A stretch of DNA of 64,000 nt from a bacterium (GTDB taxonomy: Bacteria; Joyebacterota; Joyebacteria; Joyebacterales; Joyebacteraceae): contig JAPEKQ010000002.1 in NCBI GenBank assembly GCA_029990205.1, positions 32,845 to 96,844 on the forward strand. The letters run 5' to 3'. Under the pieces are notes generated by a model. The model had not been told where the DNA came from and did not search any database. It was given only the letters and a program-made list of their open reading frames with translations. The number at the start of each line of letters is the position of its first letter. The first letter of the stretch is position 1. The translations under genes and the position numbers were made by a program. Positions 1 through 64,000 of this stretch are shown piece by piece.

Positions 1-1517
1 TCCGACGCGCTGAAGTCGCGGACGTGCAGCTCGTAGAGCACGATGTCCGTCGGAGCCTCCAGCGCCGGCTTCTCGACGGCGTCCCATCCCTCCGGCATCG
101 TCGCCGGGTCGTCCATGTTCACGATCAGCGTGCGCGCGCTGTTCATCGAGAGGCCGCGCGAGTACGGATCGGTGACCATGTTGTTCTCGAAGGAGCCGGT
201 CTGATGCATGTAGACGTCGACCTCGTACAGGTAGTACATGCCGTCCCACTCGGGCCGGCCGCCCGATGTCCAGACGCCGTTCTCGTCGGTCATCGCGAGC
301 ACGTGAGTCGGCTCGGGCGCGTCGCAGCTCTCGTAGATGTAGAGCCGGACGACCCGCGCGGTCGGCGCCCAGACGCGGAACGTCGGCGCGCCGTCCTCCC
401 ACGTCAGTCCGAGCGGACCGTCGTAGGCGAAGACGTCATCGAGCACGCCGGGGATCTGGACACCGGTCGCGTCGACGAGCTTGCCCTCGGCATCCAGGGC
501 CGACACCGCCAGCTGCCCGCGGAGCAGCTCTGTGGTCCACGCGAGGGCCGAATCCGGAAGCGTGAGACCGGGGAGCCCCCTGAGGTGCGGGAAGCTCGCG
601 CTGATCTCGGGTGAGAGCCCGCCGTCGGCGGGCATCAGCTCGAACGTCTCTCCGCCGGTCACTCCGCCGGCGGTCAGTTCGAGGTTCGCATCGGGGGACG
701 AATGGAGGAAGTACCTTACCTCGCCCTTGTGCTTGCGCCACGCGATCGTCGTCGCGTCGACCCAGTGGGCCTGGAGCCTCGTGAGGTCGCCAAGCGCGAG
801 CGCGGCCACATCGGGCTCCTCACTGAAGATGCTCTGCCGTCCGGACACGATCCAGACCTCCCGCCCGTGCTCCCCGATGTTCAGGTACATATCGGGGCCG
901 GGGTCCTTGCTGTCACCACGGTGAATGATGAACCCGACCTTCACGGGCTCGGCAGTGAGCTTGATGTCCCAGTACGCGCCGAAGTCGTCCTCGCCCGCGG
1001 GCTCGAGAGGGCTCGTCCACTCGACGGACTCCTCGGTGTCCTCCCAGACGTGAAGCCCCCACCCGGCGTACCCGCCGCGGGGACGGTGGTAGCGAATGCG
1101 CGCGTAGCCGTCATCGAGCGAAGGAGCCGGATCGAGAGCCGGCTTCGCCTTGGCCGCGGCTCCACCGACGGTGCGGACCGCGTTCTGCCCGCCGTACCCG
1201 TCGTCGACGTAGCTGTCGGCGTCGGCATCCAGCGGACCGCCGCCCAGGTCGGTCTCCATGTTGCCGGGCCAGTCACCGTTGACGAAGTACTTGTACTGGT
1301 GCTCGCCGGTATCGAGATCGATGACGACCGACCAGACGCCGTCCTTCTCCGTCATCGGTGTCTCGTCCCAGCCGTTGAACGAGCCGCGAACGGAGACGCT
1401 TGTCACGCCGGCGTCCCCGGGCTCGTATGTGAACGTAATCTCTTCGGCGTGACCGGCGGTCGCGAGCATCGCGACGGCGCAGATGGCCAGCGTGGATATC
1501 AGCATCCGGTGCTTCAT
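1..1517 (-). CDS. pulA: Pullulanase-type glycoside hydrolase (GH13 with N-terminal CBM41/CBM48-like domains). Partial: the C-terminal part lies beyond the window start
   Basis: Manual minus-strand translation from the ATG at 1515-1517 gives MKHRMLISTLAICAVAMLATAGHA (signal peptide), then ...YKYFVNGDWPGN... (starch-binding-like) and ...MYYLYEVDVYMHQTGSFENNMVTDPYSRGLSMNSARTLIVNMDDPATMPEGW..., typical of type I pullulanases. It is absent from the ORF track because there is no stop codon in the window. Confidence 0.8.
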   Translation of the reverse strand, partial: MKHRMLISTLAICAVAMLATAGHAEEITFTYEPGDAGVTSVSVRGSFNGWDETPMTEKDGVWSVVIDLDTGEHQYKYFVNGDWPGNMETDLGGGPLDADADSYVDDGYGGQNAVRTVGGAAAKAKPALDPAPSLDDGYARIRYHRPRGGYAGWGLHVWEDTEESVEWTSPLEPAGEDDFGAYWDIKLTAEPVKVGFIIHRGDSKDPGPDMYLNIGEHGREVWIVSGRQSIFSEEPDVAALALGDLTRLQAHWVDATTIAWRKHKGEVRYFLHSSPDANLELTAGGVTGGETFELMPADGGLSPEISASFPHLRGLPGLTLPDSALAWTTELLRGQLAVSALDAEGKLVDATGVQIPGVLDDVFAYDGPLGLTWEDGAPTFRVWAPTARVVRLYIYESCDAPEPTHVLAMTDENGVWTSGGRPEWDGMYYLYEVDVYMHQTGSFENNMVTDPYSRGLSMNSARTLIVNMDDPATMPEGWDAVEKPALEAPTDIVLYELHVRDFSAS

Positions 1518-1639
1518 CTGCATCATCTCCCCTCAGAGAGGCCCGCGCCGACGCGTCGGCGTCCGGCCTCATGTGCGTCGCCGGACTCCCCCCGGCGCGT
1601 TGGATCGGTTCTTCGAGTGCGAAGAGTATAGCATGAACA

Positions 1640-1669
1640 AAGAGGCCTCGCCGGGTGGCGAAGCCTCTT
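1640..1669 (-). terminator. GC-rich hairpin (AAGAGGCCTCGCC-GGGT-GGCGAAGCCTCTT) downstream of rbr. Probable intrinsic terminator
   Basis: 13-bp stem with one mismatch, followed on the minus strand by UUGUUC. It lies between the rbr stop (1726) and the pulA start (1517). Confidence 0.45.
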
Positions 1670-1725
1670 CGTGTGAGCAGTCCCTCACGGGACGTTGATA
1701 GCCCTCTCGAGGCTCTCTCTCGGAA

Positions 1726-2223
1726 CTAGTCGATCTTCGAGAACATCTCGCCCTTCGCGCCGCAGATCGGGCAGGTTCCCGGCGCCTCGCGCTCGGCCGT
1801 GAAGCCGCAGACGGGGCACACGTAGTAGGCGAAGTCATCCTGCGCGGAGCCCAGGTTGTCCAGCAGGCCCTGGTAGAGCGAGGCGTGGATCTTCTCGACC
1901 TCATTGGCGAACGAGAAGGAGCGCTCGGCCTGAGTGTTGCCCTCGGCCTTTGCCGCCTCGATCATCTCCGGGTACATGTTCTTGAACTCGTGCGTCTCAC
2001 CCGCAACGGCTTCCTTCAGGTTCTCGGCCGTGTCGTGGATGCCGCCCGCCGCCCTGAGGTGGCTGTGGGCGTGAACCGTCTCCGCCGCCGCCGCGGCCCG
2101 GAACAGTCGCGCGACCTGCGCGAAGCCCTCGTCGTCCGCCTTCTTCGCGAATGCGAGGTAGCGACGGTTGGCCTGCGACTCACCGGCGAACGCGTCCATC
2201 AGGAAATCAACCGACTTGCTCAT
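1726..2223 (-). CDS. rbr: Rubrerythrin (N-terminal diiron ferritin-like domain plus C-terminal rubredoxin-like CxxC...CxxC)
   Basis: MSKSVDFLMDAFAGESQANRRYLAFA...CPVCGFTAEREAPGTCPICGAKGEMF. AGGAGG lies 5 nt upstream of the second ATG (2223). The ATG at 2238 is the alternative start. Confidence 0.9.
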   Translation of the reverse strand: MSKSVDFLMDAFAGESQANRRYLAFAKKADDEGFAQVARLFRAAAAAETVHAHSHLRAAGGIHDTAENLKEAVAGETHEFKNMYPEMIEAAKAEGNTQAERSFSFANEVEKIHASLYQGLLDNLGSAQDDFAYYVCPVCGFTAEREAPGTCPICGAKGEMFSKID

Positions 2224-2484
2224 TGTGTCCTCCTGCACTTGGGGAACGCTGCGTCTTCCATCTCGAATGAGGTGCCCTCAACTCCGGGACCAGTACTATC
2301 GCATGACGCCATCGTGCGGTCAACGTGTGACCCGGTGGCGACAGTCGGTATTCTGATTCACTGACGGCCCTGCGGTTTCGCGGCGGCGGCAGTTCTTGCC
2401 GGGCGGCGCGGGCGGTGATACCGTGGAACCGCCCCCGGAGGACGATGGGGCGTTCACACCGAACCCACCCCGAAGGAGACACGT

Positions 2485-4008
2485 ATGAGACGCATCCCGC
2501 TCGCCGCCGCGCTTGCGCTGTTCGGCCTCGTGATCGTATCGCCGCCGCGGTCGGCCGCCGGCTCGCTGGCTCCATCCGATCCGCCGCCGACCGTCACCGG
2601 GGCGGCGGCATCGGCCGTGGCGTGGCCGCGGACCGCGGTCGTGATCGACGGACGTTTCGAGGACTGGCAGGCAATCGAGCCGGTGTGGAACGACAACGCC
2701 GGCGACGGGAAGGGCGGGGGGCGCGGCATCGACCTGGGACGGCTCTGGGCGGCCAGCGACGCGGAGCGCGTGTTCCTCTGCTTCGAGACGGGACTCGAGA
2801 TGGGGCTCCAGGGCGGGAACGATGTCGCGCTTCTCATCGACGGCGATGACAGTATCTCCACGGGCATCGACAGACTCGGAATGGGCGTCGATCTCATCTG
2901 GCGCTTCGGGCAGCGCGAAGGCGCCGTCTACTCCAGTTCCGGCGCCAGGCGGCGCATCGAGCAGTCCGACGTCGGTCTGAGGCAGGGTCCGACCGTGACG
3001 TCGCCGGTGTTCGAGATCTCGCTCCTCCGCTCGGCGCTCCCGCCGGGCGATGCCATCCGCGTCTGCATCACCACGGGATCACAGGCGGGCAGCGATCGCC
3101 TCCCCGACACCGAGGGCGGAGTCCGTATCGCGCTCTCGGACGCCGCACCCGTGATCGCGCACACGCGCTCGCTCGACCGCGAGCACCCAGACGATCTCCG
3201 CGTCTTGACCTACAACGTGCTCTTCGATGGTCTGTTCAAGCGGCCGGCGCCGTTCATTCGCCTCCTGCGCGCGATCGATCCGGACGTCGTCTGCTTCCAG
3301 GAGATCTGGTCGCACTCCGCGCAGCAGGCCGTCGACCAGGTCAACCTCGCGCTCCCCGGCGGGGCCCCTTGGTACGGAGGAAGCACCGAGGACGGACTCA
3401 TCGTCAGCCGCTACCCGATCATCGACAACCAGTCGGTGGACGACGCGGGGAACCACTGGGCGCTGATCGACCTTCCCGAGGATGTCTACGGCGCGGACCT
3501 CTCGCTGATAAGCGCGCATCCGCCGTGCTGCGACAACGAACAGGGGCGTCAGGAGGAGCTCGACGGCATCGCGGCGTGGATGCGCGAACTCAAGCGCGGA
3601 GGCGACTCGGGCATCGCGACGGGCACCTTCATCGTGATCGCCGGTGACATGAACCTCGTGGGCTCGTCGGAGCAGGTCGAGACGCTCGTTGCGGGAGTCA
3701 TCGGTGACGAGGAACGGTTCGGACGAACGGTCTCGCCCGACTGGGACGGCACGGCGCTGACCGACGCGTCCCCGCTCCACATCGGCGGGCGTGAAGGATA
3801 TACGTGGCGAGACGACACGAGCCGGTTCGCGCCGGGGAAGCTCGACTACATCGTGTACTCCGACAGCGTGATGGAGATGACGGGCGGGTTCGTCCTCAGG
3901 ACGGAGGACCTGCCACGCGAGATGCTCGTGCGGTACGGACTCCGGGCGTCGGACACCGGAGAGGCGTCCGACCATCTTCCCGTAGTCGCCGACTTCACAC
4001 GTCGCTAG
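2485..4008 (+). CDS. Secreted endonuclease/exonuclease/phosphatase (EEP) family protein with an N-terminal extension
   Basis: Signal peptide MRRIPLAAALALFGLVIVSPPRSAAGS. The EEP core runs from LTYNVLFDG...VCFQEI to DHLPVVADF at the C-terminus. AAGGAG RBS lies 7 nt upstream. Confidence 0.8.
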   Translation: MRRIPLAAALALFGLVIVSPPRSAAGSLAPSDPPPTVTGAAASAVAWPRTAVVIDGRFEDWQAIEPVWNDNAGDGKGGGRGIDLGRLWAASDAERVFLCFETGLEMGLQGGNDVALLIDGDDSISTGIDRLGMGVDLIWRFGQREGAVYSSSGARRRIEQSDVGLRQGPTVTSPVFEISLLRSALPPGDAIRVCITTGSQAGSDRLPDTEGGVRIALSDAAPVIAHTRSLDREHPDDLRVLTYNVLFDGLFKRPAPFIRLLRAIDPDVVCFQEIWSHSAQQAVDQVNLALPGGAPWYGGSTEDGLIVSRYPIIDNQSVDDAGNHWALIDLPEDVYGADLSLISAHPPCCDNEQGRQEELDGIAAWMRELKRGGDSGIATGTFIVIAGDMNLVGSSEQVETLVAGVIGDEERFGRTVSPDWDGTALTDASPLHIGGREGYTWRDDTSRFAPGKLDYIVYSDSVMEMTGGFVLRTEDLPREMLVRYGLRASDTGEASDHLPVVADFTRR

Positions 4009-4013
4009 CGGGC

Positions 4014-4721
4014 TCAGTCGCCTCGCTGAGCGAGGCGCATCAGCATCATCCGGATGACGAGAGTCTGGTCCTCGGCGGGAATGTCGATGACCGCGTCCGC
4101 GAGCGCCCTGAGCGTCGCCGCGTCCGGAACACCGCTCGGCTCGAGTTCGTTCTCCTCCTGGAAGCTCACCAGGGCAAGCACCGCCTCCGCGTCCCACTCC
4201 CCCATCCCGTAGTTCACGTCCAGCCCGAGCGCCGACATCACCGACTTGATGAAGACACGCTCCTCGTACTCCAGCTCCAGCGGGAGCGACGGCGCATCCG
4301 CGATCACGATCTGCGCCGGGTCCTCGACGACGATCTGCGGCTTCCCCTTGTACTCGACGATGGTCCCGGTCACGCAGATGCGGCGGCCGTCGAAGAGCGC
4401 CTCTGGCTCATCCTCGAAGAGCCCCCTCGTCGAACCCCAGATGACGACCGTGAACAGCTGGTCGGGGTACGGACGGCCGAGATTCAGGAAGGTCGGCGTG
4501 CCGCCGGTGCGGCCGAGATACGCAGCGCTGGCGACGGTCCCGCAGACGGTGGCGTCCGCACCCACATGCGCCGCCGCGTCCTCCACCTCGATGACGAGGT
4601 CCCCTGCGACAGCCGTGCACGGCGCGACCGCGCCGACGAAGGTCAGCGAGAGAATCGCCACGACGACGGTCATCACTGAGGCCGCCGAGCCGTTGGCCGG
4701 GTGTGTTCTGTTCCGCTTCAT
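4014..4721 (-). CDS. Hypothetical membrane-anchored protein: OB-fold-like region plus a C-terminal peptidoglycan-binding-like domain
   Basis: N-terminal TM/signal segment (VMTVVVAILSLTFVGAVA). Segment ICVTGTIVEYKGKPQIVVEDPAQIVI. C-terminus ...SGVPDAATLRALADAV is PG_binding_1-like. GGGAGG RBS. Confidence 0.55.
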   Translation of the reverse strand: MKRNRTHPANGSAASVMTVVVAILSLTFVGAVAPCTAVAGDLVIEVEDAAAHVGADATVCGTVASAAYLGRTGGTPTFLNLGRPYPDQLFTVVIWGSTRGLFEDEPEALFDGRRICVTGTIVEYKGKPQIVVEDPAQIVIADAPSLPLELEYEERVFIKSVMSALGLDVNYGMGEWDAEAVLALVSFQEENELEPSGVPDAATLRALADAVIDIPAEDQTLVIRMMLMRLAQRGD

Positions 4722-6187
4722 GAATCCTCCCTCTTGGCTGCTGCTTCGATGAGTTCACCCACGATCCGTGGATCCGCCCTGCCGCCGGTCTCCGCCATGA
4801 CCTGACCAACAAGGAATCGTACGAGTTTGCGTTCGCCACGCCGGAGTCGCGCGAGTTCGCCCGGGTTGGCTTCGAGCACGGACGCGACGATCGTCGCGAG
4901 TTCGGCCTCGTCCGAGAGCTGCGCCAGATCGAGACGCCGGACGAGATCGGCAAGCGGTTCATCGGAATCGATCGCGTGACCGAGCAGCGTCTTCGCGGCC
5001 GTCTCCGTCAGTCCCCCGCTCGCGCGCAGGGCGACAAGTTCCGCCAGTCTCGCCGCGGGAAGCCGCGAGCCGAGCAGATCGTCCATCGACAGCCCGCGTT
5101 CGTGCGCCAGACCGCGGAGCGGCCCGACGAACCACTTCGCGCACGCGGGGCCGGCCGCTTCGGCATCACCGAGATCGAAAGAGCCGATGGCGCGCACCAT
5201 CTCCCCGAAGTACTCGACCTCGTACCGTTCGTCGGCGATGACGGACGAGATGTCCTCCGACAGACCGTAGCGGTCGCGGAGCCGTGCGCGAGCGGCTCCC
5301 GGAAGTTCGGGCACGTTCGCTCGAAGCTCCTCGACCTTCTCTGCGGGGATGATGACATCGGGAAGGTCCGGCTCGCGGAAGTACCGGTAGTCGGACGCCT
5401 CCTCCTTCGAACGCATCGGCGAGGCGACGCCCGCGCGTTCGTCCCACAACAGAGTCTGGTGCGTGACGCGCCCCCCTCCGTCGAGCACCGAGTTCTGTCG
5501 CTCGACTTCGCGCTCGAGCGCGCGGCGGATCGATCGGAACGAATTGAGATTCTTGATCTCGCACGGCGTCCCGGGCGCGCGATCCTCCCCGGCGAGCGAC
5601 ACGTTCGTGTCGAAGCGCAGACTACCCTCGTGCATCCTCCCGCTCGTGACGCCGCAGTAGACCAGGACACGCCGGATCTCCTCGGCGAACGCAACCGCGT
5701 CGTCAACGCTCGTGAGATCGGGCTGCGTGACGATCTCGAGCAGCGGCACCCCGCAGCGGTTCATGTCGACGAGGCTCGGCCGACCGGGACGATGCGCCGT
5801 CTTCCCCGCGTCCTCCTCGATGTGAAGCTGTCTGAATCCGACGCGGAACGTTCGTCCTCCCGTTTCGACGGCAAGACCTCCCCCGGTCGCGAGCGGCCGG
5901 GTGTCCTGCGTGATCTGATAGCCCTTGGGAAGGTCAGGATAGAAGTAGCTCTTCCGGGCGAACGACGACCGGCCCGCGACCGTCGCGTCGACAGCGAGCG
6001 CCGCTACGATGCCGAGCTCGACGACGCGTTCGTTGAGCACCGGAAGGGCACCAGGCAGCCCGAGGCAGACGGGACAGACCCGCGAGTTCGGCTCGCCTCC
6101 GACGCCGTTCGCGCACGCGCAGAAGATCTTCGAGCGCGTCGCCAGCTGCGCGTGGACTTCGAACCCTATAACCGGGGTGCGCGTCAT
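4718..6187 (-). CDS. gatB: Asp-tRNA(Asn)/Glu-tRNA(Gln) amidotransferase subunit B
   Basis: MTRTPVIGFEVHAQLATRSKIFCAC...CPVCLGLPG..., typical GatB. The ATG at 6185-6187 overlaps the gatA stop (ATGA). The upstream part of the track ORF is an out-of-gene extension. Confidence 0.95.
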   Translation of the reverse strand: MTRTPVIGFEVHAQLATRSKIFCACANGVGGEPNSRVCPVCLGLPGALPVLNERVVELGIVAALAVDATVAGRSSFARKSYFYPDLPKGYQITQDTRPLATGGGLAVETGGRTFRVGFRQLHIEEDAGKTAHRPGRPSLVDMNRCGVPLLEIVTQPDLTSVDDAVAFAEEIRRVLVYCGVTSGRMHEGSLRFDTNVSLAGEDRAPGTPCEIKNLNSFRSIRRALEREVERQNSVLDGGGRVTHQTLLWDERAGVASPMRSKEEASDYRYFREPDLPDVIIPAEKVEELRANVPELPGAARARLRDRYGLSEDISSVIADERYEVEYFGEMVRAIGSFDLGDAEAAGPACAKWFVGPLRGLAHERGLSMDDLLGSRLPAARLAELVALRASGGLTETAAKTLLGHAIDSDEPLADLVRRLDLAQLSDEAELATIVASVLEANPGELARLRRGERKLVRFLVGQVMAETGGRADPRIVGELIEAAAKREDS

Positions 6188-7653
6188 GCGGCACCTCTCA
6201 CGGGCGGCGCGAGGGGCCCCCCGCACGAACGTTCGATCTCGCCCGCGACGGCGAACATGACCGGCTCGCACGAGCGGTTGACGATCACCTGCGTTCCGAC
6301 CGGCAGACCGCCGGGCGTCGTCCCGCAGGGGACCGATACCGCGGCGGCCCCCGCCAGGTTCGCCGGGACCGTGAAGATGTCGGAGAGATACATGGCGAGT
6401 GGGTCGCACACGCGTTCGCCAAGCCCGAACGCGGCGGTCGGCGCCACGGGACCGACGATGGCGTCCACGTCGTCGAACGCGCCGAGAAGCTCCTCGGTGA
6501 TGCGGCGGCGGGCCTCCTGCGCGCTCGCGTAGTAGCGGTCGCGATAGCCTGCCGAGAGCGCGTAGGTCCCCAACATGATGCGCCGCTTGACCTCGAGTCC
6601 GAAGCCCTCGCCGCGACTCCGTTCGAAGACGCCGTCGAGGTCGTCTGCCTCCGCCCGGTACCCGAACCCCACGCCGTCGTACCTCGCGAGGTTCGCCGAC
6701 GCCTCGGCATCGGCGATCAGGTAGTAGGCGGCGACGGAGTGCTCGAGCGACGGAAGTGTCAGTCTCTCCACGCTCGCCCCGGCGCTCTCGAGCGCGGATA
6801 CCGCCTGCTCGACGCGCTCGCGGACGTCACTCTCGACGTCGGGGCCGAGAAACCCCTCCGGAACGCCCAGCCGGAGACCCGAGACGCCGGCGGTGACCGC
6901 CGTCACGCAGTCCGGTACCGGGACTCGGAGACTGGTCGCGTCCGCCGGGTCGCCCCCGGCGATGGCCTCGAGCAGCACCGCCGCGCCCTCGACATCACGC
7001 GCCATCGGCCCGATCTGGTCGAATGAGGAGGCGAAGGCCACGAGACCGTACCTCGAGACTCGGCCGTAGGTCGGCTTGACGCCGACGACGCCGCAGAATC
7101 CCGCGGGCTGCCGCACGGAACCACCCGTGTCCGAACCGAGCGCCAGCACCGCCTCTCCCGCGGCGACGGCCGCGGCCGACCCGCCGCTCGAGCCGCCGGG
7201 CACCCGGGCGGCGTCCCACGGGTTCCTCACGGGTCCGCTGGCTGAGTGTTCGTTGGACGACCCCATCGCGAACTCGTCCATGTTCGTCTTCCCGATGACG
7301 ATGCCGCCGGCCGCCTCGAGACGCGTCACAGCGGTCGCGTCGCACGGCGGCTGGTAGCCGTCGAGCATCCGGGAGCCGCACGTGGTACCCAGCCCTCGCG
7401 TGGAGATGTTGTCCTTGACCGCCGTCGGGATGCCCGCGAGCGGGCCCAGCGTCTCACCGCGTGCCCGTGCATCATCGAACTCGCGCGCTCGTGCGAGCAC
7501 ACGCTCCGGCTCCGCGGTGCGTATGAATGTGTTGAGGGTGTCGGCGTTCGAACGGATGGTGTCGAGCGCGGCGTTCACGAGGTCGCGGCTCGACAGCTCC
7601 CGGCTCTCGAGACCGCTGACGATCTCCCTGAAGGTATGGTCGGTGAGTCTCAC
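6184..7653 (-). CDS. gatA: Glutamyl-tRNA(Gln) amidotransferase subunit A (amidase signature)
   Basis: 489 aa. Amidase signature region GGSSGGSAAAVAAG, and ...TNMDEFAMGSSNE... Confidence 0.95.
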   Translation of the reverse strand: MRLTDHTFREIVSGLESRELSSRDLVNAALDTIRSNADTLNTFIRTAEPERVLARAREFDDARARGETLGPLAGIPTAVKDNISTRGLGTTCGSRMLDGYQPPCDATAVTRLEAAGGIVIGKTNMDEFAMGSSNEHSASGPVRNPWDAARVPGGSSGGSAAAVAAGEAVLALGSDTGGSVRQPAGFCGVVGVKPTYGRVSRYGLVAFASSFDQIGPMARDVEGAAVLLEAIAGGDPADATSLRVPVPDCVTAVTAGVSGLRLGVPEGFLGPDVESDVRERVEQAVSALESAGASVERLTLPSLEHSVAAYYLIADAEASANLARYDGVGFGYRAEADDLDGVFERSRGEGFGLEVKRRIMLGTYALSAGYRDRYYASAQEARRRITEELLGAFDDVDAIVGPVAPTAAFGLGERVCDPLAMYLSDIFTVPANLAGAAAVSVPCGTTPGGLPVGTQVIVNRSCEPVMFAVAGEIERSCGGPLAPPVRGAA

Positions 7654-7994
7654 GATTCGTCCGGGAGGAAGCCCGGGACCGCGAACTGCCCGTCCTCGGA
7701 TTCCGGAGCGTTCCGGAGTGCCTCGTCCATAGTCAGCATGGCGCCGACCGTGTCCGGTCGGATGACGCTGTCGCGTCGGGGCTCGGCGGTCCTGACGGAC
7801 CGCTGGTGTGAGGCGCCGGCCTCCGTGGACGCAGATTCCGCATTCGCGATCTCAGCGGTTGCGAACTCCGCGATGCTCTCGAAGTGGTCGAGAACCGCGC
7901 TCAGGTCCTTCGCGAGCGTCTCGAGTTCCTCGCCCTCAAGCGCCAGCCGCGCGAGCCGTGCCGCGCGCCGCGCTTCGTCGATGCTGACCGCCAT
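7650..7994 (-). CDS. gatC: Glutamyl-tRNA(Gln) amidotransferase subunit C
   Basis: MAVSIDEARRAARLARLALEGEELETLAKDLSAVLDHF... The ATG at 7994 has AGGAG 7 nt upstream. The track's first M at 8000 is a GTG too close to the RBS. Confidence 0.9.
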   Translation of the reverse strand: MAVSIDEARRAARLARLALEGEELETLAKDLSAVLDHFESIAEFATAEIANAESASTEAGASHQRSVRTAEPRRDSVIRPDTVGAMLTMDEALRNAPESEDGQFAVPGFLPDES

Positions 7995-8004
7995 ATCCAC
8001 GCTC

Positions 8005-10326
8005 CTAGGTCACGGGCGTTAGCTTCCCGTACCTTAGCATGATGCGCTTCTCGACTCCACCGGCCTCATCGAAGCGGACGGTGACGACCATGTCGCCTCC
8101 GTGGCCCGCGATCCCGACAATGACGCCCTCACCCCACGACGGGTGCCGAACGCGGGTCCCCGGACCGAACTCCACGGCCTCCTGGCTCTGGTTCTCGTAG
8201 TCCGGAAAGACCCCGCGGGAACCACCTGAGGAACGCCCGGCGCCTCCGCGTGCTCCCGCGCCGCCACGCGAGCCCGCGCCGCCACGCGAGCCCGCTCCTC
8301 CGCGCGCACCCGCTCCGCGACCGGCTCGTCCCCGACCGCGCATCCCGTACCCGCCGCCGGGCCTCGAGGCCCGCTTCTGCTCGACGGCCGTCGAGACGGT
8401 CTCGAGATGGGATTCGTCGATCTCATGGATGAACCGTGACGGAGAGCGCAGGTTCGTCGTGCCGCCGCGCCGCCGCGTGTCCGCGGAGAACATGTGGAGC
8501 TGATTCATCGCCCTCGTCATCCCGACGTAGCAGAGCCGGCGCTCCTCCTCCATCTCCTCGTCGTCCTCGAACGACGACTCGTGGGGAAGCAGCCCGTCCT
8601 CCATTCCGGGGATGAGCACGATGGGGAACTCGAGCCCCTTCGCGTTGTGAAGCGTCATGAGCGAGACCGTGTTCGCCTCGCCCTCCCACCGGTCGATGTC
8701 CGCGACGAGCGAGACCTGTTCGAGGAATGCGCCGAGGCTCTCCTCGCCGCTCATCTCGACGAACTCGCTGGACGCCGAGACCAGCTCCTCGACGTTCGCC
8801 AGCCGCTGCGCGGTGTCCTCCGTGCGGCGGCCGTCGAGCCACGCCACGTATCCGGAACCGTCGAGCACCTCGTCGAGCAGGATGTTGACCGGTGTCGTCT
8901 CCACCTTCCGGCGCAGCCGGTCGAACATCCCGCGAAGCTCGCCGAGCGCAGTCCGCGCCGCCGGCCCGACACCGACGACCTCGCCGCCCATCCCGAGCGC
9001 CTCGTAGAGCGGAATGCCGCGGTCCAGGGCAAACTCCTCCAGACGCTCGATCGTCTTGTCTCCGATCTTCCGCGGCGGGACGTTGACGATCCGCCGGAGG
9101 CTCACGGCGTCCGCCGGGTTAACGATGACCTTGAGATAGGCGAGCACGTCCTTCACCTCGGAGCGCTCGTAGAAGCGCACGCCGCCGACGATATCGTATG
9201 CGATGCCGGCGCGCCGCAGGCTGTCCTCGATCACGCGGGACTGCGCGTGCGTCCGGTAGAGGATGGCGAAATCCCGGGGCTGAAGCCCGCGCTTGCTCAC
9301 GAGCGTCAGCACGAGGTCGCGGATCTCGTCGGCCTCCTGGTACTCGTTCGAAACCCTCGTGAACCGGACCGGGGCGCCTTCTTCGCGCTCGGTCCACAGC
9401 TCCTTCTCTTTGCGACGCTCGTTGTTGCTCACCACATCGTGCGCCGCGGCGAGAATGCCCGCGGTCGAGCGGTAGTTCTGCTCGAGTCTGAGGGTCACCG
9501 CGTCCGGGTGGTCCTTCTCGAAATCGAGAATGTTCGTGATGTCGGCCCCGCGCCACCCGTAGATCGACTGATCGTCGTCGCCGACGACGCAGATGTTGCG
9601 GTGCACCGACGAGAGCAGGTTGACGAGCGCGTACTGCGCGTGGCTGGTGTCCTGATACTCGTCGACGAGCACGTGGAGGAATCGCTCGGCGTACGACCGG
9701 CCGAGTTCGGGCTCGCGTCTGAGCAGCTGCACGACCTCCTTGATGAGATCATCGAAGTCGAAGGCGTTGTTCTCGCGCAGCCCCTTCTCGTACTCCGCGT
9801 AGACCCTGGCGGCCGTCTGTTCGTAGTGGTTCCCGGCCCGGCTCGCGTAGTCCTCCGCGGTGAGCAGGATGTCCTTCGCCCGAGAGATCTCGCCAAGGAA
9901 CGACTTCGGCGTGAACGTCGTCGTCGAGATGCCGAGTCTCCCCATGCAGTTCTTCACGAGGTCGACCTGGTCGGTCATGTCGTAGATGGTGAAATCCCGC
10001 GTCCACCATCCCCAGTCGGCTTCGATGCGAAGCAGCCGCGCGCACATCGAGTGGAACGTTCCCACCCACGGCAGCGCGACGTCGCGCGAGAGCATCTCCG
10101 TGATGCGCTTCTTCATCTCCCCGGCCGCCTTGTTCGTGAAGGTCACGGCAAGGATGCGTCGGGGAGAGATGTTCTTCTCCTCGATGAGATAGGCGATGCG
10201 TCGGGTCAGCACGCGCGTCTTGCCGCTGCCTGCCCCGGCCAGCACCAGAAGCGGCCCGTCACCGTGGCGGACCGCTCGTTCCTGCACCGAATTGAGGTTC
10301 TCGAGGTACGTCGTCGTCTTCGTCAC
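8005..10326 (-). CDS. pcrA: ATP-dependent DNA helicase PcrA/UvrD family with a Gly/Arg-rich linker and C-terminal Tudor-like domain
   Basis: GTG start. Walker A AGAGSGKTRVLTRRIAYLI. C-terminus RGRGRAGRGAGARGGAGSRGGAGSRGGAGARGGAG then ...TRVRHPSWGEGVIVGI... Confidence 0.9.
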   Translation of the reverse strand: MTKTTTYLENLNSVQERAVRHGDGPLLVLAGAGSGKTRVLTRRIAYLIEEKNISPRRILAVTFTNKAAGEMKKRITEMLSRDVALPWVGTFHSMCARLLRIEADWGWWTRDFTIYDMTDQVDLVKNCMGRLGISTTTFTPKSFLGEISRAKDILLTAEDYASRAGNHYEQTAARVYAEYEKGLRENNAFDFDDLIKEVVQLLRREPELGRSYAERFLHVLVDEYQDTSHAQYALVNLLSSVHRNICVVGDDDQSIYGWRGADITNILDFEKDHPDAVTLRLEQNYRSTAGILAAAHDVVSNNERRKEKELWTEREEGAPVRFTRVSNEYQEADEIRDLVLTLVSKRGLQPRDFAILYRTHAQSRVIEDSLRRAGIAYDIVGGVRFYERSEVKDVLAYLKVIVNPADAVSLRRIVNVPPRKIGDKTIERLEEFALDRGIPLYEALGMGGEVVGVGPAARTALGELRGMFDRLRRKVETTPVNILLDEVLDGSGYVAWLDGRRTEDTAQRLANVEELVSASSEFVEMSGEESLGAFLEQVSLVADIDRWEGEANTVSLMTLHNAKGLEFPIVLIPGMEDGLLPHESSFEDDEEMEEERRLCYVGMTRAMNQLHMFSADTRRRGGTTNLRSPSRFIHEIDESHLETVSTAVEQKRASRPGGGYGMRGRGRAGRGAGARGGAGSRGGAGSRGGAGARGGAGRSSGGSRGVFPDYENQSQEAVEFGPGTRVRHPSWGEGVIVGIAGHGGDMVVTVRFDEAGGVEKRIMLRYGKLTPVT

Positions 10327-10380
10327 AGCCCTTCCCGTTTCATGCAGGGGTGTTTCTGCCGGTGGAGCGACACCGGTCCG

Positions 10381-13300
10381 CTAGAACTCCGCTCCGATGG
10401 CGAAGTGAGAGACCGGCTCGCCCGTCGTCTGAAGGTCGGTCGGCCACGCGAGATCGTACCGCAGCACGAAGTAGCCGAACCGCATCCTCGCGCCGATCCC
10501 GTAGCTGGCCTTGATGTCCTGGAACCGCACGGCGTCGGTGCGGGCGACACCGCGGAACTCCTCGTTCCACGCGGCGCCAAGGTCCGCGAACATCACGCCC
10601 CGAAGTCCCCAGATCGACAGCGGGATCGGCGAGGCGATGGTCAGATTGTCGATGAACGGGTAGCGGAGTTCGAGTGTCGCCAGCGCCACGTTGTGCCCGC
10701 TGAACTCGAAATCGTCGTACCCGCGGATCGAGTTGACGCCGCCGATGTAGAACGTCTGCGCGTCCGCCTGCGAACTCCGCGCGTAGACCAGCTTCGTCGC
10801 GAGGCTGTGTCTCGCGCCGATGCGCGTGTAGTGACGCAGATCGGCGATACCCGTCAGGAAGCTGAAATCGCTCCCCATCCCGATCGACTTGGAGACGGAC
10901 AGCGAGGAGCGCCCGCCGCTGATGGGACCGACCGATCCCCACAGCGTCGTGTCGTTGACGAAGCGCAGGCTCGGAAGGAGCAGCGTGCGATCGACCTCCT
11001 CGTCGGTGAGTTCGATCTCGCCTTCCGTGTTCTCCTCGGCGAAGCGCCGCGAGAGCGACAGGCTCCCGACGTCGAACTCGACGCGTGAGAAGTGGCTGAG
11101 CGGATACGTCATGCCGACCGAGACGCCGTAGTTGCGCTCGGTGAAGTACCGCTTCTCGCCCAGATCCTCGCCAAGCCGCGTGCGGTCCGAGTAGTAGTAC
11201 TCGCGGTAGGTGTAGACGGAGAGCGCGTAGTTGATCCGGTTCGCGAGATACTCATAGCGAATGTGCGCGTTCGAGAACTCGAAACTCGAGAAGAAGTCGG
11301 TGGCGACGTAGAAGCGATGGTTGCCCAGGATGTCGCTCACCGCGATCTCGGCTGTGCCGCCGAACCCGTAGGCGGAGCTGTATGAGAACCCGCCGTCGAT
11401 CCAGTCCGGGCTGAACTTGGGCGTGTACCGCTCGACGGTCCCGGCCTGCCGCTCCTCCTCCTCGATACTCGGAGGCAGCTGGCCGGTGGCACGCGAGTAG
11501 GCGGTCCGGGCCTTCCTCACGGCATCGCTCTCGGCGCGCTCGCCGGGCTCATCGCGAGGTCTGGGCGGCCCGCCGCCCAGCCTGAGCGGAGCCGGCTGCG
11601 TCATGGCCGTGTCGACCACGGCGGTCGCGTCGTCATCCGTCGGCGGATCATCGGGCATGGTGACGGTGCCGACGGAGGTGTCATCAATGATCTCGCCGTC
11701 CCGGCCGAACGTCACGACTTCGCTGTGCACGGTCGGCGCGTCAGAGAGGGCGACGCCCCCGTCATCCGCATCGGGACGCTCGACCACCGCGACCCATTCG
11801 TCCTGGTAGTTGTCGAACGGCTCGGGCGCGTCGACGTCCGAGATCGCCGGGAAGCGCTCGCCACCGTTGATGGCGTCCGCGAAGTGCGACAGCGGCGACT
11901 TCACGACGGCCACGTCCCAACCGCCCTCCTCGTACGCGGCGAACGCAAGCCGGTCGCCATCGTGAGACCAGCTCGGCGTCTCCGCGCCGCCGATGAGCGA
12001 TGTGAGCCGCACACACGTTGAGTCGCCGAGGTCCGCCAGGTAGAGATCCGGGGTCCCGAGTCGATCGGAGGAGTAGATGATGTAGCGGCCGTCCGGCGAC
12101 CAGGTGGGCGACTGCTCCCAGCCCGGGCCGCGAACGAGCGGTGTGACGCGTGTGCTCGCAACATCGACCGAGTAGAGGTCGTAGCTGCGATCGAACCCGC
12201 GATTGAGCGGCGAGTCGCGGTCCGACTCGAACGCGATCGACCGGCCGTCGGGCGACCAGGCCGGGTTCCGCTCGTCATCGTAGTCGTCGGTCAGTCGCCT
12301 CAGGCTCTCCCCCATCACGTCCGTGACGTAGAGCTCGGAGGCTCCGTCCCTCGTCCCGATGAACGCGATGTGGTCCCCGTCGGGCGACCAGACTGGCGTG
12401 TAGACGCCGTCAAGGTCGAACGCGAGACTCCGGACGAGCCCGCTCCCGTCGGCTCCGACGATGTGGATCGCGTCACTGCCGCCGGCCTTCGTGCCGAAGC
12501 AGATCATCGTTCCGTCGGGCGACCACGAGAAGCCCACCCGCAGCACGTGCATCTGCTCGAATGCGTCGGTCGTCTCGCCCTTGATGATGCGACCGAGCGT
12601 CGCCCCATCGAGCGTCGAGACGTGGTACACGTCGGCATACCCTGTCCTGTCCGAGAGGAACACCACGGAGTTGCCGTCGGGCGCGATCGAGGGACCGACA
12701 TTGAAGTATGAGTTGTCCTTCCTGTGGTCGGTCAGAAGCTTCGCCTCGTCCTTCGCGCGCTCCAGCCCCGCGATCCCGGGCCAGTAGCGGTTCCGAAGCC
12801 ATCGTTCCCACTCCTGGTTGAGCTCGGCCGTCGACAGCCCGGTCGCCTCGCGGAGCGAGCGCTCGAGGTTCTGCGTTCTCGCCATCACCCGGACGAGTTC
12901 CTTGACCTTCTCCTCGCCGTACCGGTCCGCGATGAAGTTGAGCGCGGACTGTCCTTCCTTGTAGACGAGATACCCGCCGTAAAGATACTCGAGCGGCACG
13001 ACCGCGTCCGCCGTCGTGAGATCGCGCAGGATCATCTCGGCCTGTGTGTCCCAGCCCTGCGAGGCGAACTCAGCCAGCCCCTCCGCGAACCAGAGCGGGA
13101 CCGGGTTGAAGTACGCCTGACGGATGACCGACTCGGCGAGACCGCGGTAGACGATGTCGAACATGAACACGTGCGTCATCTCGTGATGGATGACGTGCCT
13201 GAGTTCGTAGTACGAACCGGTGAACGGGATGACGACGCGGTTCTTGAACAGCTCGGTGAACCCGCCGACCCCCTCGCCTACGTGCGACGAGAGGACGTTG

Positions 13301-13605
13301 GTCTGCTGGAACTCGTTGTGGGAGGCGTAGACGATGATGGGGATCACCGTCGTCAGTTCGTGGCCGAAGAGCTCCTCGAGGTGGTCGTTCGATTCCTCGA
13401 CGATACGGCAGACGGCGTCCGCGACATCCTCCGACCCGTCGTAGTAGTAGACGTCGAAGTGCTCGGTGCGGATGATCTGCCAGTCGAAGTTCTGGTACTG
13501 TATCTTGTTCCTGCCGAACTGGGCGCCCCGGGCCGCGTCCGCGGTGGCGAGGAGGGCGGCCACCGCTCCCAGCAGGACCATGAGTCGTGCGCTTCGCATG
13601 AACAT
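10381..13605 (-). CDS. Large outer-membrane protein: N-terminal HExxH (MA-clan-like) domain, central TolB-like WD40/PD40 beta-propeller repeats, C-terminal Omp85/D15 surface-antigen beta-barrel
   Basis: Signal peptide MFMRSARLMVLLGAVAALLATADA. HVIHHEMTHVF (HExxH). Repeated ...WSPDG(R/D).IAF... motifs (PAWSPDGRSIAFESDR, PTWSPDGRYIIYSSDR, PSWSHDGDRLAF). C-terminus ...GIGARMRFGYFVLRYDLAWPTD...SHFAIGAEF ends in an aromatic residue. Start is ATG 13605 or 13599. Confidence 0.8.
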   Translation of the reverse strand: MFMRSARLMVLLGAVAALLATADAARGAQFGRNKIQYQNFDWQIIRTEHFDVYYYDGSEDVADAVCRIVEESNDHLEELFGHELTTVIPIIVYASHNEFQQTNVLSSHVGEGVGGFTELFKNRVVIPFTGSYYELRHVIHHEMTHVFMFDIVYRGLAESVIRQAYFNPVPLWFAEGLAEFASQGWDTQAEMILRDLTTADAVVPLEYLYGGYLVYKEGQSALNFIADRYGEEKVKELVRVMARTQNLERSLREATGLSTAELNQEWERWLRNRYWPGIAGLERAKDEAKLLTDHRKDNSYFNVGPSIAPDGNSVVFLSDRTGYADVYHVSTLDGATLGRIIKGETTDAFEQMHVLRVGFSWSPDGTMICFGTKAGGSDAIHIVGADGSGLVRSLAFDLDGVYTPVWSPDGDHIAFIGTRDGASELYVTDVMGESLRRLTDDYDDERNPAWSPDGRSIAFESDRDSPLNRGFDRSYDLYSVDVASTRVTPLVRGPGWEQSPTWSPDGRYIIYSSDRLGTPDLYLADLGDSTCVRLTSLIGGAETPSWSHDGDRLAFAAYEEGGWDVAVVKSPLSHFADAINGGERFPAISDVDAPEPFDNYQDEWVAVVERPDADDGGVALSDAPTVHSEVVTFGRDGEIIDDTSVGTVTMPDDPPTDDDATAVVDTAMTQPAPLRLGGGPPRPRDEPGERAESDAVRKARTAYSRATGQLPPSIEEEERQAGTVERYTPKFSPDWIDGGFSYSSAYGFGGTAEIAVSDILGNHRFYVATDFFSSFEFSNAHIRYEYLANRINYALSVYTYREYYYSDRTRLGEDLGEKRYFTERNYGVSVGMTYPLSHFSRVEFDVGSLSLSRRFAEENTEGEIELTDEEVDRTLLLPSLRFVNDTTLWGSVGPISGGRSSLSVSKSIGMGSDFSFLTGIADLRHYTRIGARHSLATKLVYARSSQADAQTFYIGGVNSIRGYDDFEFSGHNVALATLELRYPFIDNLTIASPIPLSIWGLRGVMFADLGAAWNEEFRGVARTDAVRFQDIKASYGIGARMRFGYFVLRYDLAWPTDLQTTGEPVSHFAIGAEF

Positions 13606-13694
13606 AGGTTGTCCCATCCGTGTAGGAACCTGCTCGGTTTTCATTCTAGTCCCGCCCGAGCGGGGTGTCAACCGGACCCGGGCACGTCGGCCTG

Positions 13695-13723
13695 TTGACA
13701 GGAGCGCGCGCCGGGGCGATGAT
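13695..13723 (+). promoter_or_regulatory. Candidate sigma70 promoter: TTGACA, 17 nt spacer, GATGAT
   Basis: TTGACA at 13695-13700 and GATGAT at 13718-13723, about 50 nt upstream of the lipoprotein ORF. Weak -10. Confidence 0.3.
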
Positions 13724-13775
13724 GAAGGTGTCCGCGGGGGGATTCCAACCGATCCGCATCGGAGGTCGACGCAGA

Positions 13776-14141
13776 ATGAGACGAAGAGCCGCCTCAGATG
13801 TTCGCTTTGCCGTATGCGCCGTCGCGCTCGCGCTCGCGACCGTGGCCCTGACCGGCTGCGGCGCCGATGCCGACAGTGAGATAGGGACGGACCCGACGGA
13901 CACGGTCTACATCGAGTACATGGCCGCGCTGACGCTCTCCATCGAGGAGGGCCTCTCGGGCGATGCGGCGGAGACCCGGATGGCCGAGCTCGGCGTCGAG
14001 CCTCTCACGCGTGAGGAGATCGACGAGCACGTCCAAAGACTGAGCCGCGACCCCGTCAGGTGGTCACGGCTCGAGGAACAGGTTCAGGAACGTCTGGAAG
14101 AGCTCCGGCGCGAGCAGCGCTCTCCTACCACAGCCCCATGA
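13776..14141 (+). CDS. Small lipoprotein, hypothetical
   Basis: MRRRAASDVRFAVCAVALALATVALTGC (lipobox LTGC). GGAGG RBS 10 nt upstream. Overlaps the 3' end of the convergent rseP by 17 nt. Confidence 0.5.
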   Translation: MRRRAASDVRFAVCAVALALATVALTGCGADADSEIGTDPTDTVYIEYMAALTLSIEEGLSGDAAETRMAELGVEPLTREEIDEHVQRLSRDPVRWSRLEEQVQERLEELRREQRSPTTAP

Positions 14142-15426
14142 TGTCTCGCACGACCAGCAGCACCATCACGACACCGAAGAAGGCCAGGCCGATCTGCTGC
14201 CACACGATGAGCTGACGCTCCGTGAGCGTCCGCTTCCTGAGCTTCTCAAGGAGCAGCAGCAGGAGATGCCCGCCGTCGAGAATGGGCAGCGGGAGCAGGT
14301 TGATGACGCAGAGGTTGATGCTCATGATCGCCATGAACGTGAAGAAGTAGCTTCCACCCCACCGCGCACTCTCACTCGCCATTCTCACAACACGGATCGG
14401 ACCACCGAGCTGCTCGGTCGACGCCCGGAGCGTCACCAGCTGCCAGAAGAAAGCGCACACCTGTGAGAACGTGCTTCCGGTGAACCGGGCGCTTCCGAGG
14501 ATGGCCTCGCCCGGCCCCAGTCTCTCCGTCGCCCAGGGCCGCATGACGCCGATGAGACCGACCTCCACCATCTCGCCCTCCGCGTTCGGCTCTTCGCCGA
14601 CGTCCGTGTGGAGCACCGCGCGCATCTCGGTTCCGTCGCGTTCCCAGACGATCTCGACATCGCTGTCGGGCCTCTCGCGGATCGTGTCGCCGACCTCGAA
14701 CCAGTCCCCGACGGCGACTCCGTCGATCGACAGGATACGGTCACCCTTGTGGATCCCGGCCGCCGCGGCGGGGCTTCTCCCCTGAAGACCGCCGACCACC
14801 GGCGGCACGTACGGCTCGAGCCCGAACTCGAACGCGGCGGTCTCGTCGTCGATGACCGTCGGCAGCTCGAAGTCAACGCTCCGGCCGTCCGAGAACACGA
14901 GCGAGAGCCCGGCCTGCGCGTTCCCGACCTCCGAGTAGATATCCGCCCAGTTCTCGACCGCAACACCGTTGACGCTCTCGATCCGGTCACCCACGGCCAC
15001 GCCTTCGCGCTCCGCGTCAGAGCCCTCGGCGACGGCGCCGACGATCGGCTCGCCGAAGGTCGGAAGACCCGCCAGCATGAGAACGCCGACGACGACGATG
15101 AAGGCCCACACGAAGTTCATGATGGGACCCGCGGCCACGATGAACGCCCTCAGCGAGATACGCTTCGCGACGAAGCTGTCCGGTGGCGCACCGGTCGGAT
15201 CGGCCACGTGCTCCGCCCCCGACATCTTCACGTACCCGCCGAGCGGAATGGCCGAGATGGCGAACTCGGTGTCACCCACGACCCTCGTGAGTATGCGCGG
15301 ACCGAACCCGATCGAGAACCGCTCGACCCGAACGCCGGAGATACGGCACGCGAGGAAGTGACCGATCTCGTGAACGATGATGAGGATCCCGAGAAGGACC
15401 GCGGCGAAGATGTAGTAGATGAACAT
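14125..15426 (-). CDS. rseP: RIP metalloprotease RseP (site-2 protease, M50, with PDZ domains)
   Basis: MFIYYIFAAVLLGILIIVHEIGHFLACRISGVRVERFSIGFGP... (HExxH within TM1). C-terminus ...ILDGGHLLLLLLE. Confidence 0.9.
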   Translation of the reverse strand: MFIYYIFAAVLLGILIIVHEIGHFLACRISGVRVERFSIGFGPRILTRVVGDTEFAISAIPLGGYVKMSGAEHVADPTGAPPDSFVAKRISLRAFIVAAGPIMNFVWAFIVVVGVLMLAGLPTFGEPIVGAVAEGSDAEREGVAVGDRIESVNGVAVENWADIYSEVGNAQAGLSLVFSDGRSVDFELPTVIDDETAAFEFGLEPYVPPVVGGLQGRSPAAAAGIHKGDRILSIDGVAVGDWFEVGDTIRERPDSDVEIVWERDGTEMRAVLHTDVGEEPNAEGEMVEVGLIGVMRPWATERLGPGEAILGSARFTGSTFSQVCAFFWQLVTLRASTEQLGGPIRVVRMASESARWGGSYFFTFMAIMSINLCVINLLPLPILDGGHLLLLLLEKLRKRTLTERQLIVWQQIGLAFFGVVMVLLVVRDIMGLW

Positions 15427-15498
15427 TCGTCTCGTCTTCCGTCATGGGACCGTCCGCCCGGGCGCGTGCTGCGCGCGGGAGCCGGTGCCCGTCCTGGT

Positions 15499-16659
15499 CT
15501 ACGTGTTGAGCTCGCGGATGAGCTCTGATGCGACGGCCGCCGCTTCGGTCTCCGCGGCCCGGATGGCTTCGAGCGACTCGGCGGCGCCCGACGACGTCCG
15601 CTCGAGCGTCCGCTCGATGACGGCGGCGATCCCGCCGAACGGCAGCCGGCGCGTGACAAAGGCGTCGACCGCACACTCGTCGGCGGTCGCCGCGACAGCG
15701 GGCGCAGTTCCGCCGCGTCTGCCGGCCTCGAGCGCGAGCCCGAAGCACGGGTACCGCGACTCTTCGAGCGGCTCGAAGTGGAGCGCGCCGAACTCGGAGA
15801 GCGTTCTCCCGCCGAACGACACGGTCGGAGGGTCGGGGTAGTACATCGCGTACTGGATGGGGACCCTCATGTCCGGATCACCAAGATGCGCGAGCTGACT
15901 GCCGTCCTTGAGTCGCACGAGCGAGTGCACGACCGACTCCCGATGGACGACGACCTCGATCCGGTCGAACCCGAGACCGAACAGCCAGTGCGCCTCGAGC
16001 ACCTCGAGTCCCTTGTTGAACATGGTCGCGGAGTCGACCGTGACCTTCGCCCCCATCTCCCACGTCGGATGCTTGAGCACGTCCTCGATCGTTGCGGTCT
16101 CGAGCGTCGAGGCGTGCGCGTCGCGGAGCGGACCGCCTGACGCGGTCAGCGTGATGCCCTCCACCTCGTCGTGGTGGACGCCGCGCAGACAGCGGAAGAT
16201 GGCGCTGTGCTCGCTGTCGACCGGCACGAGTTCACTCCCCGTGACCGTCGCGAGCGCCGTGATGAGTTCGCCGGCCGCGACCAGCGATTCCTTGTTGGCG
16301 ATGGCCAGCTGATGGCCGGCGCGGACCGCCGCCATGGCGGGACCGAGCCCCGACGCCCCGACCAGCGCGTTGACCACGACGTCAACGGACGGATCGGACG
16401 CGAGAGCGTCGAGCCCCTCCGCTCCGCTGAGCGCCTCAACACCACCGGGCAGCGCGACGTCGGCGGTCGTGTCCGCGTCGCCGAATACCACACGGTCCGC
16501 CCGGAACCGCTCCGCCTGCTCCGCGAGGAGCTCCGTGTTGCGATACGCGGAGAGCCCGACGACGTCGAAGTCGTCCGGCGCGGCCTCGACGACCGAGAGC
16601 GCTCCGGTCCCGATGGAACCGGTCGAGCCGAGAATGACGATGCGTCTCGCCTTGGACAC
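15499..16659 (-). CDS. dxr: 1-deoxy-D-xylulose 5-phosphate reductoisomerase
   Basis: VSKARRIVILGSTGSIGTGALSVV... GTG start at 16659 with GGGAG upstream. The longer track ORF would overlap cdsA. Confidence 0.9.
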   Translation of the reverse strand: MSKARRIVILGSTGSIGTGALSVVEAAPDDFDVVGLSAYRNTELLAEQAERFRADRVVFGDADTTADVALPGGVEALSGAEGLDALASDPSVDVVVNALVGASGLGPAMAAVRAGHQLAIANKESLVAAGELITALATVTGSELVPVDSEHSAIFRCLRGVHHDEVEGITLTASGGPLRDAHASTLETATIEDVLKHPTWEMGAKVTVDSATMFNKGLEVLEAHWLFGLGFDRIEVVVHRESVVHSLVRLKDGSQLAHLGDPDMRVPIQYAMYYPDPPTVSFGGRTLSEFGALHFEPLEESRYPCFGLALEAGRRGGTAPAVAATADECAVDAFVTRRLPFGGIAAVIERTLERTSSGAAESLEAIRAAETEAAAVASELIRELNT

Positions 16660-16673
16660 CGCGGTCTCCCTCG

Positions 16674-17531
16674 CTACTGGGGAATCATGAGTTGGAGCTT
16701 CGGCAAGATGAAGCGCAGGTAGTAGTACACGAACGGCGCCACGAAGAGCACGCTGTCGAACCGGTCCAACATGCCGCCGTGTCCCGGGAGCGCGCGTGAT
16801 GTGTCCTTGACCTGGACGTCGCGCTTCATCATGGACTCGACGAGGTCGCCCAGCGTCGCGGCGACAGCCGCGATGACGCCGAGCGCGAGCGCGTCCCAGA
16901 CCGAGAGGAACGTCGCGAACGTGTGGCGCGCGAGGAAGGCGGTCGCCACCGCGAGTATGAGTCCGCCGACTGCGCCCTCCACGGACTTGTTCGGACTCAC
17001 GCGCGGCATGAGCTTGGTCTTCCCGAACGCGCTCCCGAAGAAGTACGCGCCGGTATCGCACAGCCACGCGAGCCCGAACGCGAGGATGACGAACCAGCCG
17101 CCGCGGTCACCCCACGGTGAAGATTCACCAAGCTGTCTGAGAAGGATGATATGGCTTCCGAGCCAGCCGACGTAGAAGACCCCGAGGATGGTCGTCGAGA
17201 TGTGGAAGACGGCGAGTTCGCTGTCGCGACGGAAGAGCTCCATGACCATCACGAGCGCAAGCACGACGGTCACGAAGAAGCTCGAGAACATGCCCTCCTG
17301 GAAGTAGACGTACCAGGAGACGCCCAGACCCGCGAGAATGCCGACGGTCTTGTAGGGCTTGATGCCCTTGTACTCCATCATGCGGTAGAACTCGAACAGA
17401 CCGACGCCCAGCACGAAATTGATGACGATGAGGAAACCCCAGCCGCCGACGAGCGAGAATACGATCGCCGCCGGCACACCCACCGCCGCCGTCAAGAGAC
17501 GCTTGCTGAGCTGCTGTCGATTGACGCCCAT
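16674..17531 (-). CDS. cdsA: Phosphatidate cytidylyltransferase
   Basis: Multi-TM protein. C-terminal ...KRDVQVKDTSRALPGHGGMLDRFDSVLFVAP. Confidence 0.9.
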   Translation of the reverse strand: MGVNRQQLSKRLLTAAVGVPAAIVFSLVGGWGFLIVINFVLGVGLFEFYRMMEYKGIKPYKTVGILAGLGVSWYVYFQEGMFSSFFVTVVLALVMVMELFRRDSELAVFHISTTILGVFYVGWLGSHIILLRQLGESSPWGDRGGWFVILAFGLAWLCDTGAYFFGSAFGKTKLMPRVSPNKSVEGAVGGLILAVATAFLARHTFATFLSVWDALALGVIAAVAATLGDLVESMMKRDVQVKDTSRALPGHGGMLDRFDSVLFVAPFVYYYLRFILPKLQLMIPQ

Positions 17532-17563
17532 ACCGTTTCTCGCCTCTCGGGCCGCGCCGTCTA

Positions 17564-18331
17564 TCAGCGCGATCCCTTCGTCTTGATCCCGCCGAACCTT
17601 CGGTCGCGCCCCTGGTAGTCGGCGATCGCCTCGTACAGGTTGCGCCGCCGGAAGTCCGGCCAGAGAACATCGGTGATGTAGATCTCGGTGTACGCGATCT
17701 GCCAGAGAAGGAAGTTGGAGATCCGTAGCTCGCCGCTCGTGCGGACGAGCAGGTCGGGGTCGGGCAGATCGGGACAGTAGAGCCGCGCGCGGACCGCATC
17801 CTCGTCGATGTCCTTCGGACGCAGACCGCCCTTCGCCGCGTCACGGGCGATCGACCGGAAGGCGTCGAGCAGCTCCGCCCTGCCCCCGTAGCTCAGCGCG
17901 AGCGTCAGACGGAGCCCGTCGTTGCCGTCGAGCTGCCGAATGCACCGGTCGAGACGCGAGCGTGCGTACTTGGGAAGAAGGTCGAGTCGGCCGATGGCGT
18001 TCAGACTGATGTTGTTCTCGGCCATCACGGAGACCTGTTCCTGGAGCGTCTGGTCGAGCAGGTGCATCAGAGCGGACACCTCGGCTCTCGGCCGCGTCCA
18101 GTTCTCCATGGAGAACGTGTAGAGCGTCAGATCAGTGAGCCCCAGCTCGGCGCTCGCGGTGACGATGTCGCGCACGGACTCCCGCGCGGCGGCGTGCCCG
18201 GCCACGCGCGGCAGGTGACGCTTCCGCGCCCAGCGGCCGTTGCCGTCCATGATGATGGCAACGTGCGCCGGGAGTCTTGCCATGTCGACGCCGTACGCCT
18301 CAGGCGTGTCGGTCTTCCTGCTCTTCGCCAT
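17564..18331 (-). CDS. uppS: Isoprenyl transferase (undecaprenyl-diphosphate synthase)
   Basis: MAKSRKTD...LPAHVAIIMDGNGRWA...YTFSMENWTRP...LLVRTSGELRISNFLLWQIAYTEIY. The ATG at 18331 is preferred over the track's TTG at 18388. Confidence 0.9.
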   Translation of the reverse strand: MAKSRKTDTPEAYGVDMARLPAHVAIIMDGNGRWARKRHLPRVAGHAAARESVRDIVTASAELGLTDLTLYTFSMENWTRPRAEVSALMHLLDQTLQEQVSVMAENNISLNAIGRLDLLPKYARSRLDRCIRQLDGNDGLRLTLALSYGGRAELLDAFRSIARDAAKGGLRPKDIDEDAVRARLYCPDLPDPDLLVRTSGELRISNFLLWQIAYTEIYITDVLWPDFRRRNLYEAIADYQGRDRRFGGIKTKGSR

Positions 18332-18409
18332 GCCCCTGTCCCTGTTGTGGCTGGGCGGCCGGCCGAAGCCGGCCGCCCGGGCCATCAATGCTGCTGTTCC
18401 GACAGAGCG

Positions 18410-18580
18410 CTAGCCCTGCTTGATCGCGTCGAACGGACACTCGTCCGCGCAGAGACCGCAGTCCGTGCATGCGTCGGGGTCGATCTTGTACTTGTCCGGA
18501 CCTTCCGAGATCGCCTCGACCGGACAGACGGGTGCGCACGCGCCACAGGACGTGCATTCGTCGGAGATCACGTATGCCAT
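18410..18580 (-). CDS. fdx: 4Fe-4S ferredoxin (2x[4Fe-4S], 56 aa). Missed by the ORF track because it is under 60 aa
   Basis: Manual translation MAYVISDECTSCGACAPVCPVEAISEGPDKYKIDPDACTDCGLCADECPFDAIKQG, with two CxxCxxCxxxCP motifs. AGGAGG RBS. Confidence 0.8.
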   Translation of the reverse strand: MAYVISDECTSCGACAPVCPVEAISEGPDKYKIDPDACTDCGLCADECPFDAIKQG

Positions 18581-18637
18581 AGGTAGCCTCCTTTGTTGGG
18601 TTCCACTGCTTTGCCCCGGTCCAGAACGCCGCAGCGA

Positions 18638-19195
18638 CTAGACCTCCATCAGCTCTTTCTCCTTCGCGGCGAGAGACTTGTCGATCTCGCCGATGTGCTC
18701 GTCGGTCATGTTCTGCACTGTCGTGTCGTGCGCGCGGTGGAAATCGTCCTCCGAGATGTCGCCCGCGGTTTTCATCTTCTTGAGCGACTCGTTGGCGTCG
18801 CGCCGGATGTTCCGCACGGAGACCCGCCCCTCTTCGGCGAGCTTGTGGACGTACCGCACCATCTCCTTGCGACGCTCCTCCGTCAGCGCGGGGATGGGAA
18901 CGCGGATGATGTTGCCGTCGTTCGACGGGTTCAGTCCGAGGTCGGCCTTGAGGATCGCCTTCTCCACGTCACCGAGGATGCTCCTGTCCCACGGCTGCAC
19001 GACCAGCAGTCGCGCTTCGGGGACGCTGATGTTCGCCACCTGCCTGAGCGGCACGGTGCTTCCGTACGCTTCGAGCCTCACACCGTCGAGCAGCGACACG
19101 GTCGCCTTGCCGGTGCGGATCTTCGCCAGCTCACGACGTACCGCCTCGACAGCCTTGTCCATTCTTTCACTGGTCTGAGCGAAAAGCTCATCCAT
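18638..19195 (-). CDS. frr: Ribosome-recycling factor
   Basis: MDELFAQTSERMDKAVEAVRRELAKIRTGKA... Confidence 0.95.
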   Translation of the reverse strand: MDELFAQTSERMDKAVEAVRRELAKIRTGKATVSLLDGVRLEAYGSTVPLRQVANISVPEARLLVVQPWDRSILGDVEKAILKADLGLNPSNDGNIIRVPIPALTEERRKEMVRYVHKLAEEGRVSVRNIRRDANESLKKMKTAGDISEDDFHRAHDTTVQNMTDEHIGEIDKSLAAKEKELMEV

Positions 19196-19198
19196 CAG

Positions 19199-19912
19199 CT
19201 AGACCTCCTTGACCAGGGTTCCGATGGTCTCGCCCTCCACCACGCGACGGATGTTGCCGTCCTGGAAGAGGTCGAAGACCACGATAGGCACCCCAATATC
19301 GCGACAGAGCGAGAACGCCGTCATGTCCATGACGCCGAGCCGCTTCTCGATCACCTCGAGAAACGCGATCTCATCGAATCTCTTTGCATCGGGATGGGTG
19401 GCCGGGTCGGCGTCGTAGACGCCGTCGGCCTTCGTACCCTTGAGGAGCGCGTGCGCGCCGACCTCGGCCGCCCTGAGGGCCGCCGCCGTGTCGGTGCTGA
19501 AGAACGGGTTGCCCGTGCCGCCCGCGAACATCACGACCGTTCCGTTCGCGAGAAGGTCACGCGCGCGCCGCGCGTCGAACAGCTCCGCGACCGCGCCCAT
19601 GGGCCGGGCCGTCATCACAACGGCCGGCTGCCCCTGCTCCTCGAGTGCAAGTCTGAGGGCAAGCGCGTTGATGACCGTCCCCAGCATGCCCATGCCGTCC
19701 GCGGTCACGCGGTCGCTCCCACCGCCCGCGGCAACCGCGCCGCGGATGATGTTCCCGCCACCTATCACAACGCCGACCTCGGCGCCAGCCGCTGTCGCGC
19801 CGCGAATCTCGCCGGCAAGCCACGCCGCCGATTCGGCAGAGACCGGGGCCCCGTCCGCACCGCGGAGGGACTCGCCGCTCACCTTGAGAATGACACGCCC
19901 GTACGCAGCCAT
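19199..19912 (-). CDS. pyrH: UMP kinase
   Basis: MAAYGRVILKVSGESL...GGGNIIRG...VMFAGGTGNPFFSTDTAAALRAAE. Confidence 0.95.
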   Translation of the reverse strand: MAAYGRVILKVSGESLRGADGAPVSAESAAWLAGEIRGATAAGAEVGVVIGGGNIIRGAVAAGGGSDRVTADGMGMLGTVINALALRLALEEQGQPAVVMTARPMGAVAELFDARRARDLLANGTVVMFAGGTGNPFFSTDTAAALRAAEVGAHALLKGTKADGVYDADPATHPDAKRFDEIAFLEVIEKRLGVMDMTAFSLCRDIGVPIVVFDLFQDGNIRRVVEGETIGTLVKEV

Positions 19913-19963
19913 CTGGAGAGTCTCAAACTCCTTGTTCGTGTCCGACGCCCCGCATGAGAAGAC

Positions 19964-20566
19964 CTACTTGGACTCCTCGCCGAGCTTCATCCGAACGAAC
20001 CGGCCGATCCGCATGTTCTCACCGAGCTGGCCGATGGTCTGCTTGACGAAGTCCTCGACCGTCAGGTCCCCGTCCTTCACGAACGGCTGCTCGAGAAGAC
20101 AGGCCTGAGAGTAGAACTTGTCGATGCGTCCGTCCACAATCTTGTCGATAACCTTCTCGGGCTTGCCGGACTCGAGCGCCTCGGCTCGGAACATCTCCCG
20201 CTCCTTGTCGAGGATGTCAGCGGGGAGATCCTCACGCGACACGACGCGCGGATTCTGCGCGGCGATGTGCATGGCGACGTCCTTCGCGAACGCCTGGAAC
20301 TCGTCGGTGCGCGCGACGAAGTCCGTCTCGCACATGATCTCGACGAGCACGGCGAGCTTCGAGCCCGCGTGCACGTACGACGCGACGATGCCCTCGCCCG
20401 TCTTCCGCTCGGCCTTCTTCGCGGCCTTGAGCATGCCCTTCTTGCGCAGGTAGTCGGCGGCCTCTTCGAGGTTGCCGTTCGTGGCTCCGAGCGCCTCCTT
20501 GCAGTCCATGATGCCGGCGCCGGTCTGTGTTCTCAGTTCCTTGACCTGAACAGCGTTGATCTCCAT
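19964..20566 (-). CDS. tsf: Elongation factor Ts
   Basis: MEINAVQVKELRTQTGAGIMDCKEAL... Confidence 0.95.
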   Translation of the reverse strand: MEINAVQVKELRTQTGAGIMDCKEALGATNGNLEEAADYLRKKGMLKAAKKAERKTGEGIVASYVHAGSKLAVLVEIMCETDFVARTDEFQAFAKDVAMHIAAQNPRVVSREDLPADILDKEREMFRAEALESGKPEKVIDKIVDGRIDKFYSQACLLEQPFVKDGDLTVEDFVKQTIGQLGENMRIGRFVRMKLGEESK

Positions 20567-20658
20567 CTCGTTTCTCCGGGTATCTCGTGTGTTGGGTGTC
20601 GCACACGCGCGGACCGGGCGACCTGACGGCCACTCCCTGTCCGCACGGCGTGAATCGT

Positions 20659-21462
20659 CTAGTTCGTCGGGGTCTCTCCGGACGCGGCCTCAGCGGCGAC
20701 GGTCTCACCGGCGTCCGCGGGAGGCGTGGCCTCCGCGGTCACGGCGGCTTCCGGCGTCACGGTGTCGCGGCCTTCGTTCTTCGCCGCGCTCGCTTCGAGC
20801 ACGCAGTCGGCGACGAAGGCGGAGAACAGCCGGATCGACCTGATGGCGTCATCGTTGCCCGGGATCGGGTAGTCGATCGGGTCCGGATCGGCGTTCGTGT
20901 CGAGCACGCCGACGATCGGGATGCCAAGCTTGCCCGCTTCGTTCACGGCGATGTCCTCACGCCGCGAATCGACGATGAAGAGAAGGCCGGGCATCTTGGT
21001 CATGTCGCGAATACCGTCGAGCACGTTGGCAAGCTTCGCGCGCTTCTTCTCGTGCGTGAGCACCTCGCGCTTGTTGAGCAGGTCGAACGTCCCGTCCTGC
21101 GCCATGCGCTCGATGTCGAGGAGTCGTGCGATGCTCTTCTTCACGGTCGCGAGGTTCGTGAGCGTGCCACCGAGCCAGCGCTCGGTCATGTAGAGCTGAC
21201 CGCAGCGGATCGCCTCTTCGCGGACGATCGCCTTGCCCTGCTTCTTCGTGCACACGAACAGGACCTTGTCGCCCTTCCGGACGCAGTCCTGGATGACCGT
21301 CTTGGCCTTCTGCATGCAGTCGAGGGTCTTCGCGAGGTCGATGATGTGGATCCCGTTGCGGCGCATGAAGATGAACGGCCGCATCTTGGGATTCCAGCGG
21401 TGGGTCTGATGACCGAAGTGAGCTCCGGACTCCAGGAGCTCTCTCATTTCTGGAACTGCCAT
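20659..21462 (-). CDS. rpsB: 30S ribosomal protein S2
   Basis: MAVPEMRELLESGAHFGHQTHRWNPKMRPFIF... Acidic Ala/Glu/Thr-rich C-terminal tail. Confidence 0.95.
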   Translation of the reverse strand: MAVPEMRELLESGAHFGHQTHRWNPKMRPFIFMRRNGIHIIDLAKTLDCMQKAKTVIQDCVRKGDKVLFVCTKKQGKAIVREEAIRCGQLYMTERWLGGTLTNLATVKKSIARLLDIERMAQDGTFDLLNKREVLTHEKKRAKLANVLDGIRDMTKMPGLLFIVDSRREDIAVNEAGKLGIPIVGVLDTNADPDPIDYPIPGNDDAIRSIRLFSAFVADCVLEASAAKNEGRDTVTPEAAVTAEATPPADAGETVAAEAASGETPTN

Positions 21463-21589
21463 GATGTACTTCCCCTCTGTGTCGGTTTCGCCTCCGCGGT
21501 CATCAACCCGCCGTGGGCCGCGGAGCGGATGCTCCTGCGGACCCCCCACGTCGGTCCGACCGCGTGTGAGATTACCCCGCCTGCCCCAG

Positions 21590-21610
21590 CCGGCATCATG
21601 ACGATGCCGG
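21590..21610 (-). terminator. Perfect hairpin CCGGCAUC-GUCAU-GAUGCCGG between rpsI and rpsB (terminator or attenuator candidate)
   Basis: 8-bp perfect stem with 5-nt loop, seen directly. No strong U-tract. Confidence 0.35.
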
Positions 21611-21633
21611 GCGGACCGAGGCGTGGGCTGCTG

Positions 21634-22023
21634 CTACCTCTTCGAGAACTGGAACTTCTTCCGAGCGCCGGGCTGACCGGGCTTCTTCCGTTCCTTCATC
21701 CGCGAGTCTCTGGTCAGCAGTCCATCCTGCTTCAGAGGCTTGCGGTAGCTCTCGTCCACCTTGACGAGCGCGCGAGCGATCCCCAACCTCACGGCTCCAG
21801 CCTGCCCCGTCACCCCACCACCGTTGACGCTCGCCACGATGTCGTAGCGGTCGCCGGTCGAGGTCACTTCAAGCGGCCGGACGATATCGGTGATGAGTGT
21901 CTTCCGGGGGAAGAACTCATCGATCGACTTCCCGTTGATCGTCTTCTGACCGGTGCCCGGGACGAGCCGGACGCGCGCGATCGCCTCCTTCCGCCTGCCT
22001 ACTGCCTGGAAGGTATTGGCCAT
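21634..22023 (-). CDS. rpsI: 30S ribosomal protein S9
   Basis: MANTFQAVGRRKEAIARVRL...ARKKFQFSKR. AGGAG RBS 7 nt upstream of the ATG at 22023. Confidence 0.95.
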   Translation of the reverse strand: MANTFQAVGRRKEAIARVRLVPGTGQKTINGKSIDEFFPRKTLITDIVRPLEVTSTGDRYDIVASVNGGGVTGQAGAVRLGIARALVKVDESYRKPLKQDGLLTRDSRMKERKKPGQPGARKKFQFSKR

Positions 22024-22086
22024 CGATGTGCTCCTTTCGAACATCCCGCCGCCCGAAGGCGGCTCTTGTCGTCGGACAAGCCGACG

Positions 22087-22521
22087 CTAACCCTTGAGTT
22101 CGTATGTCTCCGGCTGCTGTGCCGTGTGCGGATGCTCCGGGCCCGCGTAGACGCGAAGCTTCTTGAGCATCTTCCTGCCGAGCTTGTTCTTCGGAAGCAT
22201 CCCGCGAACCGCACGGCGCACGACCTCGTCCGGACGCTCATCCATGAGCCGGCGCATCGTCTTGAACTTCGCGCCGCCCGGATGACCACTGTGCCGGAAG
22301 TACGTCTTCTGGTCGAGCTTGCTGCCTGTCACCTCGATCTTCGCGGCGTTGACCACGATGACGAAGTCGCCCGTATCGAGATGCGGCGAGTAGTTGACCT
22401 TCCCCTTGCCACGGAGAAGACCAGCAACCTCGGTCGAGAGTCTACCGAGGATCTTGCCCTCGGCATCCACGACGTAGTGCTTCCGCTCGATCTCAGAGGC
22501 CTTGGTGATGTGTGTAGACAT
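22087..22521 (-). CDS. rplM: 50S ribosomal protein L13
   Basis: MSTHITKASEIERKHYVVDAEGKILGRLSTEVA... Confidence 0.95.
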   Translation of the reverse strand: MSTHITKASEIERKHYVVDAEGKILGRLSTEVAGLLRGKGKVNYSPHLDTGDFVIVVNAAKIEVTGSKLDQKTYFRHSGHPGGAKFKTMRRLMDERPDEVVRRAVRGMLPKNKLGRKMLKKLRVYAGPEHPHTAQQPETYELKG

Positions 22522-22804
22522 CCAGTGTTCCTCCACAACCGGTGAGCCGACTTTCGCACCCACGTCCCCGGGCGCACCTCAGGTGCACACCGTTGCACGC
22601 GCCTGCGACATGCAGACACACCGCTCCGTCTGTCCGGCGGTCGTTTCGACCGGCGGAACGTGTGATCCGGCTCCCTCCGCGTTGTCGGGTGCACATCGGA
22701 AGCCTCAGAAGCCCCATCCCTCCGGCGATGTCGGATTCCGGAAACGGAAGGGACCTGTAGCACGAACCTGAAATACTAACAGCGAGAGCCCTGTCTGTCA
22801 AGGC

Positions 22805-23851
22805 TCATGAACTACGGTCTTTCCGGAAGAGCGTCTCCCCGAATGGAGGCTCAAACACCCCCACATCGGTGATAATGGCCGCCACGAGCTCCGCCGGCGT
22901 CACATCGAAGGCCGGATTGAAGGCGGCCACGCCCTCGGGGGCCGTCCGGCACCCCCCGAACCCGGTCACCTCGTCGGCTGAGCGTTCCTCAATCGGGATC
23001 TCTTCCCCGGTCGCGAGGCTCGCGTCGAGCGTCGAGTACGGGGCCGCCACGTAGAACGGGACGCCGTGTCGCTTCGCGGCGAGGGCCAGCGGGTACGTCC
23101 CGATCTTGTTCGCGACATCGCCGTTCCCTGCGATCCGGTCGGCGCCGACGATGACCTTGTCGACCAATCCCCGCGCCATCGCCGACGCGGCGGCGCTGTC
23201 GCAGAGCAGCGTGACGTCGATCCCGTGCTCCATCAGCTCCCACGCCGTCAGCCGGGCGCCCTGGAGAAGCGGACGGGTCTCATCGGCGAACACGCGGATC
23301 TTCTTCCCCTCCTCCACCGCCGTGTAGATGACGGCCAGCGCCGTCCCGTACTCCGCCGTGGCGAGACCGCCCGCGTTGCAGTGCGTGAGCACACCGTCGC
23401 CGTCGGCGAGAAGGGCCGCTCCGTGCCTGCCGATCGCACGACAGAGCAGACGGTCCTCCTCCAGAATGGCGATCGCCTCTGCCACGAGCGCGTCGCGGAC
23501 GGCGTCCGCGGTCGCGTTGGCGGGGTCGTCGAGGATCCGGAGCGAACGGTCGATGGCCCACGTGAGATTGACGGCGGTCGGTCGCGTCGCCGCGAGGTGG
23601 GCCGCGGCCTCACGGACGCACGAACGCAGTTCGTCGGTCGAGGTCGCGTCGCACTCGAGCGCGGCGAGGGCGACACCCATCGCGCCGGCGACGCCGATGG
23701 CCGGAGCGCCGCGCACCTCGAGCCGCTTGATGCTCTCACCGAGCCGACGGAAGTCGTCGGTCTCGACGTGCACGAGTTCACCCGGTAGTCGGGTCTGGTC
23801 GACGAGACGGACCCGTCCGTCTCGCCACTCGATCGTTCTGATGTGGTCCAT
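22805..23851 (-). CDS. mtnA: S-methyl-5-thioribose-1-phosphate isomerase (eIF-2B alpha/beta/delta-like family)
   Basis: MDHIRTIEWRDGRVRLVDQTRLP...VRGAPAIGVAGAMG...VIVGADRIAGNGDVANKIGTY. GGAGG RBS. Confidence 0.85.
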   Translation of the reverse strand: MDHIRTIEWRDGRVRLVDQTRLPGELVHVETDDFRRLGESIKRLEVRGAPAIGVAGAMGVALAALECDATSTDELRSCVREAAAHLAATRPTAVNLTWAIDRSLRILDDPANATADAVRDALVAEAIAILEEDRLLCRAIGRHGAALLADGDGVLTHCNAGGLATAEYGTALAVIYTAVEEGKKIRVFADETRPLLQGARLTAWELMEHGIDVTLLCDSAAASAMARGLVDKVIVGADRIAGNGDVANKIGTYPLALAAKRHGVPFYVAAPYSTLDASLATGEEIPIEERSADEVTGFGGCRTAPEGVAAFNPAFDVTPAELVAAIITDVGVFEPPFGETLFRKDRSS

Positions 23852-23866
23852 CGTTCCTCCGGGCTG

Positions 23867-24481
23867 TCAGGATGTGTGATTGAGGCAGTCGAGCTGCTTG
23901 AGGACGTCGCAGAGGCGGACGACGGGAAGGCCGACAACGTTGTAGAAGCACCCCCGGACCTGTTCGACGAGCGCCGCGCCGCAGTCCTGGATGGCGTACG
24001 CTCCGGCCTTGTCGAGCGGTTCCCCGCCGGCGACGTAGGCGGCGATCTCACCTTCTTCGAGGAACCGGATGAAGACGTCCGTCCCCTCTACGCCTCCCGC
24101 GCTCGCGCCGTCGGAACAGCGCATCGCCGCGACGCCCGTGTAGACCTCATGCCAGCGACCGCGAAGCATCGTGAGCATCTCGATCGCGTGCTCGGGATCC
24201 CGCGGCTTGCCGAGCAGCTCGCCGTCGAGCACGACAATGGTGTCGGCGGCTATGATGGTGCCTTCGTCATAGCGACCCGCGACCGTCGCGGCCTTGAGCC
24301 ACGCGAGCCTCCGAACGTGTTCGACCGGAGTCTCGTCATCGAGCGCCGTCTCATCCGCATCAGGCACATCGATGACGAACTCGAGCCCGAGCCCGGCGAG
24401 GATGCGCTTCCTCCGCGGAGACCCCGACCCGAGGATCAGGGGACTCTCGGTCACGAGACTGTCCATCAGCGCGCAGTTCAT
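23867..24481 (-). CDS. maf: Maf-like nucleoside triphosphate pyrophosphatase (septum formation protein Maf)
   Basis: ...[22 protein letters not shown]... The ATG at 24481 overlaps the dtd stop (ATGA). Alternative ATG at 24466. Confidence 0.85.
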
Positions 24482-24954
24482 GAGGCGTCGCCTCCGCGCC
24501 GCGGTCTCTGACGCTCCGCGCTGTCGAGGATGATGGTCACCGGGCCGTCGTTCACGAGGCTCACCGACATCTTCGCCCCGAACCGACCCGTCTCGACGGT
24601 GAGCCCCTCGGCGCGAAGAAGCTCCGCGAACCGGTCACACATCGCCTCCGCCGCCTCCGGGTCCTCGGCGCCGGTGAAGCTCGGGCGCCGGCCCTTCCGA
24701 CAGTCGGCGAGCAGCGTGAACTGTGACACGAGCAGAACCGAACCGTTCGACTCGACGACGGAGTCGTTCATCCGTCCCTCCGCGTCCTCGAGTATGCGGA
24801 GCCCCGCGCACTTCGACGCGAGCCACCGCGCGTCCTCGTCGGTGTCGCCCTGCGCGACGCCGAGCAGCACGAGCAGCCCGCTGTGAATCGCGCCGACGTT
24901 CTCGCCGTCAACGGTGACACGGGCCTCGGTGACTCTCTGGATGACCGCTCTCAC
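24478..24954 (-). CDS. dtd: D-aminoacyl-tRNA deacylase
   Basis: (GTG) [32 protein letters not shown]...SQFTL. Confidence 0.9.
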
Positions 24955-24966
24955 GTACCGCTCCCT

Positions 24967-27099
24967 CTATCGCTCGCGGATCGTCCGTCTCCGCTCGACG
25001 CACTTGACGCCCTTGAGCGAAGAGATGGTCTTCATCAGTTTCTTGAGCCGGTGCAGGTTCCCGACGTAGACCCGGAACCTCGCGACGGCCTGTCCGTCCT
25101 CGGACGTCATGCTCGCCGCCGACACCTCGATCCCCTGGTCGGCAATGGCGCGGGAAACATCGGCGAGGAAGCCGTGCGACAGGTCACCCTTGACGATGAA
25201 CCCGGCCGGGAATGTGCGCCCCTCCCCGACATCCCACGACACGTCGATCTTGTGCTGCTCATCGATCGACGGCCCGAAGGTGTTCGGACAGTCGACGCGA
25301 TGGATCGAGATGCCGCGGCCTCGTGTGATGATGCCGACGATACGGTCCCCCGGAACCGGCAGACAGCACTTCGCGAAGTGCGTCATCAGGTCACCCACCC
25401 CGTCGATCCTGATCCCGGTGTCACCGCTTCGCCGCACGCGTCGCGTCAGCCGCTCCACGAGTTCGCGGGCCTTCCCCGACTCGGGCCGCAGCTTCCTCAC
25501 CAGCTCGCCGACGGAGACATCACCCCGGCCGACCGCGGCCGTGAGCTCCTGCGCTCCCTCGAATCCGAAGCTCTGCGCGATGTCGTCGAGCGCTATCTCC
25601 CTGCCCTTGACGCCGAGCTTCTTCACCTCGCGATCGATGATCTTGCGGCCGAGCATGAGACTCTCGTTGTCGACCTGCTCCCTGAGGTAATGACGGATCT
25701 TGCTGCGCGCCCGCGAGGTCGCGACGACGCCGAGCCAGTCGCGACTCGGACGCGCCGAATCGGACGTGACGATCTCGACCCGGTCGCCGCTGGCGAGCTC
25801 GTGCTTGAGCGAGACGAGCCGCCCGTTCACGCGCGCGCCGGCGCAGCTGTCTCCGACCGCGGTGTGGATGGCGTACGCGAAGTCGATCGGGGTCGAGCCG
25901 CGGGCGAGCTGCTTGAGATCGCCGTTGGGCGTGAACACGAAGATCTCGTCCTGGTAGAGATCGATCTTCAGCGCCTCGAGGAATTCGTGAGCCTCCGTGA
26001 GGTCGATGTTTCCCTCGAGAAGCTGCCGCACCCAGGCCAGACTGCGCTTGAGATCCTCGTCGCCGGGCCGGCCTTCCTTGTACTGCCAGTGCGCGGCGAT
26101 GCCGAACTCGGCCTGCTCGTGCATCTCACGGGTCCTGATCTGGATCTCGAACAGCCGGCCGTGCGGACCGAAGACGGTGGTGTGGAGCGCGCGATACCCG
26201 TTGAGCTTCGGCGTCGCGATGTAGTCCTTGATGCGGTCGTGGACCGGTCTGTACAGCGTGTGAACGATCCCGAAGACGCGGTAGCACTCCTCGACGGAGT
26301 CGGTGATGATACGGACCGCGACGAGGTCGTAGATCTCATCGAACCGCTTCTTCCGAACCCGCATCTTCCGATGGATGCTCATCAGATGCTTGATGCGCCC
26401 GCCGATCTGCGCCTGAATGCCCTCGCTCTCGAGCTTCGCGCTCAGCGGGACGACGAGTTCGTCGATCGAGGCGGCCCGCTCGGCGCGCGTCTCCCGCACG
26501 AGCGTCACCAGCTCGCGGTAGTCCTCGGGTTCGAGCCACTTGAACGCGAGGTCCTCGAGTTCACGCTGGATCCTCGCCATACCGAACCGGCCGGCGAGCG
26601 GCGCGTAGATGTCGCGGGTCTCGTGCGAGATGCGTTCGATCTGGTCGGGTCTGAGGTGCTCAATGGTCCGCATGTTGTGCAGGCGGTCGCCGAGCTTGAT
26701 GAGAAGGACGCGCACGTCGCGGACGACCGAAAGGAGCATCTTCCGGAAATTCTCCGCCTGCTCTCGCTCGCGGCTCTCGAATCGCAGTCCGGCGATCTTG
26801 GTGACGCCGTCGACGAGCCCGGCGATCTCCTCGCCGAACTCCTCACGAAGCTGCTCGAGCGTGGTGTCGGTCTCTTCGAGGACGTCGTGGAGCAGCGCTC
26901 CCGCGACGGTCGCGGTATCGAGGCAGAGTTCGGCGAGGATCGCGGCCGCCTCCTCGGCGTGCTCGACGTACGGCCCGCCGGACTTCCGCTTCTGCCCCTC
27001 GTGCGCCTGCACCGCGAACGCGTGCGCCTTCTCAACGAGATCGACGTCGAGTCTCGGGTCGCGTTCGATCAATCTTCTTGAGTAGGCGCTCTGAGTCAT
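24967..27099 (-). CDS. rel: Bifunctional (p)ppGpp synthetase/hydrolase Rel/SpoT
   Basis: 710 aa. HD domain (...ALLHDVLEETDT...), RelA/SpoT synthetase region, TGS and ACT regions. Confidence 0.9.
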   Translation of the reverse strand: MTQSAYSRRLIERDPRLDVDLVEKAHAFAVQAHEGQKRKSGGPYVEHAEEAAAILAELCLDTATVAGALLHDVLEETDTTLEQLREEFGEEIAGLVDGVTKIAGLRFESREREQAENFRKMLLSVVRDVRVLLIKLGDRLHNMRTIEHLRPDQIERISHETRDIYAPLAGRFGMARIQRELEDLAFKWLEPEDYRELVTLVRETRAERAASIDELVVPLSAKLESEGIQAQIGGRIKHLMSIHRKMRVRKKRFDEIYDLVAVRIITDSVEECYRVFGIVHTLYRPVHDRIKDYIATPKLNGYRALHTTVFGPHGRLFEIQIRTREMHEQAEFGIAAHWQYKEGRPGDEDLKRSLAWVRQLLEGNIDLTEAHEFLEALKIDLYQDEIFVFTPNGDLKQLARGSTPIDFAYAIHTAVGDSCAGARVNGRLVSLKHELASGDRVEIVTSDSARPSRDWLGVVATSRARSKIRHYLREQVDNESLMLGRKIIDREVKKLGVKGREIALDDIAQSFGFEGAQELTAAVGRGDVSVGELVRKLRPESGKARELVERLTRRVRRSGDTGIRIDGVGDLMTHFAKCCLPVPGDRIVGIITRGRGISIHRVDCPNTFGPSIDEQHKIDVSWDVGEGRTFPAGFIVKGDLSHGFLADVSRAIADQGIEVSAASMTSEDGQAVARFRVYVGNLHRLKKLMKTISSLKGVKCVERRRTIRER

Positions 27100-27140
27100 T
27101 GGATCACGCGTGGATAGGTGGGGATGCGAAACCTGAGGCG

Positions 27141-28895
27141 CTAGTAGTCCTCGGGCTGCACGTCCTTGAGGCGGAGCTGCAGGTTCGTCTCCCCACGCCA
27201 GGTATTCTCCTCGAGCACGTAGGCGAGCGACACCATGAACGAGCTGTCGCGCATCTCGCTCCTGAGCTCTCTGTATGCCTCGGCCATGCCGAAGCCGATC
27301 ACGTCCATGACCCGGCCCTCCTGCGATACGCGCATCCGCAGATGGCCGTTGCCGACGGTCTTCGCGTCCTCGACCTTCACGCGCCGCGTTCCGAACACCG
27401 GCTCGGGGTTGCCCGCGCCGAACGGCCGGAGCTTCTGAAGCTGGTGCACGAGGTCGAACGTGCAGTTGGGCAGGCGGATCTCGCCATCGATATCGATGAC
27501 GGCGACGAGGTCGTCGGCTGTGAGCTTCGCGGACACGGCCTTCTCAACACAGTCGCGGAACTCCTCGAGACGTTCCTCCGCCAGAGAAACGCCGGCGGCG
27601 TGCTGGTGGCCGCCGAAGCTGTCGAGGAAGTGCCTGCAGGATATCAGCGCGGCGTGCAGGTCGAACCCCGGAATGCTCCGGCCCGAGCCCTTCGCCATGC
27701 CGTCGGTGATCGAAAGAAGGATCGTCGGTCGGTTGTGCTGCTTGGCGATGCGCGAGGCCACGATGCCGATAACGCCCGGGTGCCAGCCGGAAGACCAGAG
27801 AACGATCGAGCGCGTGTTCACGAGGTCGATCTGCTCGGCGAGCATCCGCTCGGCGTCTTCGAGCACCTGGCGTTCGAGTTCGCGCCGCTTGCGGTTCTCG
27901 CCATCGAGCTGCTGGGCGATGCGTCCGGCCAGCGCGGTGTCGTCGGTCGTGAGAAGCTCGACGCCGATGCTGGCGTCACCCAGTCTACCCGCCGCGTTGA
28001 GACGCGGACCCAGCGCGAAGCCGATGTGCGCGGCACGCGCGCTCGCCGGCTCGACCTTCGCCACGTCCATGAGAGCGGCGAGGCCCGCGTTCCCGGTGTT
28101 GCGCAGGCGCTCCAGGCCGAGTGCCGTGAGGATCCGGTTCTCGGACCTGAGCGGGACGATGTCCGCAACGGTCCCGACGGCCACGAGGTCGAGATTCTCC
28201 TCGACGGTGTAGGCGAGCTCGCGGTAGTCGCGGGCAAGCGCCTCGAGCACCTTGAAGGCGACTCCGACGCCGGCGAGATCCTTGTACGGGTACTTCGAGT
28301 CCTTGCGCTTCGGGTCGACCACGGCGAGCGCGTCGGGAAGCGTCTCCTGCGGCTCGTGGTGGTCGGTCACGATGACGTCGAGTCCCATCTCGTTCGCGAG
28401 CGAGACCTGCTCGTGCCCGGTCACACCGCTGTCGACGGTGACGATGAGCTTGGCGCCGACGTCGCGTGCGAGCTTCACACCGCGGTCGGACAACCCGTAC
28501 CCCTCGTCGAGACGGTTCGGGATGTAGAAGTCGACGCGGCAGCCGACGGATTCGAGACACCGCTTCATCAGCACGATGGAGGTGATGCCGTCGACGTCAT
28601 AGTCGCCGCAGACGAAGATGCCTTCCTTGTTGTCAACGGCGCGGCGGAGTCTCTCGAGCGCCGGGTCGATGTCCGGAAGGAGGAAGGGGTCACAGAGCGC
28701 GGAGCGATCGGGTCTGAGGAACGCCGCGGCGTCCGCCTGCGTCACCACACCGCGGCTGGCAAGAATGGCGGCGAAGGCCGGGTGGACCTGAAGTTCCTCG
28801 GCGAGCGAGACGGCATGGGCCGATGCATCGCTGTCCGGGAGTATCCATCGCTTCCGTACGAACACGTGCGTTCCCTTCGTCAGTGTTGACGTCAT
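27141..28895 (-). CDS. recJ: Single-stranded-DNA-specific exonuclease RecJ
   Basis: DHH motifs ...IFVCGDYDVDGITS..., ...VIVTDHHEP... The ATG at 28895 (MTSTLTKGTHVF) is chosen because the longer track ORF would run through rnpB. Confidence 0.88.
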   Translation of the reverse strand: MTSTLTKGTHVFVRKRWILPDSDASAHAVSLAEELQVHPAFAAILASRGVVTQADAAAFLRPDRSALCDPFLLPDIDPALERLRRAVDNKEGIFVCGDYDVDGITSIVLMKRCLESVGCRVDFYIPNRLDEGYGLSDRGVKLARDVGAKLIVTVDSGVTGHEQVSLANEMGLDVIVTDHHEPQETLPDALAVVDPKRKDSKYPYKDLAGVGVAFKVLEALARDYRELAYTVEENLDLVAVGTVADIVPLRSENRILTALGLERLRNTGNAGLAALMDVAKVEPASARAAHIGFALGPRLNAAGRLGDASIGVELLTTDDTALAGRIAQQLDGENRKRRELERQVLEDAERMLAEQIDLVNTRSIVLWSSGWHPGVIGIVASRIAKQHNRPTILLSITDGMAKGSGRSIPGFDLHAALISCRHFLDSFGGHQHAAGVSLAEERLEEFRDCVEKAVSAKLTADDLVAVIDIDGEIRLPNCTFDLVHQLQKLRPFGAGNPEPVFGTRRVKVEDAKTVGNGHLRMRVSQEGRVMDVIGFGMAEAYRELRSEMRDSSFMVSLAYVLEENTWRGETNLQLRLKDVQPEDY

Positions 28896-28927
28896 CGACC
28901 CCGGAAGATCACCGGACTCGATGTTCA

Positions 28928-29307
28928 GAGCTGCAGCAGACCGTAAGCCGAGTTCTGTCGGAAGGCGAACCTTCCGCGACGACCATTCATCTGGGACGCC
29001 GGTTACCCGACGCCTCAAGCGACCCACCCGGGAGTTCTAGCGAAGCGGGCAGCTTCTCCTCCCCTACTTGGTCTCGCTCCGGACGGGGTTTACCTAGCTG
29101 CCCCCGTCACCGGGGGCACTGGTGGGCTCTTACCCCACCTTTTCACCCTTGCCGGGGAACCGCAAGCGGCACCCTTAGGCGGTCTACCTTTCTGCGGCAC
29201 TTTCCTTAGGATCACTCCCACTGGGCGTTACCCAGCGTCCTGCCCTCTGGAGCTCGGACTTTCCTCGGACGGACACGTCCGTCCGCGGTCGCCTGGCCTA
29301 CTGCATT
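28928..29307 (-). ncRNA. rnpB: RNase P RNA, bacterial type A
   Basis: Minus strand reads ...CGAGGAAAGUCCGAGCUCCAGAGGGCAGG..GGGUAACGCCCAGUGGGAG...AGGAAAGUGCCGCAGAAA...GGUAAGAGCCCACCAGUGCCC...CAGAUGAAUGGUCGUCGC...ACAGAACUCGGCUUACGGUCUGCUGC. P1 helix GCAGUAGGCC/GGUCUGCUGC. Ends are approximate to within 5 nt. Confidence 0.92.
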
Positions 29308-29333
29308 CTGTTGTCAGAGATCTCGGGTACAGA

Positions 29334-29951
29334 CTATTCGATGCCCTGCTTCGCCCCACGCTTCGCGAGACGGTCGGCTTCCGCGTTCTGCTCGCGCGGC
29401 ACGTGGACGATCGAGATGTCCTCGAGACGCGCGATGAGCGCCGAGACCTGCAGGTACTTCTCCTGGAGCTTCGGGTCGCGGACCTTGTAGCGTCCCATCA
29501 ACTGCCGCGCCACGAGTTCGCTGTCGAGCCTCAGTTCGACCGTCTTCGCGCCATGCGCGAGCGCGGTCTCGATACCCATGCGGACGGCCTCGTACTCCGC
29601 GACGTTGTTGGTCGCGCGTCCCAGGTACTCCGAGACCGTGTCCACCTTCTCCCCATCGGGGGTCGTGATCACGGCGCCGGCTCCCGCGTTTCCCGGGTTG
29701 CCGAGTGATGCGCCGTCGGTCCAGATGATCAGTTTCGACGTCGGAGGCGTCCCGCTCGAGTCCGCGTCGTCGCCGTTCGGTGCGGTCACCGCGCCGAACT
29801 CGGAGACGGACCCAACCGTCGATGCAAAGCGCTGCACGCTCTCGAGAAACGACAGAGCGCGATCCTCGGAGAGCCCCACGCGCGCCGCGGCGTCCTTCCA
29901 GTGGAGCCCCTCGATGATCCCGCCAAGGAAATCGGCCTCGGGTCTACTCAT
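29334..29951 (-). CDS. rnhA: Ribonuclease HI family protein with an N-terminal extension
   Basis: ...IIWTDGASLGNPGNAGAGAVI...VAEYEAVRMGIETALAHGAKTVELRLDSELVARQL..., an RNase H type-1 fold. Overlaps the upstream gene by 8 nt. Confidence 0.8.
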   Translation of the reverse strand: MSRPEADFLGGIIEGLHWKDAAARVGLSEDRALSFLESVQRFASTVGSVSEFGAVTAPNGDDADSSGTPPTSKLIIWTDGASLGNPGNAGAGAVITTPDGEKVDTVSEYLGRATNNVAEYEAVRMGIETALAHGAKTVELRLDSELVARQLMGRYKVRDPKLQEKYLQVSALIARLEDISIVHVPREQNAEADRLAKRGAKQGIE

Positions 29952-30663
29952 CCTCGTCGCTTTCCTTCCGGTAGAGGATGCGCCCGCAGCTGTCGCACTC
30001 GGCGAGGCGGTTCCCGCGCTTCACCTCGATGGCGGCCTGCGGTGGAAGACGCTTGTAGCAGCCGGTGCAGACATCGTCCACGAGCGGGACGACCGCGCTG
30101 TCTCCCTTGCTCGAGAGGATGCGCTCGTAGCGGAGAAGCAGTTTGTCATCGAGATGCATCGCAACGCGCGTCCGCTCGTCGTTCCGGACCATGACGTACT
30201 CGCGCAGCTTCTCGAGTTCGCCCTTGAGCTCTGCGATCTGGTTCTCGACCTCTCCCCTCGCGCCGTCCGCCGCCTTCTTCCGCTCCTCGAGTTCCGCCGT
30301 CTTCACGTCGACGTCCTCGAGCATCTTGAGAACGACGTCCTCGGTCTCCGAGATCGTCTTCCGCATGAACTCGATCTCGTGCGTGAGCGCCGCATACTCC
30401 TCGTTCGTCTTGATGACGAGCTGCTTCGCTTTGAGGTCCTCGAGCTTCGCGCCCTGATCCCGCAGGTCTCCCTCGAGCCGCAGCCTGTCCTTCGTCGCCT
30501 GCTGCATCGATTCCTCGGCCTCCGTGACAAGCGCGTCGGCCGACGTCAGCTGTCCTTCGAGCTCCGCGATCCTGGGCGGCAGCGCCTCCGCCTCCCAAGT
30601 CGCCTCGGCCAGCGCAACGTCTATCTTCTGAAGCTCAAGAAGTCGCTCGAGATCCTCTCGCAC
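29944..30663 (-). CDS. Zinc-ribbon domain protein (COG1579/DUF164 family): coiled-coil plus C-terminal CxxC...CxxC
   Basis: ...LVDDVCTGCYKRLPPQAAIEVKRGNRLAECDSCGRILY. GTG start with GGGAGG RBS. Confidence 0.8.
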   Translation of the reverse strand: MREDLERLLELQKIDVALAEATWEAEALPPRIAELEGQLTSADALVTEAEESMQQATKDRLRLEGDLRDQGAKLEDLKAKQLVIKTNEEYAALTHEIEFMRKTISETEDVVLKMLEDVDVKTAELEERKKAADGARGEVENQIAELKGELEKLREYVMVRNDERTRVAMHLDDKLLLRYERILSSKGDSAVVPLVDDVCTGCYKRLPPQAAIEVKRGNRLAECDSCGRILYRKESDEDE

Positions 30664-30708
30664 CGGACGCCTCCCTACTCAATACTCATTCCCATGCACC
30701 GTCGCCAC

Positions 30709-30738
30709 CTAGATAAAGACGTACCCCGAGGGGTACGC
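30709..30738 (-). terminator. Intrinsic terminator candidate downstream of the tRNA pair
   Basis: On the minus strand CGUACCCC-UC-GGGGUACG is followed by UCUUUAUCU. Confidence 0.5.
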
Positions 30739-30882
30739 CTTGGAAGGATTCACGTGTCCACCGGCCGCCGCCCGAACCGGGTCGAGCGGCCTCGCAGCAT
30801 CCGTCTGCGGATTCAGGCTCCTGATGTAGACGTCATCTGTCAGGACAGCCCCCTCGGTGCTCGGCGTGCCGCGTCAGCGGTG

Positions 30883-30959
30883 TGGTGGGCGATACTGGAT
30901 TCGAACCAGTGACCTCCGGTATGTGAGACCGGCGCTCTAACCAACTGAGCTAATCGCCC
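30883..30959 (-). tRNA. tRNA-Val (anticodon CAC), CCA encoded
   Basis: Minus strand GGGCGATTAGCTCAGTTGGTTAGAGCGCCGGTCTCACATACCGGAGGTCACTGGTTCGAATCCAGTATCGCCCACCA. Cloverleaf is consistent. Anticodon loop CUCACAU. Confidence 0.9.
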
Positions 30960-30971
30960 ATGCTGTTCTCG

Positions 30972-31046
30972 TGGTGGGCCCACTCGGATTCGAACCAAGG
31001 ACCTACGGATTATGAGTCCGCTGCTCTACCGCTGAGCTATGGGCCC
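30972..31046 (-). tRNA. tRNA with CAU anticodon (tRNA-Met elongator, or tRNA-Ile2 read after lysidine modification), CCA encoded
   Basis: GGGCCCATAGCTCAGCGGTAGAGCAGCGGACTCATAATCCGTAGGTCCTTGGTTCGAATCCGAGTGGGCCCACCA. Anticodon loop CUCAUAA. C4:G69 and C5:G68 in the acceptor stem resemble tRNA-Ile2 determinants. It is not an initiator: no 3xGC anticodon stem and no 1:72 mismatch. Confidence 0.88.
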
Positions 31047-31099
31047 GCGAATCCAAGAGTGTATCATTCACCACATCCCGTGTCAACACGGCCTGCGCT

Positions 31100-32896
31100 C
31101 TACGGCAGGTCGATGTAGCCTCGGAGTCGACTCCGGCGCTTGTAGTGCCGGAGTTTGCCGATGGCCTTCTTCTCGATCTGGCGAACACGCTCACGCGTGA
31201 CGCCGAAGATCGCTCCGACCTCCTCGAGCGTCATGGGCGCCTGGTCCTTGTCGAGACCGAAGCGGAGCCGGATGATGCGCTCCTCCCGCGGGTCGAGTTC
31301 GGCCAGCACCTCGTTGATCTCCTCGCGGAGCAGCTTGAACGAAGCGTAGTCGGACGGCGAGATGACCTTCGTATCCTCCACGAAGTCACCGAGACTCGAG
31401 TCCTCGTCCTCGCCGATCGGACGGTCGAGTGAGATAGGCTGCTGCGCCGCCTTCAGGATCCCCTTGACCTTGTCCTCGGAGAGTTCGAGCTTGTCGGCGA
31501 TCTCATCGACCGACGGGTCTCGTCCCTCCTCCTGAACCAGCTGCCTCGTGGTGCGTACGACCTTGTTGATCGCCTCGATCATGTGGACCGGGACGCGGAT
31601 CGTCCTCGCCTGGTCGGCGATGGCCCGCGTGATGGCCTGACGGATCCACCACGTGGCGTACGTGGAGAACTTGTATCCGCGCGTGTAGTCGAACTTCTCC
31701 ACGGCGCGCATCAGACCCGTGTTCCCCTCCTGGATCAGGTCGAGGAAGTCCAGACCTCGGTGTGTGTAGCGCTTCGCGATGGAGATGACGAGCCGGACGT
31801 TCGCTTCGACCATCTCGGTCTTGGCGCGGTTGGCCTCGTACTCGCCCGTCTCGATCCGGCGCCACACATCCTTCATCTGGACGCAGCCGACACCGCACTC
31901 GCGCTCGACGCGCCGAAGCGCGCGCTTGCGGTTCCGGATCTCGTTCGCGAGTGCCTCGGCCTCCTTCTTGAGCGTGGCGACGGACTTCGAGCGCGACGTC
32001 TTCTTCGCCTCGGCCTTCTTCGCGGCTTCCGCCTTGGCCTTGGCCGCCACCTTCCCGCCCGCCTTCTTCGCTTCGCGGGCGGCCGCGCGCTCGCGCTTCT
32101 TCTTCGCCTCGGCGCGCTCGACACGCTTGACTGCCTTGTCGTGCTCGTGGACCATCTCGTCGATCTCGAACTCGAGCCGCTGGATCTTGTCAACGAGCTC
32201 GGAGATGCGCGCGCTCATCTTCGCGACCTGCCGGGGACTCAAGGCGAGCTTCTTCGCCTCGGTCAGCAGCAGCTTCTGCCGACGATCGATGGCCTTCTGC
32301 GTCTGGCGCGCGTGCTGGGGCTTCGCCTTCTTGAGCTTGACCTCGAGGTCACGCCGCTCGGTGTCGAGCTTGATGATCTTGTTCATACGGAGAACGACTC
32401 GCCTGCGCTCCTCGTTCCCTGTCGCGTTCTTCCGTTTTCTGTCGATGCGAACGACGCGGTCCATCCGGACCTTGTCGGTCTTGAGGCGCTCGGAGAGCGT
32501 CGCCATGCGCTTCATCGTCGTCAGCGACTCGAACACGGCGCCGTACGCCATGTTCTCGGCCGCCTCGATCCGCTTGCAGATCTCGACCTCACCCTCTCGG
32601 TCAAGCAGCTTGACCTGCCCCATCTCCCGGAGATACATGCGGACCGGATCGTCGAAGCGGAGCCGAGGTTGCGCCTTGGTCTTCCTCTTCGCGTCTCGCT
32701 TGCGCTTCGCTTCCTTGATCTTCTTGTCGACGACCTCGATCCCGGCGTCACCAAGCCGACAGTAGACATCATCGACGGCGTCGATGTTGATGTCGCTGCC
32801 GAAGTACGAGCCGAGTTCCTCGTACGTGAGCGTCTTCGAGTCCCCGACGGCCTTCACGATCGCGGCCGCGATCTTCTCAGCAGAACGTTTCGCCAT
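31100..32896 (-). CDS. rpoD: RNA polymerase sigma factor RpoD (sigma-70)
   Basis: [16 protein letters not shown]... Regions 2-4: ...[54 protein letters not shown]... The track's upstream extension is discounted. Confidence 0.95.
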
Positions 32897-32927
32897 GTGT
32901 CTCGTTCGCCCCCAGGTCAGAGAGAGT

Positions 32928-34832
32928 TCACCTGCCGCCGCTGAGTTCCTCGAGCTTGCGCGCAAGCTCGAGCCTCCGTTCGACACGCGCCATGAGCGCT
33001 CCGTCGTCCGTCAGCTCGGCGGCCCGGATCTCCTCTTCCACCACGCGGATCTCTTCCTCGATCTGCGCTCGCCTCATCGTTCTAATATAGTCATCACAGA
33101 GCCTCCCGCCATCTTCAGGGAGCTCTCTCATAGCCAGTTCCGTCAGAAGCTTCGCCACTCCCGGACCGTCTTCAGGCTCGATGAGCGCCGAGACATCCGC
33201 GGCCGCCCGGCCGGGCGTCTCCCAGATGCGCGCCACGAGACCGCGCACGGGGTCGCTGATGAACTCATCCGGCCTCGCCACGGCCCGCACGCACTCCGCG
33301 TGCCCTCCACCAGCGAGGAGCAGCGCGAGAAGCCCCTCCTCGGCCGAACGCACGAGAGCCGGGACCTCGCGCGGCGCCTCGACGTCGTCGCCCTGCGGGT
33401 CGGTCGGCGGCGGCGGGTCCTCGGCGCCCCCCGGACCTCCGGCGCCGACGGTCGACGCTCTCGTCCCGGTTCGTGCCGTTCCCGGGCCGCCCGGGCCGCC
33501 GGCCGAGCGTGAGTCCTGCGCGCGCCCGCGACGCTCGCCCCGCGGCCTCCGCGATTTCAGCTCCGCGCGCTTCGCCTCGTAGAGACGGACCACGGCGCCG
33601 TGTCTGAGCGAGAGCGCCTCGGCGACCTTCTCGAGCATCAGGTCCGCCTTGATCGGGTCGGCGACGTGCGAGACGGTCTCGATGAGCGCCCGCGCCGCCT
33701 GCTCACGGCCGTCGGCCGTGTCGGTCGCGTTCGTGCTGACGAAGAAGTCGATGAAGTCCTGCGAGGACGCCAGCGCCTCCCGCAGCGCATCGGCTCCGTG
33801 CTTCCGAACGTACGAGTCCGGGTCGTTCCCGTCCGGCAGAAGCGCCACGCGGACCTTGAGCCCGAGTTCGACAAGAGCCTCCGCCGCGCGCGTCGCCGCG
33901 GAGAGACCGGCGTCGTCTCCGTCGTAGGCGACGAAGACCTTGTCCGCGTACCGGTCGATGATCTTCGCCTGTTCGCGAGTGAGCGCGGTCCCCGCCGACG
34001 CGATGGCGTTCTTGAACCCCGCCTGCACGAGGCTCAGCACATCCATGTACCCTTCGACAAGAATGGCCTCGCGCGTCATGCGGATCGACTGTCTCGCCTG
34101 GTTCAACCCGTAGAGGTAGTAGCTCTTCCGGTAGACGCGCGTCTCCGGCGAGTTGAGATACTTCGGTTCGGCGTCGCCGAACGCTCGCCCGCCGAACCCG
34201 ACCGCCTTCCCCGCCGCGGCGAGGAGCGGGAAGATGAGCCGGTCGCGGAACCGGTCGTACTGCCCGCCGCCCTCTCGCGCGATGGCCAGACCCGCCTCGA
34301 TGAGCACGCTCTCCTTCACACCGGACGCTCTCGCGTGCTTGAGGAGGTTGTCCCACCCTGGCGGCGCGTACCCGATCGCGAACTCGGCCACGACCTCGGA
34401 GTCCAGCCCCCGGTCCTTGATGTACTCGCGGGCCGGAGCGCCCGAGGCTCCCTTGAGCGAACTCCGGAAGAACTCGACCGCCATCTGATTCGCGGCGAAG
34501 ACGGGATCGTCCTCGGCAGACCGACCGGAGCCTCGCTCCGGGAGCGCGATCCCCGCGCGCTGCGCGAGTTCGCGGATCGCATCGATGAACCCGAGCTTCT
34601 CGTACTCCATCAGGAACGTGATGACGTTGCCGCCGACGCCGCACCCGAAGCAGTGGTAGATCTGCCGCTCGGGATTGACGTTGAACGACGGCGTCTTCTC
34701 CTGGTGGAACGGACACCGCCCCTTGTAGTTGACGCCCGCGCGCTTGAGCGGGATACGCTCAGAGATCACGTCGACGATATCGTTCGACTCGCGGATGCGA
34801 TCGATGAGTTCGTCCGGCAGGCGCCCCGACAT
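32928..34832 (-). CDS. dnaG: DNA primase
   Basis: Zinc-binding [40 protein letters not shown] ...[11 protein letters not shown]....YDGDDAG... Confidence 0.95.
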
Positions 34833-35111
34833 CTATTCTCCCCGGTCCTTGTCCATCAGTTCCTTGATCTTGCGCTGTTCCCAGTCGTCGCCCCAGAACA
34901 TGAAGGGCAGGAACGTAGTCGCCGCATGGATGGCGAGGCCGATGCCCCAGCCGAAGAGCGGCCACCAGAACCAGTAGTGCCCGGGCGACGTCAGGTGATT
35001 GATGATGAAGAGGAACGCATTGACCAGGACGTAGGCGAAGAGGTGGCTGTAGAATCCCTTGAGTTCCTCGGCACGCTTCTTCGCGCGCTCAAACTTCGCG
35101 TTCTGTTCCAC
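34833..35111 (-). CDS. 2TM-domain membrane protein (PF13239-like)
   Basis: (GTG) MEQNAKFERAKKRAEELKGFYSHLFAYVLVNAFLFIINHLTSPGHYWFWWPLFGWGIGLAIHAATTF... GGAAGGAGGAG RBS. Confidence 0.6.
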   Translation of the reverse strand: MEQNAKFERAKKRAEELKGFYSHLFAYVLVNAFLFIINHLTSPGHYWFWWPLFGWGIGLAIHAATTFLPFMFWGDDWEQRKIKELMDKDRGE

Positions 35112-35298
35112 CGCGCTCCTCCTTCCAGAGCCTCCAGACTGACAGCACCGAACCGATCGTCGTGAACACCGCGGCGAGGACCCGCGCGCTCGAAACCCCC
35201 TCGTCCAGGAGCAGAACCCAGCTCACGATCGCCGTGAGGAGCATCGCGGCCGCCGCGATGCGCGGCCAGCGCTTCTTCCGCTTCGCGGCCTTCTCCAA
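35089..35298 (-). CDS. Small hypothetical membrane protein (69 aa, TTG start)
   Basis: GAGGAGGAG RBS 4 nt upstream of TTG. One TM helix (MLLTAIVSWVLLL). Overlaps the next gene by 23 nt. No similarity recognised. Confidence 0.3.
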   Translation of the reverse strand: MEKAAKRKKRWPRIAAAAMLLTAIVSWVLLLDEGVSSARVLAAVFTTIGSVLSVWRLWKEERGGTEREV

Positions 35299-35364
35299 CC
35301 TGCTCCTCCTCGAATCAGCACATCGCGGGCGCGCATCCGCGCCGGTTCCGCGACGGCCTTTCGT

Positions 35365-37749
35365 CTACTTCAGCTCCACGATCGTCACGCCGGTGTCGCC
35401 CTCGCCCCACTTGCCCAGACGGAACGACTTGACGGCCGACATGCCGCGCAGCACCTCCTGCGTCCTGTCCCGAAGCGCGCCCGTTCCCTTGCCGTGGACG
35501 ATGCGCACGACGGTGAACCCCTGCATGACGGCCGTGCTCAGGAACGTCTCGATCGCGTCCCCGATCTCGTCGGTCGTCATACCGCGCAGGTGAAGCTCCG
35601 TGGCCGGCTGCGTATCGACGGCCAGCTCGTAGTCGACCTTCGGCCGCCGCGTCTTGTCCTTCGAGACGGGCTCGGGCACGACGAGTTCGTCCGCCGAGAC
35701 CGTCAGGGTCGTGTTCTTGACGCGGACGCGGACACGCCCGCGGTCGTCGGGCAGTTCGAGAAGCTCGCCCTCGCGGCCGATGTTCTTCAGGCGGACACGC
35801 ATCCCGACCTCGAGGTCGACCAGCGGCTCGGCGGCGACCTCCTCCACCTCGGGCTGGATCTCCTCGGCGAGCTGTTCCACGACATCCTTGTGAGATTCCT
35901 GGACCTTCCGACGCGCCGCCTTGATGGCATCACGCGCCGCGGACGTCTCCTTGATCTCCTTGACCGTCTGCTCGACAAGACCCTGCGCGCGGTCGAGAAT
36001 CTCCCGCGCCTCCGCCAGCGCGCGCGTGCGGATCTGCTTCCGCTCGTCCTTGACGCCGGCCAGCCGCTCCTCGTAGTCCTTCGTCAGAAGCTCGGCCCGG
36101 CTCCGTTCGATCTCCGCCCGCCCGAGCGTCCGCTCGAGTTCGCGCTCCCTCCCGACGAGGTCGGCCAGGAGTCCGTCCACTCTCGCGGCGTCGGCGTCGC
36201 GAAGCTCTCGCGCCCGCCCCACGACGCTCTCGGGAAGCCCCTGGCGCTCCGCGATGGAGAGCGCGTGGCTCGCGCCGGGGACGCCGCGGATGAACCTGAA
36301 CGCGGGTTCGAAGGTGTCCGGGTCGAACGCCATCGAACCGTTGACCATCCCCTCGTACTCGTGCACGTGGTTCTTCACCACGCCGAGATGCGTCGTCGCG
36401 ATGGTCGCCGCGCCGCGCTTCGTGAGCTCTTCGAGGATCGCGATGGCGAGCCCCGCTCCTTCGTCCGGGTCGGTTCCCGCGCCGAGTTCGTCGAGCAGCA
36501 CGAGCGTCTTCTCGTTGGCCTCGGTGAGGATCTCGCGAATGGTCTTCAGATGAGACGAGAAGGTCGAGAGACTCATCTCGATCGACTGTTCGTCGCCGAT
36601 GTCGGCGAAGACCTCACGGAAGACCGAGATCTCCGTCCCCTCACCCGCCGGGACGTGAAGCCCGCACATGGCCATGGTGACGAGGAGCCCGACGGTCTTG
36701 AGCGTCACCGTCTTCCCTCCGGCGTTCGGGCCGGAGATGACGAGCGTGCTCCCCTCGACACCGAGGTCGAGGTCGAGAGGAACGATGCTGCCGCCCGTCT
36801 CGCGGAAGATCGCGTCGAGCACCGGGTGACGACCGGACCGGATGCGGAGCCGCCCGTCGGCGGTCACCGACGGCCGGACGCAGTCGAGGTCTCTCGAGAG
36901 GAGCGCCGCGGCCCGGTAGAGGTCGAGCTCACCGAGGATCTCGGTCGAGACCCGGATCGCCTCCGCCTCCTCTCCCACCGTGGCGGTGAGCGCGCGCAGG
37001 ATCCGCTCGATCTCCTTCTTCTCGGCGGATGCGAGTTCCGCGAGTTCGTTGTTGAGCGGCACCGTGCTCATCGGCTCGACGAAGAGCGTGGCGCCCGTCG
37101 ATGACTGGTCGTGAACGATGCCCTTCAGATGCGAGCGGCTCGCGCGCTTGACCGGGAGGACGAGTCGGCCGTTGCGGATGTGGACGGCCGCTTCCTGCAC
37201 CGTGTCGTCGCGGAGTTCCTTCTGGAGGATGGCCTGGAGCTTCTCATCGATGCGGGCGCGCGTCCGTTCGAGCGCCCGGCGGATCTTCGAGAGCTCGCGG
37301 CTGGCGCTGTCCTTGACCTCGACGGCCACATCGTCGATGGCGCGTTCGATCGATGCCTCGACGGCGGGCAGCGAGCAGAGCCGCTGCGCCTTCTCCCAGG
37401 TCAGCGGCGCCTCTTCCTGCTTGCGGGACGTGAACTCGCGAACCTCGCGCGCGGCGGCGATCGCTCCACGGACCTCAAGGAGATCCGCGCACGAGAGCAT
37501 GGCCCCCTGGCGCGAGCTTCGCTCTGCCAGCGACCGGGCGTCACGGGCACGGTCGATGGGCAGCCGTGCGCCGTCGTCGACGAGCCTCCGGAGTTCCGTG
37601 GTGATGGTCAGGTCGTGTTCAATGGAACCGAGGTCGACGGTTGGGCGGAGCGCAGCTGCACGCTCGGCGCCCGGCTCGAACGACGTTCTGTCGACGAGCA
37701 TCCGGACGACCTTCTCGAATTCCAGGACATCGAGGGTGTGGGTATTCAT
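35365..37749 (-). CDS. mutS2: Endonuclease MutS2 (MutS domain plus C-terminal Smr)
   Basis: 794 aa. Walker A ...ISGPNAGGKTVTLKTVGLL... C-terminal Smr ...LHLRGMTTDEIGDAIETFLSTAVMQGFTVVRIVHGKGTGALR... Confidence 0.9.
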   Translation of the reverse strand: MNTHTLDVLEFEKVVRMLVDRTSFEPGAERAAALRPTVDLGSIEHDLTITTELRRLVDDGARLPIDRARDARSLAERSSRQGAMLSCADLLEVRGAIAAAREVREFTSRKQEEAPLTWEKAQRLCSLPAVEASIERAIDDVAVEVKDSASRELSKIRRALERTRARIDEKLQAILQKELRDDTVQEAAVHIRNGRLVLPVKRASRSHLKGIVHDQSSTGATLFVEPMSTVPLNNELAELASAEKKEIERILRALTATVGEEAEAIRVSTEILGELDLYRAAALLSRDLDCVRPSVTADGRLRIRSGRHPVLDAIFRETGGSIVPLDLDLGVEGSTLVISGPNAGGKTVTLKTVGLLVTMAMCGLHVPAGEGTEISVFREVFADIGDEQSIEMSLSTFSSHLKTIREILTEANEKTLVLLDELGAGTDPDEGAGLAIAILEELTKRGAATIATTHLGVVKNHVHEYEGMVNGSMAFDPDTFEPAFRFIRGVPGASHALSIAERQGLPESVVGRARELRDADAARVDGLLADLVGRERELERTLGRAEIERSRAELLTKDYEERLAGVKDERKQIRTRALAEAREILDRAQGLVEQTVKEIKETSAARDAIKAARRKVQESHKDVVEQLAEEIQPEVEEVAAEPLVDLEVGMRVRLKNIGREGELLELPDDRGRVRVRVKNTTLTVSADELVVPEPVSKDKTRRPKVDYELAVDTQPATELHLRGMTTDEIGDAIETFLSTAVMQGFTVVRIVHGKGTGALRDRTQEVLRGMSAVKSFRLGKWGEGDTGVTIVELK

Positions 37750-37860
37750 AGACGGCTATGAGACTCCGGCGGATCCTGCGCAGCAGTCGTGACCGCAACG
37801 CAGGGGCCTCTCAAGCTTCCGTGCACCCGAACAGGGGCGACCGTCCTGGTCCCGCCTGTC

Positions 37861-38823
37861 CTAGTGCCGGTAACGTCTGAAGCCGGAGCACTCGATGAGA
37901 TCGAACTTCCGTCTGGCGGCCTTCTCGACGCCGTCCAACAGAAGGTTCATCCCCAGCGTGTCGCTCGCTATGTGCCCGGCGATCACTACGTTGATGTGGT
38001 TCTTCTCGGCCTGTTCCCTGTTCTTCTCCGAGATGTGCATGCCCACGACCGTCCCGATGTCGGACGTGTTCGCGAGCTTCTCGAAGGCCTTGTGCGAACC
38101 ACCGGTCCCGCCCGTCATATCGACGAGGACCTTGCCGGTCCGCCGCTCCTCGCTGCCGACGAAGACCTTGAGTCCGGCGCCGAGCTTCTCGGCTTCGGCG
38201 TACTCGGGGATATCCCGGAGCACACCGAGCACGTCGCCGACGGTCTCGGCCTTCTTCGCGTCGAACAGCCTCTGAAGATACGTGGCCACACAGTTGTCGG
38301 CCGGTGTGTGGGTACAGATCATCGGGATGTCGAGAAGACGAGCCGCGTCGACGCCCCGCTGGTGGTTGATCGGCATGACGCCCCGCTCGACCTGCTTGAT
38401 GCGGGGACCCATGATGCCCTCGGCGACATTGATCGGGACGCCGTGAGCGTGGAGGATATCGGCCTGCATCGCCATGACACCGCTCAGGTTCGCCTGCGCC
38501 CCGCCCTCGGGATGGTGCGCCCAGATGAGATCGATCTTGCGACCCTTCTCGCGAAGCCGCTCGGTAAGGAGGACCTCGCCGATCTCCATGTCGATCCCCA
38601 TAATGACGCTCTTGACGTCGACGTCGTCGGCGCCGTGGAGGATGCGGGAATCGGAATACGGGCTGGTCAGACGCTCGGTGTCGAACACCTTCTTGTCGTT
38701 GCCCTTGAGACCGTCGTACTTCTTCTTCACGCGCTTGAGTTCCTTGCGAACAACCGCCTTGCCGCGCGGGTCGTACTCGATCCCGACCTTGACTGCCGCC
38801 TCGTAGAGCTTCCTGAGCTTCAT
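37861..38823 (-). CDS. Nif3-like dinuclear metal centre family protein (putative)
   Basis: ...IDLIWAHHPEG... and ...GHIASDTLGMNLLLDG... resemble the NIF3/YqfO metal-binding motifs. Assignment is by motif only. Confidence 0.55.
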   Translation of the reverse strand: MKLRKLYEAAVKVGIEYDPRGKAVVRKELKRVKKKYDGLKGNDKKVFDTERLTSPYSDSRILHGADDVDVKSVIMGIDMEIGEVLLTERLREKGRKIDLIWAHHPEGGAQANLSGVMAMQADILHAHGVPINVAEGIMGPRIKQVERGVMPINHQRGVDAARLLDIPMICTHTPADNCVATYLQRLFDAKKAETVGDVLGVLRDIPEYAEAEKLGAGLKVFVGSEERRTGKVLVDMTGGTGGSHKAFEKLANTSDIGTVVGMHISEKNREQAEKNHINVVIAGHIASDTLGMNLLLDGVEKAARRKFDLIECSGFRRYRH

Positions 38824-38864
38824 CGGTGCCTTTCCACACGGGAGCGCTTGACGCGCCCGTGACG

Positions 38865-39320
38865 CTAGCCCTCGCCTCCGGCGAGCTGCTGCTGGACCAC
38901 GGCCTTCACGACCTTTCCGTCCGCACGACCCTTCATCTTCGGCATGACGGCCTTCATGACGAGGCCCATTTCACGGACACTTGTTGCACCTGATTCCGCG
39001 ATGGCCTCTGCGACGAGCGAGGTGATCTCATCCTCGCTGAGCTGCTCGGGGAGGTACTGCGATACGACGGCTAGGCTGGCCTTCTCCTTGACGACGAGGT
39101 CGTCGCGGCCGGCCGGGCCAAACTGATCGATCGCCTCGCGGTGACGCTTCGCCACACGCGCGAGGACCTCGATCGCGTCCTCGTCCTTGAGGTCGCGACC
39201 GAGTTCGATCGCTCGATTCTTCATTTCGGAACGCACGAAGCGGATGACGCCCAGGCGCACGCCGTCGCGAGCCTTGGTCGCCTCGATCATGTCGTTCTTG
39301 AGTCGGTCCAGGATGCTCAT
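38865..39320 (-). CDS. GatB/YqeY domain-containing protein
   Basis: MSILDRLKNDMIEATKARDGVRLGVIRFVRSEMKN...EITSLVAEAIAESGATSVREMGLVMKAVM. GGGAGG RBS. Confidence 0.85.
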   Translation of the reverse strand: MSILDRLKNDMIEATKARDGVRLGVIRFVRSEMKNRAIELGRDLKDEDAIEVLARVAKRHREAIDQFGPAGRDDLVVKEKASLAVVSQYLPEQLSEDEITSLVAEAIAESGATSVREMGLVMKAVMPKMKGRADGKVVKAVVQQQLAGGEG

Positions 39321-39344
39321 GTCGCCTCCCGGAATCGATTCCGG

Positions 39345-39548
39345 TTACCTGGTCTTCGACTGCTTGATCTTGAGCTTGCGCAGCTTGCGCTTCGCAGCAC
39401 TGCGCTTGCGCTTCCTGCGCTCACTGGGCTTCTCGAAGTGAGAGTGCTTCCGGAGATCGGAGAGGATCCCGGCTTTCTCGCAGCGCTTCTTGAAACGGCG
39501 CAGTGCCCGCTCAAAGGACTCTCCGTCCTTGACTCGGACTCCTGGCAT
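39345..39548 (-). CDS. rpsU: 30S ribosomal protein S21
   Basis: [48 protein letters not shown]... Confidence 0.9.
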
Positions 39549-39619
39549 CTGGTGTTCACCCCCCTCCAAGGGTTGGCGACAACATCTGTCGGAGGGACAC
39601 GTATCCCCCCTGTGTGAGA

Positions 39620-39670
39620 CCGAAGCGTTGCTTCGACCGCACGACCTCTTTCAAGCGTACAAACGCTTGA
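39620..39670. promoter_or_regulatory. Two inverted repeats in the rpsU / CoA-transferase divergent intergenic region (candidate operator sites)
   Basis: CGAAGC-GTT-GCTTCG (39620-39634) and TCAAGCGT-ACAA-ACGCTTGA (39651-39670), seen directly. Confidence 0.3.
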
Positions 39671-39895
39671 GTATAGGGATTCATGAAGCAGGTGTCAACC
39701 CGTTTGTGTCGTTTTCCGGCCTGCTTCCGGAATCGCGTCCCCGAACTCCCGTCCAGAGGATCTGGTCGATCTCATACGCCCCACCGCCACCCGTTCCTTC
39801 CCCGTACACGCCCATTTCCGTTGACTTGGCGGCTCTTCTGCGAGACCATTCGTAGTGTTGCCTCAATTACTGAACGCTCATTCGGAGGGAGCACC

Positions 39896-41815
39896 ATGGA
39901 CCGCGACGCGGGCAAGAAGGCGCTCGAGCAGCTCCGCGAACGGTATCCGCAGAAGTTCGCCGTTCTCAAGACGGTCTTCGGGCACATACACCGCGGCCAG
40001 ACGATCTTCATCAGCACGGCGTGCGGCGAACCGAAGCATCTCGTCCACTCGATGATCGACTTCGTCGAGTCGGACCCCAAGGCGTTCAGTGACGCCGAGG
40101 TGCTCTCGGTCTGGACGCTCGGCGTCGCGCCGTATGCGGACCCCAAGTTCGAATACAACTTCCGGCACAACTCCTTCTTCGTGAGCGACAGCACGCGCAA
40201 CGCCGTGAACGAGGGAATGGCGGACTACACCCCTGTCTTCCTCTCGCAGGTTCCCGCCCTCTTCCGCAAGCGTCGCGTGCCGGTCGACATCGCGCTCATC
40301 CAGACGTCGCTACCCGACGAGCACGGGTTCATGAGTCTCGGCGTGTCGGTCGACATCACGAAGGCGGCCACCGAGATGGCGACGACCGTCATCGCGCAGA
40401 CGAACGCCTACATGCCCCGTGTCCACGGCGACGCGTTCGTGCACATCGACGACGTCGACTTCGTGGTCCCCTACGACGAACCGCTCCTGACATACGAAGC
40501 CTCTGTTCCTGGAGAGATCGCCGAACGCATCGGCAAGTACGTCTCGCGGATCGTCCAGAACGGTGACACCATCCAGGTCGGGTACGGCAGTCTCCCGGAC
40601 GCCATCCTCTCGAACCTCTTTGAGAAGAAGCACCTTGGTGTCCACACGGAGCTCATCAGCGACGGCATCGTCGCGCTGATGAAGGCCGGTGTCATCGACA
40701 ATACGCGCAAGACCATCGACAGAGGCAAGACGGTCGCCACATTCTGCATGGGCAAGCAGGAGACGTACGACTACCTCCACGACAACCCGGGCGTGGCGTT
40801 CCGCGAGATCGACTACACGAACAACCCGCTGACCATCGCGCAGATCCAGAACATGACGGCGATCAACTCGGCGCTTCAGATCGACCTGACCGGCCAGGCC
40901 ACGGCCGTCTCGCTTGGCCAGACGTTCTACAGCGGCATCGGCGGACAGGCCGACTTCATGCGTGGCGCGGTGCTCGCGCCAGGCGGTCGCACCATCCTCG
41001 CCCTCCCCTCCACGGCGAAGGACGATGAGATCTCGAGGATCGTCCCGGTGCTCGACGAGGCCGCCGGCGTCACGCTGATCCGCGGTGACATCCACTACGT
41101 CATCACCGAGTACGGCATCGCCTACCTGCACGGGAAGAACATCCGCGAACGCGCGATGGAGCTCTCGTCGATCGCGCATCCGAAGTTCCGCTCGTGGCTC
41201 ATCAGCGAGGCAAAGAAGCGGTCGATGGTCTACAAGGACCAGGCGTTCATCGCCGGCAAGAAGGGCGAGTATCCCGAGGAGCTCGAGGTCTATCGCACGA
41301 CGAAGTCGAACCTCGACATCCTCATCCGCCCCGTGAAGATCAGCGACGAACCGCGGCTCAAGGACTTCTTCTACTCGCTCTCCGACGAGAGCGTGCGACG
41401 CCGGTTCATGTCGAGCCGGACGGACATGCCGCACGAGCGGCTCCAGGACTTCGTGATCATCGACTTCACGAAGGAGATGGTCATGCTCGCGGTCAGGCAG
41501 ATCGAAGAGGGTGTCGAGGAGATCGTCGGCGTCGGGCAGTACGGTATCCACGAGCCGACCCATACGGCCGAGGTGGCGCTCGTCGTCCGCGACGACCACC
41601 AGGACCAGGGCGTCGGGACCGAGCTCCTCAAGTACCTCACGTCGCTCGCCCGCAGCCAGGGTCTGCTCGGATTCACGGCAGAAGTGCTCTACGAGAACGC
41701 GCCCATGCTTCACATGTTCTCACGCATGGGATACGATATCCACAGAACCGCAGAGGCAGGAGTGGTTGAACTCCGGATCGGATTCAGAGGACGAGATGAC
41801 GCACCAAGAACCTGA
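39896..41815 (+). CDS. Acetyl-CoA hydrolase/transferase family enzyme fused to a C-terminal Pat-type GNAT acetyltransferase domain
   Basis: MDRDAGKKALEQLRERYPQKFAVLKTVFGHIHRGQTIFISTACGEP... (4-hydroxybutyrate/acetyl-CoA transferase-like core, about 500 aa). C-terminus ...LDILIRPVKISDEPRLKDFFYSLSDESVRRRFMSS...QDQGVGTELLKYLTSLARSQGLLGFTAEVLYENAPMLHMFSRMGY (GNAT, resembling the acetyltransferase domain of protein acetyltransferase Pat). GGAGGGA RBS 5 nt upstream of ATG 39896. Confidence 0.85.
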   Translation: MDRDAGKKALEQLRERYPQKFAVLKTVFGHIHRGQTIFISTACGEPKHLVHSMIDFVESDPKAFSDAEVLSVWTLGVAPYADPKFEYNFRHNSFFVSDSTRNAVNEGMADYTPVFLSQVPALFRKRRVPVDIALIQTSLPDEHGFMSLGVSVDITKAATEMATTVIAQTNAYMPRVHGDAFVHIDDVDFVVPYDEPLLTYEASVPGEIAERIGKYVSRIVQNGDTIQVGYGSLPDAILSNLFEKKHLGVHTELISDGIVALMKAGVIDNTRKTIDRGKTVATFCMGKQETYDYLHDNPGVAFREIDYTNNPLTIAQIQNMTAINSALQIDLTGQATAVSLGQTFYSGIGGQADFMRGAVLAPGGRTILALPSTAKDDEISRIVPVLDEAAGVTLIRGDIHYVITEYGIAYLHGKNIRERAMELSSIAHPKFRSWLISEAKKRSMVYKDQAFIAGKKGEYPEELEVYRTTKSNLDILIRPVKISDEPRLKDFFYSLSDESVRRRFMSSRTDMPHERLQDFVIIDFTKEMVMLAVRQIEEGVEEIVGVGQYGIHEPTHTAEVALVVRDDHQDQGVGTELLKYLTSLARSQGLLGFTAEVLYENAPMLHMFSRMGYDIHRTAEAGVVELRIGFRGRDDAPRT

Positions 41816-43934
41816 TATCAGGCGCCTCTTCGAACCGCAGTCGGTAGCGGTCATCGGGGCGTCCCACAACGAGACCAAGATCGGCTCGAAGATCCTCGCG
41901 AACATCATCAACGGGGGATTTCCGGGCCGCATCTACCCGGTCAACCCGAAGGGCGGCGAAGTCCTCGGGCTCCCGGTCGCAAAGTCGATGGACGATGTCG
42001 AGATGGACGTCGACCTCATCGTGACCTGCGTCCCGGCGAAGTACACGCTCGACGCTGTGAAGGCGGCGGGCGCGCGGCGCGCCGCCTTCAACCTGGTGAT
42101 CACCTCCGGCTTCTCCGAGGTCGGTAACATCGATCTCGAACGCCAGGTGATGGACGTTGCGCGCGCCAGCAACATGCGGATCATCGGGCCGAACATCTTC
42201 GGGATGTACTCGGCCGCCGCCGACATCGACGCGACCTTCGGCCCGGGCGGCATCCGCAAGGGCGGGGTCGCCATCATCACGCAGAGCGGCGCGCTCGGAC
42301 TCGCCATGATCGGCAAGACGGGCGTCGAGAACGTCGGCATCTCCGCGATCGTCTCGGTCGGCAACAAGGCCGACATCGACGAGGCCGACCTGGTCTCCTA
42401 CCTGGTCGACGACGACATCACCGACGTCATCCTCATGTACATCGAGGGCGTGAAGAACGGCGACCGTCTGGTGGAGGTCCTCAAGACCGCCACGCGGAAG
42501 AAGCCGGTCGTCGTCATCAAGTCCGGCCGCTCGAAGCGCGGCGCTGTCGCGGCCGCGTCGCACACGGGCTCGCTGGCCGGCTCGGATGAGATCTTCGACG
42601 CGGTCATGCGCCAGTGCGGCGTTCTCCGCGCGGAGAGCATCAAGGAGGCCTTCAACCTCTGCAAGTTCCTCCCCGGCACCGGCATCCCGAAGGGCGACAA
42701 CACGGTTGTCATCACGAACGGCGGCGGTATCGGGGTGCTCGCGACCGACGCGTGCGAGAAGTACAACGTCAAGATGTACGACGACGTCACATCCCTGAAG
42801 GAGATCTTTGCGCCGGCCACGCCGGCGTTCGGGTCGACCAAGAACCCGATCGACATCACCGGTGGCGCGACCTCTGCGGACTACACGCTGGCGATGGACG
42901 CTGCACTCGCGAGCGATTCCATCGGTTCGGTCATCTCGCTCTACTGCGAGACGGCCGTGTTCGACGCCGACAACCTCGGCGACATGATCGCCAAGAACAC
43001 CAAGCGCTACCGCGCTGCCGGTAAGCCGATCGCGTTCTCGGTGTTCGGCGGCGAGGAGACCGAGCGCATCCAGAACGAGCTCTCGAAGGACGGCATGCCG
43101 GTCTTCGGGGACGTCTACGAGACCGTCTGCTGTCTCGGCGGCGTCTACCGCTACCGCCGATACCTCGAGCAGTGGACCGACGAGGTGCATGAGGAGAAGA
43201 TCGACTTCGACGCGATCGATCAGGTCGTCGCGGAAGCGAGGGCCGATCGCCGGAGCTTCCTGCTGGCCGACGAGGGCCGCAGGGTCATGGAGGCCGCAGG
43301 CATCCCGCTCCCGGCGACGAAGACCGCGAAGAGCATGGAGGAAGCTGTCAAGCTCGCCGACGAGATCGGCTACCCGGTCGTGATGAAGGTCGTTTCGCGG
43401 GACATCCTCCACAAGAGCGACTCCGGCGGCGTCGCGCTCGACCTCGAGAACACCGAGGAGGTCATCGACGCGTACGAGGCCATCATGCGGAACTGCCGCA
43501 CCAACGTCCCCGGCGCCCGCATCCAGGGCATCCAGGTCATGGAGATGGCGCCTCCGGGCGTCGAGCTCATCGTCGGCGCGAGACGCGACGCGGGGTTCGG
43601 CCCGATCATCATGTTCGGAATGGGCGGTATCTACGTGGAGGTCCTCAAGGACATCTCGTTCCGCGCCGTCCCACTCAACCGCGCCGAGGCGCTCGAGATG
43701 ATGAAGGAGATCAGAGCCTTCCCGCTCCTGCTTGGAGTCCGGGGCGAGGAGCGCAAGGATATCGAGAGCGTGCTGGACGCGGTCATCCGGATCGGGACCG
43801 TCATCCGGCACGTGGAAGACATATCGGACATCGAGGTCAACCCGCTCGTGGCGTACGAACAGGGCCGCGGGGCGAAGGCCGTCGACGTGAGAATACTCCT
43901 TACGGATATCGCTGGAGGTGACACCAATGCGTAG
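41796..43934 (+). CDS. Acetate--CoA ligase (ADP-forming), fused alpha/beta subunits (CoA-binding, SCS-alpha-like and ATP-grasp domains)
   Basis: MTHQEPDIRRLFEPQSVAVIGASHNETKIGSKILANI... (CoA-binding). ...AAASHTGSLAGSDEIF... (phosphohistidine loop). C-terminal ATP-grasp ...GYPVVMKVVSRDILHKSDSGGVALDL... Start overlaps the upstream gene by 20 nt. Confidence 0.85.
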   Translation: MTHQEPDIRRLFEPQSVAVIGASHNETKIGSKILANIINGGFPGRIYPVNPKGGEVLGLPVAKSMDDVEMDVDLIVTCVPAKYTLDAVKAAGARRAAFNLVITSGFSEVGNIDLERQVMDVARASNMRIIGPNIFGMYSAAADIDATFGPGGIRKGGVAIITQSGALGLAMIGKTGVENVGISAIVSVGNKADIDEADLVSYLVDDDITDVILMYIEGVKNGDRLVEVLKTATRKKPVVVIKSGRSKRGAVAAASHTGSLAGSDEIFDAVMRQCGVLRAESIKEAFNLCKFLPGTGIPKGDNTVVITNGGGIGVLATDACEKYNVKMYDDVTSLKEIFAPATPAFGSTKNPIDITGGATSADYTLAMDAALASDSIGSVISLYCETAVFDADNLGDMIAKNTKRYRAAGKPIAFSVFGGEETERIQNELSKDGMPVFGDVYETVCCLGGVYRYRRYLEQWTDEVHEEKIDFDAIDQVVAEARADRRSFLLADEGRRVMEAAGIPLPATKTAKSMEEAVKLADEIGYPVVMKVVSRDILHKSDSGGVALDLENTEEVIDAYEAIMRNCRTNVPGARIQGIQVMEMAPPGVELIVGARRDAGFGPIIMFGMGGIYVEVLKDISFRAVPLNRAEALEMMKEIRAFPLLLGVRGEERKDIESVLDAVIRIGTVIRHVEDISDIEVNPLVAYEQGRGAKAVDVRILLTDIAGGDTNA

Positions 43935-44964
43935 GCTGGTCATTGCATCGACCCGCGAGAACGCGGGAAAGACGAGCCTCATCGTAGGCCTGGGCAGGGC
44001 GTCGGGGAAGCCGTTCGGTTACCTCAAGCCGTTCGGCGACCGTCTTCTCTACCGGAAGAAGCGCCTCTGGGACTACGACTCCGCGCTCGTCGGTCAGATC
44101 TTCGAACTGGCCATGGACCCGAGAGAGATGAGCATCGGCTTCGACCACTCGAAGCTTCGGTTCATGTACGACGAGGAGACCACGAACAAGAAGCTCACCG
44201 AACTCGTCACGAACGCCGAGTCCGGCAAGGAAGCCGTGCTCATCGAGAGCGGCGGAGACCTCACGCACGGCGTCGCGGTCAACCTCGACGCAGTCTCGCT
44301 GGCGCGTGCGATGGACGCCTCGCTCCTCGTGATGATGTCCGGCGCTGACCAGACGGTGCTCGACGACATCGCGTTCGTCCAGCGCCACGTCAACCTCGAG
44401 GGAATCGACTTCGCGGGCATCGTCGTCAACAAGCTCCACGACACAGAGGACTTCCGCAACACCTACGAGGCAGAGCTGGCCGCGCAGGGCGTCAACATCC
44501 TCGGTCTCGTTCCGAACGACCCCGAGCTCAACTACCCGTCGGTCGGCTTCCTCGCCGAGTCGCTCTTCGCTAAGATCATCACGGGAGCGGACGCGCTGGG
44601 AGGCGTGGTCGAGAACGTATTCGTCGGCGCGATGTCGGCCGACGCGGCCAGGCGCCAGCCGATGTTCAAGAAGGGACGCCGGCTGGTCATCACCAGCGGC
44701 GACCGCGATGACATGATCCTGCTCGCGCTCGAGGGCGACACGGTCGGCCTCGTGCTCACCAACGGGATCGCGCCGCACTCGAGCATCATCTCGAAGGCGA
44801 CTGAGCGCGGCGTGCCGATGCTCCTGACCGCGGACGATACCTTCAAGGTCGCCAAGGCCGTCGATGACGCCAGCTACCTGCTCCGCCACGACGAGACGGA
44901 CAAGGTCGACCGGCTGACGGAGCTCATCCGGGAGAACGTCGACGTCGCGGCGATCATGGGGTAG
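43927..44964 (+). CDS. Standalone phosphotransacetylase N-terminal-like protein (CobQ/MinD-like AAA domain plus DRTGG domain) lacking the PTA catalytic domain
   Basis: MRRLVIASTRENAGKTSLIVGL... (P-loop-like). ...LVITSGDRDDMILLALEG...LVLTNGIAPHSSIISKATERGVPMLLTADDTFKVA (DRTGG-like). GGAGG RBS. Overlaps the upstream stop by 8 nt. Confidence 0.8.
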   Translation: MRRLVIASTRENAGKTSLIVGLGRASGKPFGYLKPFGDRLLYRKKRLWDYDSALVGQIFELAMDPREMSIGFDHSKLRFMYDEETTNKKLTELVTNAESGKEAVLIESGGDLTHGVAVNLDAVSLARAMDASLLVMMSGADQTVLDDIAFVQRHVNLEGIDFAGIVVNKLHDTEDFRNTYEAELAAQGVNILGLVPNDPELNYPSVGFLAESLFAKIITGADALGGVVENVFVGAMSADAARRQPMFKKGRRLVITSGDRDDMILLALEGDTVGLVLTNGIAPHSSIISKATERGVPMLLTADDTFKVAKAVDDASYLLRHDETDKVDRLTELIRENVDVAAIMG

Positions 44965-44994
44965 CAGCGCCGCCCGCACGACCAAGCGCTGAGG

Positions 44995-45040
44995 CAAACG
45001 AAAGCGGCCGGTTCTTCACAGAGCCGGCCGCTTCTTCATG
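44995..45040. terminator. Bidirectional intrinsic terminator between the convergent DRTGG gene and rsmE
   Basis: AAGCGGCCGG-(12 nt loop)-CCGGCCGCTT, a 10-bp perfect stem, flanked by an A-rich run upstream and CTTCATGTCTTC downstream. Confidence 0.6.
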
Positions 45041-45080
45041 TCTTCGATGGATCCACCGTACCCCGCCGAGCATGGCGTCC

Positions 45081-45884
45081 CTACGGCAGCAGTCCGCCCA
45101 GTTCGTAACTGATCATCGCGGCGATGGCCGCTGCGGCCCAGTCGGCCTTGAGGACGCGGCGGCCGACGGAGACACTCACGGCGCCCGCCTCCCGGAGGAG
45201 CGCGACCTCCGACTCGGAGAACCCGCCCTCGGGGCCGATGACGAGCAGGATGCTCCTCGTCGGGCCCGACGCGCGTCCGGCATCCGGCGCCGCAGCCTCG
45301 GAGAGCACATCGGCGAGCGTCGCTCCCCCCTCGTCCTCCCACGCCACGAGCGCGAGATCGAACTCGCCCCCGAGCGCCGCAAGCCCGGCCACATCGACCG
45401 GCTCCGCGATCTCCGGGAGGAAGACACCGCGTGACTGCTTCACGGCGGCCGCTGCGATACTCCCCCAGCGCTCGAGTCGTGATTCGAGAGCGTCGGGCGG
45501 TATGCGCCCGATGGTCCGCTCGGTCACGAGCGGTCGGATCCCCGCGGTCCCGAGTTCCGCCAGTCTTCTGACGACATCGTCGAACGACCGTCCCTTGAGA
45601 AGCGCCTGCGCGACGGTGAGAGCGACAGCGCCCTCACGGTCGTGCGCTCGCGACTCCGTGACGGAGCACTCGAGCGTCGCGCTACCCACCGTATCGACGC
45701 GGGCGAGAGCCTCCTCCCCTGCGCCATCGATGAGTCGCACGGTGTCACCCTCGCGTACGCGCATGACGTCGGCACCGTGATGTCCCTCACGGCCGCTGAC
45801 AACACACGTCCCGCCAGCGATACTCCCCGGCGGGACGATGAAGGTGTTCAGACGCCAGGTCTCGGCGTCATGGAGTTCGGCCAT
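45081..45884 (-). CDS. rsmE: 16S rRNA (uracil1498-N3)-methyltransferase
   Basis: 267 aa, RsmE/YggJ-like (...ILLVIGPEGGFSESEVALLREAGAVSVSVGRRVLKADWAAAAIAAM). Confidence 0.88.
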   Translation of the reverse strand: MAELHDAETWRLNTFIVPPGSIAGGTCVVSGREGHHGADVMRVREGDTVRLIDGAGEEALARVDTVGSATLECSVTESRAHDREGAVALTVAQALLKGRSFDDVVRRLAELGTAGIRPLVTERTIGRIPPDALESRLERWGSIAAAAVKQSRGVFLPEIAEPVDVAGLAALGGEFDLALVAWEDEGGATLADVLSEAAAPDAGRASGPTRSILLVIGPEGGFSESEVALLREAGAVSVSVGRRVLKADWAAAAIAAMISYELGGLLP

Positions 45885-45899
45885 GATCGACTCCTGCGG

Positions 45900-46274
45900 C
45901 TAGCAGCCGCAGCCCTGTCCGTGGTGCCCGCACGACGTCTGCGGTGTGAGTTCGACGAGAGAGCCGTCCTTCGCCGCCGCGGCGTTGTCCGCAACGGTAC
46001 CCTCGAGCGCGCGGTACACGCGGATGCCCGCACCGTTGAGTCCCATCAGCGCCCGTGCCCCGATCCCGCCGACGACGATCGCGTCGACCGTCTCGCCCGA
46101 GAGCGATGCGAGCGGGTTGCAGGCCCCGTGCTCGTGGTCCTTGCCTGAGTTGTCGAGGGACCTCGTCTCGCCAGTCTCCGTGTCGTGCACGACGAAGCAC
46201 GGCGCCGAGCCGAAGTGTCCGAACACCTTCGCGTCCAGCCCGGTCCCGCCATCTGTCGGAATGCAGAGCCGCAT
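45900..46274 (-). CDS. NifX/NifB-like dinitrogenase FeMo-cofactor-biosynthesis-domain protein (PF02579 family)
   Basis: MRLCIPTDGGTGLDAKVFGHFGSAPCFVVHDTETGETRSLDNSG...VDAIVVGGIGARALMGLNGAGIRVY... Cys/His-rich C-terminus ...SCGHHGQGCGC. Confidence 0.75.
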   Translation of the reverse strand: MRLCIPTDGGTGLDAKVFGHFGSAPCFVVHDTETGETRSLDNSGKDHEHGACNPLASLSGETVDAIVVGGIGARALMGLNGAGIRVYRALEGTVADNAAAAKDGSLVELTPQTSCGHHGQGCGC

Positions 46275-46345
46275 GATCGTCCTTCTCTCGCTGTGGTCGC
46301 GCCCGCGCAGTCCGTCTGCGCCCCGCGGGCTCGACCGACGTGGTC

Positions 46346-47506
46346 CTACCTGACATGACCGGGGCGTCCCGGTCCCGGGATCTTCTTGTCCGTCAGCTCA
46401 CCGACCTTCTTGAGGAGCTTCTTCTCCTCCGACGACGGGCGCTTCGGCACCCACACCTTGATGAGCACGAGCTGGTCGCCGCTCCCGCGGCCGCGCACGT
46501 GAGGCACGCCCTTGCCGCGCATCTTGAGCACCTGCCCCGACTGCGTCCCCGAATGGATCTTGAGGCGAGCCTTGCCCTCGAGCGTCGGCACCTCGACCTG
46601 CCCGCCCAGGGCCGCCAGGCCGATGGAGACCGGCAGTTCGATGAGCACGTCGTCGCCGTGGCGTTCGAAGAGCTTGTGCGGGATCTCCTCCATCATGACG
46701 ATGAGGTCGCCGGCGGGACCGCCGCGCGGTCCGGCGTTGCCGGCGCCCTGGATCGGAAGGTAGTTGCCGGTCGAGACCCCGGCCGGCACATCGATCTCGA
46801 TCGTCTCCTTCTTCCGCATCACACCCTTGCCCACGCACTTCGCGCAGGGCTCGTCGATGACCTCACCGGTCCCGCCACACGCGGAGCACGGCGAGACGTT
46901 CATGAAGGTCCCGAAGAGCCCCATCGACTGCTGCGAACGGACCTGGCCTGCTCCGCCGCAGGCCGTACAGGTCTTCGGACTGGTCCCGGGCTTCGCGCCC
47001 GAGCCGCCGCACTCGTCACAGCTGACGAGCTTCGCGACCTTGATCTTCTTCTTCACACCCGTGGCGATCTCCTCGAGCGTCAGCTTGAGACGGACACGGA
47101 TGTTCGAACCGCGCCGCGCGCCGCCGCGACGCCCGGCGCCACGCCCGCCGCCGAACCCGAAGAGGTCCTCCATGCCGCTGTCGCCGCCGAAGGCGCGCAT
47201 GAACGCGCCGAGAGCGTCGTTGAGGTCCATCCCCTGGAACCCGGCGCCGCCGAATCCCTGCGGACCCGCTCCGCCCTGGGCGAACGCGGCCGACCCGAAC
47301 TGGTCGTACTGCGCGCGCTTCTCCTCGTCGGAGAGGATCTCGTGCGCCTCGGTGGCCTCCTTGAACTTCTCCTCGGCCTCCGAGTCGCCCGGGTTCTTAT
47401 CCGGATGGTACTTGAACGCGAGTTCCCGGTACGCCTTCTTGATGTCGTCCGGGCTCGCATCACGGCTCACGCCAAGTATGTCGTAGTAGTCCTTCGCTGA
47501 CGGCAT
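46346..47506 (-). CDS. dnaJ: Molecular chaperone DnaJ
   Basis: J domain [40 protein letters not shown]-rich region. Four CxxCxG zinc-finger repeats. Confidence 0.95.
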
Positions 47507-47629
47507 GTGCCTCTCCGGCTGTCGCCTGATTCGTCACCTGAGATCGTCGTCCGACGCCGCTGTCTTCGTCCGGCGCTACTTCGTCCGACGCTGCTACCAT
47601 GATACCCGCAACGCCCTCACGGGCGCGAC

Positions 47630-48070
47630 CTAGCTCCGCTGCCTCCATCCGCCAACCGCGAACCAGCGCACGGCGTGGTAGGCCGGGACTCGCCGCCAGG
47701 CCGCGACACCCTCCTCCTTCATGACCTCGCGGAAGAGGAGGTCCGCTTCCTTGCGAGTGTACTCCCTCGGCGGCGTGATGACACCCTTCGGTGGCTTCCC
47801 GCCATACCGATAGAGGTAATCGTGAAGAAGGGGGGCCGCGATCGACAGCTCGAACGGCGCGGCGAGCCACCAGATCGCGCGCGGGATCGACGCCAGATCG
47901 AACTCGAACCCCGCCGGGATGCTGATCAGATTCTCCCCGTGCTGGTAGCTGTACGGCTCCTCGAGTCTCCAGGTCTGCCTGTCGACGATGTACGTCACGA
48001 CCGGGCTCTTGAGATGAGACGCCGCAATCTTGATCAGTTCGTTGATGAGCTGTCGGGTGAAGGCCTTCAT
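47630..48070 (-). CDS. DUF1353-like domain protein (hypothetical) inserted between dnaK and dnaJ
   Basis: MKAFTRQLINELIKIAASHLKSPVVTYIVDRQTWRLEEPYSYQHGENLISIPAGFEFDLASIPR... The ATG at 48070 overlaps the stop of the upstream small ORF (ATGA). Confidence 0.65.
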   Translation of the reverse strand: MKAFTRQLINELIKIAASHLKSPVVTYIVDRQTWRLEEPYSYQHGENLISIPAGFEFDLASIPRAIWWLAAPFELSIAAPLLHDYLYRYGGKPPKGVITPPREYTRKEADLLFREVMKEEGVAAWRRVPAYHAVRWFAVGGWRQRS

Positions 48071-48234
48071 CGGACGGACCTCGTCTGCCTCCGCAGGCCG
48101 ACACCGCCGATGACGATGAACAGTCCTCCCGCGCCAATGAGCGGGATCATCTCGCGCGCGATGCCGACCGCGACGAGCGCCAACCCGATGACCACGAGAC
48201 CGCCGGGACGTGCCGCTCGCTTCGCTCTGGTCAT
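48067..48234 (-). CDS. Small hydrophobic membrane peptide (55 aa), hypothetical. Not in the ORF track
   Basis: Manual translation MTRAKRAARPGGLVVIGLALVAVGIAREMIPLIGAGGLFIVIGGVGLRRQTRSVR. GGAGG RBS 5 nt upstream. Stop overlaps the downstream ATG. Confidence 0.4.
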   Translation of the reverse strand: MTRAKRAARPGGLVVIGLALVAVGIAREMIPLIGAGGLFIVIGGVGLRRQTRSVR

Positions 48235-48325
48235 GGTGCCTCCTCAGCGCACCCGAGGGCACGGCGCGCCTGTCTCAGCGTGCCGTGCCCATCGTGCGCA
48301 TGCCAGCAATCGCGTGTCCGTCTAT

Positions 48326-50287
48326 CTACTCGTCGTCCACGACCTCGTAATCGGCGTCGACAACGTTGTCGTCATCCGCGCCACCGTCGCCGCCCGGGGC
48401 CGCGCCCGCGGCGCCCATGCCCGGGCCGCCGGCCGCACCGGGACCCGCTCCCGGACCACCCGCCTGCGGACCGCCCTGCGCGTTCGTGGCGCTGGCGTAC
48501 ATCTTCTCGGCGATCTTGTGCGACGCGGTCGTGAGCGCTTCCATGTCGCGCTCGATGGCCGCGGCGTCGCCTTCCTTAAGCGTCTCCTTGAGCTTGGCGG
48601 CGGCATCCTCGATCGCCTGCTTCTCGCTGGCGTCGAGCGCGTCCCCGTGCTCCTTGAGAGACTTCTCGGTCGAGAAGACCAGCGCGTCGGCCTGGTTGCG
48701 AAGCTCGACCTCCTTGCGCTTCGCCTCGTCCTCGCCCGCGTGCGCCTCGGCGTCCTTGACCATCTTGTCGATCTCGGAGTCGTCCAGACCGCTCGAGACC
48801 TCGATGCGGATCTTCTGCTCCTTGCCGGTCCCGAGATCCTTCGCGGAGACGTGAACGATGCCGTTCGCGTCGATGTCGAAGGTCACCTCGATCTGCGGCA
48901 TGCCCCTCGGCGCCGGCGGAATCTCGGTCAGGTCGAACTTCCCGAGCGTCCGGTTCTGCGCCGCCATCGCGCGCTCACCCTGGAGCACGTGAATGGAGAC
49001 CGCGGGCTGGTTGTTCTCGGCCGTCGAGAAGATCTGGCTCTTCTTCGTCGGGATGGTCGTGTTCCGCGTGATCAGCGGAGTCATCACGCCGCCCAGCGTC
49101 TCGATACCGAGCGAGAGCGGGGTGACGTCGAGCAGCAGGACGTCCTTGACGTCCGACTCGCCCGCGAGGATGGCGCCCTGGATGGCCGCGCCGACCGCGA
49201 CGACTTCATCCGGGTTGACGCCCTTGTGAGGCTCCTTGCCGAAGAGATCCTTCACGATCTCGTTGACCTTCGGGATCCGCGTCGAGCCACCGACCAGCAC
49301 GATCTCGTCGATGTCAGACGGCGAGAGCTTCGCGTCCGCCAGAGCCTTCTTGCACGGCTCGACCGTCCGCTGAAGCAGATCGTCCACGAGCGACTCGAAC
49401 TTCGCGCGCGTAAGACTCAGGGTCAGGTGCTTCGGACCCGTCGCATCGGCCGTGATGAACGGCAGGTTGATGTCGGTCTGCAGCGTCGTCGAGAGCTCGC
49501 TCTTGGCCTTCTCGGCGGCCTCCTTCAGACGCTGGAGCGCCATCGAATCCTGCGTGAGATCGATGCCGTGCTCCTTCTTGAACTCCTCCGCGATCCAGTC
49601 GATGACGCGGTGGTCGAGGTTGTCGCCACCAAGGTGGGTATCACCGTTGGTGGAGAGCACCTTGACGAGGCCCTCGTCGATCTCGAGGATCGAGATGTCG
49701 AACGTGCCGCCGCCGAAGTCGTAGACGGCGATCTTCTCCTGCCCCTTCTTGTCGATACCGTAGGCCAGCGACGCGGCCGTCGGCTCATTGATGATACGGA
49801 GCACTTCGAGCCCGGCGATCCTGCCGGCGTCCTTCGTGGCCTGCCGCTGCGCGTCGTTGAAGTAGGCCGGAACGGTGATGACGGCCTTCTCGACCTTCTC
49901 GCCGAGATGCTGCTCGGCCGTGTTCTTCATGGCCTGGAGGATCATCGCCGAGATCTCGGGCGGTGCATACTGTTTGCCCTGCGCCTCGACCTTCACCGCA
50001 CCGCCATCATCGATGACCTTGTACGGGACCAGCCCCATTTCCTCGGAGACCTCTCCGTACCGCCGCCCGACGAACCGCTTGATCGAGAAGATCGTGTTCT
50101 CGGGGTTGGTGATGGCCTGCCGCTTCGCGACCTGGCCGACGAGCCGCTCGCCCGTCTTGGTGAACGCCACGACGGACGGCGTCGTGCGACCGCCCTCGGG
50201 GTTGGCAATGACGGTAGGCTCTCCGCCTTCCATGACGGCGACGACCGAGTTGGTCGTGCCGAGATCGATTCCGATGACCTTACTCAT
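48326..50287 (-). CDS. dnaK: Molecular chaperone DnaK (Hsp70)
   Basis: [42 protein letters not shown]... C-terminal [14 protein letters not shown] tail. Confidence 0.97.
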
Positions 50288-50366
50288 ACTCCCACTTCCT
50301 TTCCTCCCCCATCTCTCGCGGCGCATCGCCGCGTCCGGGGGTCCGTTCTGGCGGCAAGTCGGCTCA

Positions 50367-50948
50367 CTAGCTCGCGACGATGACGCGAGATGGTCTCAGG
50401 AGCCGCTCACCCAGTGTGTATCCCTTCTGCATGACCTGAACGATCTCGTCCGGCTCGTGCTCGTCCGACGGCACCCTGCCGACGGCCTCATGGACGTTGG
50501 GGTCGAACCCCATGCCGTCCGTCTCGACCGGACGGACGCCCGCCTTCTCCAGCACATCCAACAGGTGCTTGAAGATCAGCTCGACGCCCTCTCGGAACGG
50601 AACGGCCGCGCCGGACTCATCCTGAGCCCCCTCCGCGAGCGCCCGCTCGAAATTGTCAACGACCTCGAGCAGCGGCAGGAGAATCCCCTCCCGCGCCTCG
50701 ACGTCCCATCGTGCCTTCTCGCGCTCGACCCGCTTCCGGTAGTTGTCCAGGTCGGCCAGCGCGCGCAGCCACTTCCTGTTGGCCTCGCTGAGCTCGTTCT
50801 CGAGCGCCTCGAGGTCCGACACTGCTTCGCCCTCGGATTCGCCGACCTCAGCTCCCGTGGTCGCCGGGTTCTCGAAGGGCGCGTTGGCTCCGGAGGCGTC
50901 GGCGCCCTCCGGATGCTTCTCGTTGTCGTGTCTCTTCCTTGCAGTCAT
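50367..50948 (-). CDS. grpE: Nucleotide exchange factor GrpE
   Basis: ...[18 protein letters not shown]...[15 protein letters not shown]... Start is ambiguous: ATG 50948 or TTG 50990. Confidence 0.85.
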
Positions 50949-51013
50949 GTCTGACCGAAGACTCCTGTTCGGTGTGTCAGTCGATGTCAACGTGCCGGTC
51001 GAAACCGATAGCG

Positions 51014-52063
51014 CTAGCGCCGCTCCTCGGTCCCGTCCGACGAGAAGAAATCGTCGAGAAGCCCCGAGAGATGACCGACGAGTCCCACGAGCCGGCGGTA
51101 GCGCATCCGGGTCGGACCGATGACGCCGATGCGTCCCACGGTCGCGCCGACCCGATAGCTTCCGACGATGAGCGATACACCGCGCATCTTCTTCCGTCTG
51201 TTCTCGCCACCGATGGTGACCGCCACGTCCTGCGGGTCGGCCGGACCACGGACGAGATCGGCAAGAGCCTCTTCGCTGTCGAGGATCTCACCGAGGATCG
51301 ATGCGTCATCCGAGAACTCCGGATGCCGCAGCATGTACCGCGCGCCCTCGTAGTGCACGCGCTCTGAGTCGTGGAAATGGAACAGAGCAGGCCACTGCTC
51401 GACGAGCGGGCAGAGCAGACTCGCGAACGGGCAGTCCTTCTCCCCAACCTTCGTCGCCAGGATCTTCTCGGCGTCGCCGACGGCCAGTCCGGCGACCCAA
51501 TCGTTGAGCAGCGCGGTCGCGGCCTGAGCGGTCTGTCGGTCGGCCGGTGACGCGCACTCGAAGACGGCGCTCCGTGTCTGGCCGGACCGCATGCTGACGG
51601 CCGCCAGACATCTGGTCGCATCGAGCGGGACGACCTCCATCCGCTCGATGACGCTGCTCTCCACGGCGGGCTCGAGCCCGACGGCGAGCTGGTGCGCAAC
51701 GTCGCTGACCATGCGGGAGACTTCGGTGAGGACGGTCGCGAGGTCGTGCCCCCGCAACACCGTCAGCTCGGCGGTGAGTCTCGTGCGGTCTCTCTCCGGA
51801 AGAAGGACGGGGCCCATGAGCCGGTCGACGTAGTACCGGTACCCCTCGTCGGCCGGTATGCGTCCCGCGGAGGTGTGCGGCTGCCTGATGAGACCTCGCT
51901 CCTCGAGCGCGCGCATGACGTTGCGCACGGTCGCGGACGACACGTCGAGTCCCGAACGCTTCACAACAGCGCTCGAACTCACAGGTCTCGCCGTCTCGAC
52001 GTAGTCCCGGATGACGGCTGTGAGGATCTTCTCCTCACGCTCTGTCAGGTCTGCCCGCGTCAC
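51014..52063 (-). CDS. hrcA: Heat-inducible transcription repressor HrcA
   Basis: (GTG) MTRADLTEREEKILTAVIRDYVETARPVSSSAVVKRSGLDVSSATVRNVMRALEERGLI... GGGAGGGG RBS. Confidence 0.9.
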   Translation of the reverse strand: MTRADLTEREEKILTAVIRDYVETARPVSSSAVVKRSGLDVSSATVRNVMRALEERGLIRQPHTSAGRIPADEGYRYYVDRLMGPVLLPERDRTRLTAELTVLRGHDLATVLTEVSRMVSDVAHQLAVGLEPAVESSVIERMEVVPLDATRCLAAVSMRSGQTRSAVFECASPADRQTAQAATALLNDWVAGLAVGDAEKILATKVGEKDCPFASLLCPLVEQWPALFHFHDSERVHYEGARYMLRHPEFSDDASILGEILDSEEALADLVRGPADPQDVAVTIGGENRRKKMRGVSLIVGSYRVGATVGRIGVIGPTRMRYRRLVGLVGHLSGLLDDFFSSDGTEERR

Positions 52064-52081
52064 GATCCCCTCCCGAGGATG

Positions 52082-52120
52082 TTAGCACTCGTATAACGAG
52101 AGTGCTAATCTACGAGTCAA
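52082..52120 (-). promoter_or_regulatory. CIRCE operator (TTAGCACTC-N9-GAGTGCTAA) overlapping a sigma70-like promoter (-35 TTGACT, -10 TTATAC) of the hrcA-grpE-dnaK operon
   Basis: Exact consensus inverted repeat at 52082-52090 and 52100-52108. On the minus strand TTGACT (52115-52120) is 18 nt from TTATAC (52091-52096). Confidence 0.9.
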
Positions 52121-52177
52121 CATAGACCCGCACGGAGGGGGTGTCAAGCGGAAAGGGGTGCGGAAAACGGCCCTGTA

Positions 52178-52804
52178 TCAGCGAATCAGGCTGAACAGCC
52201 GGTCGAATCGAGGCCGGCTGAGCGTGGAATCCCAGGACCAGTAGATGACGATCGCCTTGCCCTGCATCAGGCTCTTGTCGAGGAACCCCCACTCCCTGCT
52301 GTCGGCGCTCCAGTTGCGGTTGTCGCCGAGCATCAGGAGCTGACCCTCGGGAACCTTGACCGGACCGAAGCTCGACCAGCGCGGGGTCGGCGGCTTGAGC
52401 TTGATGTACTCCTCGACGACGCGCTCGCCGTTGACATAGAGCGCGTTGTTCTTGAGTTCGACGATGTCGCCCGGCGTGCCGATGCAGCGCTTCACGTAGT
52501 TCTCCTTCGGCGCGCGCGGGTCGGGGTTGGGATACTCGAAGACGATGATGTCACCGCGCTTCGGCTCGCGGATGCCGCGGAGCCTTGTCTCGGTGAACGG
52601 CACCTTGATGCCGTAGATGAACTTGTTGACGACGAGGAAGTCCCCGATCAGCAGAGAGTCCTCCATCGAACCGGAAGGGATGCGGAAGGTCTGGACGACG
52701 AACGCGCGCAGAATGAGTGCGAGCAGGACGGCCGTGACGACCGTCTCCACGAAATCCCTGTAGTAGCCCTTGCGGGACGCCGGCTTCCTGCCGCTTGTCG
52801 CCAT
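52178..52804 (-). CDS. lepB: Signal peptidase I
   Basis: ...FRIPSGSMEDSLLIGDFLVVNKF... (catalytic Ser box), ...VKRCIGTPGDIV... and ...GDNRNWSADSREWGF... GGAAGG RBS. ATG at 52804. Confidence 0.9.
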   Translation of the reverse strand: MATSGRKPASRKGYYRDFVETVVTAVLLALILRAFVVQTFRIPSGSMEDSLLIGDFLVVNKFIYGIKVPFTETRLRGIREPKRGDIIVFEYPNPDPRAPKENYVKRCIGTPGDIVELKNNALYVNGERVVEEYIKLKPPTPRWSSFGPVKVPEGQLLMLGDNRNWSADSREWGFLDKSLMQGKAIVIYWSWDSTLSRPRFDRLFSLIR

Positions 52805-52819
52805 CACGTGTTCCTTCCT

Positions 52820-53347
52820 TTAGAACCTGACCTCGAATCCGACGCGGAAGCCGTCTCCGCGCGCGGCGGGAGATGCGGCGACCGCCGCGTCCAGCCCGCC
52901 CGGGGTGTTGTCATCGAAGCCCGAGAGATGTGCGTCGACGTACGCATCCGTGATGCTGTAGAGCGCGAGGATGGCCGTCCACCAGATCAGTGTCTGTCTT
53001 CTGTCGAAGTGCTCCGAGTATTCCTCGAAATAGTCGTTGTCGCCCGTCTCGTAGTAGTTCCTGAGCGCGTAGCGGGTCCAGCGATCCTCCAGAACGAGCT
53101 GAGCGATCAGCAGGGCCTCCACGCCGCCGATGATGGCGGCCTTGCGCTCGGTCCCGTTGAGAAACTGACCGAGCCCCGGGTAGGCTGCCGACGCGATGAG
53201 AACCCTCGCGCCGCCCGGCCTTGTGGACGCCGCCTCCTGCCCCGTCACCGCCCCTTGCCGCGTGACCGACCCCTGCCCCATCGCGACCGCCGGAACCAGT
53301 ATCGCGACTGCGAGCACGAGCACGAGTGCGGCGGGACCGGTTCTCAT
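52820..53347 (-). CDS. Hypothetical secreted/membrane protein, DUF5683-like (YPGLGQ motif)
   Basis: Signal peptide MRTGPAALVLVLAVAILVPAVAMG, then ...AAYPGLGQFLNG... Stop/start overlaps the upstream gene by 1 nt. Confidence 0.5.
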   Translation of the reverse strand: MRTGPAALVLVLAVAILVPAVAMGQGSVTRQGAVTGQEAASTRPGGARVLIASAAYPGLGQFLNGTERKAAIIGGVEALLIAQLVLEDRWTRYALRNYYETGDNDYFEEYSEHFDRRQTLIWWTAILALYSITDAYVDAHLSGFDDNTPGGLDAAVAASPAARGDGFRVGFEVRF

Positions 53348-54318
53348 CAGATCGCGAGCTCCTTGACGCGCCGGGAGGTGAACGGCTCAACCACGAACTC
53401 CGCGGGCTCGGCGTCACCACCCCAGCAGCGGACGCGGATGCTCTCGCCCTCCTCGGTGTCCGCGTAGCGCGCGACCAGTCGCGAGGACATCTCAAGGTTC
53501 TCCGGGGTCGGTTCGCCCCGGAAGACGCCGACCGGCCCCTTGTGCTCCACGGCCTTGATGAACATCACACCTTCGGACTCGAGTTCAAAGAGCCGCTCGT
53601 TCTCCGCGTGGTTGCGCCCGACGATGAGCTTCGCGGTATCCGTGAGCCGGAACTGCCGCCCCATCGAGATCAGCCGGACATCGACCGATGAGAGCGCCCC
53701 GTGCTTCCTGACATCCTTCAGAGCTCTCGCGAAGTTCTCGTCGGTCAGAAGGCAACCGCCGGCCGGCGAGGCGTACCGTTCGATGCCGAACTGCTCGGCC
53801 AGCTCGATCTGCGGCTTCCGGGTCCGCCCGTGGAGACCGAGGAGCTTCTCCCGGTCGACCCATCCCTCGAGCTCCGGCACCGTCGGCGCCAGGAGCTTCG
53901 CGGACAGCGGCCTGAGCAGGCGCCCCCCGATCCCGGACTCGCGCTCGACGGCGCCGAGTCCGAACCGCATCTGCGACTTCGGGCGCTGACCGACGACCTC
54001 GCCGGTGACGATGAAGGAGGCCCCGAGCTCCTCGAGCTTGCCGGCGGCCGTCTTGACCATCATCGCGTGGCAGTCGATGCACGGGTTCATGTGCTTGCCG
54101 TACCCGTGCTTCGGCGCCTCGATCGTTCGGAAGATCTCCTCGGTGATATCGATGACGACGAGCTCGATACCGAGCTCCTCCGCACCGATCTTCGCTCCTC
54201 CCGCACCGAAGAACGGCGAGACGAAGCTCACGCCTATCACCTCGATGCCCTGTTCCATGATCAGACGGGCAGCGAGCAGGCTGTCGAGCCCACCAGAGAG
54301 AAGCGCCAGGGCCTTCAC
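53347..54318 (-). CDS. PP-loop ATP-pyrophosphatase, MnmA/ThiI-like tRNA thiouridylase paralogue
   Basis: (GTG) VKALALLSGGLDSLLAARL... (SGGxDS PP-loop). ...HMNPCIDCHAMMVKTA... aligns with the MnmA NPDILCNKE catalytic-Cys region. ...RLLRPLSAKLL... is ThiI-like. ...SPAGGCLLTDENF... aligns with the MnmA second catalytic Cys. GGAGG RBS 9 nt upstream of the GTG at 54318. The longer track ORF would run through the tRNA-Sec gene. Confidence 0.75.
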   Translation of the reverse strand: MKALALLSGGLDSLLAARLIMEQGIEVIGVSFVSPFFGAGGAKIGAEELGIELVVIDITEEIFRTIEAPKHGYGKHMNPCIDCHAMMVKTAAGKLEELGASFIVTGEVVGQRPKSQMRFGLGAVERESGIGGRLLRPLSAKLLAPTVPELEGWVDREKLLGLHGRTRKPQIELAEQFGIERYASPAGGCLLTDENFARALKDVRKHGALSSVDVRLISMGRQFRLTDTAKLIVGRNHAENERLFELESEGVMFIKAVEHKGPVGVFRGEPTPENLEMSSRLVARYADTEEGESIRVRCWGGDAEPAEFVVEPFTSRRVKELAI

Positions 54319-54349
54319 TAGTTGGAGCCTCCGAAACGTGAAATGGTTG

Positions 54350-54448
54350 TGGCGGGAATGTGTGGGAATCGAACCCACCCCGGACGGGATTAACCGCCCA
54401 GCATAAGGGTTTGAAGCCCTCGGGGCCCACCAGGACCCATCCATCCCC
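54350..54448 (-). tRNA. selC: tRNA-Sec (selenocysteine tRNA, anticodon UCA), 99 nt with CCA encoded
   Basis: Minus strand GGGGATGG-AT-GGGTCC-TGGT-GGGCCC-C-GAGGG-CTTCAAA-CCCTT-(long variable arm ATGCTGGGCGGTTAATCCCGTCCGG)-GGTGGG-TTCGATT-CCCAC-ACATTCCC-G-CCA. 8-bp acceptor stem with one terminal mismatch, 6-bp D-stem with 4-nt loop, UCA anticodon. Located 135 nt downstream of the Sec-containing selD. Confidence 0.75.
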
Positions 54449-54582
54449 GCATATCGGTGCGTCCGGCGGATGGCCGGACGTGTCCGTCTGCGACCGGGCA
54501 TGTCCGGTCCCGGACCGGACTCTACGAAGCAGTATAACCGACAAGTGCCGCGCGAGCTAGCGCGGGGCGCACGCCCTGCGGG

Positions 54583-55626
54583 CTAGCGCAGGGAGATGGG
54601 GTGCGGTCCCTGGGGTCTGACGCGGCCGATACGCCACCAGCCGGCCTCGTCCACGGCCATCTCCCGCTCGAAGACCGGGAGCGCGTCCTCGGGAAGCGCC
54701 ACCAGGAGTCCGCCAGAGGTCTGCGGATCGAATGTCAGTTCGGTGACCACGGTGTCCGCTGTCTCGATCGAGACGCGAGGCGAGTAGAAGTGCCGGTTGG
54801 TGCCCAGACCGCCCGGGGCGATCCCGTCAGCACAGAGCTCGCGTGCCCCATCCATCAACGGGAGTTCGGCGGCGTCGATCTCGATGGTCACGCCGCTCCC
54901 CTCGGCCATCTCGAGCGCGTGTCCTATCAGACCGAAACCCGTGACGTCGGTCGCCGCATGCGCGCCGGCGGCGATCATCGCGCGCGAAGCCGACCGGTTG
55001 AGCGTCGCCATCTGCTCGGTGAGCGCGCCCACCGTCTCCGCCGGCACCCGCTCGAACTTGATGCCGGTCGCGATCACGCCCGTCCCGAGCGGCTTCGTGA
55101 GGACCATCACATCACCCGGCGTCGCGCCCACGTTCGACACGATGCGATCCGGGTGGATGGTTCCGACGACGGCCATCCCGAACTTGAGTTCCTGATCGCT
55201 CACCGAGTGCCCGCCGATCGTCAGGACCCCGGCCTCGAGCGCCTTCTTCTGTGCGCCGGCGAGAATGTCACCGAGCACGGCGTTGGGAAGATCGCCGTCC
55301 GGGAAGCAGACGATGTTGAGCCCGATGAGCGGCGTGCCGCCCATCGCGTAGACATCGGAGATGGAGTTGGCCGCGGCCACGCGGCCGAAGTCGAACGGAT
55401 CGTCGACAACGGGCGTGAAGAAGTCGAGCGTGAACACCAGCGCGGTGTCGTCGTTAAGACGATACACCCCGGCGTCGTCCGCCGTGCTCGTCGAGACGAG
55501 GACGCGCGGATCCACGATCGGCGCAAGGCCCTTGAGCGCTTCGGCGAGGTCCTCCGGACCCAGCTTGGATGCTCAACCAGAGCAGCGGACCTTCTGGGTC
55601 AGCTTGTAGATCTCTTCACGAGACAC
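54583..55626 (-). CDS. selD: Selenide, water dikinase (selenophosphate synthetase) with an in-frame UGA selenocysteine codon at 55573-55575
   Basis: GTG start at 55626 (AGGAGA RBS overlapping the glmS stop). It reads VSREEIYKLTQKVRCSG-U(TGA)-ASKLGPEDLAEALKGLAPIVDPRVLVSTSTADDAGVYRLNDDTALVFTLDFFTPVVDDPFDFGRVAAANSISDVYAMGG... This aligns with E. coli SelD ...SHGAGCGCKISPKVLETIL...DDAAVY...[30 protein letters not shown]. The ORF track shows only the part downstream of the UGA (54583..55515). Confidence 0.85.
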
Positions 55627-55634
55627 GCTGTCTC

Positions 55635-57464
55635 CTATTCAACCGTCACGCTCTTGGCGAGATTGCGCGGCTGATCGACATCGCACCCTCGCAGCACGGC
55701 GATGTAGTACGCCAGCAGCTGGAGCGGCACGACCGCGAGCAGCGGCATGAGATGGGGCAGGGTATCGGGAACCTCCAACACGTCGTCGGCGATCCTGGCG
55801 ACCTCGGTGTCGCCCTCGGTCGCGATGGCGAGCACCCGCCCGCCGCGCGACTTCACCTCCTCCATGTTCGAGAGGATCTTCTCGTAGAACGGGTCCTGCG
55901 TCGCGATGAACACGACCGGCATCTTCTCGTCGATGAGCGCGATCGGACCGTGCTTCATCTCGGCGGCCGGGTAGCCCTCGGCGTGGATGTAACTGATCTC
56001 CTTGAGCTTCAGAGCGCCCTCGAGCGCGACCGGGAAGTTGTAGCCGCGGCCGAGGTACAGGAAGTTCTGGTGGCCCGCGTACTTCTCGGCGATCTTCTCG
56101 ACCTTGCCGCTCTGCCCCAGGATATCCCCGATCTGACTCGGAATGTCGAGCATGGCGCGGACGATCCGGCGACCGTCGATGACGGAGATGCTGTGCGCGC
56201 GGCCGACCGAGAGCGCGATCGCGGCCAGAACCATGACCTGCGATGTGAAGGCCTTGGTCGAAGCCACCCCGATCTCGGGGCCGGCGTGCGTGTAGACTCC
56301 GCCGTCGCTCTGACGAGCGATCGACGAGCCGACGACGTTGACGATGCCGAGCGTGGTGCCGCCGCGCCGCTGGACCTCCCCCATCGCCGCGAGCGTGTCG
56401 CGCGTCTCACCGGACTGACTGATGACGATGGCGAGGTCGCCCGGGTTGATGACAGGGTTGCGGTAGCGGAACTCGGAGGCGTACTCGACCTCGACCGAGA
56501 CCCTGGCGAGATCCTCGAGCATGTACTCGCCGATGAGTCCCGAGTGCCAGGAGGTCCCGCACGCGAGGATGAGGATCCTCTCGGCCTTCTTGAGCGCATC
56601 GCGATGCTCCCGGAGCCCTCCGAGAAACGCGTCGCCCGACGCCTCGATGAGCCGGCCGCGTACGGCGTCCATGACCGTCCGCTCCTGCTCATTGATCTCC
56701 TTGAGCATGTAATGCGGGTAGCCGTTCTTCTGCATCTGATCGACGTCCCACGTGATCCGCTCGACGTCCTTGGTGATAGAGACGTTCTGGAGCGTCGTGG
56801 TGGAGAATCCGTCCGGCGTCGCCACGACCATCTCGCGGTCGTCGAGGTAGACGACGTCCTTCGTGTGACGGACGAGCGCGGCGACGTCGGAGGCGACGAA
56901 GTAGCCCTCGCGCCCGATGCCGACGATGAGCGGGCTGCCGTTCCTCGCGGCGACGAGCATCTCCGGCTCGTCGGCGTGGATGGCCGCGATGCCGTACGCG
57001 CCGTGAACCCCCGCGAGCGCTGCGCGAACCGCCGCGGCAAGGTCGCCCGTGTAGTACTTCTCGATGAGGTGCGCGAGGACCTCGGTATCGGTCTCCGTCT
57101 GGAACGAGTGTCCCTCGGTCTCGAGCTGCCGCCTCAGAGGACGGTAGTTCTCGACGATGCCGTTGTGGACGACCGCGATCTTGCCGGTGCTGTCCGAGTG
57201 AGGATGGGCGTTCATCGCCGACGGCTCCCCGTGGGTCGCCCACCGCGTGTGCGCGATGCCGGTGCCGCCGATGACCGGGTCGCCGGACAGCACGCCCGCG
57301 AGCGCCTCGATCTTGCCGACCGTCTTCCGGACGTCAACGCGACCGTCATGCAGAACGGCGACACCCGCGCTGTCGTAGCCGCGGTACTCCATCCGGCGCA
57401 GACCCTCAACGAGAGTCGGCACCATGTCGTCCTTCCTCGTCACGCATCCGATGATCCCGCACAT
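55635..57464 (-). CDS. glmS: Glutamine--fructose-6-phosphate aminotransferase (isomerising)
   Basis: MCGIIGCVTRKDDMVPTLVEGLRRMEYRGYDSAGVAVL... (Ntn Cys2) and two SIS domains. Confidence 0.95.
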   Translation of the reverse strand: MCGIIGCVTRKDDMVPTLVEGLRRMEYRGYDSAGVAVLHDGRVDVRKTVGKIEALAGVLSGDPVIGGTGIAHTRWATHGEPSAMNAHPHSDSTGKIAVVHNGIVENYRPLRRQLETEGHSFQTETDTEVLAHLIEKYYTGDLAAAVRAALAGVHGAYGIAAIHADEPEMLVAARNGSPLIVGIGREGYFVASDVAALVRHTKDVVYLDDREMVVATPDGFSTTTLQNVSITKDVERITWDVDQMQKNGYPHYMLKEINEQERTVMDAVRGRLIEASGDAFLGGLREHRDALKKAERILILACGTSWHSGLIGEYMLEDLARVSVEVEYASEFRYRNPVINPGDLAIVISQSGETRDTLAAMGEVQRRGGTTLGIVNVVGSSIARQSDGGVYTHAGPEIGVASTKAFTSQVMVLAAIALSVGRAHSISVIDGRRIVRAMLDIPSQIGDILGQSGKVEKIAEKYAGHQNFLYLGRGYNFPVALEGALKLKEISYIHAEGYPAAEMKHGPIALIDEKMPVVFIATQDPFYEKILSNMEEVKSRGGRVLAIATEGDTEVARIADDVLEVPDTLPHLMPLLAVVPLQLLAYYIAVLRGCDVDQPRNLAKSVTVE

Positions 57465-58829
57465 CTATGCTCTTCCTTCCCCGGAGCCTCCGAGAGCCTT
57501 CTCGGCTCTCGTCGCGAGCGCGTCCGCGCCATCGGCATCCGGCGCTTCGGCGATAACACGTACGATCGGCTCCGTGTTCGAAGGGCGTACGTGGACCCAT
57601 CTGTCGGCCCACGAGATCTTGACTCCATCGGTCCGGTCGATCTCTCCACCGGTCAGTACGGCGACCAGCGCACTCTCCAGCTCGGCGGTCGACCGGGTCG
57701 CCGCCGGGAGCTTCCTTTTCACGATCGCATAGGGCGTGAGCTCGCGCACGAGCTCTCCGACGGTCGCCACGCCTCTGCGGGCCATGTGCGACACGATGAG
57801 CGCCACCGCCGTCGCCGCGTCGCGGCCGGGCTGCACGTCCGGCAGCACGACCCCACCGTTCCCCTCACCTCCCACGACGGCTGAGACCTCGAACATCTTC
57901 TCCACAACGTTCGCTTCGCCCACCGCCGTGCGATGAACGTTCACCCCGTACGAGGCTGCGACGTCGTCCATCATCCGACTCGTCGAGACATTGGTCACCA
58001 CGGGGCCCGGCGTGGTCGCAAGCACCGCACCGGTCGCGAGCGCCAGCGTGAACTCTTCACCGACGGCCAGACCGGTCTCGTCGACGATGGCGAGACGGTC
58101 CGCGTCCGGATCACACGCAAAGCCTGCCGCCGCACCGGTCTCACGGACGCGATCCCCGAGCGCCGTGAGGCTCTCGGGGACAGGCTCCGCCACACGCGGG
58201 AACCCTGTGCCGACCTCGGTGAACACCTCGACGACCTCGCACCCGAGCCTCCGCAGAAGCTGCGGGAGGATCACCGAACCCGCCGCGTTGCAGCAGTCGA
58301 CGACGATTCGAGGAGCCGCGTCGGCCACGGCGGCGCGGTCCACGTGCTGTGTGTCCAGAACCAGCTCGATGTGTGTCCTGATCGCGTCGGCGGTCTCCGG
58401 CGCAACCTCCGGGTCCGGGCACGGCGCCGCGGCTCTTCCCGCGAGCGCGTCGGCGGCGTCGAAGATCCGTTCGCCTTCCTCGCGCGTCACGAACACGCCG
58501 GAGCCCGAGAAGAACTTCAGGCCGTTGTACTCCCCCGGATTGTGACTCGCGGTGATGCAGATGCCGCCCGCGCATCCCCGGGTGCGGACGGCCACACCGA
58601 CGGTCGGGGTCGGCACGATACCGAGCTGGACCGGCGTCACACCGGCGATGAGAAGTCCCTGGACGACGGCCGCCTCGAGCGCGTCTCCGCCCGGGCGGGA
58701 GTCCCACCCGACCGCGACGCGGCCACCGGCGAGCTCTCCGAATGCGCGCGCGTGCCGTCGCGCGATGTTCTCATCGAGGTCACGCGGCACGATCCCGCGC
58801 ACACCCGCAACACTCCTGATAAGCGTCAA
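57465..58829 (-). CDS. glmM: Phosphoglucosamine mutase / alpha-D-phosphohexomutase family (glmM-like)
   Basis: ...SVAGVRGIV... Active-site ...ICITASHNPGEYNGLKFF... TTG start with GGGAGG RBS. Lies directly upstream of glmS on the same strand. Confidence 0.85.
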   Translation of the reverse strand: MTLIRSVAGVRGIVPRDLDENIARRHARAFGELAGGRVAVGWDSRPGGDALEAAVVQGLLIAGVTPVQLGIVPTPTVGVAVRTRGCAGGICITASHNPGEYNGLKFFSGSGVFVTREEGERIFDAADALAGRAAAPCPDPEVAPETADAIRTHIELVLDTQHVDRAAVADAAPRIVVDCCNAAGSVILPQLLRRLGCEVVEVFTEVGTGFPRVAEPVPESLTALGDRVRETGAAAGFACDPDADRLAIVDETGLAVGEEFTLALATGAVLATTPGPVVTNVSTSRMMDDVAASYGVNVHRTAVGEANVVEKMFEVSAVVGGEGNGGVVLPDVQPGRDAATAVALIVSHMARRGVATVGELVRELTPYAIVKRKLPAATRSTAELESALVAVLTGGEIDRTDGVKISWADRWVHVRPSNTEPIVRVIAEAPDADGADALATRAEKALGGSGEGRA

Positions 58830-60643
58830 GGCTGGTCCTCCCCGCCGCCGGCCGGCAGAGGCTCGTCCGGTGTCTCGTCAGGGATGTCATCGAAGGTCCC
58901 GCTCTCGACCTCCTCGAGCGGCTCGCCGGACGATCCTCCCGTGACCTCATCTTCGGCGTCCGCTTCTGGTTCGGCGGGCTCGATCCCGAGAGCCTTCTCG
59001 GCCTCGCGAGCGTAGTCCGTGTCCGGATACATCTCGATGATCCCGCGGTAGGCCTCGGCGGACAGCATGGGCTGCTCGAGCATCTCGCTCCGCGCCCACG
59101 CGGCGGCCAGCGCCGCCTTCGGCCCGAGCGGCGTGTTGCCGAAGTGTTCGACGACCATCTCGTAGTACCCGACGGCCTCCTCGGCATTGTCCATCTTGAA
59201 GAGGTAGAGCTCGCCCGCGCGGAACATCGCCCTCGCCTCTTCCGGAACCACGACGGTGTCGGGTTCGGCGGCGGCAGGCGTGTCGAGCAGTGTGACGGCG
59301 AGGGAATCGGCTGGAATGGCCAGCGAGTCGGCCGGAATCGACAGCGAGTCGCTGAGCATCGTCACGAACTGCGACTCGTCGACGGCTTCCGCGACCGCCG
59401 CCAGTGAATCGGCTGGAGCAATCAAGGAGTCGGCCGGGGCAATCGAGGAGTCGGCGGCCGCGAGCAGCGTGTCCGCGGACGCGGACAGCGTGTCGGCCAG
59501 GCCGGCGAGAGTGTCCGCCTCAGTCGGGGTCTCCTCGGGACCGGCGAGCCAGCTCTCGATGAGAGCGAGCGACTCCTGGAGCTCCTCGATGTCGCGGATG
59601 GCATCTCCGGCCTCACGCGACACATCGCTTCGCGGAGCCTCATCCTTGGCGTCGCGGAACGATTCGACGGCTTCCTCGAAGGTCCCGAATCCGTCACGAC
59701 GGATCAGACCGACGCGATAGAGCGCCTCGGCCGCGGCGTTCGACCGCTCATGCGACGCGGCGATACCCTCGTACGTGGAGACTGCGTCCTCGAGATCACC
59801 CATCATCTCCTGCGTGCGTCCCCTCAGGAGGAGCACGCGGTCCAGATCATCGCGATCGGTCGTGCGACGTTCCACGTCGCCGAGAACCTCGAGAGCATCC
59901 TCCAGGCGATTGACATCAAGATAGACCTCGGCCAGCCGGACACGCGCTTCGAACGCAAGCTGCCGGGCTCCACGCTCGTCGCTGACCGCGGCGAGGTGGT
60001 GCGCCGCCTCCTCGAGCCTTCCCATCGCCACGAAGTTCTCGGCGGCGAGGAATCGGATCTCCGCGCGGAGATCGCTGTTCGGGAAACGCTCCAGCGCCAG
60101 CGCGTAGGCCTCGGCCGCCTCGTCGAAGTGGCGCCGCGAGTGTCTGGCGCGGCCGACCATCACGAGAGCGTCATCGGAGAGGTCGACCGGCGGGTCCGCG
60201 TACGCAAGATCCGCAAGTGTCTGCTCAGCCGAGACCGGGTTGTCCCGGGCGAGCATGACGGCAGCGAGCAGATAGCCCGCTTCCGCGGAGAGATCGCTGT
60301 CGGGATAGAGCGCTGCGAAGTCGTTCAGGCGCATCTCCGCGCTCTCGTACTTCCCCTGTCGGTAGAGCGCGTTCGCCATCAGCAGCAGCGCGTCGTCCGC
60401 CCAGTCCGAGTTCGGATAGAGCGTCAGCACACGCCCGCTCTTCTCGATGGCGCGGTCAAGATGCTCGTTCTCCTGTGATGTCGGCTCGGAGTCCGGCGGC
60501 CTCGTCGCCCGGATGCTCTCGGCATCGGCGTAGGCGCTCCTGGCGTGGTAGAACGTGTTGTAGTACACGCAACCGCTGAGCGCCAACGCTGCGAGCGCCA
60601 CGACAGACCCGAGAAGCAGGGCGGTGCGTGCTTTGGTCCTCAC
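58826..60643 (-). CDS. TPR-repeat lipoprotein with an internal (I/A)PADSL(A/I) tandem-repeat segment and an acidic C-terminus
   Basis: GTG start at 60643 (GAGGAG RBS). Signal VRTKARTALLLGSVVALAALALSGC (lipobox). Multiple TPR-like helices. Repeat block ...ADTLAGLADTLSASADTLLAAADSSIAPADSLIAPADSLAAVAE...SDSLSIPADSLAIPADSLAV... Confidence 0.7.
   Translation of the reverse strand: MRTKARTALLLGSVVALAALALSGCVYYNTFYHARSAYADAESIRATRPPDSEPTSQENEHLDRAIEKSGRVLTLYPNSDWADDALLLMANALYRQGKYESAEMRLNDFAALYPDSDLSAEAGYLLAAVMLARDNPVSAEQTLADLAYADPPVDLSDDALVMVGRARHSRRHFDEAAEAYALALERFPNSDLRAEIRFLAAENFVAMGRLEEAAHHLAAVSDERGARQLAFEARVRLAEVYLDVNRLEDALEVLGDVERRTTDRDDLDRVLLLRGRTQEMMGDLEDAVSTYEGIAASHERSNAAAEALYRVGLIRRDGFGTFEEAVESFRDAKDEAPRSDVSREAGDAIRDIEELQESLALIESWLAGPEETPTEADTLAGLADTLSASADTLLAAADSSIAPADSLIAPADSLAAVAEAVDESQFVTMLSDSLSIPADSLAIPADSLAVTLLDTPAAAEPDTVVVPEEARAMFRAGELYLFKMDNAEEAVGYYEMVVEHFGNTPLGPKAALAAAWARSEMLEQPMLSAEAYRGIIEMYPDTDYAREAEKALGIEPAEPEADAEDEVTGGSSGEPLEEVESGTFDDIPDETPDEPLPAGGGEDQP
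59290..59520 (-). repeat. In-frame degenerate tandem repeat (about 21-24 nt units, GAGTCGGCCGGRRCAATCGASRGC-like) encoding the PADSL repeats
   Basis: Units GGAATCGGCTGGAATGGCCAGCGAGTCGGCCGGAATCGACAGCGAGTCGCTGAGC ... GTGAATCGGCTGGAGCAATCAAGGAGTCGGCCGGGGCAATCGAGGAGTCGGCGGCC. Confidence 0.5.
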
Positions 60644-60671
60644 GAAGTGTCTCCTCGATGTGGCTCGGTTC

Positions 60672-62127
<1,456 letters not shown>

Positions 62128-62131
<4 letters not shown>

Positions 62132-62952
62132 TGTGTCCCTCCGGCCAGAGCCTCGATGAGCTCGTCCATCGTCAGGATGTCCTCCGGCAGCGGTCGGCCG
62201 GCCGTTCTCAGAGCCCCGGCGAGACCCATCGCGGGCGGCGGACGGAGTCCCCAGCCATCGGCGCCGCTCCCGGCGGCGAAGAGCTCGCGTGGCGGCGCGT
62301 CGAAGACGACGCGTCCCTCGACGAGCACGACAGCCCGGTCGGCGTACGCGATCTCCTCGGGGAACTGGGTGACGTGGATGACGGTCCGCTCCTCACGGGA
62401 GCGGAGCTCGGCGAGCAACGCCCAGAGGTCCGCGCGGCCGCGGGCGTCGAGGAGCGAGGTGGGCTCGTCGAGAAGAAGATGGCGCGGACGCATCGCCAGC
62501 ACCGCCGCCACCGCGACGCGCTGCTTCTCCCCGCCCGACAGCCGGTGCGGCGGCCGGTCGCGGAGCTGCTCGAGTCCGAGCATCGGAAGCAGCGTCTCAA
62601 CGCGCGAACGCATTTCGTCCCGGTCGAGCCCCAGATTCTCCATCCCGAATGCGAGCTCGCGCTCGACGGTCGTGCTCACGATCTGGTCATCGGGGTTCTG
62701 AAAGACCAGACCGACGCGACGGCGTATCTCCCAGAGCGATGCGTCATCGCGCGTGTCCATCCCATCAACCGAGACGCTCCCCGTCGTCGGCAGGAGAAGC
62801 GCGTTGAGCAGTCTCAACAGGCTCGTCTTGCCGGAGCCGCTCGGACCGGCGAGCGCAACGGTCTCACCGGCGGCGATCGACAGGTTCACACCATCGAGTG
62901 AAGGGCGCGCAGCGCCCGGAAAGGTCACACCGACGTCGCGGAGCTCTATCAC
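62128..62952 (-). CDS. ecfA1: ECF-transporter-type ABC ATPase (EcfA1/CbiO-like)
   Basis: Walker A GPSGSGKTSLLRLLNALL. Signature LSGGEKQRVAVAAVL. Walker B LLLDEPTSLLD. Overlaps ecfA2 by 4 nt. Confidence 0.85.
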
Positions 62953-63845
62953 GGCCGGCCCGCTTCCCAGGGAACGACCGTTCCCGGCTCAGCGCCGGTG
63001 GCCGGCTCCGTCCCGATCGTCAGCTCGCCCGGAACGTCGCGCCCCTCGCTCGCGCGCAGCCGCTCGAACGCGGCCTCTCCCGCGAGTTCGATGAGGCGGG
63101 TCCTGGCGACCTCCGCCCAACTGCCCGAGGGATGGCGACGGAGATACGCGTCGAGCGCGAAGATCCCGTCCTCCAGCCGCCCCACGTCGAGCAACGCCAC
63201 GGCTCGCGAGAACATGGCCTCTTCGTGCGACGGGTCGAGCGTCAGCGCGTGTTCGAAGTGCGCGAGCCCGCCGGCGGTGTCTCCGCCGTCGAACAGCGCC
63301 TTGCCGAGCGCGAAGACGATGTCCGGGTCGTTCGGCCGGACGGCGAGCACCTGGTCGAGCATGGCGACGGCGGCGGACGGCTCCCCCATCATCAGGAGCA
63401 CGACGCCGAGGTTGTATCCGGCGTCGACGAACCTCGGGTCGATACGGAGCGCCTCGCGGAACTCCTCCGTGGCCTTCCTGAGCTCACCCGCCTCCGCATG
63501 CTCGGTGCCGCGGTTGTAGTGTGACTTCGCCTCCGTGCGGCGCGCGTACCGGGCCACGTCCTCCTCGCCGACGGGAACGTCCACAAGAGCGCCGCGGTCG
63601 AGGGCAAAGCCCGGTGCGACTCCGTTGGCCTCCGCAAGGAAGCTCGCGGCGTCCGTCGTCCCGTAGTAGTCATCGGCCAGCGATGCGAAGCTCTCGCCGT
63701 CGGCGACGACGTGCGTGACCATCTCGATGGTCTCCGCTCCGCTGCCCGTGAACGTCGGCGGCCCGCCGCAGCCCGCGACGGCCAGCAGCGCGGCGCACGC
63801 GGAAAGAAGCAGCGTGGTTCTCATCATCCGTTCGAATCGTCGCAT
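62949..63845 (-). CDS. LysM-like plus TPR-repeat lipoprotein
   Basis: MRRFERMMRTTLLLSACAALLAVAGC (lipobox). ...HVVADGESFASLADDYYG... (LysM-like). Several TPR helices. GGAGGAGG RBS. Overlaps the dusB 3' end. Confidence 0.7.
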   Translation of the reverse strand: MRRFERMMRTTLLLSACAALLAVAGCGGPPTFTGSGAETIEMVTHVVADGESFASLADDYYGTTDAASFLAEANGVAPGFALDRGALVDVPVGEEDVARYARRTEAKSHYNRGTEHAEAGELRKATEEFREALRIDPRFVDAGYNLGVVLLMMGEPSAAVAMLDQVLAVRPNDPDIVFALGKALFDGGDTAGGLAHFEHALTLDPSHEEAMFSRAVALLDVGRLEDGIFALDAYLRRHPSGSWAEVARTRLIELAGEAAFERLRASEGRDVPGELTIGTEPATGAEPGTVVPWEAGRP

Positions 63846-64000
63846 CGGACCTCCTCCGCGAGCGCGCGTTCGAGCCGGGCGCGTACGTTCTCGCTCCCCT
63901 CCATGATGACGAGCTCGCGTCTGAGTTCGACGGCGCCCGGGAACCCCTTGAGCGTCGCCACGATGTGCTTCCTCATCTCCATCACGCCGCGATGCTCGCC
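63824..64000 (-). CDS. dusB: tRNA-dihydrouridine synthase, C-terminal fragment (N-terminal part beyond the window end)
   Basis: Manual translation ...GEHRGVMEMRKHIVATLKGFPGAVELRRELVIMEGSENVRARLERALAEEVRCDDSNG*. This is typical of the Dus C-terminal helical domain. Confidence 0.65.
   Translation of the reverse strand, partial: GEHRGVMEMRKHIVATLKGFPGAVELRRELVIMEGSENVRARLERALAEEVRCDDSNG

Follow-up and report, generated by a model that had tools for sequence, protein, structure and literature searches.

We describe a gene, here called X, in a stretch of bacterial DNA of 64,000 nucleotides (the window), whose product joins three modules in one secreted polypeptide: a gluzincin-type metallopeptidase domain with an HExxH motif, a six-bladed TolB-like propeller, and a C-terminal barrel of the Omp85 type. 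Pfam and NCBIfam profiles, AlphaFold2 models, and Foldseek searches agree on this layout, which had been put forward in the original prediction, and a Pfam scan gives three matches above the gathering scores (Peptidase_MA_2, PD40, and PF01103). Our best explanation, a tentative one that we give somewhat less than an even chance, is that X is an outer membrane-tethered, periplasm-facing metallopeptidase acting on unfolded envelope proteins. The combination of modules is not unprecedented: it was catalogued in 2014 by Heinz & Lithgow, whose computer analysis defined, within the Omp85/TpsB superfamily, a subfamily named "WD40-Omp85" or "WD40-like" (PMC4104836). X thus joins a known family as one more ordinary member. 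What is new here is its placement in an envelope-biogenesis cluster of the Eisenbacteria, between rseP and pcrA.

Coordinates are collected in Table 1. The longest open reading frame of X starts with TTG at position 13671 and spans 1096 codons in the program-made list and its translation. X is encoded on the minus strand, which the original prediction did not give. We favour the ATG at 13605, which yields 1074 residues, the frame ending at 10381 with its stop codon, in agreement with the public gene call (GCA_029990285.1, JAPEKT010000004.1) and all homologues. The public protein P0001 is identical to X over its 1074 residues, and the closest relative among the best 80 genome-contig matches listed, which do not include the window's own assembly, shares 84% identity. 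On inspection, MFMRSARLMVLLGAVAALLATADA at the N-terminus has the features of a Sec signal peptide; it lacks a lipobox, and since it holds no Cys, X is not a lipoprotein. Residues 2-24 form a helix in the AlphaFold2 model, and conservation across the family begins at F30/G31.

Table 1. Gene X, its domains and motifs, and the neighbouring genes in the window.
Feature	Residues	Position	Strand	Basis or remark
X coding sequence	1074 aa + stop	10381..13605	minus	ORF list, coordinates verified by translation
Signal peptide, Sec-type	1-24	13534..13605	minus	MFMRSARLMVLLGAVAALLATADA, read from sequence
Gluzincin-type metallopeptidase domain (Pfam Peptidase_MA_2)	~30-295	12721..13518	minus	Pfam and domain model
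HEMTH zinc-binding/catalytic motif	141-145 (H141, E142, H145)	13171..13185	minus	conserved 44/44, 77/77
WFAEGLAEF helix	172-180	13066..13092	minus	E175, G176, E179 invariant 77/77
Six-bladed PD40/TolB-like beta-propeller	300-572	11890..12708	minus	PD40, model, Foldseek
Disordered Asp/Pro/Ala/Glu-rich linker	585-722	11440..11853	minus	pLDDT ~30 over 598-716
16-strand Omp85-type beta-barrel (predicted)	724-1074	10384..11436	minus	PF01103, model, Foldseek
Loop-6 IRGY	960-963	10717..10728	minus	between strands 11 and 12 (model); R961-G962 in 76/77
FADLG (FxDxG), strand 13	1006-1010	10576..10590	minus	F/D/G in 74/77; within strand 996-1013
C-terminal GAEF (Gly at -4, terminal Phe; beta-signal end)		10384..10395	minus	conservation across 77 relatives
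Small conserved lipoprotein gene	121 aa	13776..14141	plus	lipobox LTGC; divergent from X, convergent with rseP
rseP (site-2 protease), upstream neighbour		14125..15426	minus	TIGR00054, E 3.8e-93, above cutoff
pcrA/uvrD-type helicase		8005..10326	minus	TIGR01073, E 1.7e-250; 54 bp downstream of X

The N-terminal domain is peptidase-like, as had been proposed from its HEMTH motif. It matches Peptidase_MA_2 with an E-value of 3.6e-11 (43.7 bits, cutoff 32.4). When modelled separately with AlphaFold2 (pLDDT 77.5, pTM 0.79), the domain resembles the catalytic domains of M9 collagenases and M1 aminopeptidases in Foldseek (TM 0.5-0.6, E down to 1.5e-5; matches 4ar9, 3qnf, 1z1w, and PepN), and thus is predicted to have the thermolysin-like catalytic fold of the gluzincins, clan MA(E). 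A search of the PDB with the sequence profile of the family recovered no peptidase structure. Conservation was assessed over 77 sequences with 31-100% identity from many phyla of the FCB group, and for the HEMTH motif also over a set of 44. Invariant in all 77 are H141, E142, H145, E175, G176, E179, E118, and Y215. H141/H145 followed by E175 conform to the gluzincin pattern of HExxH with a downstream Glu at least 18 residues away. By the usual pattern of gluzincins, E175 is the presumed third zinc ligand (HExxH-x29-E), and WFAEGLAEF resembles the WLNEGFA motif of M1 peptidases. With HExxH, Glu175, and Tyr215 complete and strictly conserved, the enzyme looks active.

X shares with the gluzincins (Peptidase_MA_2, M9, M1) the HExxH motif, a WxxEG helix that supplies the Glu further downstream, and the conserved Tyr, whereas its sequence identity to them is just 10-17%. 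An invariant GGFTE(L) stands where M1 peptidases carry the exopeptidase motif GxMEN/GAMEN, so the M1 signature is absent, and Pfam gives no M1 match in X. The match to M48 reaches an E-value of 0.06 only, and in contrast to M9 collagenases, X has no collagenase activator domain.

The propeller holds six WSPDG-type repeats, one per blade (residues 308, 361, 406, 450, 502, and 546), where at least five had been noted before; Pfam reports PD40 in five stretches (E 7.6e-41). In the AlphaFold2 model it consists of six groups of four strands with pLDDT above 90. TolB is its best match both by sequence and by fold: TolB structures are the top Foldseek matches of the propeller, TolB appears at 1e-26 in a PDB profile search with the X family, and TolB and BamA structures dominate the fold search with full-length X. 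The TolB model TIGR02800 aligns with the propeller alone (E 2e-50, 172 bits) and stays below its cutoff of 343. The propeller is followed by the linker of approximately 130 residues, whose length ranges from 39 to 206 residues within the family.

For the C-terminal part, the Omp85 superfamily profile PF01103 matches with an E-value of 1.3e-15 (58.2 bits, cutoff 24), and AlphaFold2 predicts sixteen strands between residues 731 and 1070, the count of an Omp85 barrel. This is in good agreement with the D15/Omp85-like barrel that was first read from the sequence, and Foldseek matches it to the barrels of BamA and TamA. The motif (V/I)RG(Y/F) in loop 6 is a hallmark of Omp85 proteins, and it is present in X together with FxDxG in strand 13, Gly at -4, and an aromatic terminus, all as in BamA and TamA. 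G1071 is found in 75 of the 77 relatives and the terminal F, which had been noted before, in 69; the end ...AIGAEF is spaced like ...SLGQAF of the Eisenbacteria BamA. Judged from the predicted strands and these conserved residues, the barrel looks functional. POTRA domains, which BamA and TamA have, are absent: Pfam finds none in X, the model shows disorder directly ahead of the barrel, and Foldseek concurs. This departure from canonical Omp85 proteins was correctly anticipated.

The gene neighbourhood was compared among Eisenbacteria, where the pcrA/uvrD-type helicase gene is the conserved downstream neighbour of X. Two arrangements prevail. The order rseP-bamA-tamB-X-pcrA, in which a few bases separate the genes, is found at about 27 loci, and dxr-rseP-X-pcrA at about 28, among them the window. 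The BamA adjoining X in the relatives bears POTRA domains and scores 296 bits with TIGR03303 (cutoff 297); X is not BamA, since a POTRA-bearing BamA coexists with it. In the window's clade, bamA-tamB of the sister clades is absent from the slot between rseP and pcrA, and X is found there with the clade-specific small lipoprotein gene. At 23 loci, each with the rseP-X-pcrA arrangement, this gene is placed and oriented alike, and its product of 121 residues, which has no family match, is a possible clade-specific partner of X. Outside Eisenbacteria, X is not adjacent to rseP, bamA, or tamB, and the synteny argument is therefore lineage-specific. No universal conserved neighbour was found there; lineage-limited pairings occur with a gene for a GWxTD-domain protein or one of the EPSP-synthase family.

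Putting these observations together, X would be exported by Sec and its predicted 16-strand barrel inserted in the outer membrane. All Omp85 structures known so far have the region before strand 1 in the periplasm, and by analogy with this family topology the same probably holds for the part of X that precedes its barrel. We tentatively favour a periplasmic head over a surface-exposed one, given the standard Omp85 topology and the position in the rseP-bamA-tamB cluster. The flexible linker would bear a compact head of propeller and gluzincin zinc peptidase, whose most likely task would be to degrade unfolded or stalled envelope polypeptides near the outer membrane. In analogy to propeller-gated peptidases, the propeller could bind the substrate or control its entry, and the BamA-like barrel could serve as an anchor, possibly also as a docking site for substrates that carry a beta-signal. 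A related arrangement is known from E. coli, where BepA, an M48 peptidase with TPR repeats, acts as a periplasmic HExxH metallopeptidase at the site of OMP assembly and works with BAM. X may be seen as a fused analogue of this BepA-BAM arrangement. The likeness is functional only: BepA is an M48 enzyme and soluble, while X belongs to another peptidase family and is fused to a barrel.

A different role for the same modules is that of a self-exporting surface protease, where the barrel, in a type V-like manner, translocates its own peptidase-propeller passenger, which digests external proteins or peptides for nutrition. We consider this unlikely. PlpD (type Vd) sends its patatin domain to the cell surface, and like X it carries an enzyme domain N-terminal to an Omp85-type barrel. 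The long disordered linker directly before the barrel, acidic, rich in proline, and variable in length, would suit such an export, and in structure the peptidase domain comes closest to secreted collagenases. The same option was raised by Heinz & Lithgow for enzyme-bearing Omp85 proteins (PMC4104836). On the other side, PlpD and the TpsB translocators have POTRA domains, whereas X has neither these nor a patatin lipase domain (no Pfam match), and export would require some 570 residues, a six-bladed propeller among them, to thread through in unfolded form. Moreover, the family retains the "lid-lock" motifs, loop 6 and FxDxG, just as the closed barrels of BamA and TamA do, and in Eisenbacteria X lies among genes of the periplasm and of envelope biogenesis.

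This same conservation of the barrel bears on a second alternative, which appears rather improbable to us: X as an insertase, a paralogue of BamA/TamA responsible for assembling or translocating some of the OMPs, its head replacing the POTRA domains as receptor or chaperone and clearing failed substrates. All BamA barrel hallmarks are kept, including Gly at -4 positioned as in the neighbouring Eisenbacteria BamA. X adjoins bamA-tamB in part of the Eisenbacteria and, in the window's clade, takes their slot together with the lipoprotein gene; Heinz & Lithgow likened the subfamily to a BamA-BamB fusion (PMC4104836). Against this, BamA and TamA need POTRA domains for their function, and X falls far under the family cutoffs: TIGR03303 (BamA) aligns to the barrel part alone with 57 bits (cutoff 297), and the TamA model yields 25 (cutoff 625). 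Because the peptidase site is strictly conserved, the head would be an enzyme rather than a mere receptor.

The close match of the propeller to TolB proteins, by sequence and fold, could also point to a tether, in which the propeller binds Pal or peptidoglycan-associated partners and links the outer membrane to the wall, while the peptidase trims wall-linked lipoproteins or peptides. This we regard as very unlikely. The TIGR02800 score is below cutoff, the TolA-binding N-terminal domain of TolB is missing, and tol-pal genes were not found beside X at the loci examined. X also differs from TolB in its predicted membrane anchoring by a barrel. PD40 propellers also occur in many unrelated peptidases, as the PDB profile search shows.

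The slot taken by X and the lipoprotein gene in the window's clade raises the question whether the two form an autonomous machine for OMP insertion and quality control that partly or wholly assumes the role of BamA in this lineage, for which we see only a slim chance. Six-frame phmmer searches and Pfam scans of the large ORFs revealed neither BamA nor TamB in the 64-kb window, and database searches with type-B and type-C Eisenbacteria BamA queries found no POTRA-bearing BamA on contigs of the clade. Two longer BamA candidates, P0312 and P0233, could not be assigned to this clade; they belong to tamB-bamA pairs on high-GC metagenome contigs of other samples.

The original prediction had named a fusion artefact of two genes as an alternative. 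We considered it more broadly, as a pseudogene or as an assembly or frameshift error that merged two or even three genes, and found no support for it; it has next to no probability left. It is refuted by the same uninterrupted architecture, which recurs in 412 genomes at the species level and in metagenome proteins numbering thousands, in line with identical X proteins encoded on 14 independent contigs and codon-position GC that is coding-typical throughout the ORF.

X is a WD40-Omp85 member by its architecture and by shared templates, and shows no essential difference: PD40 repeats and a PF01103 barrel without POTRA are found in the domain profiles of Table S2, and the third, N-terminal module has templates of the M1 aminopeptidase/ColG type. 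For about 100 members, Table S3 of the 2014 survey lists TolB, BamA/TamA, and M1 aminopeptidase/ColG collagenase as Phyre2 templates (PMC4104836). Culturable bacteria in that table include Gemmatimonas aurantiaca (C1A6X2), Rhodothermus marinus, Salinibacter ruber, and Caldithrix abyssi. Its main text treats the propeller alone, as a "BamA-BamB fusion", and is silent on catalytic-site conservation and gene context; Eisenbacteria were unsampled at that time (PMC4104836). In the literature we found no experimental work on any WD40-Omp85 member, only this survey and one citation of it.

For such a widespread subfamily, a concrete and testable hypothesis follows from the catalytic residues, which do not vary, and from the location of the gene next to rseP-bamA-tamB. 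The Omp85 superfamily is otherwise known for insertion and translocation, and if confirmed, a protease built into an Omp85 barrel for OMP quality control would be a new functional class of the superfamily. The copy in the window adds no new principle beyond this family-level hypothesis. With respect to distribution, the 2014 survey reported WD40-Omp85 proteins in Bacteroidetes, Myxococcales, and Vibrio (PMC4104836), and the 412 species-level genomes in which we find them belong to Eisenbacteria, Zixibacteria, Gemmatimonadota, Calditrichota, Ignavibacteria, Marinimicrobia, and others.

The protein encoded by this ORF, here called X, is a further member, from a newly sampled phylum, of an Omp85 subfamily that is known and computationally defined. 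Heinz & Lithgow (Front Microbiol 2014, PMC4104836) recognised ten subfamilies within the Omp85/TpsB superfamily; 'WD40-Omp85' is one of them and is defined by PF07676 plus PF01103. Their Table S3 comprises about 100 members from Bacteroidetes, Rhodothermus, Salinibacter, Caldithrix, Gemmatimonas, Anaeromyxobacter, Sorangium, Geobacter and Vibrio, with BamA/TamA as Phyre2 templates of the barrel, TolB as template of the propeller, and a column 'best aminopeptidase hit' (1z5h, 4kxd, 3qnf, 4ar1, 4ar9). X recovers identical template classes. The subfamily is merely named in a list of a 2016 paper, and full-text literature searches found no experimental study of WD40-Omp85 proteins. The original prediction was right in its interpretation of the architecture and overstated the novelty that it implied, given the 2014 catalogue. 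This analysis adds that the catalytic site is universally conserved, that the barrel ends like that of BamA, that Eisenbacteria show rseP-bamA-tamB-X-pcrA synteny, and that X has a clade-specific lipoprotein neighbour. Public records label members of the family in general terms ('BamA/TamA family outer membrane protein', 'PD40 domain-containing protein', 'Tol biopolymer transport system component').

A public-collection protein is identical to the 1074-aa form of X (start 13605), and the same gene is called on JAPEKT010000004.1 of assembly GCA_029990285.1. Its codon-position GC is typical for genes of the window (GC3 0.88; window 66% GC). Read directly from the sequence, the N-terminus is a Sec-type signal peptide with no lipobox, and the C-terminus is ...AIGAEF. 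Three Pfam models match above the gathering score, namely Peptidase_MA_2 (E 3.6e-11), PD40 (E 7.6e-41, five stretches) and Omp85 PF01103 (E 1.3e-15), while the NCBIfam TolB and BamA models match well under their equivalog cutoffs, the latter within the barrel only. Together with the predicted structure, this bears out that three modules are united in one secreted protein. The predicted HEMTH motif is present at residues 141-145, and six WSPDG-type repeats were counted where 'at least five' had been announced. Since the architecture is found uninterrupted in hundreds of genomes, a fusion artefact was rejected.

Positions of the features discussed (window coordinates or residues of X)
Feature	Position	Strand	Basis or location
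X ORF	stop 10381, start 13605 (ATG) or 13671 (TTG)	minus	ORF list
Predicted lipoprotein gene, 121 aa	13776-14141	plus	gap between rseP and X
PcrA/UvrD helicase	8005-10326	minus	
Mechanical dxr ORF	15499-17067	minus	
dxr-uppS stretch	16657-17563	minus	
TPR protein, 625 aa	58826-60703	minus	
Alpha/beta-plus-helical domain	residues 40-290		AlphaFold2 model
Six four-stranded propeller blades	residues 300-570		AlphaFold2 model, pLDDT >90
Disordered stretch	residues 598-716		AlphaFold2 model, pLDDT about 30
16-strand barrel	residues 731-1070		AlphaFold2 model

Full-length X was modelled with AlphaFold2 from an alignment of 44 family members (mean pLDDT 76, pTM 0.71). The model contains no POTRA domain; IRGY lies on the long loop joining barrel strands 11 and 12, and FADLG on strand 13. 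Foldseek groups the propeller with TolB structures and matches the barrel to BamA (Fusobacterium, Deinococcus, E. coli) and TamA. A search of the PDB with the family sequence profile returned the TolB and BamA/TamA classes again, and no solved structure of the family itself. Modelled separately (pLDDT 77.5, pTM 0.79), the N-terminal domain resembles the peptidase domains of clostridial M9 collagenases as well as M1 aminopeptidase catalytic domains (ERAP1, PepN, tricorn factor F3, LTA4 hydrolase), in both cases with TM 0.5-0.6. Because of these matches the HExxH region is predicted to have a gluzincin peptidase fold, which speaks against the non-peptidase domain considered beforehand.

Conservation was assessed in two alignments, one of 44 database homologues and, independently, one of 77 sequences from genome loci (31-100% identity) labelled as Eisenbacteria, TA06, Zixibacteria, Gemmatimonadota, Calditrichota, KSB1, Marinimicrobia and Ignavibacteriales. 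Gluzincins, clan MA(E), have HExxH, a Glu in a WxxEG helix and a conserved Tyr as their catalytic set. All 77 sequences share H141, E142 and H145, further E175, G176 and E179 (inside WFAEGLAEF), Y215, and G115 and E118. The GAMEN motif of M1 aminopeptidases is missing from the family, where the conserved stretch is instead GGFTE. In the barrel, R961-G962 is kept in 76 sequences, F1006, D1008 and G1010 in 74, G1071 in 75 and the terminal Phe in 69 of 77. The adjacent Eisenbacteria BamA (...SLGQAF) likewise carries a Gly four residues before its end, a spacing with which E. coli BamA (...IGKTW) agrees. Only the linker, 39-206 residues long, is unconserved. Judged from the invariant catalytic and the nearly invariant barrel residues, both enzyme and barrel are under strong purifying selection.

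The minus-strand order in the window is tsf-pyrH-frr-uppS-...-dxr-rseP-X-pcrA-gatC...gatB, and the position after rseP is the classical bamA site. In 90 loci, analysed by gene calls and a phmmer screen, Eisenbacteria show three arrangements of one rseP-to-pcrA slot. Type A (dxr-rseP-X-pcrA-gatCAB; about 28 loci) carries an X 52-100% identical to ours; type B (rseP-bamA-tamB-X-pcrA with few-base gaps; about 27 loci; L001, L003, L004, L028, L039-L063) one 36-40% identical; type C (rseP-bamA-tamB-pcrA-gatCAB; two genomes seen; L008-L010) lacks X. The type-B BamA of 634 aa has POTRA domains, probably about three given that its alignment begins at model position 151, and scores 296 bits against an equivalog cutoff of 297. 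Genuine BamA and TamB thus stand beside X in relatives, and X is a neighbour of OMP-assembly genes, not their equivalent. In types B and C, BamA is short throughout (634-665 aa, about three POTRA domains), and bamA, right after rseP, always has a tamB (about 1300 aa) as its next gene. This pairing of BamA with TamB and no separate TamA resembles that described in Borrelia (PMC5582053).

The window holds no bamA, and Eisenbacteria BamA queries found no match on any X-bearing type-A contig, some reaching 615 kb. High-GC tamB-bamA pairs are present on unlinked metagenome contigs; the parsimonious view is that bamA-tamB of this clade lies elsewhere in an incomplete MAG, and a replacement of BamA by X is highly improbable. 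The TPR protein scores above cutoff with two NCBIfam models, BamD (84.5 vs 81.4) and YbgF/CpoB (108 vs 90), and matches the T9SS PorW/SprE model under cutoff. Its identity is ambiguous; it may be a conventional BAM or Tol-Pal component, and its BamD match hints at a conventional BAM complex in this genome.

As far as is known, structurally solved Omp85 proteins all have the chain ahead of strand 1 in the periplasm, which makes a periplasmic head the default for X: peptidase and propeller would hang under the barrel on a flexible tether some 130 residues long. Several peptidases carry a PD40 propeller that flanks or gates the active site, and DPP-IV, acylaminoacyl peptidase and tricorn are among the PDB sequence matches of the family profile. 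This suggests that the propeller picks out unfolded chains. Together with the Eisenbacteria gene context, this makes the leading, though tentative, reading of X a protease tethered in the outer membrane that would serve quality control or processing of envelope proteins. BepA, which works with BAM, is a functional analogy and not a homologue, the Pfam M48 match in X reaching only E 0.06. A main rival, in which X exports its own head to the cell surface after the manner of PlpD, is compatible with the long linker and yet unlikely, as POTRA domains are absent and the lid-lock motifs conserved. We give an equally small chance to a barrel that is a true insertase, with the head in place of POTRA. 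TolB-like tethering by X is very doubtful.

The predicted 121-aa lipoprotein has the lipobox LTGC, a conserved motif YIEYMAALTLSIEEGLSGE and an acidic helical C-terminus, and belongs to no Pfam or NCBIfam family. Its gene is kept in 23 loci, all of the type-A clade, in equal position and orientation, and occupies the site of bamA-tamB in the sister clade.

Among the fetched loci outside Eisenbacteria, no rseP, bamA, tamB or pcrA occurs near X, and only two recurring neighbours, both lineage-limited, were found. A GWxTD-domain gene (PF20094, about 430 aa) lies immediately downstream on the same strand in five loci (L062, L068, L074, L075, L085; Gemmatimonadota, KSB1 and others). An EPSP-synthase-family gene (PF00275; murA/aroA not distinguished) lies immediately upstream on the same strand in seven (L057, L064, L066, L080, L081, L084, L088; Zixibacteria, Ignavibacteriales), where a DUF4416 gene also precedes X on that strand. 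L080, L081, L084 and L088 carry a LonB/LonC-like protease gene downstream on the opposite strand.

Some minor observations concern the Eisenbacteria loci. PcrA contains a Gly/Arg-rich low-complexity insert (RGRGRAGRGAGARGGAGSRGGAGSRGGAGARGGAGRSSGGSRG, residues about 665-710) ahead of its C-terminal Tudor-like domain. The mechanical dxr ORF exceeds the Dxr model match, which begins at residue 141, by about 140 codons, and the dxr-uppS stretch is the cdsA location in related loci (L002, L008). Two contigs with type-B, Eisenbacteria-like gene order, deposited as 'Candidatus Limnocylindria' (L050) and 'Candidatus Udaeobacter' (L058), are probably mis-binned or mislabelled.

Follow-up and report, generated by a model that had tools for sequence, protein, structure and literature searches.

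A CoA-transferase/Pat-type GNAT fusion in a predicted operon with an ADP-forming acyl-CoA synthetase and a free-standing Pta-N-like protein

Pat-type acetylation control of acetyl-CoA synthetase is the textbook case of bacterial regulation by lysine acetylation, and in the Pat-type enzymes studied so far the sensor is, to our knowledge, always either a synthetase-like domain that is dead or a small domain that binds a ligand. What, then, is the same GNAT doing on an apparently live CoA-transferase, next to a synthetase and a piece of phosphotransacetylase? This question is raised by three consecutive plus-strand genes in a 64,000-nucleotide stretch of bacterial DNA (GCA_029990205.1 JAPEKQ010000002.1:32845-96844), which we call the window; positions are counted from its first letter. 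Gene 1 (39896 to 41815; 639 aa) encodes the CoA-transferase/GNAT fusion, identified with Pfam, NCBIfam and an independent gene call. Gene 2 (41796 to 43934; 712 aa) encodes a putative ADP-forming acyl-CoA synthetase with fused alpha and beta parts, assigned from its closest solved structures and conserved histidines. Gene 3 (43927 to 44964; 345 aa) encodes a free-standing Pta-N-like protein, a BioD-like P-loop domain followed by DRTGG, recognized by Pfam, NCBIfam and a structure model. With moderate confidence, we read the three genes as a translationally coupled operon acting at the acetate/acetyl-CoA branch point, equipped with a Pat-like acetyltransferase and a Pta-N-like regulator.

The layout of the locus is compact. 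A ribosome-binding site, GGAGGG, can be read in the sequence at 39884 to 39889 on the plus strand, 6 nt upstream of the gene 1 ATG. Genes 1 and 2 overlap by 20 nt and genes 2 and 3 by 8 nt, as a preliminary description of this DNA had it, and the coordinates and both overlaps match independent gene calls (source contig, GCA_029990285.1). The same description placed a strong bidirectional terminator after gene 3. We do find a candidate there, a hairpin at 45002 to 45033 with a G+C-rich 14-bp stem and a 4-nt loop, lying where gene 3 and rsmE converge; the folding energy of this 89-nt region is -39.9 kcal/mol (z = -3.1 against shuffled sequences). Its strength is another matter, since the flanking tails are weakly U-rich (CUUCAU, and UCGUUUG on the other strand) and a consensus scan did not pick it up. 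A consensus scan of the plus strand returned no sigma-70-like promoter in the 347-nt gap between gene 1 and the divergent rpsU, and Rfam gave no RNA element within or adjoining the operon. Unrelated housekeeping genes flank the operon, with rpsU, yqeY and mutS2 before it and rsmE, dnaJ and dnaK after it. Among the genes checked in the window there was no Acs, Pta, AckA or deacetylase; the lack of Acs and a deacetylase counts against our model, which places the predicted target outside the window.

A CoA-transferase joined to a GNAT

Pfam searches of the N-terminal part of gene 1 placed AcetylCoA_hydro (PF02550) at residues 8-195 (E 4e-46; 157.9 bits against a cut-off of 24) and AcetylCoA_hyd_C (PF13336) at residues 286-439 (E 2e-60; 203.5 bits against a cut-off of 23.7). 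The CoA-transferase domain as a whole, of the 4-hydroxybutyrate-CoA-transferase type, covers residues 8-445 (39917 to 41230, plus strand). Among solved structures 9vag is closest to it (E 1e-114); the residue numbers of 9vag match those of Thermus TtCoAT. In class I CoA-transferases of this type, the glutamate of the HTE motif is the nucleophile. Glu252 of gene 1 (codon 40649-40651) lies in such a motif, aligns with the HTE glutamate of 9vag, 3eh7 and 2oas, and is kept in all 77 orthologues compared. The motif S346-G-I-G-G-Q351 is kept in 75-77 of the 77, and about 30% of all positions are at least 97% conserved among these sequences, which come from many phyla. Judged by its sequence, the N-terminal part carries every hallmark of an active class I CoA-transferase. 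On one class feature gene 1 departs from the pattern: the loop that reads G(V/I)G in the usual enzymes, G211-I212-G213 in TtCoAT (bioRxiv 10.1101/2025.10.31.685773, together with our alignment), is G229-Y230-G231 here, and GYG in 77/77 orthologues. The invariant tyrosine could change or restrict the transferase reaction.

These data bear on a different reading of the fusion, in which the CoA-transferase domain carries little flux and serves mainly as an acyl-CoA sensor that switches the GNAT, so that the operon amounts to a synthetase and its regulator. The replacement of the G(V/I)G loop by GYG would fit this, and type I and II acetyltransferases do have a catalytically dead large domain that senses acetyl-CoA (PMC8556138). 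Furthermore, among divergent sister fusions the transferase glutamate or GxGG is lost in about 10 of 29 clusters while the GNAT motifs are kept, which indicates that the domain can serve a GNAT without catalysis. These sister families with a decayed transferase site offer a natural series in which to follow how an enzyme turns into a sensor domain. In the family of gene 1, however, Glu252, the SGIGGQ motif and a large share of all other positions are held nearly constant, and such strong constraint on the catalytic apparatus is unlike what is expected of a pure binding domain. We consider the sensor reading unlikely for gene 1.

The preliminary description had recognized a Pat-type GNAT fused to the acetyl-CoA hydrolase/transferase, and both domain searches and alignments bear this out. 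Acetyltransf_1 was found by Pfam at residues 521-613 (E 7e-12). The linker and GNAT domain, residues 456-631 (41261 to 41788, plus strand), align with residues 709-885 of the 886-aa 'protein acetyltransferase' 9it0, beginning at the pre-GNAT YPxxLE segment; the other best solved relative is the GNAT of S. lividans PatA (4nxy), and the NCBIfam model of mycobacterial Pat matches as well. Glu559 (codon 41570-41572) corresponds in the alignment to Glu809 in 9it0 and to Glu235 in 4ava, the M. tuberculosis Pat, and is kept in 75/77 orthologues. Motif A, with the pattern Q/R-x-x-G-x-G/A, is conserved and reads Q569-D-Q-G572-V-G574. By the same kind of evidence, residues and motifs, nothing expected of an active Pat-type lysine acetyltransferase is missing from the C-terminal part. 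Gene 1 nevertheless falls outside the definition of type I Pat (PMC8556138), its N-terminal domain being a CoA-transferase. The AlphaFold2 model of gene 1 reached a pLDDT of 69.9 and a pTM of 0.61, with the linker and parts of both domains below 50, and the domain packing is unreadable in it.

The putative synthetase and the Pta-N-like protein

All ACD subdomains are present in gene 2, where Pfam found CoA_binding_2, Succ_CoA_lig, Ligase_CoA_2 and ATP-grasp_5 (PF13380, PF13607, PF19045 and PF13549) with E values down to 2e-75. The closest solved structures are 8wzu, which aligns end to end (E 2e-145), and ACD1, 4xyl (E 9e-103); the Pat protein 9it0 comes well behind (E 7e-75). The phosphohistidine loop of solved ADP-forming ligases has its aligned counterpart in the segment SHTGSLAGS, whose His256 (codon 42561-42563) is retained by 44/44 orthologues. 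His539 in LHKSD (codon 43410-43412), which also aligns with the solved enzymes, is kept in 43/44. With both catalytic histidines present, aligned and conserved, the ACD next door does appear catalytically intact, as had been claimed, and gene 2 shows every hallmark of a putatively active ADP-forming acetyl(acyl)-CoA synthetase. Its predicted reaction is acetyl-CoA + ADP + Pi <-> acetate + ATP + CoA.

We then considered the substrate. A 4-hydroxybutyrate label sits on the best named relatives of both enzymes, 9vag, 3eh7 and 3gk7 for gene 1 and 8wzu and NCBIfam NF045493 for gene 2, so that the genes could form a module for 4-hydroxybutyrate rather than acetate, made of a CoA-transferase and an ADP-forming 4-hydroxybutyrate-CoA ligase. 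The scores lie far under the equivalog cut-offs, however. All NCBIfam equivalog models of gene 2 are below cut-off, the best being the 4-hydroxybutyrate ligase (580.7 against 1300), and the best CoA-transferase model for gene 1 scores 270 against 674.8. The Thermus enzyme so named takes many short-chain acids (bioRxiv 10.1101/2025.10.31.685773), and the alternative partner of the fusion, described below, is a canonical Acs with an acetate channel. Finally, no 4-hydroxybutyrate dehydrogenase or dehydratase recurs near the sampled loci. A dedicated 4-hydroxybutyrate module is improbable, and acetate stays the substrate in the reading we prefer.

For gene 3, Pfam found AAA_26 at residues 2-204 (E 1.5e-15) and DRTGG at residues 209-313 (E 8e-22), with no PTA_PTB catalytic domain; the protein stops at residue 345 and matches the NCBIfam Pta model PRK05632 at positions 3-367 of 708 only. 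The free-standing Pta regulatory module lacking a PTA catalytic domain, as first proposed, is what these searches return. In the AlphaFold2 model (pLDDT 89.9), the N-domain matches dethiobiotin synthetase and the N-domain of E. coli Pta (7t85), and the C-domain matches AF1212 (2ioj) with an rmsd of 1.6 A. Of 42 orthologues, 39-42 keep the P-loop A13-G-K15-T16 and 40-42 keep T256-x-G-D-R-x-D262. Long phosphotransacetylases have a regulatory N-terminal half, and its fold is the one predicted for gene 3, whose P-loop is intact. AF_1212 is the sole solved sequence relative of gene 3, and its locus-tag neighbour AF_1211 is listed as an A. fulgidus acetate-CoA ligase (PMC8359953). DVU3031, another stand-alone AAA+DRTGG protein, is required for growth on L-lactate (PMC10102598). 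A divergent synthetase and Pta-N pair is present in locus L044.

Conservation and alternative partners of the fusion

The fusion is encoded at no fewer than 589 places in species-representative genomes. Gene 1 has at least 8000 database relatives, and the best 120 of these all share its architecture, with an identity of at least 68%. For synteny we sampled the 80 closest relatives only; these are 65-93% identical, represent more than 20 named groups, archaea included, and provided 76 informative loci. Gene 2 lies directly downstream of gene 1 in 47 of the 76, and gene 3 comes next in all 37 gene 2-bearing loci with enough sequence. Between gene 1 and gene 2 the median gap is -4 nt, and between gene 2 and gene 3 it is +3.5 nt. 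The same three genes were recovered when two gene-3 relatives (48 and 53% identical) were taken as starting points. No conserved fourth gene emerged from the neighbourhood comparison of the sampled loci, and the flanking genes vary between lineages. Both the fusion and the operon are widespread, and the proposal of a single operon holds in that the genes are a co-conserved unit.

What accompanies the fusion elsewhere? In 29 loci the ADP-forming synthetase is not directly downstream, and in 13 of these the fusion lies within about 8 kb of an AMP-forming Acs; in two Asgard loci it is convergent with this gene. Most fusion-linked Acs proteins carry the PX4GK site that is acetylated by Pat enzymes, reading PKTRSGK, and 11 of the 15 proteins of the Acs-like cluster end in PKTRSGKIMRRILRKIA, which is this site. 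A SatP family acetate channel is present in 4-6 loci. Orthologous fusions are 69% identical between the two contexts and 70-71% within each. Nearly always, one of the two acetate-activating enzymes is encoded next to the fusion. Since the fusion is often found near a PX4GK-bearing Acs where the ADP-forming synthetase is absent, these loci provide independent support for a link to the acetylation of acetate-activating enzymes. The coupling to lysine acetylation that was proposed at the outset gains ground from these neighbours; the acetylated protein is one that we infer.

Could the GNAT acetylate a small molecule (an amino acid, an antibiotic or a polyamine), or just consume acetyl-CoA, with no protein target? 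GNATs are versatile, and phosphinothricin and streptothricin acetyltransferases do turn up as weak matches here (E 1e-3 to 1e-6). Pat-type protein acetyltransferases, however, match better by at least 10 orders of magnitude, the Pat similarity reaches into the pre-GNAT linker, and the fusion is repeatedly near an Acs with a Pat site, which makes a non-protein role very improbable. The notion that three unrelated genes merely lie side by side between housekeeping operons, to which the unrelated flanking genes might point, has almost nothing left to it and is rejected by the synteny counts: the same order and coupling are seen in 37/37 complete loci from many bacterial and archaeal groups, the reading frames overlap or nearly abut, and the flanks differ between lineages.

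The fusion had been described as not a textbook enzyme. Indeed, a full-text literature search found no paper on a CoA-transferase/GNAT fusion, nor on DRTGG with ADP-forming synthetases, and a review of acetyltransferase types I-V (PMC8556138) includes none with this architecture. It is not rare, however, and annotation pipelines have already named it; in PGAP it is a 'bifunctional acetyl-CoA hydrolase/transferase family protein/GNAT family N-acetyltransferase'. Among proteins of its kind the fusion is one of the most conserved and most widely distributed.

A model for the acetate node and its known relatives

In the operon reading that we favor, the transferase would exchange CoA between acetate and a second short-chain acid, after which the synthetase would make acetate and ATP from acetyl-CoA. 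Jointly, the two may recover ATP from acyl-CoA or, in reverse, activate acids, a pairing that resembles the CoA-transferase/succinyl-CoA-synthetase cycle. The GNAT would use acetyl-CoA to acetylate the active-site lysine of an AMP-forming Acs, presumed to be encoded elsewhere in this genome and next door in other lineages, and this would keep acetate activation from opposing acetate formation in a futile cycle. It may also target the operon's own enzymes; we know of no case of acetylation of an ADP-forming synthetase. The CoA-transferase domain would link GNAT activity to the acyl-CoA pool, the role of the dead synthetase-like domain in Pat. Gene 3 probably binds nucleotide and would serve the synthetase in trans, as a subunit that regulates or scaffolds it, like the cis module in long Pta. 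If these functions are correct, acetylation control of the acetate node reaches much of uncultured anaerobic life, the ADP-forming synthetase gets its first dedicated regulators, and orphan stand-alone Pta-N (AAA+DRTGG) proteins get a testable role.

A bolder version, which we regard as doubtful, makes the fusion a sixth, so far unrecognized class of prokaryotic lysine acetyltransferase that forms a physical 'acetate switch' complex with the synthetase and the Pta-N-like protein in many anaerobic bacteria and archaea, including Asgard. Covalent CoA chemistry would gate acetylation, and gene 3 would set the direction of the synthetase by adenylate charge. If so, the order GNAT-then-synthetase would be an unfused, ancestor-like state of Pat enzymes.

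Several known systems resemble parts of the operon. Type I Pat/PatZ (YfiQ) of Salmonella and E. coli shares the GNAT subtype of gene 1, including the linker, the glutamate and motif A. In Pat, too, a large domain that binds CoA thioesters precedes the GNAT, and there is a genetic link to acetate activation. Unlike gene 1, with its class I CoA-transferase and intact active site, Pat carries a histidine-less synthetase-like domain; here that fold makes up an enzyme of its own, gene 2, which appears to be active. Acetate:succinate CoA-transferase with succinyl-CoA synthetase (PMC12817287) follows the same logic, ATP from acyl-CoA by a CoA-transferase/NDP-forming synthetase pair. That cycle differs in families and substrates and has no acetyltransferase or Pta-N; the pairing proposed here comes from gene order. 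The N-half of long (class II) Pta, DVU3031 and AF_1212 share the two-domain fold of gene 3, and long Pta and gene 3 have a common metabolic neighbourhood, enzymes turning acetyl-CoA into acetate and ATP (PMC4481167). Gene 3, however, has no PTA_PTB, conserves the P-loop lysine, and is partnered with an ADP-forming synthetase rather than Pta/AckA. In B. subtilis acsA/acuABC, the genes for the GNAT and for an adaptor that senses nucleotides likewise lie next to that of the acetate-activating enzyme (PMC8556138, PMC13039410), but the GNAT is of the AcuA subtype, a deacetylase is in the operon, and there is no CoA-transferase. The adaptor there is the CBS-domain AcuB; its counterpart here would be the BioD-like and DRTGG protein.

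A further parallel to the fusion comes from T. thermophilus. There the GNAT TT_C1711 acetylates TtCoAT (TT_C1083), the closest solved relative of the gene 1 transferase domain (9vag), and an NAD+-sensing protein serves as accessory (bioRxiv 10.1101/2025.10.31.685773). TtCoAT, like the gene 1 transferase, is functionally linked to a GNAT and to an accessory protein without catalysis from a neighbouring gene. The Thermus transferase and GNAT are separate proteins, whereas they are fused in gene 1, and a dead alanine dehydrogenase takes the accessory role there instead of a Pta-N-like protein. We also asked if the acetylated Lys5 of TtCoAT is conserved in the gene 1 family and rejected this, as the aligned residue is Glu or Asp in most members, another point against the model. 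Only Lys20, adjoining the Lys5-aligned position, is invariant in the family; a basic residue at the Lys20 position occurs in an unfused transferase too.

Gene content and active sites of the operon

Three reading frames occupy positions 39896-44964 of the plus strand, set among housekeeping genes that all lie on the minus strand: rpsU, yqeY, a 320-aa gene, mutS2, dnaG and rpoD on the left, and rsmE, a small Nitro_FeMo-Co protein, dnaJ, dnaK, grpE and hrcA on the right. The gene 1 protein has an identical copy on a 128.7-kb contig of assembly GCA_029990285.1, where independent gene calls give the same three genes with the overlaps of 20 nt and 8 nt that the preliminary description had reported. 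A ribosome-binding site, GGAGGG, can be read 6 nt 5′ of the gene 1 ATG. A strong bidirectional terminator had also been proposed. The interval from the gene 3 stop (44964) to that of the convergent rsmE (45081) does contain a hairpin at 45002-45033, with a G+C-rich stem of 14 bp and a 4-nt loop (folding energy of the surrounding 89 nt, -39.9 kcal/mol; z = -3.1), but the U-richness of its tails is weak on either strand and a consensus terminator scan made no call there. A non-canonical bidirectional terminator is plausible.

Pfam and NCBIfam agree with the domain make-up claimed for all three genes. In gene 1 (39896-41815, plus strand; 639 aa), Pfam places a GNAT domain (E = 7e-12) at the C-terminus, after both halves of an acetyl-CoA hydrolase/transferase fold (E = 4e-46 and 2e-60). 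Over its whole length, the transferase part aligns with solved 4-hydroxybutyrate-type CoA-transferases, the top match being 9vag (E = 1e-114), whose Gly211-Ile212-Gly213 loop and Lys5/Lys6 agree with the numbering of Thermus thermophilus TtCoAT (bioRxiv 10.1101/2025.10.31.685773). Glu252 is kept in 77 of 77 orthologues and S-G-I-G-G-Q in 75-77, and the CoA-transferase domain of this family looks fully competent. All 77 have G-Y-G where ordinary transferases carry the mobile G(V/I)G loop, and the invariant Tyr in this active-site loop may point to a different reaction. The alignment showed no conservation of the Thermus TtCoAT acetylation site in the gene 1 family. The GNAT aligns with residues 709-885 of 9it0, an 886-aa "protein acetyltransferase", with the GNAT of Streptomyces lividans PatA (4nxy) and with M. 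tuberculosis Pat (4ava); the similarity starts upstream of the GNAT core, in the preceding segment. Glu559 corresponds to Glu809 of 9it0 and to Glu235 of 4ava, and the equivalent mycobacterial Glu is the likely catalytic base (PMC8556138). It is kept in 75 of 77 orthologues, with Asp in the remaining two. Acetyl-CoA-binding motif A is Q569-D-Q-G-V-G574, with G572 and G574 kept in 74-75 of the 77. About 30% of all positions in this alignment are at least 97% conserved.

Gene 2 (41796-43934, plus strand; 712 aa) has in Pfam the complete domain set, in alpha-beta order, for an NDP-forming acyl-CoA synthetase. It matches working ADP-forming ligases (8wzu, E = 2e-145; ACD1 alpha, 4xyl, E = 9e-103) far better than it does Pat's synthetase-like domain (9it0, E = 7e-75). 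That domain is inactive for want of a catalytic histidine (PMC8556138), which is present in gene 2. The SHTGSLAGS stretch, described earlier as a phosphohistidine loop, and, in the beta part, the LHKSD histidine both align with their counterparts in solved ADP-forming enzymes; His256 is kept in 44 of 44 orthologues and His539 in 43.

Gene 3 (43927-44964, plus strand; 345 aa) consists of AAA_26 and DRTGG domains and covers only positions 3-367 of the 708 in the NCBIfam phosphotransacetylase model, which bears out the claim that the PTA catalytic domain is missing. Its AlphaFold2 model, made with 47 sequences, is confident (pLDDT 89.9, pTM 0.83). For the first domain, the matches are dethiobiotin synthetases and the E. 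coli Pta N-terminal domain (crystal structure 7t85); for the second, the match is a DRTGG protein of Archaeoglobus fulgidus, AF1212 (2ioj; rmsd 1.6 Å, 33% identity). The P-loop A-G-K-T is kept in 39-42 of 42 orthologues and T-x-G-D-R-x-D in 40-42. Four spirochaete loci have a tandem pair of gene 3 copies, 46-52% identical to gene 3 of the window, with a gap of about 200 nt ahead (L034, 11585-13999; L045, 12233-14622; L048, 12178-14414; L049, 4749-7137). The tandem copies hint that the protein acts as an oligomer or hetero-oligomer.

Distribution and two genomic contexts

A word-indexed search returned at least 8000 relatives of gene 1, and the best 120 of these are, without exception, fusions at least 68% identical to it. 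As a sequence family, the fusion is widespread and already named by annotation pipelines ("acyl-CoA hydrolase/GNAT superfamily N-acetyltransferase", [quoted passage not shown]). When one genome per species was scanned, at least 589 places proved to encode it. It is a common, highly conserved module and not a curiosity of this genome, which corrects the "unusual" flavor of the preliminary description. The 80 closest of these loci are 65-93% identical to gene 1, the closest named relatives coming from Candidatus Eisenbacteria. Other bacterial sources among the 80 are Bipolaricaulota, Planctomycetota, Spirochaetota/Leptospiraceae, Syntrophaceae and other Thermodesulfobacteriota, Nitrospirota, Actinomycetota, Dehalococcoidia, Gemmatimonadota, Thermotogae, WOR-3, Zixiibacteriota, Aerophobetes, Neomarinimicrobiota and two cultured cyanobacteria, Microseira wollei and Lyngbya sp.; the archaeal ones are Theionarchaea, Thermoplasmata, Iainarchaeum and Woesearchaeota. 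The fusion was also found in Asgard archaea. In the window, G+C falls to 0.62 over 38001-42000 (the rpsU/yqeY region and gene 1), against about 0.66-0.67 elsewhere. This dip fits, and does not prove, horizontal acquisition of gene 1, which is about 70% identical in archaea.

We compared gene order at the 80 closest loci, of which four end right after gene 1, leaving 76 informative. A gene 2 orthologue (52-97% identical) lies immediately downstream of the fusion in 47 of them, and gene 3 follows in every one of the 37 such loci with enough sequence, so the proposed operon is co-conserved. Genes 1 and 2 are separated by a median of -4 nt, and genes 2 and 3 by a median of +3.5 nt; translational coupling is therefore the rule. 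With two relatives of gene 3 as starting points (48 and 53% identical, one from Anaerolineae), the search retrieved the same three-gene set. Among the compared loci there was no recurring fourth gene, and the flanks vary by lineage. Incidental adjacency is excluded by this variation together with the conserved order.

At the 29 loci without a downstream gene 2, the commonest neighbor is the AMP-forming acetyl-CoA synthetase Acs (ACAS_N, AMP-binding, AMP-binding_C; 13 loci). Several of these have a same-strand acs-satP-fusion row that includes the GPR1/FUN34/YaaH acetate channel. Separately from these, in two Asgard loci the fusion is convergent with Acs. Aldehyde:ferredoxin oxidoreductase occurs at 6 of the loci without gene 2 and a PAS histidine kinase at 5-7. 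The PX4GK site, the target of Pat on Acs, appears as C-terminal PKTRSGKIMRRILRKIA in 11 of 15 proteins of the Acs-like cluster. Fusions are 69% identical between the two contexts and 70-71% within each, and hence form one orthologous family. Its constant feature is that it adjoins one or other kind of acetate-activating enzyme. The earlier interpretation is partly supported, and these Acs-linked loci strengthen it in one respect. Among the genes checked in the 64-kb window there was no Acs and no deacetylase.

In Microseira wollei NIES-4236 (L020, 5781-13046), a 915-aa synthetase-GNAT fusion with both catalytic histidines intact (SHTGSLAG, HKTD), the CoA-transferase/GNAT fusion and Acs directly adjoin in that order on one strand, which puts two distinct GNAT fusions in line with their likely target. 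On two Promethearchaeota contigs (L085, L086), several glutaredoxin-like genes, a ferredoxin-thioredoxin-reductase-like gene and an adenine glycosylase flank the fusion, along with a convergent Acs.

Sister families and known acetyltransferases

With the linker and GNAT region as query, a search of 1.84 billion cluster representatives gave 11,032 matches at E ≤1e-3, 42 of them at ≤1e-30. Of ten representatives scanned with Pfam, one is a short protein with the GNAT alone; the nine longer ones, which comprise five full-length fusions and four shorter fragments, are all CoA-transferase/GNAT proteins. We aligned 29 representatives of 585-967 aa from the best 150 matches. In about 10 of these clusters the catalytic Glu is swapped (I, V, Q, D, S or C) or GxGG is absent, with the GNAT Glu and motif A retained. 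Two representatives, P0304 and P0326 (960-967 aa), have a Cys-rich, iron-sulfur-like N-terminal region of about 340 aa (CxxCxxCxxxCP-like) and an intact GNAT; in their CoA-transferase-like domain both the catalytic Glu and GxGG are gone. This type may be a redox-sensing acetyltransferase. Decayed transferase sites beside kept GNAT motifs indicate an old and diversified architecture whose transferase domain has repeatedly turned non-catalytic, a path that the synthetase-like domain of Pat also took. This argues that the transferase domain serves the GNAT with or without turnover of its own, presumably by binding acyl-CoA.

Bacterial lysine acetyltransferases are grouped into five types: a dead synthetase-like domain in I and II, a cAMP-, amino-acid- or NADP-binding domain in III, GNAT alone in IV and tandem GNAT in V (PMC8556138). 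A CoA-transferase partner is absent from this scheme. Gene 1 would work much as Pat does but lacks the domain that defines types I and II. Our full-text search of open-access papers and preprints found no paper on the fusion or the operon, although a subscription journal may hold an account; as far as we found, the operon as a system is undescribed in that literature.

A proposed role in acetate metabolism

From the established protein identities, conserved sites, gene coupling and two genomic contexts, we infer activities and roles for all three proteins. The transferase would exchange CoA between acetate and a further short-chain acid; the synthetase would interconvert acetyl-CoA and acetate with ADP/ATP. 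Together they would save acyl-CoA thioester energy as ATP or, in reverse, activate acids, a pairing analogous to CoA-transferase/succinyl-CoA-synthetase cycles (PMC12817287). The operon would resemble Pta-AckA or transferase-synthetase routes built from other parts. With its own site and the transferase domain joined to it, the GNAT would sense the acyl-CoA pool and acetylate Acs, averting a futile cycle of AMP-forming acetate activation against ADP-forming acetate production. We know of no case of acetylation of an ADP-forming synthetase. The GNAT may additionally modify the operon's own enzymes; a parallel is the separate Thermus GNAT TT_C1711, which modifies TtCoAT (bioRxiv 10.1101/2025.10.31.685773).

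Gene 3 would work in trans on the synthetase, as its module does in cis in long Pta. In the 2010 work of Campos-Bermudez, the N-terminal module of class II Pta reportedly mediates allosteric control and oligomerisation. The sole PDB sequence match of gene 3 is AF_1212. A. fulgidus has two characterised ADP-forming enzymes, and we take AF_1211 to be one of them. AF_1211 is the locus-tag neighbor of AF_1212 and is listed as an acetate-CoA ligase of that organism (PMC8359953). A passage of Vita et al. (PMC4481167), citing Campos-Bermudez 2010, calls the N-terminal Pta module specific to class II Pta. DVU3031 adjoins pta-ackA in Desulfovibrio (PMC4481167) and is required for growth on L-lactate, its function being unknown (PMC10102598). 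The evidence for gene 3 as partner of the synthetase is associative, drawn from its strict co-occurrence with gene 2, a divergent synthetase and Pta-N pair at locus L044, the AF_1211/AF_1212 pair and the position of DVU3031.

Elsewhere in the window, the 320-aa gene between mutS2 and yqeY (37861-38823, minus strand) is found in all four operon-carrying contigs and had no Pfam match in our scan or in precomputed calls. The gene between rsmE and dnaJ (45900-46274, minus strand) encodes the small Nitro_FeMo-Co protein, which is NifB/NifX-like, and a DUF1353 protein and a 55-aa gene (about 47630-48070, minus strand) separate dnaJ from dnaK, an unusual break in the hrcA-grpE-dnaK-dnaJ cluster. Three long plus-strand reading frames without a match in the Pfam scan (20587-22545, 29578-30912 and 55569-57884) may be spurious shadows of opposite-strand genes, given the G+C-rich DNA. 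The minus strand also encodes an RNase P RNA of the bacterial class A type (296 bits) and a pair of adjacent tRNA genes (28929-29304 and 30886-31046), as well as a selenocysteine tRNA at 54354-54448 (Rfam tRNA-Sec, 70 bits; gathering score 47), so the organism probably produces selenoproteins.

Follow-up and report, generated by a model that had tools for sequence, protein, structure and literature searches.

The ThiI+DUF814 family was defined by Burroughs and Aravind in 2014 through comparative genomics, and its members, which are phyletically complementary to THUMP-containing ThiI, were predicted to make 4-thiouridine (s4U) where that ThiI is missing (PMC4075521). Its published signature consists of a PP-loop, a CxxC pair with a further internal cysteine, GRxRxxQ and TxxE motifs, and two near-invariant arginines in the C-terminal domain, which precede its first strand and its first helix, respectively; the DxxxH motif of NFACT proteins is lacking, and a gene or domain association with TusA was reported (PMC4075521). 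The second system of reference is the archaeal U8 sulfurase TtuI, which in Methanococcus maripaludis uses a CXXC+C cysteine triad to bind a [4Fe-4S] cluster needed for s4U8 synthesis (PMC9825150). Some organisms carry RudS, an s4U-specific desulfidase, without THUMP-ThiI (PMC11417400). The literature that we found on the ThiI+DUF814/NFACT-R_2 family comprises the 2014 prediction and unrelated papers, with no experimental study.

Here we describe a gene from a bacterial contig of which we analysed 64,000 nucleotides (the window), annotating its open reading frames (ORFs) with Pfam and NCBIfam. By its sequence, the product of 53347-54318 (Table 1; the thiolase below) is an ordinary member of the ThiI+DUF814 family, which has already been described and whose function is predicted. 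It shares with that family the two-domain architecture, including the pairing of Pfam PF02568 with PF18297, as well as the length and the signature motifs, all of which are present and invariant here, as judged from an alignment of 18 homologues with 49-83% identity (alignment A1) and from an AlphaFold2 (AF2) model. We see no structural difference from the family; only the setting differs, behind tRNA-Sec and selD and ahead of a DUF5683 gene. The family itself comprises 921 clusters at 50% identity (E<=1e-30), and thousands of homologues have the same Pfam pair.

Table 1 Features of the thiolase locus, listed in the direction of transcription (window positions)
Feature	Position	Strand	Evidence or remark
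selD (selenide, water dikinase), selenoprotein	54583..55626	(-)	TIGR00476, 374 bits vs cut-off 125
GGTTATACTGCT, between selD and tRNA-Sec; possible -10 box (TATACT)	54528..54539	(-)	Conserved in four clade members (window, L085, L086, L087)
tRNA-Sec, anticodon TCA, CCA encoded	54350..54448	(-)	ARAGORN; Rfam RF01852
Spacer, 31 nt, from tRNA-Sec 3' end to GTG start, with GGAGG ribosome-binding site	54319..54349	(-)	
Thiolase gene, 323 aa	53347..54318	(-)	GTG start, TGA stop; ORF list, sequence, Pfam
N-terminal PP-loop ATP-pyrophosphatase domain, ThiI-like, aa 1-~215	53674..54318	(-)	Pfam ThiI, profile vs PDB, Foldseek
PP-loop SGGLDS, aa 8-13, ATP-binding and adenylation motif	54280..54297	(-)	Invariant in alignment A1
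NPCIDCH, aa 78-84; CxxC pair C80/C83, putative Fe-S ligands	54067..54087	(-)	Invariant in alignment A1; aligns with MnmA NPDILC / NPCVMC
GRTRKPQ, aa 164-170; family-specific GRxRxxQ, enlarged active-site loop	53809..53829	(-)	Alignment A1; motif defined in PMC4075521
PAGGCLL, aa 185-191; third invariant cysteine C189	53746..53766	(-)	Alignment A1
C-terminal NFACT-R_2 (DUF814-type) predicted RNA-binding domain, aa 220-319	53362..53661	(-)	Pfam PF18297, Foldseek
DUF5683 gene, ATG overlapping thiolase stop by 1 nt (TGATG)	52820..53347	(-)	

The same GTG start was chosen by gene callers in public assemblies, where an identical protein is on record (P0001), and the GGAGG ribosome-binding site lies 5' of it inside the spacer. 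A 384-aa ORF starting at an ATG at 54501 was rejected as the real gene because its reading frame would run through the tRNA-Sec gene; all homologues begin at the PP-loop, and the ribosome-binding site precedes the GTG.

A preliminary description of this locus had proposed a PP-loop protein that is shorter than canonical MnmA and ThiI and differs from them in sequence, and this part has held up well. The SGGLDS motif (S8 to S13) is invariant in all 18 homologues, the protein, at 323 residues, is shorter than the chains among the PDB matches (MnmA, 375-380; ThiI, 388-413), and Pfam and NCBIfam scores place the protein near both families and within neither: NCBIfam MnmA and ThiI equivalog models all scored about 10-fold under their cut-offs. 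The annotation of a PP-loop, cysteine-bearing RNA thiolase, MnmA/ThiI-like and neither MnmA nor canonical ThiI, is thus supported at the level of sequence.

Within the catalytic core, ThiI outranks MnmA in Pfam, NCBIfam and PDB searches. Pfam ThiI (PF02568) matches residues 2-112 (E=1.6e-8), a family profile run against the PDB scored 40.9 bits with ThiI 2c5s vs 26.4 bits with MnmA, and the TGExxGQxxSQ and RPL motifs, which are of the ThiI type, align to ThiI structures in the same search. The model from AF2 reached a confident pLDDT of 90.5, and Foldseek matched its PP-loop half to ThiI 4kr6 over 207 columns (rmsd 3.3 A), along with the [4Fe-4S] enzyme LarE, MnmA and QueC. Bacterial ThiI (E. 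coli, B. anthracis 2c5s, T. maritima 4kr6) is the best catalytic-domain match at 23-26% identity, but the thiolase is without its THUMP, NFLD and rhodanese domains, and the CxxC of the thiolase is absent from the bacterial ThiI structures. The ThiI equivalog TIGR00342 reached 33.9 bits vs a cut-off of 264.5, Pfam gave no THUMP or rhodanese match in the thiolase, which begins at the PP-loop (S8), and no THUMP-ThiI was found by Pfam and NCBIfam among the window ORFs scanned.

In place of those domains, the C-terminus matches NFACT-R_2 well above threshold (PF18297, E=2e-20, 73.3 bits vs cut-off 26.9), and Foldseek ranked the C-terminal region of FBPS (5h3w) and RqcH (7aqc) first among the matches of this half, with 8s1u also found. 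Three arginines of this domain, R221, R224 and R235, are invariant in alignment A1; in the model, R221 (with R224) sits at the strand 221-224, and R235 precedes the helix 237-249. In the catalytic half, G164, R165, R167, K168 and Q170 of the GRxRxxQ loop and the TxxE motif (T146-x-P-E149) are likewise invariant.

TtuI/ThiI of M. maripaludis and Pyrococcus furiosus resembles the thiolase in having the PP-loop, the CXXC+C triad and no rhodanese, and in the proposed chemistry of adenylation followed by attack of a cluster-bound SH (PMC9825150). The two differ in how RNA would be held, since TtuI binds tRNA through NFLD and THUMP domains at its N-terminus and the thiolase has a C-terminal NFACT-R_2 domain instead, and the active-site loop of the thiolase is longer and carries the family-specific motifs.

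The cysteines also invite comparison with MnmA. The first cysteine segment had been aligned with the MnmA catalytic site in the preliminary description, and we recovered that correspondence: GKxMNPCIDCH aligns with GRTPNPDILCN of E. coli MnmA (D99/C102) and with NPCVMCN of the MnmA entry 9hln, and the NPCxxC of the thiolase resembles C-type MnmA more than bacterial ThiI in the search of the profile against the PDB. The second segment (GGC) fell outside every HMM alignment; by its position, its cysteine may be the counterpart of MnmA C199 or ThiI C344.

The thiolase could be an analogue of MnmA that makes 2-thiouridine (s2U) at wobble U34 with a C-type (CxxC+C, Fe-S) site and with NFACT-R replacing the tRNA-binding domains of MnmA, a reading that we regard as quite unlikely. 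The residue-by-residue match of G-K-x-M-N-P-C-I-D-C to G-R-T-P-N-P-[DC]-x-x-C, the MnmA structures among the Foldseek matches, the frequent labelling of homologues as MnmA/TrmU by public pipelines, and GidA/MnmG as the upstream neighbour in 2/79 loci would all fit it, and MnmA (the C-type Fe-S enzymes included) shares with the thiolase the PP-loop, the NP[CD]xxC at an equivalent position and a downstream cysteine with similar spacing. However, Pfam tRNA_Me_trans (MnmA HUP) matches only the 30-residue PP-loop (aa 2-31), and the central and C-terminal barrel domains of MnmA were not detected: Pfam models of the middle and C-terminal domains gave no match in the thiolase, and NFACT-R_2 occupies the C-terminus. 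The NCBIfam MnmA equivalogs scored 16-29 bits vs cut-offs of 237-680 (TIGR00420, 20.1 vs 236.95; NF001138, 29.2 vs 284). The higher ThiI scores and ThiI-type motifs point the same way, and in the published comparison it is ThiI, not MnmA, to which the family is phyletically complementary (PMC4075521).

We favour, with some confidence, a two-domain, Fe-S-dependent RNA thiolase of the ThiI+DUF814/NFACT-R type, whose likeliest product would be s4U8 in tRNA and whose link to selenium genes is positional. The NFACT-R_2 domain would hold the tRNA, standing in for the THUMP of canonical ThiI, and the PP-loop domain would adenylate the target uridine oxygen with ATP. A [4Fe-4S] cluster would be ligated by C80, C83 and C189, and a hydrosulfide bound to its free iron would displace AMP to yield thiouridine. 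Position 8 is the likeliest site of the resulting 4-thiouridine; the target position, be it U8, U34 or another, is one that we infer.

What the family has next to it elsewhere bears on this chemistry. We scanned genome and metagenome contigs, and the matches listed were mostly relatives at 41-53% identity. TudS, a thiouracil desulfidase, is encoded directly upstream in six family loci, all from a single lineage (Syntrophomonadaceae/Bacillota), and the other neighbours include the sulfur and Fe-S genes Rrf2 (three times), Aminotran_5 (IscS; twice) and NifU (twice). A different substrate for the thiolase is in our estimate fairly unlikely, whether another tRNA position (e.g., s2C32, s2U54 or s4U9), rRNA or, as with LarE, a cofactor or nucleotide. 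The best Foldseek matches do include PP-loop enzymes that do not act on tRNA, LarE and QueC among them, the NFACT-R domains of RqcH/NEMF (the 7aqc and 8s1u matches) act on the ribosome, and the substrate of ThiI+DUF814 proteins is a predicted one; yet the thiolase is most similar in sequence to ThiI and MnmA, which thiolate tRNA uridines, the neighbour TudS acts on thiouracil and 4-thio-UMP, and the reported phyletic complementarity is with ThiI (PMC4075521). LarE-like cofactor chemistry was rejected as the main reading, given the RNA-binding domain and the closer sequence similarity to ThiI and MnmA.

In a crude search for ORFs with a CPxP motif, TusA-like candidates were absent from the window and present at one locus (L171) among 173, and TusA lay outside the top 25 neighbour families. 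The TusA association is an accessory trait that does not define the family.

The genomic setting had drawn attention to the gene, and the adjacency is real: the thiolase starts 31 nt downstream of tRNA-Sec (RF01852, 70 bits vs gathering score 47), which follows a selD that itself encodes selenocysteine (Sec), with an in-frame TGA as codon 18 (55573-55575) in the motif CSG-U-ASKLG. A consensus scan, which covers canonical promoters, found no terminator and no sigma-70-like promoter in the spacer or elsewhere between selD and the thiolase. The short tRNA-to-gene spacer (31-35 nt) implies co-transcription, and the thiolase is therefore probably co-transcribed with tRNA-Sec. TATACT within GGTTATACTGCT is a possible -10 box for this transcript, a call that the consensus scan did not make.

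We compared this arrangement across a clade of loci that were found through contigs encoding close homologues of the thiolase (59-100% identical; nearest named relatives, Candidatus Eisenbacteria). The tRNA-Sec gene is directly upstream of the thiolase in 8/8 clade contexts and selD is present in 7/8, so that the adjacency is conserved in the closest relatives; the spacer is short in all eight, at 31-35 nt where an equivalent start was called. The synteny extends to a 10-gene housekeeping block, glmM-glmS-...-lepB-hrcA-grpE-dnaK, which also contains dnaJ. One member, L088, retains the tRNA-Sec/thiolase junction and the rest of the block without selD at the site. On the other side of the thiolase, its pairing with DUF5683 recurs in L085-L090, L091, L093, L095 and L096, and tblastn with the DUF5683, lepB and glmS products of the window matched the clade only, apart from weak DUF5683 matches in L091, L093 and L096.

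Neither tRNA-Sec nor selD was found at any of ~154 family loci outside the clade, among the matches listed that extend at least 300 nt upstream, and selD was found at none of ~120 distant loci, among the matches listed with at least 1.5 kb upstream; AIRS/SelD is not among the listed neighbour families of distant loci either. The linkage of selD and tRNA-Sec to the thiolase is explained by the general synteny of an inherited housekeeping block. In addition, SelD is itself a selenoprotein, and the presence of selD with selC is therefore explained by ordinary Sec decoding. The link of the thiolase to the selenium genes is positional, a gene order inherited within one lineage.

It is very improbable, then, that the thiolase works together with SelD and tRNA-Sec as a selenium module, either supplying s2U for conversion to 2-selenouridine (se2U) or inserting selenium directly from a SelD-derived donor. 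Both versions had been put forward from the gene order, which is kept in 7/8 clade contexts with the 31-35 nt spacer, and a hydrosulfide-binding Fe-S cluster could, speculatively, bind hydroselenide. Against them stand the roughly 150 loci elsewhere in the family that, among the matches listed, are without selD or tRNA-Sec, the sulfur and Fe-S genes that are neighbours there, the lack of selD at the L088 site, the other genes of the block (glmM, glmS, lepB, hrcA, grpE, dnaK and dnaJ), and the UGA codon of selD, for which selD and selC are needed anyway. Formation of se2U needs SelU/MnmH, and neither selU/mnmH nor selA or selB was found by Pfam and NCBIfam among the window ORFs scanned. Neither a wobble s2U-to-se2U selenation module nor an alternative selenium insertase is supported, given the missing MnmA domains, the earlier assignment of the family to s4U synthesis (PMC4075521), the lack of distant selD linkage among the matches listed and the lack of selU among those ORFs.

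The clade-wide linkage to tRNA-Sec (8/8) could still carry functional meaning. There is a slim chance that the clade thiolase was recruited to act on tRNA-Sec, for instance on a U in the linker between acceptor and D-stem, or that its Fe-S site accepts selenide; if true, either would connect a ThiI-type enzyme with selenium metabolism in a lineage-specific way.

Our results correct an attractive inference from guilt by association, in that selD and tRNA-Sec are adjacent through inherited synteny and do not mark a selenouridine operon. The ThiI+NFACT-R family to which the thiolase belongs is very large and occurs in many anaerobes and candidate phyla, and the prediction of its function is twelve years old. 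To that prediction we add the link to TudS and the correspondence with those U8 sulfurases that form the CXXC+C Fe-S subclass, which together offer a concrete, testable mechanism. ThiI+NFACT-R proteins may thereby explain the source of s4U in RudS-bearing organisms without THUMP-ThiI.

The 323-aa protein encoded just downstream of tRNA-Sec (hereafter the thiolase) almost certainly belongs to the ThiI+NFACT-R family. These proteins were defined as "ThiI+DUF814" by Burroughs and Aravind (RNA Biol 2014, PMC4075521): they lack THUMP and rhodanese domains, keep the PP-loop, the CxxC and an internal cysteine, and have an enlarged active-site loop that holds GRxRxxQ and TxxE motifs, together with a C-terminal domain with two near-invariant arginines. 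Their phyletic pattern is almost exclusive of THUMP-ThiI, they are associated with TusA, and the same authors predicted an alternative 4-thiouridylation pathway. Pfam searches of the thiolase identified a ThiI-type PP-loop domain (PF02568, aa 2-112, E=1.6e-8) and a C-terminal NFACT-R_2 domain (PF18297, aa 220-319, E=2e-20, 73 bits vs. a cut-off of 26.9), and detected no MnmA middle or C-terminal domain. An alignment of 18 homologues (49-83% identity) showed S8-GGLDS13, N78-PCIDCH84, T146-x-P-E149, G164-R-x-R-K-x-Q170, P185-AGGCLL191, R221, R224, and R235 to be invariant, at locations predicted by the model secondary structure. This is a large family: over 7,800 proteins (90% clustering) were scored, 921 clusters at 50% identity reach E<=1e-30, and literature searches found no experimental study. 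The family is known and computationally characterised, its function is predicted, and the thiolase belongs to its ordinary members.

The AlphaFold2 model, built with 18 homologues as input, is confident (pLDDT 90.5, pTM 0.83). Foldseek searches of the PDB matched its C-terminal half to NFACT-R of S. suis FBPS (5h3w) and of ribosome-bound RqcH (7aqc, 8s1u), and its N-terminal half to the PP-loop sulfurtransferases LarE (including the [4Fe-4S] form 8cnz), ThiI (2c5s at 26% identity; 4kr6 at an rmsd of 3.3 Å over 207 columns), MnmA, and QueC; they returned no full-length solved relative. No NCBIfam model came near its cut-off, the best being a ThiI-like "hypothetical protein" model (42.5 bits, cut-off 251), with ThiI at 33.9 bits (cut-off 264.5) and MnmA at 29.2 bits (cut-off 284). 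The family profile likewise scored higher against ThiI (40.9 and 30.9 bits) than against MnmA (26.4 and 25.0 bits); its ThiI alignments take in the ThiI-type TGExxGQxxSQ and RPL motifs, and in the MnmA alignments "GKxMNPCIDCH" falls exactly on "GRTPNP[D/C]xxCN". From these profile and motif alignments, the catalytic domain is ThiI-like, and its CxxC resembles the one in C-type MnmA and archaeal ThiI. The preliminary description was right about the enzyme class, a ThiI/MnmA-like PP-loop thiolase with a cysteine motif on the MnmA site. An MnmA-like role in forming 2-thiouridine is decidedly unlikely, as the Pfam MnmA HUP model covers only the 30-residue PP-loop and ThiI outscores MnmA.

The ORF, tRNA-Sec, and selD had also been placed correctly in all details that could be checked (see table). 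The spacer between tRNA-Sec and the thiolase GTG contains only a ribosome-binding site (GGAGG), and we found no terminator-like or sigma-70-like site in its 31 nt. The mechanically longest ORF (384 aa, ATG at 54501) is not the gene and would cross the tRNA-Sec gene. An identical 323-aa protein is recorded in several assemblies, including GCA_029990285.1 (contig JAPEKT010000004.1). The selD/tRNA-Sec intergenic region is otherwise divergent among the window and the homologous loci L085, L086, and L087, in all of which the motif GGTTATACTGCT is conserved; it may contain a -10 box, TATACT. GC-rich hairpins are also formed by the spacer in the window and in L085. The simplest reading is that a transcript would start upstream of tRNA-Sec and extend over the thiolase gene, the DUF5683 gene, and lepB, tRNA-Sec presumably being cut out by processing. 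The tRNA-Sec cloverleaf, read manually, combines an acceptor stem of 8 positions with an A-U linker and a D stem of 6 bp and thus lacks a canonical U8, which argues mildly against tRNA-Sec as a special substrate for 4-thiouridine (s4U) at position 8. Elsewhere, the window encodes RNase P RNA with two tRNA genes nearby, a 1096-aa protein whose domain order suggests an unusual-looking outer-membrane protease, and two high-GC3 ORFs that match neither Pfam nor NCBIfam models at E<=1e-5.

Features of the window and, where a locus is named, of homologous loci
Feature	Position	Strand	Evidence or remark
Thiolase ORF	53347-54318	-	ORF reading; 323 aa, GTG start
tRNA-Sec	54350-54448	-	ARAGORN; Rfam RF01852, 70 bits vs. 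gathering score 47; upstream of thiolase
GGTTATACTGCT	54528-54539	-	selD/tRNA-Sec intergenic region
Possible -10 box	54531-54536	-	TATACT
selD	54583-55626	-	TIGR00476, 374 bits vs. cut-off 125; upstream of thiolase
Sec codon of selD	55573-55575		In-frame TGA, codon 18
glmS, glmM		-	Upstream of selD
DUF5683 gene	52820-53347	-	Downstream of thiolase; ATG overlaps thiolase stop by 1 nt
lepB, hrcA, grpE, dnaK, dnaJ			Downstream of DUF5683 gene
RNase P RNA, bacterial class A	28929-29304	-	Rfam RF00010, 296.5 bits
tRNA-Val, tRNA-Met	30883-31046		Near RNase P RNA
1096-aa ORF	10381-13671	-	Peptidase_MA_2, PD40 beta-propeller repeats, C-terminal Omp85-superfamily barrel
235-aa ORF	4014-4721	-	High GC3
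320-aa ORF	37861-38823	-	High GC3
DUF5683 gene, L091	7005-7409		Directly after thiolase gene
DUF5683 gene, L093	6963-7577		Directly after thiolase gene
DUF5683 gene, L096	~1308-1625		Directly after thiolase gene
Site without selD, L088	5833-6001		No selD between glmS and tRNA-Sec; 38-nt gap

The preliminary description had further proposed that the thiolase, selD, and selC form a tRNA selenation module, and here conservation of the neighbourhood held in part. Among close relatives (the window, L085-L090, and L095; 59-100% identity), whose closest named homologues are Candidatus Eisenbacteria MAGs, tRNA-Sec lies directly upstream in 8/8 and selD upstream in 7/8. The tRNA-to-gene spacer is short in all eight (31-35 nt where an equivalent start is called), and all share the block glmM-glmS-(selD)-tRNA-Sec-thiolase-DUF5683-lepB-hrcA-grpE-dnaK-dnaJ. 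In L088, tRNA-Sec begins 38 nt beyond glmS, no selD lies at the site, and the rest of the block is intact; selD was therefore lost from, or inserted into, the site independently of the tRNA-Sec/thiolase junction, and is a dispensable part of the adjacency. More distant loci were drawn from among the matches listed, about 154 having at least 300 nt and about 120 at least 1.5 kb of upstream sequence. Neither tRNA-Sec (ARAGORN) nor selD (tblastn, E<=1e-3) was found in 80 loci from distinct GTDB species (Syntrophales, Omnitrophota, Clostridium, Geobacterales, Nitrospirota, archaea, and others; 41-53% identity), where the sole selD-search match was a weak AIRS-family hit 5 kb away in L042. The 78 metagenome loci and L091-L093 (43-52%) likewise gave neither. 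The selenium-gene adjacency is thus limited to a single clade, where it is embedded in general housekeeping synteny. The pairing with DUF5683, which encodes a small protein of unknown function in a gene that overlaps or abuts the thiolase gene, extends further, being present both in the clade and in 50-51% identical relatives without tRNA-Sec and selD.

The in-frame TGA in selD (motif CSG-U-ASKLG) makes SelD itself a selenoprotein, and a UGA codon was found in SelD of each clade member checked; selenocysteine decoding therefore explains selD and selC in full. The same TGA occurs in L085, L086, L087, L089, and L090, and public gene calls start SelD 3′ of it, shortening the protein to 306-319 aa. 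Synthesis of 2-selenouridine requires SelU/MnmH, and the window ORFs scanned included no SelU/MnmH, selA, selB, mnmA, or THUMP-thiI. Taken with the distant loci and the synteny, the selenation module is not supported, and any selenium role for the thiolase is highly improbable given the single-clade linkage, the dispensable selD, and the SelD UGA.

He et al. (NAR 2022, PMC9825150) described ThiI/TtuI proteins without rhodanese and with a CXXC+C motif, whose three cysteines bind a [4Fe-4S] cluster needed for s4U8 formation, and proposed that adenylation at O4 precedes attack by an SH bound to the cluster. Since the thiolase has the same cysteine triad, invariant, we infer that it would act by this chemistry, with NFACT-R_2 probably taking the place of THUMP as the tRNA-binding module. 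A different substrate is unlikely. In six loci (L018, L023, L026, L033, L041, and L048), which come from MAGs of Syntrophomonadaceae and Bacillota, the gene directly upstream of the family gene encodes a 2-/4-thiouracil desulfidase of the TudS type (PF04463, E about 1e-42 to 1e-46), an association not found in the literature consulted; Rrf2/IscR-like regulators, IscS-type aminotransferases, and NifU are also among the neighbours. The RudS report (PMC11417400) lists organism groups with an s4U-specific tRNA desulfidase but without THUMP-ThiI, and its authors speculated that these have a ThiI of other architecture. The family gene neighbourhoods and the RudS report both support a thiouridine role, s4U in particular. 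We consider it moderately probable that the thiolase is an Fe-S-dependent tRNA thiouridine synthase, most likely for s4U, whose link to selD and selC is positional and not functional.

Follow-up and report, generated by a model that had tools for sequence, protein, structure and literature searches.

Selenophosphate synthetase (SelD; TIGR00476) has been verified by experiment as a selenoprotein family, its motif being UxxK, and is the second most widespread selenoprotein family of prokaryotes (PMC13188914, a 2026 review). In the survey of Zhang et al. (2006), no selenoproteins of bacteria were more widespread than FdhA and SelD (PMC1794560). Selenocysteine (Sec)-containing SelD has been reported in species of Geobacter, Desulfovibrio, Syntrophus, Moorella and Clostridium, among others, and the thought that such an enzyme can be made only where selenium is available has long been in the literature (PMC1794560). 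In E. coli SelD, the catalytic Cys17 is encoded by a normal codon, so that synthesis of the enzyme proceeds without need for the Sec machinery. The structure of SelD from Aquifex aeolicus has also been solved (2YYE/2ZOD).

We analysed a 64-kb stretch of bacterial DNA (64,000 nucleotides, hereafter the window) that carries a selD gene interrupted by an in-frame TGA. In our reading, the locus consists of a Sec-type selD, in which the UGA of codon 18 specifies Sec, together with selC, the gene for the tRNA-Sec that reads this UGA. We give this reading a probability of about 0.92. The features of the locus are collected in Table 1.

Table 1. Features of the selD-selC locus (positions in the window).
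Feature	Position	Strand	Remarks
selD, full-length CDS	54583..55626	minus	347 codons plus TAG stop (54583-54585); Sec-type selenide, water dikinase
selD start codon	55624-55626	minus	GTG, same in all five clade members
Shine-Dalgarno-like AGGAGA	55631-55636	minus	4 nt 5′ of the GTG; overlaps the glmS stop (55635-55637); putative function
In-frame TGA, selD codon 18	55573-55575	minus	Sec position of UxxK, which is U-A-S-K in this gene
Candidate SECIS hairpin	55544-55564	minus	GC-U-GGGUCC-[GGA]-GGACCU-C-GC; predicted fold -10.1 kcal/mol
Inner 6-bp helix of candidate SECIS	55547-55561	minus	begins 11 nt past the UGA
Possible outer helix	55533..55575	minus	UGAGC (55571-55575) with GCUCA (55533-55537); encloses the hairpin; weak evidence
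selD-tRNA-Sec spacer, 134 nt	54449-54582	minus	conserved TAGC (54556-54559) and GGTTATACT; -10-like TATACT (54531-54536)
selC, tRNA-Sec	54350..54448	minus	anticodon UCA at 54412-54414; CCA encoded; ARAGORN and Rfam RF01852

We read the letters of the minus strand from 54200 to 55800. The ORF called mechanically for selD covers 54583..55515 and encodes 310 aa. The first-pass annotation had proposed that the same frame runs on upstream of 55515, through a TGA, to a GTG start, and this is what we find: the frame upstream of the 310-aa ORF translates as G*IGDS-VSREEIYKLTQKVRCSG*ASKLGPEDL..., and the GTG lies 8 nt past the stop of glmS. The restored 347-aa protein, scored with a Cys placed at residue 18 as a stand-in, reaches 374.2 bits on the TIGR00476 equivalog model (cut-off 125). 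Its residues 8-314 are matched to profile positions 1-309 of 311. Because the match begins at residue 8 with the first position of the profile, the model needs the restored N-terminus. Both Pfam domains, AIRS (PF00586) and AIRS_C (PF02769), are found on the called gene, and the protein is predicted from its sequence to make selenophosphate from selenide and ATP.

Residues 4-315 of SelD align with E. coli SelD 3U0O (229 bits). In this alignment U18 pairs with Cys17 and K21 with Lys20, so the restored N-terminus does correspond to the E. coli active-site loop, as had been proposed. The catalytic loop and Lys20 are thus conserved with respect to the Cys-type E. coli enzyme, and the A. aeolicus chain also has a Cys at the position aligned to U18. 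Compared with known Sec-type SelD proteins, the window protein belongs to the same TIGR00476 family with AIRS/AIRS_C, and carries Sec where E. coli has Cys17 and a Lys three residues later; in the gene, likewise, the UGA lies close to the 5′ end and a hairpin follows shortly after it. The loop itself reads C-S-G-U-A-S-K: Sec is preceded, at a distance of three residues, by a Cys, and a Ser takes the place of E. coli Cys19. This CxxU form is found in 26 of 73 Sec-type relatives and the UxC form in 9 of 73; both together occur in none of them.

To place the TGA in a wider setting, we used 80 homologous selD loci obtained by one scan of a species-representative genome collection. The codon aligned to codon 18 is TGA in 73 of these loci, TGC in five and TGT in two, and the Lys at +3 from the Sec or Cys is invariant (80/80). 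The four closest species (L001-L004), all represented by MAGs of uncultured bacteria, have SelD proteins 86, 81, 79 and 66% identical to that of the window and share its GTG start. All four carry TGA, and not TGC or TGT, within an identical context of 20 residues (KLTQKVRCSG*ASKLGPEDL). Together with the window they are referred to below as the five clade members. Synonymous changes are found among them on both sides of the TGA. Upstream, the amino acid differs at just two positions of the 17 codons, and codons 2, 3, 4, 9, 10, 12, 16 and 17 show synonymous variation only. With eight of 17 codons varying only synonymously and an invariant GTG, this stretch is evidently translated in the selD frame.

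These observations bear on a competing explanation, in which the TGA is a true stop that closes a 17-codon upstream ORF, and SelD starts at a GTG at 55513-55515. Such a reading agrees with every automatic gene call on record: in all public calls examined, SelD is a 310-aa product devoid of the catalytic loop, and no tRNA-Sec is entered. It is nevertheless very improbable. The shortened protein would lack the loop aligned to E. coli Cys17 and Lys20, and the TIGR00476 match begins at residue 8 of the extended protein. Conservation of the protein with synonymous variation, over the 17 upstream codons and again over codons 19-36 in the five species, also argues against termination at this point, as does the recurrence of the TGA-in-loop arrangement in 73 of the 80 loci.

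Alternatively, the TGA might stem from faulty sequencing or assembly, or from a nonsense mutation that arose recently, and selD would then be a pseudogene. Nothing but the presence of a stop codon speaks for this. The selD-tRNA region, TGA included, was compared with four independent assemblies, namely NCBI contig JAPEKT010000004.1 (MAG GCA_029990285.1) and three assemblies of the Logan set, made from different runs. The comparison spans 1,321 nt for two of the four and 1,306 nt for the other two. No mismatch to the window was found in any of the four, and an identical GlmS protein is present on 15 contigs from several assemblies. The TGA is, besides, kept in four other species at 66-86% protein identity and in 73/80 loci. 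Error and recent mutation are thereby effectively refuted. No other disruption is found in selD.

The second component of the locus is the tRNA gene. ARAGORN detected three tRNA genes in the whole window, one of which is a tRNA-SeC with anticodon tca. The Rfam model of bacterial tRNA-Sec (RF01852) matched 54354-54448 with 70.0 bits (E = 3e-12), its gathering score being 47. Both programs therefore agree with the first-pass annotation, which had taken this 99-nt RNA for a tRNA-Sec. Its position was given correctly there, as were all other coordinates, while the distance to selD was stated as 135 nt and is in fact 134 nt. In common with RF01852, the window tRNA has a UCA anticodon, a 6-bp D-stem with a 4-nt D-loop (UGGU), a long variable arm (8-bp stem), a 5-bp T-stem and a G discriminator. 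The 6-bp D-stem, the 4-nt D-loop and the long arm had all been anticipated from the letters of the sequence. Of the proposed ‘8/5’ fold, the 5-bp T-stem is present; the eighth acceptor pair is not a standard one, since the acceptor stem has seven standard pairs followed by a G.A apposition at position 8. This differs from the bacterial tRNA-Sec model. Throughout the clade of the window, the eighth pair is G.A. Among eight distinct tRNA-Sec sequences, however, seven are non-standard at acceptor position 8: G.A, for example, is also found in Lutispora (L015), and G.G in a Clostridiaceae MAG (L054), which makes a non-standard eighth pair a common variant.

The cloverleaf was further examined in an alignment of nine tRNA-Sec sequences (the window, L001-L004, one Eisenbacteria MAG, one Chitinophagales MAG and two Clostridia). 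Standard pairs account for 96.4% of the cells, and 14 pairs show compensatory changes. None of 500 shuffles reached the observed values, and slid controls gave 43-60% pairing. The D helix is paired at 97.9% and the variable-arm helix at 98.4%, with seven compensatory pairs.

Long-arm tRNAs with a UCA anticodon other than tRNA-Sec have been described. Their existence, together with the non-standard eighth acceptor pair, leaves some room for an explanation in which UGA is reassigned throughout the genome (as in genetic code tables 4 and 25), or is decoded by an allo-tRNA or non-Sec suppressor whose anticodon is UCA, so that residue 18 would not be Sec. We consider this highly unlikely. In the window, dnaG, lepB, the TPR gene and others have TGA terminators and family-typical lengths, and UGA is hence not reassigned genome-wide. 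The tRNA exceeds the gathering score of the tRNA-Sec model by 23 bits, and its D-stem of 6 bp and D-loop of 4 nt are as expected by the model. The recoded site, moreover, is exactly the one where Sec and Cys alternate, seven of the 80 loci having TGC or TGT. Decoding of the UGA as Sec, which the first-pass annotation had suggested, is thus supported by the tRNA-Sec calls, by the SelD alignment and by the conservation of the TGA.

Of the genes that make up the Sec-decoding trait, selC and selD are both present at the locus. We found neither selA nor selB among 30 ORFs of the window searched against NCBIfam or Pfam, a set that includes all ORFs of SelA or SelB size, nor in the 10 kb past the selD end of the window on the source contig. 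Neither gene adjoins selD in the two Eisenbacteria loci; the ORFs of 638 and 715 aa that follow selD there correspond to LepA. Over the window and the adjacent 10 kb, this result counts in favour of a true stop and of reassignment or suppression alike. Under the Sec reading, we infer that SelA and SelB are encoded in other parts of the genome. A scan of the 64-kb window for in-frame TGAs with flanking coding signal revealed no second selenoprotein gene; its two hits were both antisense to real genes and were discarded. A weaker possibility is that SelD is the sole selenoprotein of the lineage, in which case the Sec machinery would be kept just for the enzyme that feeds it.

A candidate SECIS hairpin is found shortly downstream of the UGA. 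Its placement just after the UGA and its small loop starting with GG are shared with the E. coli fdhF SECIS. Compared with the fdhF element and the bSECISearch consensus, the hairpin here has no bulged U and its loop is GGA, not GGUC. We compared it with the bSECIS constraints of the bSECISearch model as quoted in PMC13188914. The apical loop has 3 nt (model, 3-9 nt) and the upper stem 6 bp (4-16 bp); the distance from the UGA to the loop is 17 nt (16-37 nt) and the free energy -10.1 kcal/mol (-7.5 kcal/mol or lower). [quoted passage not shown]

The stability of the hairpin was compared with dinucleotide shuffles and with synonymous resamples of the 11-16 codons after the UGA, drawn from the codon usage of this genome. 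The z-score against shuffles is just -0.38, and the fraction of resamples folding at least as well is 0.39 over 36 nt, 0.32 over 45 nt and 0.80 over 51 nt. The peptide G-P-E-D-L in a GC-rich genome yields such a hairpin nearly free, and for this reason we do not use stability as evidence for a SECIS. In this respect too the window hairpin differs from the fdhF SECIS and the bSECISearch consensus, as it has no stability excess over the coding constraint.

The codons themselves are more informative. Codons 23-26 of selD (GGT CCG GAG GAC), which form the core of the hairpin, are the gene's longest identical run in the five clade members. Over the gene, 188 codons could be compared, of which 22.3% are the same in each of the five, and from this background the chance that the four named codons are all identical is ~0.0025. 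GGT is, in addition, a minority Gly codon (120/678, ~18%). Such conservation at synonymous sites in the hairpin core points to a constraint at the RNA level. Since the stability is unexceptional, yet the codons of the core are conserved, we rate the hairpin as a probable SECIS.

We then considered the hairpin in 74 sequences of Sec-type selD, aligned without gaps. Two registers differ in their behaviour in this set. A distal hairpin pairs columns 30-35 with 41-46 around a GGUNC loop at +36 to +40; 66.7% of its cells pair, compared with 23-48% in slid controls, and its covariation score is 0.345 against 0.198 or less in controls. The proximal register, the one formed in the window, shows a weak excess (53.5% paired against 44-47% in slid controls), with columns 18 and 26 forming U-A, C-G, G-C and A-U pairs among lineages. 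Its loop lies at +21 to +23, about where the E. coli fdhF element sits. The distal hairpin is found in 34 of the 74 sequences, the window-type proximal hairpin in 24 and a register 3 nt further downstream in eight, while 14 have none of the three; the classes overlap, six sequences having two types, and the counts accordingly sum to more than 74. The distal GGUNC-loop hairpin is missing in the selD of the window, where only three of its six pairs form, and the clade of the window thus appears to rely on the proximal hairpin, which about a third of the other genes likewise have in place of the distal one. It is conceivable, if rather doubtful, that the SECIS of orthologous selD genes changed place in evolution between the distal and the proximal position. 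If both hairpins are functional, selD would offer a natural series for the tolerance of SelB to SECIS relocation.

A rival explanation that deserves more weight than a true stop, an error or reassignment, though we still hold it to be unlikely, accepts the insertion of Sec but sees the proximal hairpin as a by-product of the G-P-E-D-L peptide, with SelB binding elsewhere, for example to a structure closed by UGAGC and GCUCA (Table 1). Synonymous resampling, by which the peptide gives comparable stability by chance, favours it, and so does the weak covariation of the window-type register over the 74 genes. The outer UGAGC/GCUCA helix, for its part, appears in the minimum-free-energy folds of the window, L001, L002 and L004, and is kept in four of the five clade members, with 5/5 pairs in these four and 4/5 in L003. 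A mere by-product would, on the other hand, leave unexplained that the four core codons form the longest fully identical run of the gene, that all published bSECIS constraints are satisfied, and that columns 18 and 26 exchange all of the pairs given above.

Between selD and the tRNA-Sec gene, the TAGC and GGTTATACT blocks of the spacer are invariant in the five clade members, and the remainder varies in length and sequence. The region of the TATACT may serve as a promoter. Scans for a consensus sigma-70 promoter and for intrinsic terminators over 54200-55750 found none. A 9-bp palindrome at 54502-54520 in the spacer was also considered and set aside, as the relatives do not conserve it.

The genes surrounding selD and tRNA-Sec are housekeeping genes. 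The neighbourhood comprises rpoD, dnaG, recJ, relA/spoT, mutS2, dnaK, grpE, hrcA, lepB and a gene for a DUF5683 protein, then a gene for a PP-loop + NFACT-R_2 protein, tRNA-Sec, selD, glmS and glmM, and, past glmM, genes for a TPR/BamD-like protein, pyrR and two ABC ATPases. The order glmM-glmS-selD-tRNA-Sec-PP-loop-DUF5683-lepB-hrcA is kept in L001-L004. Its glmM-glmS-selD-tRNA-Sec part is also found in two Ca. Eisenbacteria MAGs, where the full order is partly kept. The tRNA-Sec lies directly 3′ of selD in L001-L004, L056, L065 and L079.

A functional tie between the PP-loop + NFACT-R_2 gene and selD/tRNA-Sec was considered and is unsupported: the family of this gene is very large, and of the 80 loci only those of the four closest species have the gene next to selD/tRNA-Sec, the other 76 lacking it. 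Among the named homologues of its product, the nearest are from Ca. Eisenbacteria (63-67% identity), from which the organism is probably allied to that candidate phylum.

Taken in order, the proposed mechanism would run as follows. Translation of selD would start at the GTG located just past the glmS stop. At codon 18, the hairpin that begins 11 nt past the UGA would recruit SelB with GTP and Sec-tRNA-Sec, and Sec would be inserted in place of termination, translation then proceeding through the AIRS/AIRS_C body. The selenium donor for Sec-tRNA-Sec is SelD's own product, and by this feedback the synthesis of active SelD would depend on the selenium supply.

The locus is a standard bacterial Sec locus that has been mis-annotated, and it is no departure from the established Sec system. 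In the literature searched, we found no mention of selenocysteine in Ca. Eisenbacteria; the selD/selC locus places Sec decoding in an uncultured lineage probably allied to this candidate phylum. From the public calls, which give a 310-aa SelD and no tRNA-Sec, any inference on selenium use would misjudge the enzyme. The value of the finding lies in the corrected annotation and in one more lineage that decodes Sec.

The catalytic loop of the SelD encoded in the window (residues 15-21) reads C-S-G-U-A-S-K. A Ser stands at the place of Cys19 of E. coli SelD, and a Cys is found at -3 relative to the Sec. Among 73 Sec-type relatives, Cys is present at -3 in 26 and at +2 in 9; neither position is occupied in 38, and both in none. 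This distribution hints that a partner thiol can occupy alternative positions.

In 34 of the 74 Sec-type selD genes of the ungapped alignment A2 (columns 30-46; loci L010-L080 of the homologous set), a distal hairpin is present whose GGUNC loop lies 36-40 nt past the UGA; it shows strong covariation. This hairpin is absent from the window's clade, whose own candidate SECIS is a proximal hairpin just after the UGA. The place of the SECIS in orthologous selD genes seems to vary by lineage.

In the spacer separating selD from tRNA-Sec, a TAGC and a GGTTATACT block show little or no variation across all five members of the clade (the window and its four closest species), the counterpart of GGTTATACT in one of these species, L002, being TATAAT. 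Outside these blocks, the spacer length differs among the same five, between ~70 and 170 nt. The conserved blocks, ~80 nt upstream of the tRNA 5′ end, may correspond to a tRNA-Sec promoter. The whole spacer folds unusually well (z = -3.45). It also contains a perfect palindrome, which relatives do not conserve.

Coordinates of features in the window
Feature	Position	Strand	Remark
507-aa ORF	2485-4008	+	good codon-position GC pattern
Longest recJ ORF	27141-29027
RNase P RNA, bacterial class A	28929-29304	-	296.5 bits
PP-loop + NFACT-R_2 protein, 323 aa	53347-54318	-	31 nt downstream of tRNA-Sec
Perfect 9-bp palindrome GUCCGGUCC-G-GGACCGGAC	54502-54520	-	in selD/tRNA-Sec spacer
TAGC + GGTTATACT blocks	54531-54559	-	in selD/tRNA-Sec spacer
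SelD catalytic loop	55564-55584	-	residues 15-21
Phosphoglucosamine mutase	57465-58829	-	upstream of glmS

In the tRNA-Sec itself, the 8th acceptor-stem position (positions 8 and 88; window 54361 and 54441) is a G.A apposition. The same apposition occurs in Lutispora (L015), and G.G in a Clostridiaceae MAG (L054); among the tRNA-Sec sequences compared, only the Chitinophagales one carries a standard G-C.

The gene following tRNA-Sec adjoins selD in the four closest species only. Its product combines an N-terminal PP-loop domain (ThiI/MnmA-like) with a C-terminal NFACT-R_2 RNA-binding domain, and is named differently among sources (ThiI, MnmA/TrmU, DUF814 protein); no curated NCBIfam cut-off was reached (best 42.5 bits vs 251).

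Elsewhere in the window, the phosphoglucosamine mutase passed the archaeal-type GlmM model TIGR03990 (445 bits vs a cut-off of 439) and scored 193.5 with the bacterial GlmM model, far under its cut-off of 447.55. The 507-aa ORF had no NCBIfam match at E <= 1e-5. The longest recJ ORF overlaps the RNase P RNA by ~100 nt. The RecJ model match begins no earlier than residue 83 of this ORF, and the true recJ start must therefore lie further downstream.

Finally, locus L056, from a Ca. Eisenbacteria MAG, encodes a Cys-type SelD with TGC at the Sec position (L056 4046-4048), and a tRNA-Sec gene is retained directly downstream (L056 5065-5162). The SelD of this organism appears to have exchanged Sec for Cys without loss of the Sec tRNA.
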